DNA from: Eledone cirrhosa
Lineage: Eukaryota
DNA: 64,000 nt
NCBI GenBank assembly: GCA_964016885.1
Contig: OZ024746.1
Span: 46,562,001 to 46,626,000, forward strand
Reading direction: 5' to 3'
This document shows positions 1 to 64,000 of this stretch, piece by piece (within the stretch, counting starts at the first letter, position 1; each line of letters begins with the position of its first letter). A program made the position numbers and the translations under genes. The notes below the pieces were generated by a model. The model was given only the letters and a program-made list of their open reading frames with translations, searched no databases and was not told the origin of the DNA.

Positions 1-117
1 CAATTAACTTTTATACATTTATGAAGCGATGAAATTTTCACACATGAAACTATGTACATATAAATATACTGAAGAATTCACATATATTCTCTCTCCCTCA
101 TATATATATATATATAT

Positions 118-222
118 AGGAACGAGTAGGTCCTACTCATTCCTATTACCCACTCTACTACCCTAAGTATTGAGTACTTTGGTGCGTTATGGTCGACCTG
201 GTTCCTTACCACATTTCCTTTG

Positions 223-225
<3 letters not shown>
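118..225 (+). repeat. PLE-derived terminal fragment, family F10 (other copies 2242-2383 minus, 34791-34986 plus)
   Basis: Shared tail CTATTACCCACTCTACTACC...GGTGCGTTATGG...ACCACATTTCCTT in three copies, each flanked by (TA)n. Confidence 0.6.
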
Positions 226-256
<31 letters not shown>

Positions 257-317
257 GTATATATCATCATCATCGTTTTTACATCCATTTTTCCATCTAA
301 AACAACAATGGCGATGA

Positions 318-402
<85 letters not shown>

Positions 403-404
403 CA

Positions 405-550
405 ATATTAAATAAATGGAAACTATATTTATAAAACCATATTTATTTCATTATATATATTTCAGGGATATCATATTAACAATATGCTATGCCTTCCTCA
501 GACAAAATACAATATAAACAGTTTTATAGATAAATAGATTCGACATACCG
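405..550 (-). mobile_element. PLE pLTR fragment, family F1, with HHR at 444-509
   Basis: Minus strand TATTTTGT-CTGAGGA-stem II-GAAA-TATATA-TA-ATGAAATA; homologous to 37250-37393 and 43127-43362. Confidence 0.7.
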
Positions 551-1728
551 TAACATCTACTTGCATTTGGACAATAGCATGTACATCAGGGTGTTTGCTT
601 AGGATGATTATAGGATATAATGAGTTAGATAATTTCACATGCTGTTTTTATTTTTGCCTAGCCTCAGTTCAGCCCCAGTTAAGCAGAGCTATAACCTAAA
701 ATATTGCAGCCATAACCACATCAATTTCTTTATTAGTATTTAGTATTTCATTATCAAGTATGAGCTGGGAGTAATTTGGCTGCTATTTCACATAGGGAAC
801 CACCCTAATTAACTAATTAATTTGATATAGTACAATGCAAAATATTAAATCTGATTCTAGTGGAGCTACAGGATAAATGAAAATATTTCACTCAGGGATA
901 CAACAAAATGGTTAAAATTTCACTCTCTATATTTCTAATACAAACTCATTCACACATTTTAAAATTTACACTTATGAATATTTGTCTTTTAAATGTTCAC
1001 ACATTTCCTTATGCTGTTTGAAATTAAGACATACCACAAAAGATTGTACAAATAATTTGATCTCTAATTTCTTCCTAGTGCCAAATATTGAATTGCTAAT
1101 TGATAGTTATGTTCAACTTTGTTGATGGACGTAATTAGAGCAAGGTATCAGATTTCAGAACAAATTTTAAATGAAAGTGAAACTGATTGAATCAATGAAC
1201 ACGTTAGCTTATGTTAAAACTACAATAGTTGTATGGTTATGGAACAGAAATATGTCATAGAATCCGAAGACAAATATAAATTAGATTATGTTACATTGTC
1301 AGAAATAAAACCTATTTTCAGTTGAGATTTTACAGATGTGTTAACAAGGACATTCATTTAGACAACCTATGCATGTTCCAACACTTCATGAAAATGCTTG
1401 AAACTACAGAATCAATTATTTCATGCCAATATTCATAAACTACAACAAAACATTCAGATAATATTATATGCACATGAACAAACGCTATCGATTCTTTAGT
1501 GGTGTGTCCATAAATGCATTCATAGACGGGGACACACACACACATGTATGTATGCATATATTATATCATTTTATCTATTAATGTTCAGATACGGAATAAA
1601 AGTGCAATCTAAGGTTTCGAAGCCCAATAGTGACCATATTCGGATTGTAAGAGGGATGAAAATTGTGACCTAATCTTCAGACGCTCAGACGAGCTTGAAG
1701 ATACCATTAAAAGTATTATATCAAAGGG

Positions 1729-1854
<126 letters not shown>

Positions 1855-2183
1855 GAAAATATAAAATATATAAGTATAAATATCCATAAAATAAATGTCG
1901 TACATGTATAGAAAATATTTCTTACAGATGTATACATATATGTATGTGTGTATATTGTTTTCACCATGATGTGCTGTATACCACTTATGTCTCTACTAGT
2001 CTCTCTTTTCCCCTTTCCTCTGTTTCGTTCTCTCAATCAATACTTATGAAGACGAGCCCAAATTTACAAGCCTTTCTACTTCTTTTTCCAAACCGTCAAC
2101 GTAATAATTATAGTTGTTTAGCTTGTATTTCGTGTCGTTCTTTCGATGTCGTAGATTTAACATACACACACACACACACATAT

Positions 2184-2237
<54 letters not shown>

Positions 2238-2241
2238 ATAT

Positions 2242-2383
2242 ATAACGAAGGAAGTGTGATAAGGAACCAGGTGGGCCATAACGCACCAGAGTACTCGATA
2301 CTTTGGGTAGTAGAGTGGCTAATAGAGAGAATTTGCCATCGAAACGGCTTGAGCTCTCCCGTCGGGGTCTTGACTCTTTTCCT
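2242..2383 (-). repeat. Family F10 fragment with the 3' half of an HHR
   Basis: Reverse complement of 34791-34986 lacking one arm; contains CGAAACGGCTTGAGCTC..CGTC. Confidence 0.6.
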
Positions 2384-2529
2384 ATATATATATATATTTC
2401 ATGATACAACAAAACTTTATCCTGCTACCGTTTATGATTATAACTCTGAACATTTTTTACAAACTGTATCTTAACTTGGGACTAAACTGAAAATATATTC
2501 TATTATGAACTGAAGATTTATATTATCCA

Positions 2530-3240
2530 TAAAAGCAACGTCTGTATACCTGTTAACAGAAGAACAAAATAACAGATGGTTTGATCACTTTCATGAGACA
2601 TTGAACCAGCCAGATCCAATCCCACCCTTTGACGTCTACTCAGAATCACCAGCTGAACCTCTTTAAGTAAACACTAACATCACAGTGGACAAAAATACAG
2701 GAAGCACTGAAAAAATTAAGAACAAAGCTACCGAATATGATCAAATTTCAGCTGAGCTCTTGAAAGGTGGGGGAGCAGGTTTTTCAGTGCTGTTAATAAT
2801 TGGTAACAGCACTAAAAAAACCTGCTCCAAAAGTATTGAGAATACAAGCGAGTTCTGGCTGATTGGAGGTGAGTTTCCGAAAAAAGAAACCTTGGAAACT
2901 GCAACAATCGGAGAAGAATTACATTGCTCTCCGTAACATGAAACCATTTTTTGTACTGTATTACTGAACAAGATTAGGTAGAAAATTGATGAAAAATTGC
3001 AAGATGAACAATTATGATTCCATTTTAACTACTCATGCACAGTATAAAGTTATACACTGAGAAATATCGTGGAACAATGAATAGAGTTTCAGCATATCCT
3101 GTCAATCCACTTCATGGACTTCAAAAAGGCTTTTCACAGCATCCATCAGAAATCTCTACGGAAGATGCACAAGTCTTTAGTACCTCCTGACAGTACCTCA
3201 TCTTCTGGAATCTTTATGAAAATTCTGCCGTCGTTCCACC
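2530..3240 (+). pseudogene. Degenerate RTE-clade LINE reverse transcriptase fragment
   Basis: Broken frames give WFDHFHETLNQPDP, KATEYDQISAELLKGG and FMDFKKAFHSIHQ, with many stops and frameshifts. Confidence 0.75.
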
Positions 3241-3890
3241 CGTCTAGGAAGTCTTGCGAAGGTAATGGGCACTGCCCTTCTGACTAAGCCATAAAATAAG
3301 AATCAAATAAAAGTCTAAGCAAGCCAACTTGGTGATTCATTGTGCGTTGGATAAAATATTACAATCTCGAAGTTCAGTCCCACGAATTATATGGAATAGG
3401 CAGGATAGCTCATTGGTATTTTCAAAGGTAGTTTGTTTCAGTACTGAACAGAAAAAAAGTATCTGTTCTATGAACTGTAGTTGTGTGAGCGAGGATTAGA
3501 TTTAACTTATCGTATCTTTAACTTATCGTAACTTATCGTATCTTTAGTTCATCAGCACGGATATGTGACTATATGTGTCTAAATTTACACCCGAATCAGG
3601 TAAAAGTGTATACTAAATTTTCTTTTGATTTGAATGCCGGAAATATATGGATATCTCGAGCAACTGAAAATATTGAATGAAACCAAACACAAACAACGTC
3701 AAGGTCACTTTCAACCTTACACTTGAAAATTATATATATATATATCAAGTAAGAATATTTTCGAAACAGCGAGTGGGTTTGAAAGTATTAGAAATGTAAG
3801 TTATCGCCGTATTTTAACTAAAAAATTAAAGAAATTATTTAGCCTGATAGTGGGGTTAAGAACCTCCGTAGAAATGGAAAAAGATGAGTA

Positions 3891-3963
3891 TTGACGGACA
3901 TGGGAGTCGAACTCACATCTTTGGTTGTCCGGACAATTGTGCTACCATTTACACCAAAACATC
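3891..3963 (-). other. tRNA-derived sequence (SINE head or tRNA pseudogene) inside a ~280 bp insert (3745-4020) in (TA)n
   Basis: Minus strand A box TGGTGTAAATGG and B box GAGTTCGACTC at tRNA spacing; acceptor stem imperfect. Confidence 0.55.
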
Positions 3964-4042
3964 GCCCGTCTCTTTCCATTCAAATTAGAAGCTATAAACT
4001 TAGCGACTGTAATGTCAGGTATATATATATATACTATATATA

Positions 4043-4086
<44 letters not shown>

Positions 4087-4418
4087 TATATATATATATA
4101 CTCTATATATATATACTCTCTCTATATATATATATATAATAATATATATATATAGTATATGTATATATAGTATATGTATATATAGTATATATATATATAG
4201 TATATATATATATAGTATATATATATATATATAGTATATATATATAGTATATATATAGTATATATATATATATAGTATATATATAGTATATAGTATATAT
4301 ATAGTATATGTATATATAGTATATGTATATATAGTATACGTATATATAGTATATGTATATATAGTATATGTATATATAGTATATATATATATATATAGTA
4401 TATATATAGTATATATAT

Positions 4419-4938
4419 ATATTTATTAAAATAACAAATTAAAGTTTAAGCAAAGAATCGCTGCTTTCACCCTTAACGGGATCTTCTGAAACTAACAAAG
4501 TCAATCTGTAAACGCAGAACTGGATATTTCAAAAAACGTTGCTATCGGAGGAAGACAGGCAGACTATACTTTGGTTCGTGGTAACGTTCGCTGGCAAAGA
4601 ACGTGGTTTTGTCTTTGCGCGTAATTGTTTTTCACCGCTCCTATTAATGACGTTTATTCGTTTTTTCCCGTTCTTTGCCAGCGAACGTTACCACGAACCA
4701 AAATATAGTCTTCCTGTCTTCCTCCGGTTGCAACGTTTTTTGAAATATCCAGTTCTGCGTTTACAGATTGACTTTGTTAGTTTCAGAAGATCCCGTTAAG
4801 GGTGAAAGCAGCGATTCTTTGCTTAAACTTTAATCTGTTATTTTAATAAATATTTGCTCTACGGTTCTTATATATTTGATATATATTTTCCTTATCGAGC
4901 CCTCTTTGGATTTTAGTCTTCAATTTTATTATTATTAC
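4419..4938 (+). mobile_element. Fold-back PLE terminal insertion, family F2, HHR on both strands (4433-4509 minus, 4763-4838 plus)
   Basis: Inverted arms about 4419-4600 and 4668-4855 plus an unpaired tail to 4938; same sequence follows the GIY-YIG ORF at 33062-34403. Confidence 0.85.
4763..4838 (+). ncRNA. Type I hammerhead variant (F2)
   Basis: ACAGATTGA(bulge)AGTTT-CAGAAGA-T CCC gttaa GGG T-GAAA-GCA..TGC-TT-AAACT TTAATCTGT; extended bulged stem I; other copies 33169-33244 and 60227-60302 minus. Confidence 0.65.
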
Positions 4939-5115
4939 TATAGTATATATATATATATAGTATATATATATATATAGTATATATATATATATAGTATATA
5001 TATATATATAGTATATATATAGTATATATATATATAGTATATATATATATAGTATATATATATATCGTATATATATATATATATATATACTATATGTATA
5101 TATATATATATATAC

Positions 5116-5193
<78 letters not shown>

Positions 5194-5220
5194 TATATGT
5201 ATATATATATATATATATAC

Positions 5221-5257
<37 letters not shown>

Positions 5258-5332
5258 TATATGTATATATATATATATTACTATATATATATAATATATG
5301 TATATATATATACTATATGTATATATATATAC

Positions 5333-5366
<34 letters not shown>

Positions 5367-5414
5367 CTATATGTATATATATATATAGTATATATATATA
5401 TATATATATATATA

Positions 5415-5454
<40 letters not shown>

Positions 5455-6319
5455 TATATATATATATATATACATATAGTATATGTATATATATATATAT
5501 AGTATATATATATATAGTATATATACTATATGTATATATACTATATATATATAGTATATATATATATAGTATATATATATATAGATGCTATATGTATATT
5601 TATATATAGTATATATATATATATACTATATGTATATGTATATATAGTATATATATATATAAACTATATATATATATATAGTATATAACTATATAGTATA
5701 TAGCATATATATATATATATACTATATACTATATAGTTATATACTATATATATATATATAGTATATAATATATATAGTATATATAAATATATACATATAG
5801 TATATATATATATAGTATATATATATATAGTATATAGTATTTATATATATATATATATGCTATATGTATATATATATATATATATATATACTATATCTAT
5901 ATATATATGTAGTATATATATATAGTATATAGTATATATATATACTATATACTATTTCTCTCTATATATATAGTATATATATATATCGTATATAGTATAT
6001 ATATATATACTATATGTATATATATAGTATATATATATATACTATATGTATATATATATATGTAGATATACTATATTTATATATATATGTAGTATATATA
6101 TATATAGTATATAGTATATATATATACTATATACTATATGTATATATATATATAGTATATATATATATATAGTATATAGTATATATAATATATATACTAT
6201 ATGTATATATATATATAGTATATCTATATATATACTATATGTATATATATATATATAGTATATATATGTATATAGTATATACATATATATACTATATGTA
6301 TATATATATAGTATATATA

Positions 6320-7040
6320 GACTTGAGGCAAGAGTGATTGTTTTGCTCGCATAGGACTGTCTGGCGGGTTTTCTACAGCTGGATGCCCTTCCTAACACCA
6401 ACCACATTTACAGTGTGGGGCTGGGAGGTTTTTACCGTGTTACCTACACGGCTACATTACAGCGTGGACTGTCTGGCGGGTTTTCTTTAGCTGGATGCCC
6501 TTCCTAACACCAAACACATTTACAGTGTGGGGCTGGGAGGTTTTTACCGTGTTGCCTACACGGCCACATTACAGCGTGGACTGTGTTTATTTGTCATGAC
6601 ACCTACACGATCTCATTTGTTTCGGCCTGGATGTTGTGGCACCAACATAACTTTACATTGAAAGGGGCGGTGTGGATGGGGCGGGGGGGGGGGGGGGGGG
6701 GGGACGTAGGTATATTTTGTTAGAGATGCCTACTGACTGTAGTAGGTTTTACTTTGTATTTAGGTAAGGCGGGTCTTGTCTATTACTGAGTACCGCCAAA
6801 GCTCTCGGTCCAGTAAAATTGTCTTGGAGAGGTGTAAGTGTGTGAGGTCGGAATTTATCAGCTCGTCCCAGGTTTTTCTGGGTCTGCCTACACCGTAGCT
6901 ACCGTCTATCTTTATTGCCCTGCACTTTGTTATACAGCTGTCGTCTTTCATGCGCATCACGTGACCATACCAACGTAGCCTTCTCTCGAGTAAACAACAT
7001 CTGATCCCTCTTATTTCTAATTTTTTCCTTAGTTCGCTTA
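6320..7040 (-). mobile_element. 5'-truncated RTE-like LINE 3' end (ORF tail and 3' UTR), with an internal ~110 bp tandem duplication
   Basis: RRLRWYGHVMRM...GRPRKTWDE...DRELWR; GGATGCCCTTCCT UTR motif. Confidence 0.85.
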
Positions 7041-7110
7041 CTATATATATATATATATACTATATATATATATACATATAGTATATAGTAATATATATAT
7101 ATATACTATA

Positions 7111-7173
<63 letters not shown>

Positions 7174-7319
7174 TATATACTATATTTATATATAGTATAT
7201 ATATATTTATATATATATATATATATATACTATATACTATATTTATATATAGTATATATATATAGTATATATATATATATATATATATATACTATATGTA
7301 TATATATATATAGTATATA

Positions 7320-7371
<52 letters not shown>

Positions 7372-7521
7372 TATATATATATATCATGATAAATTAACGG
7401 AGGCATAGGCCGTCGTTATTCCCTGTAAATAATGTGCTCAAAGGGGAAGAGATCCTGAGCCCTTTAAAATATAATATGTTGAGAAGGTAACACACCAGAG
7501 AGAGATATATAGTGCGTTATC

Positions 7522-7708
7522 AATAATTGTTTCTACTTTAGGCACAAGGCAGCAATTACCCAGTGCATTACTGGTACTTTATTTTATCGACCCCGTAAGG
7601 ATGAAAGGCAATGATAACCTCGGCGGGATTTGAACTCAGTCCGTAAAGGGACGTAACTATGCTGCAAAGCATGGCGTCCGACCCTCTACCGATACTGCCA
7701 ATCCACAT
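7522..7708 (-). mobile_element. tRNA-derived SINE with Meta-domain-like body
   Basis: Minus strand A box TGGCAGTATCGG, B box GAGTTCAAAT, GCCTTTCATCCTTACGGGGTCGATAAA; second copy at 29520-29665. Confidence 0.7.
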
Positions 7709-7839
7709 CAATAATACAGGGAAAAAACCACCAGTGTATGGAATCTATAACCTATGAAAGGCAGACTATAGACACGATAATTAAAAATATAAATTAAAGC
7801 GTAAATAAATACCTTTATAACTATATAACACACGTACAA

Positions 7840-7905
7840 ATCCAAAGATATGTTTCACCAAAAAATTTGTTGAAAGAAATGGTCTAGTCTCGGTTCATCA
7901 GCGTG
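7840..7905 (-). ncRNA. Degenerate hammerhead-like motif (F3) in a probable PLE fragment (7710-7962)
   Basis: CTGATGA-ACC...GGT-GAAA-CATATC; stems I and III are poor. Confidence 0.35.
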
Positions 7906-8114
7906 TGTAAGGCCATACATTTCAGACAACACTAAGAGAATTTTACAAACCTTCTCAACATACTATATATATATATATATATATACTATATCTCTCTCTA
8001 TATATATAGTATATATATATATAGTATATAGTATATATATATATAGTATATAGTATATATATATATATATACTATATACTATATGTATATATATATATAG
8101 TATATATATATATA

Positions 8115-8776
8115 GTAAGCGAACTAAGGAAAAAATTAGAAATAAGAGGGATCAGATTTTGTTTACTCGAGAGAAGGCTACGTTGGTATGGTCACGTGAT
8201 GCGCATGAAAGACGACAGCTGTATAACAAAGTGCAGGGCAATAAAGATAGACGGTAGCTACGGTGTAGGCAGACCCAGAAAAACCTGGGACGAGCTGATA
8301 AATTCCGACCTCACACACTTACACCTCTCCAAGACAATGTCACTGGACCGAGAGCTTTGGCGGTACTCAGTAATAGAGAAGACCCGCCTTACCTAAATAG
8401 AAAGCAAAACCTACTACAGTCAGTAGGCATCTCTAACAAAATACATCCCCGTCCACCACCCCCGCCCCATCCACACCGCCCCTTTCAATGTAAAGTTATG
8501 TTGGTGCCACAACATCCAGGCCAAAACAAATGAGATCGTGTAGGTGTCACGACAAAAAAACACACAGTCCACGCTGTAATGTGGCCGTGTAGGCAACACG
8601 GTAAGAACCTCCCAGCCCCACACTGTAAAATGTGGTTGATGTTAGGAAGGTAGAAAACCCGCCAGACAGTCCTATGCGAGCAGACAATCACTCTTGCCTA
8701 AGTGGGAAACCCCCGTCCGAACCATGCAAGCGTGGAACACGGACGTTAACGTTGATGATGATGATGATGATGATGA
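8115..8776 (+). mobile_element. 5'-truncated RTE-like LINE 3' end with (GAT)n tail; inverted partner of 6320-7040
   Basis: Same peptide and same 5' truncation point (AGTAAGCGAACTAAGG). Confidence 0.85.
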
Positions 8777-9672
8777 GTATATAGTATATATATATATATA
8801 TAATATACATATATATATAGTATATATATATAATATATATATATAGTATATAGTATATATATAATATACTATACGTATATATATATCGTATATATATAGA
8901 GTAAGAGATAATATATATATATTATACTATATGTATATATATATAGTATATATATAATATATATATACTATATGTATATATATATAGATATAGTATATAT
9001 ATATATATATATACTATATGTATATATATATATATAGTATATATATATATAGTATATAGTATATATATATATACTATATGTATATATATACTATATGTAT
9101 ATTAATATAGTATATATATATATAGTATATAGTATATATATATATACTATATTATATATATATATATATATATACTATATGTATATATATAGTATATATA
9201 TATATATTATATATAGTATATATAGTAAATATATATACTATATGTATATATATATATAGTATATATATATATAGTATATATAGTATATAGTATATATATA
9301 TATAGTACTATATATATATATATACATTTAGTATATATATATATACTAAATACTATATAAATATATATTCTATATATATACATATTATATATATATATAT
9401 ACTATATACTATATATATACTAAATACTATATAAATATATACTATATATATACATATAACATATATATATATATATATATACTATATACTATATACTATA
9501 TATATACTATATATATATATATACACATAGTATATATATATACTATATACTATATATATAGAGTATATATATATATATACTATATATATAAATAGTATAT
9601 ATATATATAGTATATATAGTATATATATAATATATATATATACTATATATATATATACTATATATATAGTAT

Positions 9673-9710
<38 letters not shown>

Positions 9711-9723
9711 CTATATATATATA

Positions 9724-9762
<39 letters not shown>

Positions 9763-9791
9763 TATATATATATATACTATATATATAGTAT

Positions 9792-9823
<32 letters not shown>

Positions 9824-9924
9824 CTATATTTATATATATATACTATATATATATATACAATATATATAGTATATATGGAATATATATATATAGTATATAA
9901 TGGAATATATATATATAGTATATA

Positions 9925-10120
9925 ATGAAATCATATCCGCTCTCTTGCTCTGGAACCCTGACTCCAGCCTGACTAGGAGTAGGAAGCTGTCATTCCCTGA
10001 TGTTATCTCTAGGGATACGGGAATCAGTAGACAGGACCTGAGGCAGCGATGGGGGACAGGGAATTCTGGGGCATGAGAGTGAGATCCGTCATCTCCGATA
10101 GTAGTCGACGAATGATGATG
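9925..10120 (+). mobile_element. RTE LINE extreme 3' fragment
   Basis: LLLWNPD..RKLSFPDVISRDTG..AAMGDREFW followed by (ATG)n. Confidence 0.7.
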
Positions 10121-10297
10121 ATATATATATATATATACTATATATATATATACTATATATATATATATATACTATATATATATATAGTATATATACATAT
10201 AGTATATATATATACTATATATATATATATACTATATATATATATTACTATATATATATATAGTATATATATATATATTATATATATATATATATAC

Positions 10298-10328
<31 letters not shown>

Positions 10329-10389
10329 CTATATATATATATAGTATATATATATATATAGTATATATATATATATATATACTATATAT

Positions 10390-11793
10390 ATGAAAGGGGC
10401 ACCGAACGGGCGACTGCGCATTAACACACATAAGAGCGGTCACCTAGATGGTACCACCCGTAGCAAAAGTACAAGGACACGTAATTGCCACCGTAACGTC
10501 CTATGGTTCCACTCCCCCTACTCTCGAAGTGTGGCCTCCAACATACCCCGGATGTTCTTCGAAGCCTTAGAGAAGAACTTCCCGCCCAACCATAGGTATA
10601 GAGAAATTCTTAATAGGAACAATATAAAAATATCCTTCTCTACTACTCCTAACCTAGCAGACATCATAGGAACAACGAACCACAGTAAGATCACCAAGAC
10701 ACAGCACCTCGACACAGACGCACCTACACCTGACAATAACTATATCGGCCTTAACAACTCCCTGGCAGCATCCAATAGTGTTGGCAACGGCATCCGCAGA
10801 CGCAACCAGCATAACTGCGAAATGACTGGGGAACATGCAGAACATGACGGGCGGAATAACAATCGCACCACCCCGCGTGCTGTGGGTTGGAATGGTGCTA
10901 ACGACAGCTGCGGTAGCGTAGGTAGCAACGTAGGCAGCAACAATGATAGCCTTACCGTGGGAATAGACGGAACCGTGACAGAAATTGCAAGTGCCACGAC
11001 AGAGGACGCTGCCCCCTTAGAGGATACTGCTTGACTGATAGGGTTATATATAGATGCACTATTACTAGCCACAATAGCGTTAAACATTATATAAGGGCTA
11101 CCTCCGCCCGTTCAAAATTAGGTTTCGAACACATCTCCACTCTTTCACAAATAGAAAACTAAGGCACTCCACTTTGCTCGCGGACTACATCACATCACTA
11201 AAGGACTTAAAATCAACTTCTCCACGCACTGGGAGATTGTCGGCAGGGCTGCACCGTACAACTTCAAGAGGAAATGCGATCTTTGCCTCATGGAGCTCTA
11301 CCACATCATAACTGCACCCCACGAGCTCATCAACAGCAGAGCTGAAACAGCGATAAGTTGTACACATCGTTTAAAAATATCCTTCTTCAGATGGGTTAAG
11401 GATGAGGAGTGAAACCGTACACCGGATCTCACTGCAACAAGTATTAACACCCCGGCGGGCAGGCGCTGCAAAATAACACCCAGGAAACTATCCGTGCATA
11501 CCAGACCCAGCCTCGGACAAACAGATGCGGCAAAAAAAAAAAATTGTCCGGAAAGACTGCACTAACACGGCCAGAGATACCTCACTTGACCTTGCTGCAA
11601 TATCAAAACAAGACATTTTGCGAGCAATGAACCTTGATGTGGATTTAACCCCCAAAACTCTTTCCGAGCAATATAAGGAACACTTGTGATTATTTATGCC
11701 CTTGAGAAGCCAACTGGGCGAAACGTACGTAGGTGGTGTTTTAAATAAACATCTTTTAACGGTCTATTCTCGATTTTTTACTTTCCCACGTAC
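10390..11793 (+). mobile_element. 5'-truncated PLE (Hydra-clade-like): linker, frameshifted GIY-YIG endonuclease, 3' UTR with HHR
   Basis: WFHSPYS..IKISFSTTPNL, then CKCHDRGRCPLRGYC, VIYRC, CDLCLMEL, SCTHR; stop near 11412. Confidence 0.88.
11699..11734 (+). ncRNA. Minimal hammerhead, U3-A8 variant (F4)
   Basis: CC-TTGAGAA-GCC aactg GGC-GAAA-CGTACG-TA-GG; stem I is short. Confidence 0.6.
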
Positions 11794-11844
11794 TATATAT
11801 ATATATATATACTATATATATACTATATATATATATAGTATATA

Positions 11845-11930
<86 letters not shown>

Positions 11931-12198
11931 TATATATATATATACTATATATATATATAGTATATATATATTAATATAGTATATATATATATATATATAT
12001 ATATATACTATATATATATATACTATATATATATATACTATATATATATATAGTATATATATATATATACTATATATATATACTATATATATATACTATA
12101 TATATATAGTATATATATATAGTATATAGTATATATATATATATACTATATATATATATACTATATATATATAAGTATATATATAGTATATATATATA

Positions 12199-12230
<32 letters not shown>

Positions 12231-12345
12231 TATATATATATATATATATATATATACTATATACTATATATATATACTATATATATATATAGTATATATA
12301 TATACTATATATATATATATACTATATATAGTATATATATATATA

Positions 12346-12391
<46 letters not shown>

Positions 12392-12627
12392 TATATAAAT
12401 AGAGTATATAGTATATAGTATATATATACTATATATATATACTATATATATATATAGTATATAGTATATATATACTATATATATATACTATATATATATA
12501 TAGTATATATAGTATATATATAAATATACATATATACTATATATATATATATAGTATATATAGTATATATATGTATATATATATATAGTATATATAGTAT
12601 ATATATATATATATATAGTAATATATA

Positions 12628-12667
<40 letters not shown>

Positions 12668-12696
12668 TATATAGTAATATATATATAGTATATATA

Positions 12697-12732
<36 letters not shown>

Positions 12733-13187
12733 TATATATATATATATACTATATATATATATATATTATAGTATATATATAATAATATATATATATATAT
12801 ATATACTATATATATACTATATATATATATATATATTATAGTATATATATATATATATATATACTATATATATATATATATATTATAGTATATATATATA
12901 TTATAGTATATATATATATACTATATATATATATATATTATAGTATATATATTATATATATTATAGTATATATATATATATACTATATATATATATATAC
13001 ATTATTTATATATATATATATATTATAGTATATATATATATATAGTATATATATATATATATACTATATATATATATCATAGTATATATATATATATATA
13101 TTATATATATATACTATATATATATATATATATTATACTATATATATACTATATATATATATACTACATATATTTATATATATTATA

Positions 13188-13219
<32 letters not shown>

Positions 13220-13292
13220 TATATATATATATATAGTATATATATATATATATATATATAGTATATATAGTATATATGTATATATATATGTA

Positions 13293-13350
<58 letters not shown>

Positions 13351-13415
13351 TATATATATATATATATATATAGTATATATATATATAGTATATATATATA
13401 TACTATATATATATA

Positions 13416-13496
<81 letters not shown>

Positions 13497-13645
13497 TATA
13501 CTATATATATATATATAGTATATATATATATATATATATATACATATATATATACTATATATATATATAAATATAGCATATATATATATATATATAGTAT
13601 ATATATATACTATATATATACTATATATATATATATATATATATA

Positions 13646-13727
<82 letters not shown>
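11794..13727. repeat. Interrupted (TA)n tract; one of many (e.g. 4940-6318, 8777-9925, 14920-16090, 35470-36670, 62550-63324)
   Basis: TA runs punctuated by single C or G. Confidence 0.97.
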
Positions 13728-13730
<3 letters not shown>

Positions 13731-14916
13731 TTTATTAAAATAACAGATTAAACAATGAATCCTTAACGGGGTCTTCTGAAACTAACAAAGTCAATCTGTA
13801 AACGCAGAACTGGATATTTCAAAAAACGTTGCAACTGGAGGAAGAGAGGAAGATGATACTTTGGTTCGTGGTAACATTCGCTGGCAAAGAACGGGAAAAA
13901 ACGAATAAAACGTCATTAATAGGAGCGGTGAAAAACAATTACGCGCAAAGACAGAACCACGTTTATGGTATAAAAGAGGTCGTAGACTAATGTTCTCTTA
14001 GGTGGTGCATAGAGACGTTCTCTAGCGATGAACGAAAAACGAAGGATAATAAGTCATATGTGGAACGTGGAGAACAATAGCACGCAAAGACAAAACCGCG
14101 TAAATGGTATAGCAGAAGTCGTAGACTAAAATTCTAACTAGGAGACCAAATGAATCTCCGCTACAGAGTTAAGAACAACGTAAATAAATACAATACAGAA
14201 GTAATAGAAATAAATAAATACATACACTCAAACAAATACGTACATACACAAGCATGCGCAAAACCTTACCATAGGTATACAAAACCACGCACATATAAAT
14301 ATGTGTGTGTGTGTATGCTTGTGTACAAATAAATAAATAATTATATAAACGTATATAAGTAAATAAATACGTATATAACAAGCGCACAAACATACCTACA
14401 TATAAATATACGATGTTCGGAGACGTAAGTCAACTAAAACAAGAAGTACACATATACACACACCCGCCATATGTACGAACCTGCATACTCACGCAGACGC
14501 AAAACTCCCGTATACACATAGCCAAACCCTAAATACCAGAATATATAAAAATTATACGCCATAACAATCAAATATACGTACGAGAATGTATACATACCTT
14601 CGCAAAACATACGGGTAATGATACTTATCTATGCAAATAAGTAAAGGAATAAACAAAACATATACTTAGCTCCCACATCAAGACGTAAAATATCCACGTA
14701 TACATCGTACTAAATATCCACGTATACATCGTACTATCCGTTAGGGTATAGCGTGGGGCTGTAATACAGTAAAGTTTTGTGCAATTTATGTTTACAAGCC
14801 GAAATTGCCTCAGATTTTTTGTTTAAGATGCGGTCTGTGGCCTAGACAATTTCCAGGGCCTCAGCGGCGCAGAGGTCACATGGTCTTTTATTTCCGTTAT
14901 ACGATCTAGCCCTTAT

Positions 14917-14918
<2 letters not shown>
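13728..14918 (-). mobile_element. PLE family F2 3' fragment (endonuclease C-terminus and ~1 kb 3' UTR; HHR partly deleted)
   Basis: Colinear with 33155-34330; encodes RSYNGNKRPCDLCAAEALEI..ACKHK. Confidence 0.88.
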
Positions 14919-14994
<76 letters not shown>

Positions 14995-15014
14995 TATATA
15001 TATATATATATATA

Positions 15015-15068
<54 letters not shown>

Positions 15069-15195
15069 TATATATATATATATATATATATACTATATAT
15101 ATATATATACTATATATATACTATATATATATACTATATATATACTAATATATATATACTATATATATATATACATACACTATATATACTATATA

Positions 15196-15239
<44 letters not shown>

Positions 15240-15295
15240 TATCTATATATATATATATATATATACTATCTATATATATATATATATACTATATA

Positions 15296-15335
<40 letters not shown>

Positions 15336-15341
15336 TATATA

Positions 15342-15389
<48 letters not shown>

Positions 15390-15436
15390 TATATATATAT
15401 ATATATATATATACTATATATATATATATATATATA

Positions 15437-15476
<40 letters not shown>

Positions 15477-15529
15477 TATATATACTATATATATATATAT
15501 ACTATATATATATATATATATACTATATA

Positions 15530-15569
<40 letters not shown>

Positions 15570-15575
15570 TATATA

Positions 15576-15609
<34 letters not shown>

Positions 15610-15615
15610 TATATA

Positions 15616-15653
<38 letters not shown>

Positions 15654-15725
15654 TATATATACTATATATATATATATATATACTATATATACTATATATA
15701 TATATATATATATATATACTATATA

Positions 15726-15777
<52 letters not shown>

Positions 15778-15814
15778 TATATATACTATATATAAATATA
15801 TATATATATATATA

Positions 15815-15865
<51 letters not shown>

Positions 15866-16001
15866 CTATATATACTATATATATATATATATATACTATA
15901 TATACTATATATATATATATATATATATACTATATATACTATATATATACTATATATATATATATACTATATATACTATATAATATATATATATATATAT
16001 A

Positions 16002-16067
<66 letters not shown>

Positions 16068-16177
16068 TATATATATATATATATATATATGTAGGTCCCG
16101 GGTTGAGTTGGGGAAAACCACAGTAAGTAAGGTACTCAATACATGGCAGAGTTAAAATTTTTTCATTGTATAGAAGG

Positions 16178-16228
16178 AGCTTCTACAGGACTAGTACTGT
16201 TTCATTCAGATGAAATCTTCAGGAAGCT
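16178..16228 (-). ncRNA. Type I hammerhead ribozyme (F5)
   Basis: AGCTTC-CTGAAGA-T TTC atct GAA T-GAAA-CAG tactagtc CTG-TA-GAAGCT; perfect 6 bp stem I. Confidence 0.85.
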
Positions 16229-16669
16229 GTGTGTCATATTAAGTTCTGGTATTTATACATTTAGGTAGTGGTAAGGGAGGGGTGGTGGCTGGGGAGCGGG
16301 GGAATTTTTTGTGGTAGGATGGTATTTAGATACACAGGACCACAACATGGCACAGGCCGTTTTTCTTTGGGGAGTTGTCAATTAGCCAGAATGCTTTTTT
16401 GAAATAAATAAATAAATAAGTAAATAAATAAATAAATGAATAAATAGATAAATCAATAAATAAATAAATAAATTTAAAAAAAAAATAAATAAATAAATAA
16501 ATAAAAAAAATAAAAAAATAAAAACCTCAAGAATAGTAATTCAACTGATATATAGTAGGGAGATTTTTTAGGTGGATTGGTAATAGAAGATAAACCGAAT
16601 CATGGCACAGACTGAGGTGAGTGGTCAAGTTAACATACAAGCCACAGGTGGCCAGAGTGTCTTTGTAGA

Positions 16670-18401
16670 ATGGAAAGAATAAAATATATTGATGACACTA
16701 CTTTGACTGAAACAAACATAGCCGGAAAGAAGATCGCCACTTCCCTTAAACTGGAAGACCGGACAGAACCTCTGAGGGTAAAGTCCCCACACTTCACCAT
16801 GAAAGGCCACAAGAACAACTTCGACAATAAACCGTCGGTCCGGCTGATTAACCCGACCAAGTCTGACATAGGATCCGTCAGTAAGAAGATCCTGGACAGG
16901 ATTCTACCTAGACTACGTGCTGCCTCACCCCTCCCACTCTGGAATAGGACATCAGAGGCAATCACATGGTTCCGGGACTTGCCCGACAAAAGCAACACCC
17001 GCTTCCTACAGCTAGACATCGAGGATTACTACGCCTACATATCAGAGAGCCTGCTGATTGACGCGATTAACTTCGCCAGGAACTTAACCACAATCACCGA
17101 AGCCGAGCAGGATGTTATCCTCCATGCACGTAAGACTTTTCTTTACCATGACAGATCCCACTGGATCAACAAAAGATCTGAGACCCCCTTCGACGTTAGG
17201 ATGGGTGCTAGTGACTCAGCTGAAATAAGTGACCTTGTGGGTCTGTTCATCTTCCACAGGTTGAAGACCCTCTTCACAGGCCTCTCCGGCGGTCTCTACC
17301 GAGATGACGGCCTCTTTGCCCTCCACAAAATCAACCCCAGGACCACGGATGGGTTCAGGAAATACCTTTACACCTTCTTTAAAAACTTAGGCCTTAGGAT
17401 TACCTTAGATTCGAACTTAACTAAAGCTAACTTCCTAGACGTTACCTTCGACTTAGAAACTTCCCTTTACTACCCGTACCACAAACCTAATGAATCCCTT
17501 AGATATATAGACGTTAATTCTAACCACCCCAAAAATATATTAGACAACCTAGTGAAAAGTGTCTCCACTAGGATATCTAGCCTCGCCGCCAATGAAGATA
17601 TCTTTAGAGCAGCAGCCCCCCTATTACAACGAGGCCCTGGCCCGCAGTGGCTTTAGAGATAAGATCACCTACCTTAGTATAGCCCCACGCCCACCCAGGA
17701 AGAATAGGCGAAGGCACATTAGCTGGTACAACCCCCCCTTCAACCGCGAAGTTTCAATACCTGTAGCTAAAATTTTCTTCACTCTCTTACAAAAACACTT
17801 CCCCACCCAACATAGGTACTATACAATCCTTAATAAGAATACCATTAGACTCTCTTACTCTACCACACCTAATCTAGCTAGGAACTTAGCCAACAATAAC
17901 ATCAAGAAGCTAAATAAGTCTACTTTTTCCGAAGCCCATCCAGCAACCGATGGCAATTGCAATTGCCCTGATAAGACTACCTGCCTTCTCAACAACAACT
18001 GTCTAAAAAAAGATCTCGTCTATATATGCGATGTAATCTCAGGCCCCGATGAAAAAAGAAACTCGTACATCGGGATGACTTCTAACAGTTTTAAGACTCG
18101 CTGGTACGCCCACACACATTCGTTCCGGCGCCCAGACAAATCTAACCAAACTACACTCGCCGCCCACATCTGGTACCTTAAAAGGAACTCCATCCCCTTC
18201 AAGATCCAATGGAGACTACTCCAGAGAGCGAGATCCTACACGGGAGGCCATAATTGCTGTGACCTCTGTATCTCCGAGAGCTATGAGATTCTATTCGCCA
18301 AAGGCCCTCTCCTCAACAAGATCTCGGAGCACTCCCCTAATTGCATGCACAAGAACTATGCAAATTACAAAAACTACAGACCCACCCGGCCCCCCGACTG
18401 A
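16670..18401 (+). pseudogene. PLE reverse transcriptase and GIY-YIG endonuclease, 5'-truncated, one frameshift near 17615-17621
   Basis: RLINPTKSDIG, FLQLDIEDYY, MGASDSAEISDLVG, GLYRDDG, FLDVTFDL, CNCx5C, YIGMT, CDLC. Confidence 0.92.
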
Positions 18402-18820
18402 CCCCCCCCCCCCACATATCACCACCCCACCTCCGCCCCCATCCCACTTCCGTCCCCCCATCTCTCATTATTACCTTCTTTCCTCCCCTCTATCTCTCAT
18501 TATTACCTTCTTTCCTCCCCTCCAGGTCTTATATATTGTGTTGTATGCCTCTGAGTAAAGTTCCGTGGCCGCACACACAAATTCGCGTATATACCTGCTC
18601 ATGTTTGCATACGTGCAGTTATGAACTGCTGCACGCACACGTTCGAGATTTATTTATCTATTTATTTGTATATTTATTTATTTATTTATTTATTCAGATA
18701 TTTTATTTATTTATCTATTTATTTATTTATTTATTTATTTACTTGTTTATTTGTTTATCTGTTTGTTTGTTTGTTTGTTTGTTAGTTAACTCATTCATTT
18801 ATTTATTTATTAATTAATGA

Positions 18821-19040
18821 GTGAAGGCGTGTGGCTGAGTGGTTAGAGAATTGGATTCGCAATCGTAAGGTTGTGAGTTCGATTCCTGGACCAGGCGATG
18901 CGTTATGTCCTTGAGCAAGACACTTTATTTCACGTTGCTCCTTCTACCTGGAGTTGCGACCGATAGATAGTATTAGCAATTGGAAAGACCAACGGAAACA
19001 TTGTTCCCTCGGTCCGATTTGACGAAAGTCGATCGTCCTT
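18821..19040 (+). mobile_element. tRNA-derived SINE with CORE-like domain
   Basis: A box TGGCTGAGTGG, B box GTTCGATTC, TGTCCTTGAGCAAGACACTT; near-identical copies at 31855-32073 and 37907-38117. Confidence 0.85.
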
Positions 19041-19327
19041 TTATGATTAGGTAATGAATAGATAAAAGATAAAAGATAGGTAACGAATAGTGAATGGTAA
19101 ATAGTAAATAATAAATAGTAATTAATTACTTGATGATAATATAAATAACTTAGTAGTGATATTAATTATTTCAATCCTCTATCAGGCCCAGTACCTTTTC
19201 CGATTATATTATAGACACATACATGTGTGCGAACGAGTGCGTGTTTGTGCATTTGTGTTTATGTGTACTTATTTGTATGTATGTATGTGTATGTATGCGT
19301 GTGTGCTTGTATATGTGTATGTGCATA

Positions 19328-19372
<45 letters not shown>

Positions 19373-19656
19373 ATATATATGTATATGTGTGTATGTGTGT
19401 ATATGTATATATGTTTATATATGTGTGTATGTATGCGTTTGTGTGTGTGTGTGTATGTATGTGTATGTATGTATGTGTGTGCATATTTATGTATATGTAT
19501 GTATAGTATAGTTTATACCGAGAGACATACATACATGTATGTGGTATATATATGTATATGGGTATGCGCACGTGTGTATGTGTAGATATATATATATGTG
19601 TGTATGTGTATGCGTGTGTGTGTATATTTGTGTGTTTGTGTTTTTTCTTGTGTGTG

Positions 19657-19721
<65 letters not shown>

Positions 19722-20374
19722 ACACATATATATATATTTCGTTTCTGAATTTGTTTAGCAAGATTCTTTATCTGAAATCGTGTGTTGAAACCGATATTGT
19801 TATACTTTGGGAGGGTCATGTTGCCAATAAGAAACACACGCACCAGATGCTTTCACTTCAATTTATTATAATAAATTTATAATAAATTTATAAATTTATA
19901 AATTTCTGGTTGGTTGGTTCCACAACCAGATAGTTGTTTATATATAGTCATAGTTCTTTCGTCACACACTCTGTGACCTCTTCAGTGACTGGGGATTCCT
20001 TTCTTTGTTTCTGTGCCTCTCCTTTGTTCTGTCCTACGCCATTTTGTTTCTGTGTGTGTGTTGTGTGCTCAGTCTGCGCATGCGCCACATCCGGGTGTCT
20101 GTGTGTGTTTATGTTCATTTATTTATTTGTTTATTTACATGTTACTGGTTGGTTGTTTGTTCTATGTGTGTGTGTGTTTTCATTTTGTCCTTAATTGTAA
20201 GTTTTGATGTTGCTGTTCCACTCATATTTTCTATTTAATTTTGGTTGTAATTCTTTTATGTTTATTGCCTCTGTAATTTGTCTAAACATTGCGTCTTTTC
20301 TGTGTGTAGATTCTATTTTTATTTCTATGTTCTCTAATTTACCCTTGTGTTCTATTTTAGCATGTTGGTAGAGT

Positions 20375-21941
20375 TCCGTGGGATTGATACCAGTGAGCTG
20401 GGACTCCTAATTAAGCTTACCTATAGTAATAATTACCTAGACACATATGACCTTAGCAACCTGTGCCCTACAAGACCAGCAAGAGGCAGACCACCTACCA
20501 TTACCTCAATGGCCAAGAAAACCCACACAGATAGATGGAACGGGTGGACCAGAGCCATACGGACACCCGAAAACCACGATGAACTGAAGAAAATGATTGC
20601 ACATGGGTAGGGGCCAGCATAAAACTAACCCTTAAGGAACATATGTTCAAATTTAATGTAAAAACATATGCCCAAGAGGAAGGAGCAGCCATTGGTGTTA
20701 GCATTGCAGGCGACATAGCTAACTTATTCATGGTATGGTGGGACAGTAGACTTAAACTTAAACTTAAAGAACAATTAGAAGACCCCTTAACCCTGATAAT
20801 GTACTCCCGCTACGTTGATGATATAAACATCGTAGTTAAGACACCCCCACTAGAGAACAGTCAGGAACTAGAGAAAAACACAATGGAAAGCATCCAGCAA
20901 ATAGCAAACTCCATCCACCAGAGCATTAGAGTTACTATAGACTACCCAAGTAAACACCCCAACCATCGATTCCCTGTACTAGACACAGAGCTCTGGTTAG
21001 ATACCATTAACAACAAAAACAGATCCTCCATTCCCATTATGCCAAACCCATGACTTCCAAACATCTGATCCACCGAAACTCGGCCGTTTCGGACCATACC
21101 AAAATCAACATACTTATTGCGGATTTGGTACGGGTGATGAGAAATGTGTCCCGCATGTGCAACCTCGAAGAACTAGAGAGACACATACAACACTTCATCC
21201 AGCGTATGCAGTTCTCTGGCTACAATCAGAGAGATGAAATCAGAGTGTATAGAGGAGCCAGAACTAAATGGGAAAAAATGGTAAATAATGACATAAATGG
21301 GACCTTCCCCTTTTATAGGAGCACATTTTGGAATAGAATAGAAAGAACTAGGAACAAGGCTAATAGAATAAACTCATGGTATGATAGCAATAAATACCAG
21401 AGTGTAATGTTCATCGATACAACCCCTAGAGGTGAATTAGCTTACAAATTTAGAAGGGCCCTAAATAAACATAAACTCAATATTAAGATAGTACAAAGAC
21501 CAGGTACCTCCGTAAAAACACTTATTAGCAAGACATACCCTTTTCAAAGACCCTCATGTATAGATAGGAAATGTATAACCTGTAAAATAAGGCCCCCATA
21601 TTAACTGTAAAACTAAAAATGTAGTGTATAGCATAAGATGTACTGAAGGACAATGTAGAGACAAAAATATAGTGTACATAGGTGAGACAGCTCGTAGTGT
21701 AGGGGAACGGATAAATGAACACTGGCGAGACCTTCAAGATAGTAAAGAATCATCTGTACTCTACCAACATGCTAAAATAGAACACAAGGGTAAATTAGAG
21801 AACATAGAAATAAAAATAGAATCTACACACAGAAAAGACGCAATGTTTAGACAAATTACAGAGGCAATAAACATAAAAGAATTACAACCAAAATTAAATA
21901 GAAAATATGAGTGGAACAGTAACATCACAACTTACAATTAA
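20375..21941 (+). pseudogene. PLE RT and GIY-YIG, 5'-truncated and frameshifted
   Basis: QEEGAAIG..ANLFMVWWD, RYVDDI, FPVLD, CIDRKCITC, VYSIRC..YIGETARSVGERINEH, EAINI..LN. Confidence 0.92.
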
Positions 21942-22141
21942 GGACAAAATGAAAACACACACATACATAGAACAAATAACCAACCAGTAACATGTAAATA
22001 AACAAATAAATAAATGAACATAAACACACACAGACACCCGGATGTGGCGCATGCGCAGACTGAGCACACAACACACACACAGAAACAAAATGGCGTAGAA
22101 CAGAACAAAGGAGAGGCACAGAAACAAAGAAAGGAATCCCC

Positions 22142-22186
22142 AGTCACTGAAGAGGTCACAGAGTGTGTGACGAAAGAACTATGACT
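22142..22186 (+). ncRNA. Minimal hammerhead (F6); inverse copy 19946-19990
   Basis: AGTCA-CTGAAGA-G-GTCACA gagtg TGTGAC-GAAA-GAAC-TA-TGACT. Confidence 0.8.
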
Positions 22187-22323
22187 ATATATAAACAACT
22201 ATCTGGTTTCGGAACCAACCAACCAATCAGAAATTTATAAATTTATGAATTTATTATAATAAATTGAAGTGAAAGCATCTGGTGCGTGTGTTTCTTATTG
22301 GCAACATGACCCTCCCAAAGTAT

Positions 22324-22355
<32 letters not shown>

Positions 22356-22360
<5 letters not shown>

Positions 22361-23147
22361 GAAGAGAGAAGAAACATTTAGATATAATTAGTAATAAAAT
22401 GTATCATACCTAAACTGCTCCTAGATTCCTCGACTACGTAGTTTCGTGGCATAAACAAAAACAATACATCATAAAGATATAGATTCCTTGCGAGGTCTGC
22501 CGACTTATCAAGTGGATACCTCATTTTACTAGCCTCAAGAACGCGTCTACACGACGTGAGAAAGAATCCCAAAAGGCGGAGAGGGGAGATAGTCACGCGA
22601 TATAACGGTCGAGAAAACGAGCTAAGCCTCTTATAACCCCGAAGAAAATACCACGGAGGCGGAGTGGGTATTTATATCGAAGCCGTAGAAGAGGTGGTGA
22701 AGGAGGGGAGAAGTATGAGTAATGGCAGCTTTCCAGCAGTCACCACACTTCAAAGATTACTCGACCAGAGGGAGTTATGAACAATATATTTAGAAACACA
22801 CAGATACATGCGGACACACATATACATGAATGCATCCACACCCAACCGTGAGTTAATGGTGCCAATCTTACCGATGTTGCTCAATGAATGACTGGGACAG
22901 GCCAATCCGGTTGAACTAGACTGAACCAGTATCAGAGTTAAAAATACATTATGAAGAGAGAAGACGCGTTCTTGAGGCTAGTAAAATTAGGTATCCTCTT
23001 GATAAGTCGGCAGACCTCGCAAGGACTCTATATCTTTATGATGTATTGTTTTTGTTTATGCCACGAAACTACGTAGTCGAGGAATCTAGGAGCAGTTTAG
23101 GTATGATACATTTTATTACTAATTAGATCTAAATGTTTCTTCTCTCT
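22356..23147 (-). mobile_element. Non-coding 592 nt HHR unit (F7) plus a 185 bp inverted arm
   Basis: ATTATGAAGAGAGAAGA recurs 592 nt apart; 22962-23147 is the reverse complement of about 22363-22548. Confidence 0.75.
22994..23083 (+). ncRNA. Hammerhead, U3-A8 variant with long loop II (F7); inverse copy 22427-22516
   Basis: TCCTC-TTGATAA-GT(C)GGCA..~45 nt..TGCCAC-GAAA-CTACGTAG-TC-GAGGA. Confidence 0.8.
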
Positions 23148-23160
23148 ATACATATATATA

Positions 23161-23216
<56 letters not shown>

Positions 23217-23362
23217 TATATATATATATATATACTATATATATACTATATATATATACTATATATATATACTATATATATATACTATATATATATACTA
23301 TATATATATATACTATATATATATATACTATATATATATATACTATATATATATATATATAC

Positions 23363-23400
<38 letters not shown>

Positions 23401-23592
23401 ATATATAGTATATATATATATATATATACTATATATATACTATATATATATATATACTATATATATATATACTATATATATATATACTATATATATATAT
23501 ACTATATATATATATATACTATATATATATATATACTATATATATATATATACTATTTATATATATACTATTTATATATATACTATATATAT

Positions 23593-23625
<33 letters not shown>

Positions 23626-23634
23626 TATTTATAT

Positions 23635-23711
<77 letters not shown>

Positions 23712-23729
23712 TATATATATATACATATA

Positions 23730-24169
23730 ATATAAGATCAAAAGATGGTTAAAGGAGTTCCATATATTTTATTATGCGCATTTCAAAAACAAACATCATC
23801 AAGCAATAATATTTGTGTTTTCATCAGATAAAACAGGAGAACATGATATGAAGGCTAAAAAACACTTGTTGATAGTGCAGTTTTAAATCAACATATCAAC
23901 AAATCAACATCAGATATGTTGATTTAAAACTGCACTATCAACAAGTATTTTTTAGCCTTCATATCATGTTCTCCTGTTTTATCTGATGAAAACACAAATA
24001 TTATTGCTTGATGATGTTTGTTTTTGAAATGCGCATAATAAAATATATGGAACTCCTTTAACCATCTTTTGATCTTATATTATACATACTCCAGTCCCAC
24101 AAACTGTAGAGTGCTTCTTATCCGATATCTGCATTGCTTTATTGTACTACAATAAAACTCACCTCCTAC
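23730..24169 (+). mobile_element. Fold-back PLE-type insertion, family F8, HHR on both strands (23765-23835 minus, 23975-24045 plus)
   Basis: TGTTTTAT-CTGATGA-long stem II-GAAA-TGCGCA-TA-ATAAAATA; arms ~165 bp and tail ~85 bp. Confidence 0.82.
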
Positions 24170-24217
<48 letters not shown>

Positions 24218-24224
24218 ATAAATA

Positions 24225-24362
<138 letters not shown>

Positions 24363-24378
24363 CTATTAATATATATAC

Positions 24379-24559
<181 letters not shown>

Positions 24560-24686
24560 TATTTATATATATATATATATACTATTTATATATATATATA
24601 TATCTATATATACTCTTTTACTCTTTTACCTGTTTCAGCCATCCGGCTGAGGCCATGATGGGGCACCGCCCTTGTTGCTACACATT

Positions 24687-27600
24687 TTATCTCCAGCCTG
24701 TATAGGTTGGCCACCGGTGTAAGAGGGAGTTTGTTGCTGCTGCCCTTAGGTTTCTATCGTGTCTTGCTGTGGGCTCATCCGGAATCCTGGATAACAAGGT
24801 GTCGAGATGTTTCTTAAAGACATCCACCTCCACGTCATGCAAGTCTGTCAGATGCCTCGGCAGCCTGTTGAAGAGTTGAGGGCCCTTGAATCCCAGGCTA
24901 TTGCAATACCTGCTCCTTATTCTAGATGTGGAAGACGGGACCTTTGGCACCACACAGTGACGTCCTGTTCGAGGGTTGGTCCAGCTCCCAATGCCAAAGT
25001 TTGATGCTAGTCCCTCCAGGATTTTCCACATGTAGATCACTGCGTATCTCTCCCGTCTTCGCTCCAAGGAGTAGAGGTTCAGTTCCTTTAGCCTCTCCCA
25101 GTAGCTTGTCTCCCTCATCTTGGCAATCCTCTTGGTGTAGCTTCGCTGGATTGCCTCAAGCTCCGTGGTTAGTTTGACACTATGGGGTGACCACAACTGG
25201 GAGCAGTAGTCCAGGCGGCTTAGGACAAAAGTCCTCCACAGTGTCAACATGGTGTCTCGATCTCTTGTCCGGAAAGTCCTCAAGATCCAGCCAGCGAGTC
25301 GTCTGCACGTTGTCGCCACGTTCATGATGTGTGAAGAAAAAGATGCATCATCGCTCATGTCTATGCCCAAGTCTCGTATCGATTTTGACACAGGGATATC
25401 GGTCCCTCCTGGTCCTGTCTAGCTGTGTTCCACTATATTTGTGTTTGCAGGTTTGATTTGTAGGGCTTGGAATTTGCCAGCATTAAACTGCATGTTGTTT
25501 TCTTCCGCCCATCTGTATATGGCATCCAGATCCTGATGTAAAAGGGCAGCGTCAGCCGGGTTTTTGATTGTCTGTGCTACCCTAGTGTCATCAGCATAGC
25601 TAGTGAGGGATGTTGTTGCATGCACCACAGAGGGCATGTCCGAGAGAGCCACCAAAAACAGTAGTGGTCCCAGGACTGTCCCCTGGGAACCCCACTTGTT
25701 ATCGGTGTTTCCCTCGAGAGGGCCCCATTTGCTGCGACTGCCTGGCTTCTGTCTCTTAGGAAGCCATGCAGCCACTCACCTACTTTTCCAGTTATGCCGA
25801 GTCCGTGTAGTTTGTGACATATCATTCCGTGGTCGACCTTGTCAAAGGCCTTCGCAAAGTCAAGATATATCACGTCCACATGTGAGCTGTCTAGTAGTTG
25901 TCTCAGTACCCAGTCGTAGTGATGTAGCAGCTGTGTAAGGCAGCTTCTTCCTGGGCGGAAGCCATGTTGCGTGCTAGTCAGGCGGTCATTTTCTTCGAGG
26001 AAAGTGATTAGTTTCTTTCTGACGACTCACTCCATGACCTTACTGATATGCGATGTCAGGGAGACTGGCCTATAGTTCCTGGCCTCCGCTCTACTACCTC
26101 CTTTATGGATAGGGCATATTGTGCCTTCTTTCAGCTCCCTGGGTAGTACACCGCTAGCCAAGGGGCTTCTGAAGAGCATCTTCAGTGGAGTTGCTAAGGC
26201 CCGCTTACATATTTTTAAGAGAACTGCTGGGAATCCATCAGGTCCAGCAGCCGAGTCTGTTCTAATTTCATCAATGGCGTACACCACATCCTCCTCCGTT
26301 ATGTCTATGTGGTTGATGGTTGCCATTTCTTGATGTAGTGTTGTGGCATCAAAGAACTCCTCTGGCTTCGTTATTTGCATGTGCCTCAGTGGACATGTGA
26401 AGACACTTTTGTACTGTTCGTTCAGTATTTCACATATCTCTTGGGAATTTTCGGTTAATGAACCGTCCGTGTGGAAGAGTGGCCCAATCTTGCAGTGTAC
26501 TGAGGCAGTTTCTTTTGCAAATTTAAAGAAGGCCTTAGGGTTTGTTTTAATGTTTTCTATGGCCCTGTTCTCTTTCTTTGCCCTCTCATTCTCATGTGAA
26601 AGTTTGAGTGCAATCTCGGTGTCAAGTAGTGCACGTTTCAAATAGGATTCCTTCTTGTTTTTGTTTTGTTGACTATTCAACTGGTTTGAGAGTTTAGTTC
26701 TACGTCTCATAAAGATTTTCCTATCTCTGGGAATAAGATTTTTGTGTCTGTTTGCCTCTTTCTCCGGGACACACTTTTTGCATATGGTGTGTATCGTTGT
26801 CATGAAGTGTTGAAATTGTGTGTAAGTGTCTTGTGTGGCGGTGTTTTCACACCATGTTTGCTTCCGGATTTCACTCTTAATCTTTTTCCAGTTAGCCTTG
26901 TAGAAGTTAAGGTTGGATAGCGTCCCGGAGCTTCTTGGTGGTTTTGTCTCTGTTGGTTCTCTTGGACCACATATCATTAGCTCTACTAAGTTATGATCCG
27001 AGAGAATTGTTGGTGTCACCTTTACATCGTTGTTTGTAAAACAGAGGTCCAGGACATTTTCGCCTCTTGTTGGGAGGATTATTGCTTGCTCCATGAACAG
27101 CCTGTGTGTGAGGGCCAGCAGGGATTCCGTCTGTCTGTTCTATTGACGTCATTCCAGGGAGGAGGTGGCCCTCAGGCCATTTGACCTTTGGTAGGTTGAA
27201 GTCTCCCAGCAGTAGGATGTTGAGACCCTGGTCCAGTTTGTCAAGGAACTCTTCTATCCTACTTAGGCTATCCTCAAATTTACCCTTATGACTGGGGGCA
27301 TCGGGCGGCCGATATGTGACACATATTACTGTCTGTAGTTGCTTCATATGTATTATCAGTGTGTCACAGACTGAGTTTGAATGTGTCAACAGTACAATTG
27401 GTGTGACATCTTCACGGATATACAGAGCAACCCCACCATGAGTTCTCTCCTTCCTGTCCGAACGAAATACAGTATATTTCGGTATATGTATTTCTGCATC
27501 TGCTATACTCCTTGTCAGGTGCGTTTCGGTTAGTGCCATGCATAGTGCTTGATTTCTTATGGCTAAGTCTCCCAGGTAGGAAATTTTACTCATGTTACTG

Positions 27601-27704
27601 AGTTTCACCAGGCCCCTGACATTCAGCAGCAGCACTGGTGTGACTTTTGGGGTGCCAGTAATGGCTGTCGGTATGACACCTGGTCTGGTGTCAGCGGCGG
27701 CCAC
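24687..27704 (-). pseudogene. LINE ORF2 (APE endonuclease and RT), several frameshifts
   Basis: LNVRGL, ALTETHL, GGVALY, LLGDFNLP, SDHNLV, NYRPVSLTS, YLDFAKAFDKV, QGTVLGPLLF, YADD, SRLDYCSQLWSP. Confidence 0.93.
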
Positions 27705-28560
27705 TCTGGGTCCCTTAACTGCGGTAGTCTCGAGTGCTGGTGTAGATGACCCTGGCTCTGGAGACGATGCAGCCAGGTCAGCTGTCCCACAATCTTCTCT
27801 GCCATCACTAACATTTTTTTCTGATCTGCTGCTGCCATCTGTATCTCGTCGGCATGTGCGTGCCTTCTTCTTGTTGGTGCGGCACGCGCGACATCAGCAT
27901 ACTTCTGGAGCGGCTTATTTCGGCTTTGGCTGGGGCATGTTGCGCGAGTATGATGGGCATAGTTCGTTTGAGACCTAGGGTGGGCGAATCTGCATCCCAT
28001 CCCTGTCTCTCCATGCCAGCATGTCCCGTTCTTGAAAAACTTGCACATTACTTGGTGTTTTTTGCTCCCAGTGTCTCAGTGCTTTCTGTTCTTCCTTTGA
28101 ACAGTTGTCCACTGGTCCCTCTGCGCTTGGTTCTCCTTCGGAAGGTGATTTCGCTTTTCACCTTTGCCCTTAGCTTGTTGGTTGCCCGGTCTGCCCTCCC
28201 TGCCTGTGGCGGAGGGTATATCATTTTCTTTCAGGTCCGTGCTTGTGCTCTCCTCCTTTTCTTTTTCCTCTTCCTTTTCCCTCTCCTTCTCATCATCCCT
28301 CCCTTCGGTTTTCTCCTCCCTGAGGACACGGCTTAGCATCGCCATATGTGGCGCTATGAGGACATACGCCTTCTCAATTTCTTTTCTCTTTCTCTCTATC
28401 TGTGCCAGTGTCCTCAGAAACCCATGGCTCTTCAGGTTCTCCGGCATCTTTTTCTTGGTGGAGACCCATCAGCCATGGTCCACCCCTTGATCAAAACCGC
28501 TAGTTCCATCTTTGACCAGTTTCGTTGACTCCTAATTTCACCTTTTTCCTGCATGCAGTC
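27623..28560 (-). pseudogene. LINE ORF1 remnant with acidic/basic coiled region and CCCH zinc finger
   Basis: CKFFKNGTCWHGETGMGCRFAHP (C-x7-C-x8-C-x3-H) immediately upstream of ORF2. Confidence 0.7.
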
Positions 28561-29175
28561 CATTTCGCTGTGGAGGGGAGAAAGAGAGTCAGTGGGAAGT
28601 GTAGGGTAGAGGTTAGAGAGGGACAGAGGTAGGGAGGGAGATAGAGATATAACTCCAGTGAGATAAATATAACTCCAGCGAGAAAATGAAACAGAAACAG
28701 AAGAAAAGAAAAGAAAAGGGGGAGAGAGACAGAAGAGGGGAGCGAGAGAGATAGCGAGAAGAGTGGGGGGGAGGTCAGAGGGAGAGAGAGGAGATAGAGA
28801 GAGAGAGAGAGGGAGAGGGAGAGAGAGAGCTCGTTGATCTAGAGAGAGAGAGAGGGAGAGGGAGAGAGAGAGCTCGTTGATCTAGAGAGAGAGAGAGAGG
28901 GAGAGAGAGAGAGAGAGAGAGGAAGGAAGGAGAGAGATAGAGACAGCGTGAGCAATAGCAGTTCATAAATATAAAAATAAATTTTAAATTAAATTAATGA
29001 ATGGAAGAAACCGGAATCATAGAGATATAGAAACACGATGTAAGTTGTATATAAGTTGAATCTGAATGTTTGTTTACAAATATACGAAGTTATTGTAATA
29101 TCAACATATCAAATGTGGGTATGGTGAGGCGTGCGGTGGCCGGGGGCGGGGGGGGGGGGGGGGGGGAGTGCTCGA

Positions 29176-29240
29176 CCGGAAGGGGTTTTTGAGTGCTCGA
29201 CCGGAAGGGGTCTTTGACCGGAAGGATGCTCAACCGGAAG
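29176..29240. promoter_or_regulatory. Cluster of four CCGGAAG (ETS-type) motifs next to a G tract in the LINE 5' UTR
   Basis: CCGGAAG at 29176, 29201, 29218 and 29234. Confidence 0.4.
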
Positions 29241-29519
29241 GGCCAGGAGAGGGCCTCTCTCTAGTGGTGACCAGCATACGGTGAGGACGCGTTTTGGGCA
29301 GCTCCTGGTGTTAAGCAGTCGGACGCCCGTGGAAGAGGAGTACCTGCAGTGAATTTAGCGGCGCCTGTGAAAAGCGGTAAGTGAGATAGCTTTTTCTAAC
29401 CACATCAAACAAGAAACAACAAACCGAGTCAAAAAACAGATAAGATTATACCAAATTATTATATATACTATAGTACGCATAGTATCAGCATAGTTACATA
29501 TATACTATAGTACGCATAG

Positions 29520-29665
29520 TACCAGCATAGTTACGTCCCTTTACAATCTGAGTTCAAATGCCGCCGAGGTTGACTTTGCCTTTCATCCTTACGGGGTCGA
29601 TAAAATAAAGTACCAGTAATGCACTGGTTAATTGCTGGCCTTGTGCCTAAAGTAGAAACAATTAT
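29520..29665 (+). mobile_element. 5'-truncated Meta-domain-like SINE
   Basis: B box GAGTTCAAAT; homologous to 7522-7708. Confidence 0.7.
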
Positions 29666-29693
29666 ATATATATACTATATATATATATATATA

Positions 29694-29777
<84 letters not shown>

Positions 29778-29945
29778 CATATATATACATATATATACAC
29801 TATTTATATATATATATATATATATACAATTTATATATATATATAAATATACAATTTATATATATATATATATACAATTTATATATATATATAAATATAC
29901 AATTTATATATATATATAAATATACAATTTATATATATATATATA

Positions 29946-30000
<55 letters not shown>

Positions 30001-30248
30001 GTGTATATATATATATACTATATATATATATAGTATATATATATATATATATATACTATATATATATATATATACTATATATATATATATATATATATAT
30101 AGTTATATATATACTATATATATATAAATATACTATATATATATATATATATATACTATATATATATATATACTATATATAATATATATATATATACTAT
30201 ATATATATACTATATATATATATATATACTATATATATACTATATATA

Positions 30249-30290
<42 letters not shown>

Positions 30291-30427
30291 TATATATATA
30301 TAAATATACTATATAATATATATATACTATATATATATATATACCATATATATATATACTATATATACTATATATATATATACTATATATATATACTATA
30401 TATATATATATACTATATATACTATAT

Positions 30428-31848
<1,421 letters not shown>

Positions 31849-31854
31849 TGTATA

Positions 31855-32073
31855 GTGAAGGCGTGTGGCTGAGTGGTTAGAGAATTGGTTTCGCAATCGT
31901 AAGGTTGTGAGTTCGATTCCTGGACCAGGTGATGCGTTATGTCCTTGAGCAAGACACTTTATTTCACGTTGCTCCTTCTACCTGGAGTTGCGACCGATAG
32001 ATAGTATTAGCAATTGGAAAGACCAACGGAAACATTGTTCCCTCGGTCCGATTTGACGAAAGTCGATCGTTCC
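31855..32073 (+). mobile_element. tRNA/CORE-like SINE
   Basis: Copy of 18821-19040. Confidence 0.85.
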
Positions 32074-32579
32074 TTTATATATGTATATATATATAATATA
32101 TATATACTATATATATATACTATATATATATATATATATACAATATATATATACTATATATATATATATATACTATATATATATATATATACTATATATA
32201 TATACTATATATATATATATACTATATATATATACTATATATATATATATATACTATATATATATATAGTATATATATATATATATAGTATATATATATA
32301 CTATATATATATATATACTATATATATATACTATATATATATATATACTATATATATATAGTATATATATATATATATATATATAGTATATATATATATA
32401 TAGTATATATATATATATAGTATATATATATATAGTATATATATATATATAGTATATGTATATATAGTATATATATATATATATAGTATATGTATATATA
32501 GTATATATATATATATATATATAGTATATATAGTATATATATATATAGTATATATATATAGTATATATATATATATATA

Positions 32580-32613
<34 letters not shown>

Positions 32614-32927
32614 TATATATATATATATAGTATATACTATATATATATATATACTATTTATATATATACAATATATATACTATATATATATATATATATA
32701 TATAGTATATACTATATATATATATACTATATATATATACTATATATATATATATATACTATTTATATATATACTATATATATACTATATATATATATAT
32801 ACTATTTATATATATACTATATATATATATACTATATATATATATATATAATATATATATATACTATGTATATATATATACTATATATATGTATATATAT
32901 ATACTATTTATATATATACTATATATA

Positions 32928-32969
<42 letters not shown>

Positions 32970-33061
32970 TATATATATATACTATATATATATATATACT
33001 ATATATATATACTATATATATATATATACTATATATATATATATATATATATATACACTAT

Positions 33062-34403
33062 AGTAATAGTAATAATAATAAAATTGAAGACTAAAATCCA
33101 AAGAGGGCTCGATAAGGAAAATATATATCAAATATATAAGAACCGTAGAGCAAATATTTATTAAAATAACAGATTAAAGTTTAAGCAAAGAATCGCTGCT
33201 TTCACCCTTAACGGGATCTTCTGAAACTAACAAAGTCAATCTGTAAACGCAGAACCGGATATTTCAAAAAACGTTGCAACCGGAGGAAGACAGGAATACG
33301 ATACTTGGTTCGTGGAAACGTTCGCTGGCTAAGAACGGGAAAAAAGAATAATACGTCATTAATAGGAGCGGTGAAAAGCAATTACGCGCAAAGACAGAAC
33401 CACGTTTATGGTATAATAGAGGTCGTAGACTAATGTTCTCTTATGTGGTGCATAGAGACGTTCTCTGGCACTGAACGAAAAAACGAAGATAATAAGTCAT
33501 ATGTGGAGCGTGGAGAACAATAGCACGCAAAGACAAAACCGCGTAAATGGTATAGCAGAAGTTGTAGACTAAAATTCTAACTAGGAGACCAAATGAATCT
33601 CCGCTACAGAGTTAAGAACAAAGTAAATAAATACAATACAGAAGTAATAGAAACAAATAAATACATACACGCAACAGATACGTACATACACAAGCATTCG
33701 CAAAACCTTACCATAGGTATACAAAACCACGCACATATAAATATGTGTGTGTGTGTATGCTTGTGTACAAATAAATAAATAATTATATAAACGTATATAA
33801 GTAAATAAATACGTATATAACAAGCGCACACACATACCTACAAATAAATACACGAATGTTCGGAGACGTAAGTCAACTAAAACAAGAAGTACACAAATAC
33901 ACACACCCACCATACGTACGAACCTGCATACTCACGCAGACGCAAAACTCCCGTATACACATAGCCAAACCCTAAACACCAGAATATGTAAATTATACGC
34001 CATAACAGTCAAATATACGTACGAGAAGGTATACATACCTTCACAAAACATACGGGTAATATATACGTACCTAAGCAAATAATTAAAGGAATAAACAAAA
34101 CATATACTTAGCTCCCACATCAAGACGTAAAATATCCACGTATAGATCGTGCTATCCGTTAGGGTATAACGTGGGGCTGTAATACAGGAAAGTTTTGTGC
34201 AATTTATGTTTACAAGCCGAAATTGCCTCAGATTTTTTGTTTAAGATGTGGTCCCTGGCGTAGAGTATTTCCAGGGCCTCAGCGGCGCAGAGGTCACATG
34301 GTCTTTTATTTCCGTTATACGATCTAGCCCTAGCTAGGATCTCCCAGTGTAACTTATATTGGGTGTGGTTGTCTTTTAGACTCCAGATATAAGCTGAAAG
34401 TGA
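33062..34403 (-). mobile_element. PLE family F2 3' fragment (endonuclease C-terminus 34152-34403, 3' UTR, HHR, tail)
   Basis: TSLSAYIWSLK..WEIL..CDLCAAE..LNKKSE..CKHK. Confidence 0.9.
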
Positions 34404-34541
34404 CGTCATATATATACACTATATATATATATATACATATATATACTATAAATATATATATACTATATATATATATATATACACTATATATATATATATA
34501 TATACACTATATATATATATATATATATATACACTATATAT

Positions 34542-34626
<85 letters not shown>

Positions 34627-34694
34627 TATATACTATATAAATATATATACTATATAAATATATATACTATATACATATATACTATATATATATA

Positions 34695-34744
<50 letters not shown>

Positions 34745-34753
34745 ATGTATATA

Positions 34754-35526
<773 letters not shown>

Positions 35527-35542
35527 TATATATATATATATA

Positions 35543-35590
<48 letters not shown>

Positions 35591-35598
35591 TATATATG

Positions 35599-35649
<51 letters not shown>

Positions 35650-35651
35650 TA

Positions 35652-35765
<114 letters not shown>

Positions 35766-35781
35766 ATATATATATATATAT

Positions 35782-35819
<38 letters not shown>

Positions 35820-35893
35820 ATATATATATATATATATATACAATATATATATATATATATATATATACAATATATATATATATATATATATAT

Positions 35894-36026
<133 letters not shown>

Positions 36027-36097
36027 TATATATACTATATATATATATATATATATATACTATATATACTATATATATATATATATATATACTATAT

Positions 36098-36134
<37 letters not shown>

Positions 36135-36158
36135 TATATATATATATATATATATATA

Positions 36159-36196
<38 letters not shown>

Positions 36197-36206
36197 TATA
36201 TACTAT

Positions 36207-36258
<52 letters not shown>

Positions 36259-36262
36259 TATA

Positions 36263-36371
<109 letters not shown>

Positions 36372-36483
36372 TATACTATATATATATATATATAATTATA
36401 TACTATATATATATATATATACTATATATATATGTATATATATATGTATATATATACTATATATATATATATATATATGTATA

Positions 36484-36535
<52 letters not shown>

Positions 36536-36552
36536 ATATATTTGTATATATA

Positions 36553-36638
<86 letters not shown>

Positions 36639-36671
36639 CTATATATATATATATATGTATACATATATGTA

Positions 36672-36775
36672 TGTTCTCTGGCTGCACACACTTTTGGGTT
36701 TGCAGAGCTGACGTGCTTCCCTTTGTTCTTTTTCCTCGGCACCGGGGTTTCACTTGCTTCCGCCATTGCATTGGT
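36672..36775 (-). repeat. 104 bp inverted copy of an internal RTE segment (39844-39947)
   Basis: Two mismatches to the reverse complement of 39844-39947. Confidence 0.9.
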
Positions 36776-36956
36776 TTTATAAATATATATATTATGTATA
36801 CTCCAGTCCTATATATATATATATAATATATATATATATATACTATATATATATATACTATATATATATATACTATATAAATATATATATATATATAGTA
36901 TATATATATATAGTATATATATATATATATATATAGTATATATATATAGTATATAT

Positions 36957-37393
36957 GTAGGAGGTGAGTTTTATTGTTAGTTCAATAAAGCAATGCAGAT
37001 ATCGGATAAGAAGCACTCTACAGTTTGTAGGACTGGAATATACATATGTATACTATGGATAGTGCTGTTTTAAATAAACTTAATGTTGATTTAAAACTGC
37101 ACTATCCACAAGTGTTTTTTAACCTTCATATCATGTCTGTTTTATCTGATGAAAACACAAATATTATTGCATGATGATATTTGGTTTTGAAATGCGCATA
37201 ATAAAATACATCGAACTCTTTTAACCATCTTTTGGTCGCATTTTAAAAGGGTACGTCAAAGCTTATTTGTAAAACTGTTATATATTGTATTTTGTCTGAT
37301 GAAGGCGTACCATAATTTAATTTGGTATCCCTGAAATATGTATAATGAAATAAATATGGTTTTATAAATATAGTTTCCATTTATTAATAGCGT
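36957..37393 (+). mobile_element. Composite F8 and F1 fragment with two tandem HHRs (37138-37208 and 37288-37352)
   Basis: Both have CTGATGA..GAAA cores and 8 bp stem I. Confidence 0.75.
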
Positions 37394-37511
37394 ATATATA
37401 CTATATATATATATATATATATACTATATATATATATACTATATATATATATACCATATATATATATACTATATATATATATACTATATATATATATACT
37501 ATATATATATA

Positions 37512-37624
<113 letters not shown>

Positions 37625-37687
37625 TATATATATATATACTATATATATATATACTATATATATATATATATATATATATACTATATA

Positions 37688-37853
37688 TGCAAAAGTTCTA
37701 TTAAAAGTTGTTGGGATACAAGTAAATATTTTTATAGCTGATATAAAGCACTCGACAAATTTTTTGAGTAGATATACGATATTAATAAATGGAAACTATA
37801 TTTATAAAACCATATTTATTTCATTATACATATTTCAGGGATACCACATTAAA
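37688..37853 (-). repeat. F1 tail with half HHR
   Basis: Homologous to 43127-43292. Confidence 0.7.
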
Positions 37854-37906
37854 TATATATATATATATATACTATATACTATATATATACTATATATATA
37901 TATATA

Positions 37907-38117
37907 CTGGCTGAGTGGTTAGAGAATTGGATTCGCAATCGTAAGGTTGTGAGTTCGATTCCTGGACCAGGCGATGCGTTATGTCCTTGAGAAAAGACAC
38001 TTTATTTCACGTTGCTCCTTCTACCTGGAGTTGCGACCGATAGATAGTATTAGCAATTGGAAAGACCAACGAAAAAATTGTTCCCTCGGTCCGCTTTGAC
38101 GAAAGTCGATCGTTCCT
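37907..38117 (+). mobile_element. tRNA/CORE-like SINE, slightly 5'-truncated
   Basis: Copy of 18821-19040. Confidence 0.85.
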
Positions 38118-38159
38118 ATATATATATAGTATATATATATATAGTATATATATATATAG

Positions 38160-38190
<31 letters not shown>

Positions 38191-38203
38191 TATATATATA
38201 TAG

Positions 38204-38234
<31 letters not shown>

Positions 38235-38513
38235 TATATATATATATATAGTATATAAATATATATAGTATATATATATATAGTATATATATATAGTATA
38301 TATATATATATATATATATACAGTAGATATATATATATATAGTAGATATATATATATATATAGTATATATATATATAGTATATATATATATATAGTATAT
38401 ATATATAGTATATATATATATAGTATATATATATATATATATATATAGTATATATATATATATATATATATATAGTATATATATATATATAGTATATATA
38501 TATATATATAGTA

Positions 38514-41500
38514 TATGTCCTGGGTATGACATTAAACTACATCCAGTGGCAAGGCTCCAGTTCGGGAGTTCAGGAGTTGTGGGAAATGTGGAGTTACCCC
38601 TTAGTCGTCATAACTCCCAGGTCTGCCCTGGCCCGGGGTGGTAGTACCTGTTAGGGCTCCATTTATGGGTTAAATGACTACCTTATTCGAGTGGCGCCGG
38701 TAAGGTATTGTCAGCCATTTGAATAGAAATATGGAGAGTCGATCTAACAGCACTAGGGTTAGAGCCCCTAATTACACTGTCAAGGAGCAGCCTGGTCGTT
38801 ATGACTCTGCTGGCTTAGAGCCACATAGAGGGCCAGTGGATGATGGATCAGCTGTCTCTGAGACAAATATAAAGAATGCAGTTTTGTCCTGCAGAAGAGC
38901 TATCAAAATGGGCACTTTGAATGTGAGGACTATTCGGACGCTGGAGAAGAGAGAGGAGTTGGGACATCTGTTTGAGGAGAGTGGTATACAGATACTTGCG
39001 ATCCAAGAACACAGGATCCTACACTATGAGCCCGTGAGGAGTGTGATAATCGGGAAGTGGAACCAGCTCATCACTACATCGGCAGTGAAGAACACAAAAA
39101 ATGCTGCAGTAGGATGAGTGGGTTTTGTGTTCAGTGCAGGAACCAATCTGTTGGTGAAGGAAATAATGCCTATCTCCCCGTGAGTGTTAAGGGTGACCTT
39201 CAATGGAAACCCAAGACTGACAGTCATCTCAGCATATAGTCCAACCGAGGGGGACAGTGATGTGAGTGCGGAAGAGTCCCATGAGGAGGTGTGTAGAGCT
39301 GTCAACACCACTGAGGCACACAATATCCTGCTTGTTTTGCGGGACTTCAATGCACATCTGAGTAAGGAGGGCAGTGAAGATCCTTTCTGGTACTTCCATA
39401 ACAACACCAATCGAAATGGAAGACTACTGAGAGACACCCTGCTGGAGGCGAACTTGATGGCGACCAACCTAAGGTTTAGGAAGAATCTGGGGAAGATGTG
39501 GACCTACATCCCAGATGTGCACCTGTCCAAGTCCCAGATTGATTTCATTCTGGTGAGGAAAATGTGGCGGAATAGTGTTCTGAACACAGAACCATACCGT
39601 TATTTCAGTACACTGGGTAGTGACCACCGGCTTGTTATGAGTGAGGTCCGGGTGAGCTTAAGAAAGAGCAAGGCTCGGCCCCGGAGAGCAATCTATGACT
39701 GGGGATCTTTCAAGGAAGATGATAAGCTAGAGGAGAGGTTCACAGTGGAAGTGAGAAACAGGTTTAGTGCTCTGTTGGGAGAGTCAGAGGAGAGAGAGAT
39801 TGGATGGATTGAGGAGAGTGTGACGAGGCGGTACGGGCACTTCACCAATGCAATGGCGGAAGCAAGTGAAACCCTGGTCCCGAGGAAAAAGAACAAAGGG
39901 AAGCACGTCAGCTCTGCAAACCCAAAAGTGTGTGCAGCCAGAGAACACCTGAAGGCTGCTAAGGACCAATTCTATGCTGATCCTACGGAGGAGAGGATGG
40001 AGACTGTGGAGGTGATGAGGGAAGAACTCTGTACCGCTTACACTGAGGTCAGAGAGGAGGCACTGATAGAGAAGATCAGAAGTGCGGAGAGAGCGGTTGA
40101 CAGATTTGGATGTAAGGAGAACTGGATGATCATCAACGAGATCACAGGGAGGAAGAGGTGTTCGAGTCAGATCCAGGGAACGGGGCCCGAGGATAGGAAG
40201 AGGAAATGGCTAGAACATTTTAGGACCGTACTAGGAGAGCCACCCTCCAGAGCCCAGAGCACTGGGGAGATCAGGCGGCTGTTTGAGGAACTGGATGTTG
40301 AGACAGAGCCCTTCATGAGAGAGGAGCTTCAGAGAGCCAAGAAGAAGATCAAGGAGGGCAAGGCTCATGGAGAAGATGGGGTGGCATCAGAGGTGATGAA
40401 GAGGTGTGATTTTGATGATATCATCCTGGTGTTCTGTAACGGGCACTGGAGAAGGGAGTTGCCCCGAATCAGTGGAGGATCAGTAACATCGTCCCAGTGC
40501 CAAAGAAGGGAGATCTCTCTAACACCAACAACTACAGGGGGATCTCACGACGTCACTTGTGGCAAAGACCCTCAACAGGATGATTCTTAACAGGATCCAG
40601 CCTGAGATGGAGAAGAAGCTCAGGGACAACCAGAACGGCTTCAGAGAGGGTAGATCAACCACCAGTCACATCCTCATGCTGAGGAGGATATTAGAGGGAG
40701 CTAGAACAAAGTGCCTTCCTGCGGTCATGGTTTTCATTGACTTTAGGAAGGCCTTTGATTCTGTGGACCGTTACTGCCTGATGAAGATCTTACAGGCTTA
40801 TGGAATCACCAAGAAGATAGTGGACCTGATATCACTGCTCTACACCAACACCAAAGCCCAAGTCATTACACCTGATGGGATGACAGAGTTCTTTGAGATA
40901 CTGGCTGGAGTGTTCCAGGGAGATACATTGGCTCCCTACCTTTTTATCATCGTAGTTGACTATTGTATGCGCCTTGCACTGGAGAAACACCAGGACTCTG
41001 GCTTTACTGTAGCACCGGCTCAGAGCAGGAGAGTCAGAGCGAAAAAGGTATCGGATGCTGAATTTGCCGACGACATAGTTTTGGTGACAAATACAGTGAA
41101 GGAGGCAGAGGATTTGATGCGGGAGGTTGAAACTGTGTCGATGAGTCTGGGGCTGAGAATGAATGAGACTAAAACAAAATATCTGGTAGAGAATGTTGAG
41201 AAGCCAGAGGGGACCACTAATGTAGGCGGGAAGCCGCTAGAATTGGTTGAGGGCTTCCTGTATTTAGGAGCAAAGATTGGGAATACGGAAGATGATGTGG
41301 TTGAGAGGAAGAGCAAGGCCTGGGTGGCGTGCCACAGCTTGAGATCGGTGTGGAAGTCGGACCTTCGTAGAGACCTGAAAGTCCGCCTCTTTATTGCTGT
41401 AGTGGAGTCTGTACTGCTGTATGGGTCTGAGACTTGGACAGTGACCAAGAAACTCACTCAGATGGTGGATGGGTGCTACACGAGAATGTTGAGGATGGCT

Positions 41501-41821
41501 CTGAACATTAATCAGTATACACTGAGGATGAAAAATTCAGAGCTGTATGGGAGCATCCCAAAAGTCAGCTCAAAAGTGACACAGAGGAGACTGAGGTTAG
41601 CTGGACATGCTCACCGACATCCAGAGTTGACATTGCACTCAGTGCACCTTTGGGAGCCCCTACATGGACACACTAGAAGAGGAAGACCAATGTTAACGTA
41701 TGTTGATGCCCTAAGGACAGACACTGGTCTGTTGGAGACGCAGGACATTGCAGCGATTATGAGGGACAGAGACCGCTGGAGAGAACTCGTCCATGGATCT
41801 CGGGAATTTTACCCGCCTTAG
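38514..41821 (+). mobile_element. Near-full-length RTE-clade LINE
   Basis: ~230 bp 5' UTR and a single APE-RT ORF ending directly in (TA)n. Confidence 0.92.
38749..41821 (+). pseudogene. RTE ORF (APE endonuclease and RT) with two TGA stops (39115, 39181) and frameshifts near 40440 and 40545
   Basis: MGTLNVRT, AIQEHR, SAYSPT, DFNAH, SDHRLV, QNGFREGRST, FIDFRKAFDSV, QGDTLAPYLF, FADD, RRLRLAGH. Confidence 0.93.
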
Positions 41822-41859
41822 ATATAGTATATATATATATAGTATAAATATATATATAG

Positions 41860-41891
<32 letters not shown>

Positions 41892-41903
41892 GTATATATA
41901 TTT

Positions 41904-42067
<164 letters not shown>

Positions 42068-42345
42068 TATATATATATATATATATAGTATATATATATA
42101 AATATAGTATATATATATATATATATATAGTATATATATATAAATATAGTATATATATATATATATATAATATATAGATATAAATATAGTATATATATAT
42201 ATATATAGTATATATATATAAATATATTATATATATATATATATAGTATATATATATAAATATAGTATATATATATAAATATAGTATATATATATATATA
42301 TAGTATATATATATATATATAGTATATATATATATATATATATAT

Positions 42346-42676
42346 AGAAAAAGAGATGAAATCGAAAATGCAACTGGAGTCTTATTTTTTTTTAAAATAT
42401 ATATATTTATTTCGTTCCTTTACCGGTTTCGCAATTCTTCTGCTTTTCAAAAGGTGAGTTGAGATGGAGGGTCTGTGGTTTTTCACAGACCCTCCATCTC
42501 AACTCACCTTTTGAAAAGCAAAAGAACTGCGAAACCGGTAAAGGAACGAAATAAATATATATATATTTTTTAAAAATAAGACTACACTTGCATTTTCGAT
42601 TTCATCTCTTTTTCGTTATACTTTCACTCGTGTAAGACACCTCGGTTATTTTTCATTTTGTAAAAAAAACCTCACT

Positions 42677-42680
<4 letters not shown>
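42346..42680 (+). mobile_element. Fold-back insertion of family F11, HHR on both strands (42417-42454 minus, 42507-42544 plus)
   Basis: CCTT-TTGAAAA-GCA..TGC-GAAA-CCGG-TA-AAGG; same termini as 57381-59265. Confidence 0.85.
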
Positions 42681-42738
<58 letters not shown>

Positions 42739-42965
42739 TATATATATATATATATTGTATATATATATAGTATATATATATATATATATATTGTATATAT
42801 ATATATATATAGTATATATATATATATATATTGTATATATATATATATATAGTATATATATATATATATATTGTATATATATATATATATAGTATATATA
42901 TATATATATATATATTGTATATATATATATATATATATATACATTGTATATATATATATATATAT

Positions 42966-43362
<397 letters not shown>

Positions 43363-43489
43363 TAGAATTTTGAACAACTTCCATTTAAAAAAGTTGGTTT
43401 GGTAGTGAGATGTTTGTCAATATTTAGTGTTATTTATTTACATACATTTACTCCTTCTCTCCATCTTTCTTTTCTAACTGAATTAACAC

Positions 43490-43853
43490 CGTGACTTCTG
43501 GCGTCACGCAGTAATACAGAGTACCCGACCTCCCATGGGTACAAGCTGAAGCATATAGACATTATGCCACCACAACCCCGACCGCAAGGTGGTCGTGGAG
43601 GTGCCACGGCAAAAAACCACCCAGCCCACACTGTAAAGTGGACGTGTAGGCGCCACGAAAAAGCACCCAGCACTCACTGTAAATGAGGTTGGTGTTAGGA
43701 AGGGCATCCAGCTGTAGAAATCAAGCCAAATCAGTTCCTATATGAGCAAGGCATGGTACGCCGACCAGACACTGCCCACAACAGGACAACCCGTCTAACC
43801 CATGCTAGCGTGGAAGAACGGACGTAAAACGGTGATGATGATGATGATGATGA
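43490..43853 (+). mobile_element. RTE-related 3' UTR or SINE tail with (GAT)n
   Basis: AGGAAGGGCATCC motif and CCATGCTAGCGTGGAAGAACGGACGT end, similar to 8600-8776. Confidence 0.7.
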
Positions 43854-43897
43854 TATAGTATATATATATATATATATAGTATATATATATATATATA

Positions 43898-43936
<39 letters not shown>

Positions 43937-44039
43937 TATAGTATATATATATATATATATATATATAGTATATATAAAGTATATATATATATATAGTAAA
44001 TATATATATATATAGTATATATATATATATATATATTAT

Positions 44040-44580
44040 AGATTTTGAGTTTATGTTGGTTGTATACCAACACCTCAGTATGCAGGCTGGAGCACTCGAC
44101 GAAGTGCGCAGGTTGGTTTGGTTACTCCGGAGTAGTGTAAAATAAAGTTAAATAAAAGTCAAATGATTAAAATTTAGCTTCGTTTATTACTGCTATATAT
44201 ATTTCAGTGACAGCCATCTTTGGCTGTGACCTCTTCAGGCAGTTTGAATTAGTATGGTATAGACAAGTACATATGTTGTTTAGGTGTATGATATTGTCAA
44301 TACTCTGATATGCCCAGTTCCTTGCTGGGTTGTTAATTCACTGGGGAATGACTCACATATGACTCCAGTTCCCCAGTGAATTAACAACCCAGCAAGGAAC
44401 TGGGCATATCAGAGTATTGACAATATCATACACCTAAACAACATATGTACTTGTCTATACCATACTAATTCAAACTGCCTGAAGAGGTCACAGCCAAAGA
44501 TGGCTGTCACTGAAATATATATAGCAGTAATAAACGAAGCTAAATTTTAATCATTTGAATTTTATTTAACTTTATTTTAT
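44040..44580 (-). mobile_element. Fold-back insertion of family F12, HHR on both strands (44189-44243 minus, 44474-44528 plus)
   Basis: ACTGC-CTGAAGA-GGTcACAGCCA aaga TGGCTGTcACT-GAAA-TATATA-TA-GCAGT; ~210 bp arms. Confidence 0.87.
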
Positions 44581-44695
44581 ATATATAGTATATATATAGT
44601 ATATATATATATATATATAGTAAATATATATATATATAGTATATATATATATATATATATATAGTATATATATGTATAGTATATATATATATATA

Positions 44696-44729
<34 letters not shown>

Positions 44730-44788
44730 TATATATATATATATATTTATATATGTAGTATATATATATATAGTATATATATATATAG

Positions 44789-44819
<31 letters not shown>

Positions 44820-44844
44820 TTTATATATATATATATATATATAG

Positions 44845-44887
<43 letters not shown>

Positions 44888-46094
44888 TATATATATATAT
44901 ATATATAGTATATATATATATATATATAAAATATTAAAGAAATAATGAATAAACAATTCCTTATATTAAACAAAAAAAGTTCATTATTTAACGATCGTTT
45001 CTAGGGTATATATGTGTTATAATTGGTATGCATATTCAACAGATCTATGTACAAAATTATACAAAATTATACAAATTATCAAGATTAAATATACATACCT
45101 AACACATATATACGCCGTCTTCAGAAATAATGAAGTATATTTATTGATAATAACAACAATTCAAAATATCAGTTCAAAATTGACCAATGAAAACACAAAG
45201 GGTTAAAAGCAGTTCGGTGTGTGTATATATACATGTAAAATCCTTACACATATTTTACAATAATGTGTGTATAATTTGTATGCGCATACTAAAAAGATGG
45301 ATGCAAACACAAAATTTCAAGGTTAATATCTCTGTAAGCTTAATGCGCTGATAAGATGCGTATTGATACTTATGGAGTCAAGCATATAAATATATTTTTT
45401 CATACTCACACATATCAGTATAATCACACATACATGCGCGTATATGCATAAATATACACATAACCACGAACATACAAACACACACACTCCCCCACTCACA
45501 TTTATATATGTGGATATAAAATCATAAGCACATAGAAATTAAGTCACTCACATAAAACACTGGCACACACATTTCAAGATCAAGATACAGAAATTAGGTG
45601 GGAGGGGGGGGAAGGGTCAGTATTCAATTGTCTGAGCAGACTGCCTAATATAAATGTATCTATAAATTAAGAAAAATAAAAAATAAAAACAATAAAATAT
45701 AATAAATGTAATATAATGTACATACACATACAGATACACATACACATACATACATGTACGCGCACATAGAGATATTTACGCATACACACATACACACATA
45801 CATATACAGTCATACACACACATACACTTACACGATCATACACATACACATATAAAAAGATATATATATACACACTCACACGCGCAACACATACACACAT
45901 ACACATATATATAAAAAATAGATAATAAAGATATATATCCATATATATATATATACACACACACATATATATATATATATACGTATATATATATATATAC
46001 ATATATATACATATACATACACATACATCTAAATATACATACACATACATACACACATACATGTACATACATGTACATACATATACGCACCTCG

Positions 46095-46142
<48 letters not shown>

Positions 46143-46477
46143 TCACATAGACATAAAGATACATACACACACAACTTACATACACACGTATATATATATA
46201 TATATAGATGTACCTTCATACATAGAATTAGATATATAATCATACATACATATGCACCTACTTATACTCATATAAATAAATACATACGCTTCCATATATG
46301 TGTATATACATATAAAAAACAATACAACCTCACCAAACTCAGACATACAAATGAAAATAATAATAAAAAGGCATATGTATATACATACACACACGCATTA
46401 ATAGAGATATATATATATACACACACATACATACACATACATACATACATACACCCACATATATATACACATACATA

Positions 46478-46513
<36 letters not shown>

Positions 46514-47483
46514 CACACACACACATAGACTCATATATATATACACACATATATATATATATATATATAACCATATATATCCACACACTCATACCACCAT
46601 AAATACACATACAAACACCCACATGTATATATATATATATATATACCCATATACACACACGTATACATATATATATATATATATACATATATATACATAT
46701 ATACACACACATAAAAAACAGACATGCACATATATATATATATATATATTTCATTACTCCTATATATACACATATTATATATACATACACAACCTCACTT
46801 ATACACATATACACATAAGTTATATTACAATAATAATAAAGAATAATATACATATATATATATACATATACATATATATACATATATATATATACATACA
46901 TACATACACATACATACATACACATAAATATATACATACAGAATACACACATACGAATAAAGACATATATTCACACATAGACACCTATATATATATATCT
47001 ATATATATCTATATATATATATATACATATATATATACATATATATATATACACACATACACACACACACACACACACAGACACACATACACATTCACAT
47101 ATATATATATATATATATGTGTATGTGAGTGTGCGCACACACACATATATACACACTCACATACAAACACACACAAACACATACATATGCATACGTGCAC
47201 ACACACACACATATATCACATAGATACGAAGATAAACATATAAATAGAGAGACATACATATATATACACAACACATATACACATACATACATACACGCAT
47301 ATACATATACATACATATATACACATATATATATTCCTATATATACAAGCATACACATACATACACATATATACACATATATACACATATACATACAACA
47401 CATTCACATACACATACATATATAATACATATATATACATATATATACATACATATGTATGTACAATCATATATACACACACA

Positions 47484-49092
47484 ATTAATTGGTTTAAAAA
47501 TATTAGGTGTAAATCTTCTGCTTCTTTCCTACAATTTGATATAGATAATTACTATTCTTCTATATCACCCATACTCCTGAACAAAGCATTAATATTTGCT
47601 AAAAATAGATCTAATTTAACTTCGGATGACATTAACATTATTACACATGCTAGACTAACACTTATTGAATTTCAGAATGAATACTGGACCAGAAACACAT
47701 ACAGTAATCTTTTTGATATTACTATGGGTTCAAGCGATTCCGCCCAAATTACTGATCTTGTGGGCCTCTTTCTCCTTTTCAACATAAATGCCTCTTTTCC
47801 CCACCTCAAAGGTGGTTTATATCGTGATGACTGTCTTCTTCTTTCTAACAACCTTAGCCTTTCAGAAATCGAAAAAAACAAAAAACATATTAGAACTTTC
47901 CTTAAAGACTATTATAATCTTAATATTACTTTTGAAAAAACAAGTAAAGTAGTAAATTTCCTAGATATAACTTTAGATTTAGCTACGGGTATATACCAAC
48001 CTTACCATAAACCTAACCAAAACTTACATTACATACACTCACAATCTAATCACCCTAAATCTATCCTTAAAAACCTTGCATATAATATATCACTTAGAAT
48101 TTCTAACCTTTCTTCTAACCAAGATGTATTTGATAAAAATGCGACCTTTTATAATGAAGCTCTAGATAGAAGTGGCCACAAAAATAGATTAGAGTATATA
48201 CCTTCTACTAAAAATACTGAAAGCATACAGCATAATATTACCAACAAACACCAAATGAATAGTACACACCTAAATGCCACCCACAATATACCCCAAAATA
48301 CTAAATCTTCTAATATAAAGTATAGTAACCCTCAAAAAACTACTCATCATACAACTATAATAAATATTAATAATAAAACTCCTAATAAAAAAGATAAAAC
48401 ACCTAAATCTACAAATATAACTAAAAATAGTTGTGGTGAGATCATTAACATTAATCCTCCTAGTAAAAATCATGATACAACCTATAAAAATAATAAAAAT
48501 AATAAACAACATAGAAACCGTAATAGACGAGTTACTTGGTATAATGCTCCTTTTAATTTACAAGTTAAGGATATATAATGCATATAAATGTAAGAAAACC
48601 ATAAGTATACCACCAGTACATCAAATTAACAATAATATCTCCTCAAATACAGAATTAACGAAAGGATGTAACTGTAGAAACAAAACAAACTGCCCATTAA
48701 AAGGGAATTGTCTTGTTAACAACATAGTCTATAAATGTAATGTTAAAACTAAAGATTCTATTTGCTCATATATAGGAGCTACCTCTAACAATTTTAAGAC
48801 AAGGTTTAATACCCACAAACATAGTTTTAAAAATGCCGCACTGGCTAATACAACATCTCTAGCAGAAAAAATCAATAGTTATAAAAATAAGAATATAAAA
48901 TATGATTTGACCTGGAGTGTGCTCAAAAGAGCCACCCCTTATCAAAATAATAGAAAGGAATGTAGATTATGTTCCCAAGAACTATTTGAAATAATGAAGT
49001 CTAAGGATATCTTATTAAATAAACGACAGGAATTAATTATATCGTGTAATCATAAACTAAAAAAAACATTTAAATATTATAAACCTAATTAA
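47484..49092 (+). pseudogene. PLE RT and GIY-YIG, 5'-truncated at the arm junction, with an internal deletion/frameshift near 48575
   Basis: FLQFDIDNYY, MGSSDSAQITDLVG, GLYRDD, FLDITLDL, CNCRNKTNCPLKGNC, YIGAT, CRLC. Confidence 0.92.
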
Positions 49093-49624
49093 TAACATTA
49101 TTCTAGAAATTAATTTAATTTAAATGTTAGTTAACCTTTAAATTTAATTTAATTAATATTTTATTACAGATGAGAAAATATTATGTAATCATAAATTGTG
49201 AAAAACCTTTAAATATTACTAATATATACTTAGTAATTTAATTTATAGATTAATTTTAATTTATTTAAACCTTTTATTATAATTCTTTTACAGATAAAAT
49301 ATAACAAAATAATATCATGTATCCAATGACGGAGAAAGAATTTTTAGTATTATAGACCTAATTAATATACATTTTGGAAATATATTTATTATTTGGTTTT
49401 AGTTTTAATCAACCTAAAACTTTAATTTTAATTTGCTTAAAATTAGTATCCTTATACAGACGAATTGCAGAATGTCATGTAATCATAGAATGGGATGTGT
49501 TTTGGATATATACCTAGTTAATATATTCTGTGCAATTTTTTGAAAAAGATATGTATATGTATATGTATATGTATGTGTGTGTGTTGTGTATGTGTATCTG
49601 TATGTATGTATATGTGTGTATATA

Positions 49625-49669
<45 letters not shown>

Positions 49670-51359
49670 ATATGTATGTATATGTGTATGTGTATGTATA
49701 TGTATATGTATGCGTATTAATTTTGATTTCTATTTGCATATAATTATATTATGCTATTGATGAAATACAATATCTGCTTTATGTATTGTGTACCTAATTA
49801 ACATATACTAATTAACGTATACTATTGAAATGAATATATAATTTTTAATTTAGTTAACATATAATTTATATGCTACTACCGATGTAATACTTTATTTTAT
49901 TTTTATTTGGGTTTCTTTTCCCTATTACTAAATTCATCTCCTAATATTGATACCATAACGTTATTAACTTTTATTTAGTTATAATGTAATTAATAATCTA
50001 CTACTGTTTGACTTCAAAATTCTGCTTCAAATATTATAAACCTAACTAATTTACACCTTAGAAATCAATATGTTGACTATCTTTGGTTTAGTTAACATAT
50101 GATTAATGGTATACTTATTTATTTTGAGTTGCATAGATTTTGTATTTCCTAGCACTGAAAATATGTAAGAACATACATTGAATTAAGATACGGAAAATAT
50201 TATATGTTTCTTGAAACATATATTTACTTTGATCCCCTTCTCCAAACCCCCCCTTTCCCCCATACTATTATCATCTGTATTTGTAAGCGTCTATGTATGA
50301 ATATATATGTAGGTAGGTGTCTATATAGGTTTGGGTATTTATATCTAAATATAAAAATACATATATGAGCATGCAAATATGAATGTAAGATTGTGTGTGT
50401 ATATATGATTGTACATACATATGTATGTATATATATGTATATATATGTATTATATATGTATGTGTATGTGAATGTGTTGTATGTATATGTGTATATATGT
50501 GTATATATGTGTATGTATGTGTATGCTTGTATATATAGGAATATATATATGTGTATATATGTATGTATATGTATATGCGTGTATGTATGTATGTGTATAT
50601 GTGTTGTGTATATATATGTATGTCTCTCTATTTATATGTTTATCTTCGTATCTATGTGATATATGTGTGTGTGTGTGCACGTATGCATATGTATGTGTTT
50701 GTGTGTGTTTGTATGTGAGTGTGTATATATGTGTGTGTGCGCACACTCACATACACATATATATATATATATATATGTGAATGTGTATGTGTGTCTGTGT
50801 GTGTGTGTGTGTGTGTATGTGTGTATATATATATATGTATATATATATGTATATATATATATATAGATATATATATATATATATATATAGGTGTCTATGT
50901 GTGAATATATGTCTTTATTCGTATGTGTGTATTCTGTATGTATATATTTATGTGTATGTATGTATGTGTATGTATGTATGTATATATATATATGTATATA
51001 TATGTATATGTATATATATATATGTATATTATTCTTTATTATTATTGTAATATAACTTATGTGTATATGTGTATAAGTGAGGTTGTGTATGTATATATAA
51101 TATGTGTATATATAGGAGTAATGAAATATATATATATATATATATGTGCATGTCTGTTTTTTATGTGTGTGTATATATGTATATATATGTATATATATAT
51201 ATATATATGTATACGTGTGTGTATATGGGTATATATATATATATATATACATGTGGGTGTTTGTATGTGTATTTATGGTGGTATGAGTGTGTGGATATAT
51301 ATGGTTATATATATATATATATATATGTGTGTATATATATATGAGTCTATGTGTGTGTG

Positions 51360-51395
<36 letters not shown>

Positions 51396-51730
51396 TATGT
51401 ATGTGTATATATATGTGGGTGTATGTATGTATGTATGTGTATGTATGTGTGTGTATATATATATATCTCTATTAATGCGTGTGTGTATGTATATACATAT
51501 GCCTTTTTATTATTATTTTCATTTGTATGTCTGAGTTTGGTGAGGTTGTATTGTTTTTTATATGTATATACACATATATGGAAGCGTATGTATTTATTTA
51601 TATGAGTATAAGTAGGTGCATATGTATGTATGATTATATATCTAATTCTATGTATGAAGGTACATCTATATATATATATATATACGTGTGTATGTAAGTT
51701 GTGTGTGTATGTATCTTTATGTCTATGTGA

Positions 51731-51776
<46 letters not shown>

Positions 51777-52737
51777 CGAGGTGCGTATATGTATGTACAT
51801 GTATGTACATGTATGTGTGTATGTATGTGTATGTATATTTAGATGTATGTGTATGTATATGTATATATATGTATATATATATATATACGTATATATATAT
51901 ATATATGTGTGTGTGTATATATATATATATGGATATATATCTTTATTATCTATTTTTTATATATATGTGTATGTGTGTATGTGTTGCGCGTGTGAGTGTG
52001 TATATATATATCTTTTTATATGTGTATGTGTATGATCGTGTAAGTGTATGTGTGTGTATGACTGTATATGTATGTGTGTATGTGTGTATGCGTAAATATC
52101 TCTATGTGCGCGTACATGTATGTATGTGTATGTGTATCTGTATGTGTATGTACATTATATTACATTTATTATATTTTATTGTTTTTATTTTTTTATTTTT
52201 CTTAATTTATAGATACATTTATATTAGGCAGTCTGCTCAGACAATTGAATACTGACCCTTCCCCCCCCTCCCACCTAATTTCTGTATCTTGATCTTGAAA
52301 TGTGTGTGCCAGTGTTTTATGTGAGTGACTTAATTTCTATGTGCTTATGATTTTATATCCACATATATAAATGTGAGTGGGGGAGTGTGTGTGTTTGTAT
52401 GTTCGTGGTTATGTGTATATTTATGCATATACGCGCATGTATGTGTGATTATACTGATATGTGTGAGTATGAAAAAATATATTTATATGCTTGACTCCAT
52501 AAGTATCAATACGCATCTTATCAGCGCATTAAGCTTACAGAGATATTAACCTTGAAATTTTGTGTTTGCATCCATCTTTTTAGTATGCGCATACAAATTA
52601 TACACACATTATTGTAAAATATGTGTAAGGATTTTACATGTATATATACACACACCGAACTGCTTTTAACCCTTTGTGTTTTCATTGGTCAATTTTGAAC
52701 TGATATTTTGAATTGTTGTTATTATCAATAAATATAC

Positions 52738-52892
52738 TTCATTATTTCTGAAGACGGCGTATATATGTGTTAGGTATGTATATTTAATCTTGATAATTTG
52801 TATAATTTTGTATAATTTTGTACATAGATCTGTTGAATATGCATACCAATTATAACACATATATACCCTAGAAACGATCGTTAAATAATGAA
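52738..52892 (+). ncRNA. Hammerhead with ~113 nt stem II (F13); inverse copy 44980-45134
   Basis: TTCATTATTT-CTGAAGA-long hairpin-GAAA-CGATCG-TT-AAATAATGAA; 10 bp stem I. Confidence 0.8.
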
Positions 52893-53160
52893 CTTTTTTT
52901 GTTTAATATAAGGAATTGTTTATTCATTATTTCTTTAATATTTTATCTTGACTCTGTATACCGTTTATCTTTCACCGAAAGTGGATTTTCATTACATCTC
53001 TTCTTTCCATGATATCCGGAATACATTGAGTCCTTCATACGGATTGGACACTACCGTAAACTCTTGGTAGATTTATCTACATATATATATATATATATAT
53101 ATATACTATATATATATATATATATACTATATATATATATACTATATATATATATATATA

Positions 53161-53196
<36 letters not shown>

Positions 53197-53257
53197 TATA
53201 TATATATATATAGTATATATATATATTATATATATATATATATATTATATATATATA

Positions 53258-53303
<46 letters not shown>

Positions 53304-53460
53304 TATATATATATATACTATATATATATATATAAATATATATATATATAGTATATATATATATAGTATATATATATAGTATAATATATAGTATATATAT
53401 ATATAGTATATATATATATAGTATATATATATATAGTATAATATATAGTATATATATATA

Positions 53461-53519
<59 letters not shown>

Positions 53520-53520
<1 letters not shown>

Positions 53521-53761
53521 GTGGGAAAGTGAAAAATCGGAGAACAGACCGTTAAAACAACATGTTTTAACGGTCTGTTCTCCGATTTTTCACTTTCCCA
53601 CGTGCTTACGCTCTGCTAACTCTCTAGCCCACTAAATATTAACACTTCGAATATTTAATACTGCCGGCACTAGTATCGAGCACCTTTGGCATACGCTACT
53701 TGGCAAATAACTATATGTATCACCTATCCCACCTTTTTCTCTCTCTTTCTCGATACGTAAA

Positions 53762-53764
<3 letters not shown>
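53520..53764 (+). repeat. Fold-back tail of an F4-related PLE (second copy 55291-55535)
   Basis: ~84 bp hairpin; TTTTAACGGTCTGTTCTCCGATTTTTCACTTTCCCACG resembles 11754-11791. Confidence 0.75.
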
Positions 53765-53829
<65 letters not shown>

Positions 53830-54004
53830 TATATAGTATATATATATATATATATATATAGTATATATATATATAGTATATATATATATATATATATATA
53901 TAGTATATATATATATAGTATATATATATAGTATATATATATATATATAGTATATATATATATATAGTATATATATATATATATATAGTATATATATATA
54001 TATA

Positions 54005-54038
<34 letters not shown>

Positions 54039-54039
54039 T

Positions 54040-54580
54040 AGATTTTGAGTTTATGTTGGTTGTATACCAACACCTCAGTATGCAGGCTGGAGCACTCGAC
54101 GAAGTGGGCAGGTTGGTTTGGTTACTCCGGAGTAGAGTAAAATAAAGTTAAATAAAAGTCAAATGATTAAAATTTAGCTTCGTTTATTACTGCTATATAT
54201 ATTTCAGTGACAGCCATATTTGGCTGTGACCTCTTCAGCCAGTTTGAATTAGTATGGTATAGACAAGTATATATGTTGTTTAGGTGTATGATATTGTCAA
54301 TACTCTGATATGCCCAGTTCCTTGCTGGGTTGTTAATTCACTGGGGAATGACTCACATATGACTCCAGTTCCCCAGTGAATTAACAACCCAGCAAGGAAC
54401 TGGGCATATCAGAGTATTGACAATATCATACACCTAAACAACATATGTACTTGTCTATACCATACTAATTCAAACTGCCTGAAGAGGTCACAGCCAAAGA
54501 TGGCTGTCACTGAAATATATATAGCAGTAATAAACGAAGCTAAATTTTAATCATTTGAATTTTATTTAACTTTATTTTAT
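54040..54580 (-). mobile_element. F12 fold-back, copy 2
   Basis: Near-identical to 44040-44580. Confidence 0.87.
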
Positions 54581-54697
54581 ATATATAGTATATATATAGT
54601 ATATATATATATATATATATAGTAAATATATATATATATAGTACATATATATATATATATATATAGTATATATATGTATAGTATATATATATATATA

Positions 54698-54733
<36 letters not shown>

Positions 54734-54793
54734 TATATATATATATATATATTTATATATGTAGTATATATATATATAGTATATATATATATA

Positions 54794-54827
<34 letters not shown>

Positions 54828-54956
54828 TTTACATATATATATATATATATAGTATATATATATATATATATCTAGTATATATATATATATAAATATATAC
54901 TATATATATATATATATATATACTATATATATATATACTATATATATATATATATA

Positions 54957-54996
<40 letters not shown>

Positions 54997-55036
54997 TATA
55001 TATATATATATAGTATATATATATATTATATATATA

Positions 55037-55084
<48 letters not shown>

Positions 55085-55096
55085 TATATATATATA

Positions 55097-55132
<36 letters not shown>

Positions 55133-55251
55133 TATATATATATAGTATATATATATAGTATAATATATAGTATATATATATATAGTATAATATATAGTAT
55201 ATATATATATAGTATATATATATATAGTATAATATATAGTATATATATATA

Positions 55252-55291
<40 letters not shown>

Positions 55292-55532
55292 GTGGGAAAG
55301 TGAAAAATCGGAGAACAGACCGTTAAAACAACATGTTTTAACGGTCTGTTCTCCGATTTTTCACTTTCCCACGTGCTTACGCTCTGCTAACTCTCTAGCC
55401 CACTAAATATTAACACTTCGAATATTTAATACTGCCGGCACTAGTATCGAGCACCTTTGGCATACGCTACTTGGCAAATAACTATATGTATCACCTATCC
55501 CTCCTTTTTCTCTCTCTTTCTCGATACGTAAA

Positions 55533-55589
<57 letters not shown>

Positions 55590-55640
55590 GTATATATAGT
55601 ATATATATATATATATATATATAGTATATATATATATATA

Positions 55641-55680
<40 letters not shown>

Positions 55681-55749
55681 TATATATATATAGTATATAT
55701 ATATAGTATATATATATATATATAGTATATATATATATATATATATATA

Positions 55750-55789
<40 letters not shown>

Positions 55790-55843
55790 TATATATATAT
55801 ATAGTATATATATATATATATATATAGTATATATATATATATA

Positions 55844-55879
<36 letters not shown>

Positions 55880-55880
55880 T

Positions 55881-56382
55881 AGATTTTGAGTTTATGTTGG
55901 TTGTATACCAACACCTCAGTATGCAGGCTGGAGCACTCGACGAAGTGGGCAGGTTGGTTTGGTTACTCCGGAGTAGTGTAAAATAAAGTTAAATAAAAGT
56001 CAAATGATTAAAATTTAGCTTCGTTTATTACTGCTATATATATTTCAGTGACAGCCATCTTTGGCTGTGACCTCTTCAGGCAGTTTGAATTAGTATGGTA
56101 TAGACAAGTACATATGTTGTTTAGGTGTATGATATTGTCAATACTCTGATATGCCCAGTTCCTTGCTGGGTTGTTAATTCACTGGGGAATGACTCACATA
56201 TGACTCCAGTTCCCCAGTGAATTAACAACCCAGCAAGGAACTGGGCATATCAGAGTATTGACAATATCATACACCTAAACAACATATGTACTTGTCTATA
56301 CCATACTAATTCAAACTGCCTGAAGAGGTCACAGCCAAAGATGGCTGTCACTGAAATATATATAGCAGTAATAAACGAAGCT
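55881..56382 (-). mobile_element. F12 fold-back, copy 3 (HHR 56030-56084 minus, 56315-56369 plus)
   Basis: Near-identical to 44040-44542, then diverges. Confidence 0.87.
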
Positions 56383-56418
56383 GATGATAGCTAACAAGCT
56401 TGAAACTAGTACATCGTT
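56374..56418 (+). ncRNA. Minimal hammerhead (F14) fused to F12
   Basis: AACGAAG-CTGATGA-T AGCT aaca AGCT T-GAAA-CTAG-TA-CATCGTT. Confidence 0.8.
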
Positions 56419-56596
56419 CCTGTGTCAGTGTTGAACAAAAAGGTGACGTGGTTGCCTTAACACCGTATGGCATAAATTCAGGCTGTTCGATTTGTTGACA
56501 AACAAACGAACAAAGCAGGCGTTATAATAAACGTCGGCTAAACTGATGCGTGCATATATGTATGTGTACCTGTATGCATATGTGTATATATATATG

Positions 56597-56656
<60 letters not shown>

Positions 56657-56870
56657 TGCTACTGTACGTCTGTATACATATATGTATGTACGTATACATA
56701 CATACTTACATTTAAGTAAGTGCCATACTATGAGTGAGAAATGAAATTTCGTTTTCATTTTTTTTTTTCAACTTATATATATATATATATATACTACATA
56801 TATATATATATATACTACATATATATATATATATATACTATATATATATACACTATATATATATATATAA

Positions 56871-56931
<61 letters not shown>

Positions 56932-56976
56932 GTATATATATATATATCAATAAAGTTAGTCCTTCATCAGTGATCT

Positions 56977-57043
<67 letters not shown>

Positions 57044-57085
57044 TACATATATATTTATAGTATATATTTATATATATATAGTATA

Positions 57086-57121
<36 letters not shown>

Positions 57122-57302
57122 GTACATATATAGTATATATATATATATATATAGTATATATATATATATAGTATATATATATATATATAGTATATATATA
57201 TATATATAGTATATATATATATATATAGTATATATATATATATATAGTATATATATATATATAGAATATATATATATATATATAGTATATATATATATAT
57301 AG

Positions 57303-57336
<34 letters not shown>

Positions 57337-57380
57337 CATATATATGTATATATATATATATATAGTATATATATATATAT

Positions 57381-58546
57381 AAAGAAAAAGGGATGAAATC
57401 GAAAATGCAACTGAAGTCTTATTTTTTTTAAAAATATATATATTTTTTTGGTTCCTTTACCGGTTTCGCAGTTCTGCTTTTCAAAAGGTGAGTTGAGATG
57501 GAGGGTCTGTGGTTTTTCTCACATCTGGTTGGTCTCTAAATGTTACTTGTTTTATACGGAAAAAGTGGCTCGAAAACCAGGTTTTTCGAGAAGTAATTTG
57601 ATTGGTTTGTCAATAATTATAATAATTTTCGCGCCAGTTCGCGTTACAATAGTTCTTCAAATAAGAGAGGGGGGGGGTTGTCACAGGTTGTTTTATCATA
57701 TATGAGTGTTTGAATTTCTTTTTACTTGAAAAAATGAGGCTCACGAAAAAATCACTTCACTTGCTCATCAAAAAATCTACTTTATGCCATTAAATGTAAA
57801 GGATGCAATGAAGATTATATAGGACAAATTAAACTCACACTCAGAAACAGAGAAACAGAATGACAGTTCATCGCCAACAATTACGAGATCCAACTACGAG
57901 ACAGATACCACTAAGTGCACATCTAGACATTTGCGCAAGTAATAAGACACCCAAATTCCAAGTCTTCCCATTTTACCTTTGCGCTAACAATACAACAGAA
58001 CAAATGCGAATAAATAAGGAAAATATGTTTATTCAAAAATATAGACCAACATTAAATAAGGTTTAATATACATTATGTCAACACCACAATATGACATACA
58101 CACACACACATAACACCTTCTACTTTAGAAAATAAAAACCCGAACTAAATAAACCTTAAACATACGTTTGCACTGGCAATACAATAGCAAACACGAAAAA
58201 GTCAGGAAGATATGTTCATTCAAAAATATTCCTACTAAAGGAATCATTTTCCTACACACACACACACATACACACACACACAATATATATATATATATAT
58301 ATATATTCTCTTCATCTTAACATGCTAACCATACTCCCACACACATAACACCCATACACACACATAACAACCCCCACACCTACAACACCCTCCCCATTTC
58401 TACTAATAGAACCACTTTCCTACACACATATATATATACACACACAAAATATATATTCTCTCTATCTAACATACTCGCACACACACACATAACACACAAC
58501 TCCCTCCCCCATCTCTACTAATAGAATCATCTTCCAATACACACAT

Positions 58547-58579
<33 letters not shown>

Positions 58580-59259
58580 AGCACACAAATAAACACATAT
58601 CTTCAGTCTCAATAGAAAATCTGAACTCTGACACCTGAACTCTGACAGCTGGCCATATTCACTGAACCAGAACATTTCTCCCAATCCCTTTTCCCTTGAC
58701 CACTATCTCTCCATTGTCATAACATTCACTATAAAGACTACAGAATAGTTTTCCAAATAAGGGCGCAAAAATGTAATGAAAACTTGTTCACGTGACAGCC
58801 AAATTTCATTTATAACCAACCAAAACAAAGCCTTCGTGAGCCTCATTTTTTCAAGTAAAAAGAAATTCAAACACTTATATATGAAAAAACAACCTGTGAC
58901 CCCCCCCCCCCCTCTCTTATTTGAAGAACTATTGTAACGCGAACTGGCGCGAAATTTATTATAATTATTGACAAACCAATCAAATTACTTCTCGAAAAAC
59001 CTGGTTTTCGAGCCACTTTTTCCATATAAAACAAGTAACATTTAGAGACCAACCAGATGTGAGAAAAACCACAGACCCTCCATCTACTCACCTTTTGAAA
59101 AGCAGAAGAACTGCGAAACCGGTAAAGGAACCAAATAAATATATATATTTTTTAAAAAAATAAGACTTCAGTTGCATTTTCGATTTCATCCCTTTTTCTT
59201 TATACTTCCACTCGTGTAGGACACCTCGGTTATTTTTCATTTTGTAAAAAAAACCTCAC

Positions 59260-59265
<6 letters not shown>
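57381..59265 (+). mobile_element. 5'-truncated PLE family F11 with ~365 bp inverted repeats; GIY-YIG remnant at 57747-58066; HHR 57454-57488 minus and 59091-59128 plus
   Basis: FTCSSKNLLYAIKCKGCNEDYIGQ..RMTVHRQQ..YRPTLN; an 8 bp duplication shifts the frame. Confidence 0.88.
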
Positions 59266-59315
<50 letters not shown>

Positions 59316-59422
59316 TATATATATATATATATATACTATATATATATATATATACTATATATATACTATATATATATATATATATATACTATATATATAT
59401 ATATATATTATATATATATATA

Positions 59423-59462
<40 letters not shown>

Positions 59463-59629
59463 TATATATATATATAGTATATATATATATAGTATATATA
59501 TATAGTATATATATATATATATATAGTATATATATATATATAGTATATATATATATATAGTATATATATATAGTATATATATATATATATATATAGTATA
59601 TATATATATATATATATAGTATATATATA

Positions 59630-59662
<33 letters not shown>

Positions 59663-59663
<1 letters not shown>

Positions 59664-59941
59664 TATTTAGAAACACACAGATACATGCGGACACACACAT
59701 ATACATGAATGCATCCACATCCAACCGTGAGTTAATGGTGCCAACCTTACCGATGTTGCTCTATGAATGACTGGGACAGACTAATCCGGTTGAATTAGAC
59801 GGAACCAGTATCAGAGCTAAAAATACATTATGAAGAGAGAAGAAACATTTAGATATAATTAGTAATAAAATGTATCATAACTAAACTGCTCCTAGATTCC
59901 TCGACTACGTAGTTTCGTGGCATAAAAAAAACAATACATCA
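59663..59941 (-). repeat. Circularly permuted fragment of the F7 unit
   Basis: Matches 22785-22964, then continues without a break into 22372-22470. Confidence 0.85.
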
Positions 59942-59945
59942 TATA

Positions 59946-60005
<60 letters not shown>

Positions 60006-60053
60006 TATATATATATATATAGTATTAATATATATAGTATATATATATATATA

Positions 60054-60126
<73 letters not shown>

Positions 60127-60129
<3 letters not shown>

Positions 60130-61108
60130 ATAATAATAAAATTGAAGACTAAAATCCAAAGAGGGCTCGATAAGGAAAATATATATCAAATATACAAGAA
60201 CCGTAGAGCAAATATTTATTAAAATAACAGATTAAAGTTTAAGCAAAGAATCGCTGCTTTCACCCTTACCGGGATCTTCGGAAACTAACAAAGTCAATCT
60301 GTAAACGCAGAACCGGATATTTCAAAAAACGTTGCAACCTGAGGAAGACAGGAAGACGATACTTTGGTTCGTGGAAACGTTCGCTGGCAGAGAACGGGAA
60401 AAAACGAATAATACGTCATTAATAGGAGCGGTGAAAAACAATTACGCGCAAAGACAGAACCACGTTTATGGTATAAAAGAGGTCGTAGATTAATGTTCTC
60501 TTAGGTGGTGCATAGAGACGTTCGCTGGCACTGAACGAAAAAACGAAGATAATAAGTCATATGTGGAGCGTGGAGAACAATAGCACGCAAAGACAAAACC
60601 ACGTAAGACCTAGAAGAAATAGATCCCGTCGCATTTGTTGGTTTAACCCACCATATAATATGGAGGTGGCCACACCATTAGCTAAGATCTTTCTTTCCCT
60701 TATTACGAAGCATTTTCCCCCTACACATAAATATAGTAACATTTTTAATAGAAATACTATTAAAATTTCTTACTCTACGACTCCTAACCTTGCACATAAC
60801 ATCACAGCTTCAAATTTAGCTAAACTACCTAGCCGTAGGAACACGTGCAACCCTGTAGTTAGTACTGACTGTAATTGTAGGAATCGGACTGATTGCCCCC
60901 TATCCGGGAAATGCCTCTCTAGTAACATTGTCTACAAATGTAAGGTTGTAACACCCACGTCCCGTAGGGCCTACATAGGGTTAACCGCCATTAGTTTCAA
61001 GCAACGTCTTTATATGCATACCCATTCTTTTCGTTACCCTCTAAGAAGGAATATGACTTCACTTTCAGCTTATATCTGGAGACTAAAAGACAACCACACC
61101 CATTATAA
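60127..61108. mobile_element. F2 PLE: minus-strand pLTR (60127-60606) joined to a plus-strand linker/endonuclease fragment
   Basis: WFNPPYN..SYSTTPNL..CNCRNRTDCPLSGKC..YIGLT..TSLSAYIW; overlaps the peptide at 34152-34403. Confidence 0.88.
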
Positions 61109-62550
61109 GTATCAACATCTCGGAAGAAGGAGACATAAACACCACCTTCTACCGCAAGGCAGCGTGCAAGGACTTATTTGTGCATTACAACTCAGCCCTC
61201 CCCAACAAAGCTAAGAGAGGCTATGTCCTAAATGAACTTACACGGATCACTAATAGATGCAGCGACCCGATGGGTGGTCTCACCCATACTACGCAATTCC
61301 GTAATCTACTCAAGTCTAATGGATATCCCAAGCGACTGATTAACGGAATTAGAGACCCCAGACCCAATAGACAGACACCCACTAGAAACTTATATAAAAG
61401 CAGGTGCTTCTTTAAAATCCCCTACATGAGTGAATATACCACGAACGCCATCCGCAGGGCCATACGGAGGGAGGGACTTGACATACATTTAGCCCACACA
61501 GGACCTTCGCTCCGAAGATGCCTCTCCACCAAACCCGACGAGTCAGATGGGGACGTGTTCCCTCAGCAACTGCCCGATACGGGGGGCAGATTGCCTACGC
61601 ACCTATGTCGTATATAAGATTCAATGCGATAAATGTAACAAGTTTTACATAGGTAGCACCATCCGACCCCTACATGTTCGTATCAAGGAACATGTCAACA
61701 CCAACGCATCTTCCTTCCGTAAACACATCCTTAAATGCGGAAACCCACAGGGCAGACCCTTGGTCACAGTCCTAGCGACTGAACGCAGCATCGGATCCTT
61801 AAGGATAAAGGAAGCACTTGTTATTAAGAACCTCAGACCCCCACTTAACAACCGGGCTGAGAGAAATGAGCTGACATGGCTAATTTAACCATAGTGACCA
61901 ATAACAGCCCCTACGGCCCTTTATCTTTCACACACACGCACTTATATGTATACCCATACACATACACACACACACATCTATATTTATACACGCACACATG
62001 TTTATACAACCTACCACCTTTCACACCCTTTTGAATTCCAGCTTCTACGGCCCACTATCTTTCACACACACACACTCACATACATACACACATACACATA
62101 TACACACACAGTTACACACACATATATATTTACAAACACATATTTTACGGCTTTCACACGCTAGCGCACCCTATTGATTTAACCCAATTGGTCATTAGCT
62201 TTTGCCACAGCCTATCACGCGCACTCGCATTCTTTCCCTAGTTTGAATTTTCCCCATAACGGCATTCCTATGTTTTAACGACAATACAACTTTCTCCGGC
62301 TTAGCCTGTTCCCCCGCTTTTGGAACTTTCCCCCGTTGATGGGCGTGAGCCCGAAATATTGGAATTAAATCTCCACTACGGTAACCCTTCTACCTTTGTT
62401 TTGTTTTCCTTTTTCGTTTCTCTCAATTTTCACTTTTCTCTTATTTCTCACTCACTTCCTACCTCGAGATTTCCCAATGCATTGTTGTGGCTTTCTAAAC
62501 TACATATTTTACATATTTCACAATGCTTCAAGCAAACTTTAACACCCTCT
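61109..62550 (+). mobile_element. 5'-truncated PLE of another family (RT thumb and GIY-YIG to 61888), 3' UTR with a degenerate HHR at 62328-62364
   Basis: FYRKAACKDLFVHYNSA, FKIPYMSE, VVYKIQCDKC..YIGSTIRPLHVRIKEH, EALVI..LN; CCGTTGA-T-GGGC gtga GCCC-GAAATATT. Confidence 0.85.
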
Positions 62551-62601
62551 TATATATATATATATATATATATGTAGTATATATATATATATATATATAT
62601 A

Positions 62602-62697
<96 letters not shown>

Positions 62698-62736
62698 TAT
62701 ATATATATATAGTATATATATATATATATATATATA

Positions 62737-62974
<238 letters not shown>

Positions 62975-62991
62975 TATATATATATATATAG

Positions 62992-63037
<46 letters not shown>

Positions 63038-63144
63038 TATAGTATATATATATATATATATTATATATATATATATATATGAATATTATATATATATATA
63101 TATATATAGTATATATATATATATAGTATATATATATATATATA

Positions 63145-63210
<66 letters not shown>

Positions 63211-63267
63211 GTATATATATATATATATAGTATATATATATATATAGTATATATATATATATATATA

Positions 63268-63311
<44 letters not shown>

Positions 63312-63324
63312 TATATATATATAT

Positions 63325-63932
63325 GTCAGGTCACCACTTGGTGCTACTGGTAACATGTATCCCAGTACAACCTGTCTCATGGTCGGGTCGTTGGCGACTA
63401 AACTGGCAACCCCACCAAGGTTTCTTGGTGAGGAGGGTGACTTTGGACATCCTGCAGGACTAAAAACAAAACCTGTCAAAGGGCAAAGGAGCTCTTAAGA
63501 GTCAATGGCCATCCAAAATCACCGGAGAGATGTCCCCTTAGCCTTTGTCATGGCAGAATTCTAGGAGAAGGATAACTCTGATATAACACCTGCAACCCTG
63601 ATGGTATCCAATGATGTTGACTTGTTCTTCTTTTTGGTAAATATCATCTTGGTTAAGAGAGTGGGACTGGCTTTGTGCAGTGCCTTTGCTCACTATAAAA
63701 GCTTCACGGCACAGGCATTGCTTTATATCTGGAGATCTCTCTGCACTTGTCGTCACATGGTACCATGGGCCCAGCACTATGTGTCAATAATTGTCACAAG
63801 TGTAGTGTTTGTACCAGGGTTTTCAAGTCGCTGGCTGGACTAAAAAGTCACACTCGTTCAGCGCATCGGTAGGGGTTCTCCTACATGGATATAAAGTAGT
63901 GGCCATACTCGAAAACGAGTTGGCAGCCACCA
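63325..63932 (+). mobile_element. Internally deleted, non-autonomous RTE-like element (~0.6 kb)
   Basis: RTE-type 5' UTR; C-terminal C2H2 remnant CSVCTRVFKSLAGLKSHTRSAH-stop; terminal hairpin ACTCGAAAACGAGT. Confidence 0.65.
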
Positions 63933-63948
63933 TATATATATATATATA

Positions 63949-63986
<38 letters not shown>

Positions 63987-64000
63987 TATATATATATATA

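Follow-up and report, generated by a model that had tools for sequence, protein, structure and literature searches.

A retrozyme-like family of Eledone cirrhosa inserted into TA repeats in the manner of Penelope-like elements

Introduction

Within the window, i.e. the whole 64,000-nucleotide stretch of Eledone cirrhosa DNA analysed here, a 17-mer marks both ends of a unit that carries a hammerhead motif and lies next to a TA repeat. The question raised by this locus is what kind of element the unit is and, if it is mobile, by which enzyme and from which form of RNA it is copied into the genome. An earlier interpretation of the letters of the window (the sequence-only reading) had proposed a hammerhead retroelement that is non-autonomous, is flanked by (TA)n and has an inverted arm of the type made by Penelope-like elements (PLEs), and the genome-wide anatomy agrees with this. 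The repeat unit is a non-coding sequence of ~593 bases with thousands of genome copies within TA repeats and, judged by the features that can be tested in sequence, it is a metazoan non-LTR retrozyme. Retrozymes of this kind are already known; what is new is the evidence, consisting of a near-obligate A+B rule for paired arms and of A>G marks present throughout arrays.

Results and Discussion

Anatomy of the unit in the window

The mapped features are given in Table 1, and element positions are numbered on the hammerhead strand, with 1 being the first base past the cut.

Table 1. Features of the unit family and of the neighbouring PLE in the window
Feature	Position	Strand	Remarks
(TA)n target tract, main arm 3' end	22330..22351	.	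also borders short end of neighbouring PLE
Main arm, 1.03 laps (one lap + ~20 nt; lap = 592 nt here)	22352..22964	-	3' end = site A
Initiation site A	22352..22357	-	~80 nt downstream of predicted cut; short TA microhomology with target
Initiation site B	22780..22787	-	~242-246 nt downstream of cut; internal in window copy
Type I hammerhead (predicted)	22427..22516	-	core of U3-A8 type; stem II bulged and extended by a long hairpin; stem III palindromic
Inverted second arm, 186 nt, 97.8% identical	22962..23147	+	self-BLAST; head-to-head, 3-nt overlap
(TA)n tract bordering inverted arm	23148..23730	.	
Second family insertion, ~280-nt 5'-truncated arm	59662..59941	-	site B through site A and cut site
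Separate neighbouring PLE insertion	19737..22331	+	frameshifted RT part, GIY-YIG (E=3e-5), long-end inverted arm; short end at 22331, long end near 19737

The 17-mer was confirmed at 22356 and again at 22948, an offset of 592, but it is not the designed terminus for which it had been taken. Since the 3' ends of the family map to the fixed sites A and B (see below), these supposed ends are the 3' initiation site A met twice, recurring one lap on. Likewise, a unit length of 592 nt holds for the window copy but not for the family, in which monomers are mostly 591, 593 or 595 nt (591-596 nt for laps overall) and an older subfamily, ~84% identical, measures 596 nt. At its 5' end, the main arm breaks off ~60 nt past the point at which the preceding lap would be cut. 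Since the 3' end of the inverted arm stops ~11 nt short of site A, the window locus is one of the three A+A exceptions described below. Contigs from sequencing runs X1-X4 cover the unit and are uninformative on ends, strand and expression; two loose TA ends in them, at 22780 and 22784, lie within site B. Another loose end, from run X4, was rejected as single-copy and unrelated to the unit.

The second insertion (Table 1), which contains only the 3' half of the hammerhead and has (TA)n on either side, had been read from 59663 onwards as a circular permutation. It does cross the end-to-start junction, but it represents an arm that starts at site B and is truncated at its 5' end rather than proof of a circle, and the argument for circularity built on it is weak because tandem multimers give the same pattern.

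The absence of RT or endonuclease coding remnants was borne out: in 10 monomers, each taken as four joined laps, stop-free stretches did not exceed 87 codons on either strand, no circular ORF was detected, and tblastn of 8 PLE-type proteins gave a best E value of 0.16. The RT and GIY-YIG ORF expected of an autonomous EN+ PLE is absent from the unit, and the architecture at the mapped loci is one of tandem laps without LTR pairs, which form part of the LTR/PBS/PPT layout of plant retrozymes.

The hammerhead motif

The U3-A8 hammerhead with palindromic stem III reported earlier was located on the minus strand, with the core UUGAUAA at 22511-22505, GAAA at 22445-22442, the stem III palindrome CTACGTAG at 22441-22434 and the predicted cut between 22432 and 22431. 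A change at 22513, private to the main-arm copy of the window, disrupts one stem I pair; the hammerhead of the inverted arm is intact (core 22999-23005, predicted cut between 23078 and 23079). Descriptor and alignment give one type I motif per unit, and the descriptor matches one strand of the unit only. In the window it yielded 16 matches, compared with a mean of 0.03 over 30 shuffles. Rfam identified no hammerhead in the window at gathering level or at E values up to 10, the matches up to E 10 being weak ones to miRNA, snoRNA and sRNA families. The U3-A8 core is a known variant of PLE hammerheads (PMC4209133).

In an alignment of 17 copies, hand-chosen to span the subfamilies, the core is unchanged in all 17 and 95.8% of cells are paired. 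One pair of stem I is C-G in 7 copies, U-A in 6 and U-G in 3, and the stem II extension varies chiefly by A-U/G-U swaps. The pair count was equalled in 198 of 500 shuffles of this alignment, and support from covariation is moderate because it comes from a single compensatory pair among related sequences. The core is retained across subfamilies ~17% apart. Compared with shuffles, the fold of the whole monomer gave z values of -3.3 and -5.4; taken alone, the 121-nt hammerhead shows no unusual stability (z -0.86), and its MFE structure differs from the full catalytic fold. The monomer fold is branched and ~62% paired. A viroid-like or HDV-like circular RNA was rejected, since the fold is branched instead of rod-like and the hammerhead is found on one polarity only. 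In the circular MFE structure the strand past the cut pairs elsewhere, which would be predicted to stop a circle from re-cutting. Self-cleavage is predicted, and it appears quite likely that the hammerhead works.

The family in the genome

The exact 14-nt hammerhead motif has 8,149 copies in the genome (G000, 3.0 Gb) against 7 for the control, and intact-core hammerheads number 6,573 against 11; all 100 of the intact-core matches listed are members of the unit family. Identity to the window unit is 97-98% in the best copies, which often lie in tandem, with up to ~13 laps at one locus, and copies are dispersed over many contigs. As the first 100 of the 8,149 motif matches (contig C1) represent 51 loci, there are, by rough extrapolation, ~4,000 insertions genome-wide, of which ~190 were examined. 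The 51-locus set was treated as unbiased and, after one low-complexity false arm was dropped, contains 85 arms; the long-array sets were chosen by likeness to multi-lap queries, so that their lengths and 5' ends are biased. At the 51 loci, as at 112 further young loci and 26 loci of the older subfamily, the arms consist of laps of the unit and stop either in (TA)n or at an inversion junction. No sampled copy has an ORF inside the unit, so the longer copies seen contain no PLE frame, and the window is not alone in its permuted copy, permuted and tandem copies being abundant. The family is young and present in high copy number.

Two fixed start sites and the pairing of arms

The 3' ends of arms occur at two fixed sites, A and B, ~163 nt apart and fused to (TA)n. 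In the 51 loci, 41 of the 85 arms end at A, 37 at B and 7 elsewhere, i.e. 78/85 at A or B, with B being the fixed 3' end in about half of the arms. The repeat (TA)n adjoins 161 of 164 young A/B ends, and the start sites have 2-6 nt in common with the TA target. The 5' ends, in contrast to the fixed 3' ends, are scattered, and only one of the 85 falls within 5 nt of the cut.

All 30 inverted adjacent pairs in the 51 loci are head-to-head. Twenty-five of them combine A with B (24 independent pairs, one being a duplicate), none is A+A or B+B, and 5 involve another end. The 112 further young loci contain 59 head-to-head pairs (47 A+B, 3 A+A, 9 with another end), and A+B was found in 12 of the 19 such pairs at the 26 loci of the older subfamily; pooled, A+B accounts for 83 of 86 classifiable head-to-head pairs. 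Tail-to-tail pairs were seen twice in the 112 young loci and once in the 26 older ones. Arm junctions mostly overlap by 1-6 nt and are mostly non-palindromic, with a palindrome within 13 nt in 7/30. Fold-back self-priming was rejected as the chief source of inverted arms, since most junctions lack a palindrome.

The insertion features of PLEs, namely 5' truncation, a head-to-head arm and a tail on one end, are all found in the unit family. A one-end tail, inverted 5'-truncated arms and microsatellite targets are described as hallmarks of PLEs (PMC8557442, PMC3846280), and the tail pattern as well as the cutting and extension of two strands have been described for them (PMC8557442, PMC3846280, PMC11167929); the anole PLE protein is reported to cut and extend both strands and to use two internal start sites (PMC11167929). 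We consider mobilisation in trans by a PLE-type enzyme highly probable. The near-obligate A+B rule puts numbers on the PLE pattern of a tail on one end. In the literature searched, largely the main texts of open-access articles, we found no earlier paper with such a tally or with an analysis of array-wide A>G variants.

Laps, variants and the form of the template

Most arms continue across the cut site, and the 10 nt that follow it are free of indels at all 102 cut junctions examined. From these clean junctions and the single 5' end (1/85) close to the cut, it follows that the template was circular or an uncut multimer. In the biased sample, 20 of 186 5' ends lie 1-25 nt downstream of the cut, compared with ~8 if uniform, a hint that some templates were cut and linear. 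Laps diverge by 0.16% within arrays and by 1.6% between arrays (113 laps, 32 arrays).

Among 153 insertions, 54 private variants were present in every lap, 18 of them common to both arms, and 44 were present in some but not all laps. A>G changes, read on the hammerhead strand, make up 15 of the 54 array-wide variants but only 18 of 386 single-lap private variants. A stricter set was formed from array-wide variants that occur in both arms or lie in the region covered twice by the shortest pre-duplication insertion. It comprises 33 duplication-proof variants in 26 of 140 multi-covered insertions, of which 12, in 8 insertions, are A>G (p=2e-7 against 18/386); without locus L209 the count is 9/30 (p=3e-5). 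The strand test on array-wide variants is modest (A>G to T>C 15:10, p=0.037). Compared with its nearest relatives, L209 has seven A>G changes, each in every covering lap. These sites are mostly absent from other sampled insertions, and a 23-mer spanning three of them has exactly two occurrences in the genome (G000), both in L209. A 2-nt change in two of the three laps of L209 suggests one later duplication from 1.6 laps, and in our reading of the variant positions six of the seven A>G changes are within the twice-covered region.

Clusters of A>G changes are a recognised mark of ADAR editing, and ADAR has a preference for the neighbouring base. The base 5' of the changed A was G at 0/15 and U at 10/15 sites (p ~0.03-0.04) in a list made up of 13 of the 15 array-wide A>G variants, the other two being dropped, and of two non-private L209 sites; this result is weak, since the list was made by hand and the ADAR preference was assumed as background. 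The array-wide variants other than A>G may derive from unsampled parent loci. Read on the hammerhead strand, the single-lap variants from all sampled insertions show an excess of T>C relative to A>G (58 versus 18, p=0.012), possibly through RT errors opposite U. An antisense template, an idea found in PMC3846280, fits poorly because it is on the hammerhead strand that the excess reads as A>G.

The simplest reading of the array-wide marks is that one A-to-I-edited monomer was repeatedly copied, at the present insertion or one generation earlier, which requires a circle or a seamless jump. These marks are better support for circularity than the permuted copy of the window, and they suggest that at least some insertions were probably made from a circular template.

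The alternative that survives best is PLE-driven insertion from a template that is always an uncut linear multi-lap transcript, with laps homogenised or arrays lengthened by DNA-level duplication and gene conversion and the hammerhead being incidental. Some loci show what such a process would leave behind: in L149, L159 and L234, single-lap variants mirrored in both arms suggest that the template was a linear multimer, and duplication at the DNA level is suggested in L253, L199, L254 and L077 by variants that alternate or are found in neighbouring laps (the pattern of L206 is mixed). The anole PLE is reported to insert mainly from uncleaved RNA, with no need for hammerhead cleavage (PMC11167929), and local amplification is the model of a preprint on Xenopus retrozymes (10.64898/2026.07.22.740005), which reports 8 of 9 dimers without in vitro cleavage, against a cleavage-dependent model. 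Such a process would, however, have to account for the 33 duplication-proof variants with their 12 A>G changes and for the 386 single-lap variants that stay unconverted, and, because six of the seven L209 changes are twice covered, two laps would have had to be edited identically. An incidental hammerhead is also at odds with a core kept between the subfamilies. We regard this alternative as unlikely. The ~13-lap array L253 (G000:C3:51374000-51383200), with its alternating two-lap variant patterns, arose either from a dimer that was duplicated as DNA or from a circle of two monomers.

The one-monomer bottleneck would be produced equally by a linear monomer cut by the ribozyme if the RT ran off its 5' end and jumped to its own 3' end, thereby mimicking a circle, and the excess of 5' ends just past the cut in the biased sample would suit such a template. 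Non-LTR RT template jumps usually add or lose bases, which counts against this, as do the 102 cut junctions without indel and the near absence of 5' ends at the cut itself; a jump of this kind is thus improbable, more so than the uncut multimer.

Neighbouring PLEs and the search for a helper

The neighbouring PLE has its own C3-G8 minimal hammerhead at 22147, and again at 19985 on its inverted arm. Its family is young, with open frames of up to 995 codons elsewhere (L302-L305), and has two 3' ends ~60 nt apart, all 5 of 5 pairs combining the long with the short end. This is the same insertion pattern as that of the unit, but the family is a candidate helper only. No homology to the unit was detected in 29 loci of the neighbour family, in 30 loci with other U3-A8 hammerheads or elsewhere in the window; the genome contains 35,520 GIY-YIG candidates, and the comparison sampled a minority of PLE families.

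Two further families came from these searches. The first, a coding family that is PLE-like by eye and without Pfam match (L284-L294, L301), has a U3-A8 hammerhead, two 3' ends ~110 nt apart and, at L291 (G000:C1:120005400-120013700), frames of 725 + 171 codons; it has no sequence in common with the unit. By eye, the tail of L291 includes a possible GT-AG intron, and the short end of this family has a pyrimidine-rich likeness to site A. The second, a non-coding-looking U3-A8 family with a period of ~320 bp (L278, L295 and L300 in G000:C1), is flanked by (TA)n, with two 3' ends and with arms placed head-to-head. It accounts for most of the first 100 of 1,916 matches in the search for other U3-A8 hammerheads, and is likely another retrozyme.

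Several other elements were noted in the window. Hammerhead-like motifs at 23827, 23983, 35193, 37146, 42450, 43315, 44238, 44479, 54479, 56079, 56320, 57484 and 59095 (13 in all) represent at least three other families and include several inverted pairs. A TA-flanked element with internal repeats is present in four copies (4600-5121, 13727-14135, 33055-33546 and 60126-61214), the last of which runs into a PLE-like frame at 60516-61214. A 2.9-kb inverted duplication of 96% identity (44563-47485 / 50390-53344) around a PLE-like frame (47544-49092) is probably a large head-to-head insertion. Fragmented non-LTR retrotransposon-like frames occur at 24687-28075 and 38704-41821, which by eye we take to be CR1/L2-like on the minus and RTE-like on the plus strand.

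The unit could also be the pseudo-LTR of a still-active autonomous PLE, longer copies of which would have an ORF between repeats. Most PLE hallmarks are indeed present, and 24 of 57 Xenopus retrozyme families are reported to match known TEs, nearly all of them PLE ends (10.64898/2026.07.22.740005). With the arms of all three locus sets composed of laps of the unit, every listed intact-core match belonging to its family and no similarity to proteins, this possibility is very remote, though a rare full-length partner may exist, since ~190 of ~4,000 insertions were seen; an origin of the unit from a PLE end is likely. Least probable of all is a DNA-level repeat (satellite, MITE-like or fold-back) or a SINE-like partner of a LINE with a chance hammerhead, for which inverted arms, tandem arrays and the RTE/CR1-like frames seen by eye would speak, but which is largely refuted by the strict polarity of ends and the complementary use of two internal start sites, and runs counter to the dispersal over many contigs, the scarcity of palindromic junctions, the strand-biased A>G and the conserved ribozyme core.

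Proposed mechanism

As a full explanation, a retrozyme with a ~593 nt circle that is reverse transcribed in trans by a PLE-type enzyme into (TA)n has, in our estimate, a probability of about 0.68. The following steps are envisaged: 1) multi-lap loci would be transcribed and the RNA cut at successive hammerheads; 2) a cut monomer would be ligated into the circle by an RtcB-type activity, by analogy to PMC7229834; 3) some RNA molecules would be edited by ADAR; 4) a PLE RT/GIY-YIG protein acting in trans would cut both strands of a TA tract; 5) priming would take place at A for one DNA end and at B for the other, frequently on a single RNA molecule; 6) each cDNA would extend beyond the cut site by as much as several laps; and 7) the two cDNAs would join by microhomology. 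A share of insertions would likely come from uncleaved linear multimers, and long arrays would also lengthen by DNA-level duplication.

We lean slightly towards the more specific view that a ribozyme-made, edited circle serves a Penelope RT directly as template, with both DNA ends priming at two fixed sites; A-to-I edits would then appear in every lap and in both arms because one edited circle was read round several times. If true, this would amount to proof, from the genome, that retrotransposition in an animal can be templated by a circle, and the tail on one end of PLEs would stem from obligate two-site twin priming. Since the family is young, with ~4,000 insertions and sharp ends, the identity of the RT and the role of the circle as template are testable here, and the test for array-wide A>G is applicable to every assembled genome in which retrozymes occur.

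Comparison with known systems

The EN+ PLEs compared, i.e. Poseidon of Anolis (PMC11167929), the Adineta Penelopes (PMC3846280) and Naiad/Neptune (PMC8557442), are described as having in common with the unit 5' truncation, a head-to-head inverted arm, AT-rich or (TA)n targets, an optional one-end tail from two RT start sites and a hammerhead upstream of these sites. The unit differs in having no ORF and a tail of ~163 nt instead of 30-40; its start sites have the 2-6 nt homology to the TA target, whereas the anole element is reported to start without homology (PMC11167929). The MRC1-type elements of Chlamys (PMC8557442) are likewise non-autonomous, PLE-type and multicopy head-to-tail insertions but, as described there, mostly lack canonical hammerheads; they resemble their helpers at the 3' end, whereas no such helper of the unit was present among the sampled PLE loci. 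The hammerhead itself is closest in form to that described for the Schistosoma PLE Cercyon (PMC4209133), with a U3-A8 core, a stem I of 4-5 bp, an enlarged stem II and a palindromic stem III. Unlike the Cercyon motif, that of the unit is part of a non-coding tandem unit, its palindrome measuring 8 nt and its stem II carrying a long hairpin.

Metazoan non-LTR retrozymes (PMC7229834; 10.64898/2026.07.22.740005; a further source for comparison is PMC11722881) are described in the first two sources as non-coding tandem units with one type I hammerhead per lap, thousands of copies, a structured RNA (here predicted) and PLEs in the same genome, all of which apply to the unit. Its length is inside the 51-972 bp range of retrozymes in 10.64898/2026.07.22.740005, and exceeds the 170-400 nt of experimentally characterised circles. 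Unlike the retrozymes described in these sources, it has a U3-A8 core, a stem II insert of ~45 nt, dispersed insertions, two fixed start sites and inverted arms. The mobilisation of PLEs via circular RNA has been a hypothesis since 2014 (PMC4209133, PMC7229834), and reverse transcription from a circle has the same standing for metazoan retrozymes; the array-wide A>G variants of the present family bear on it from genome sequence alone.
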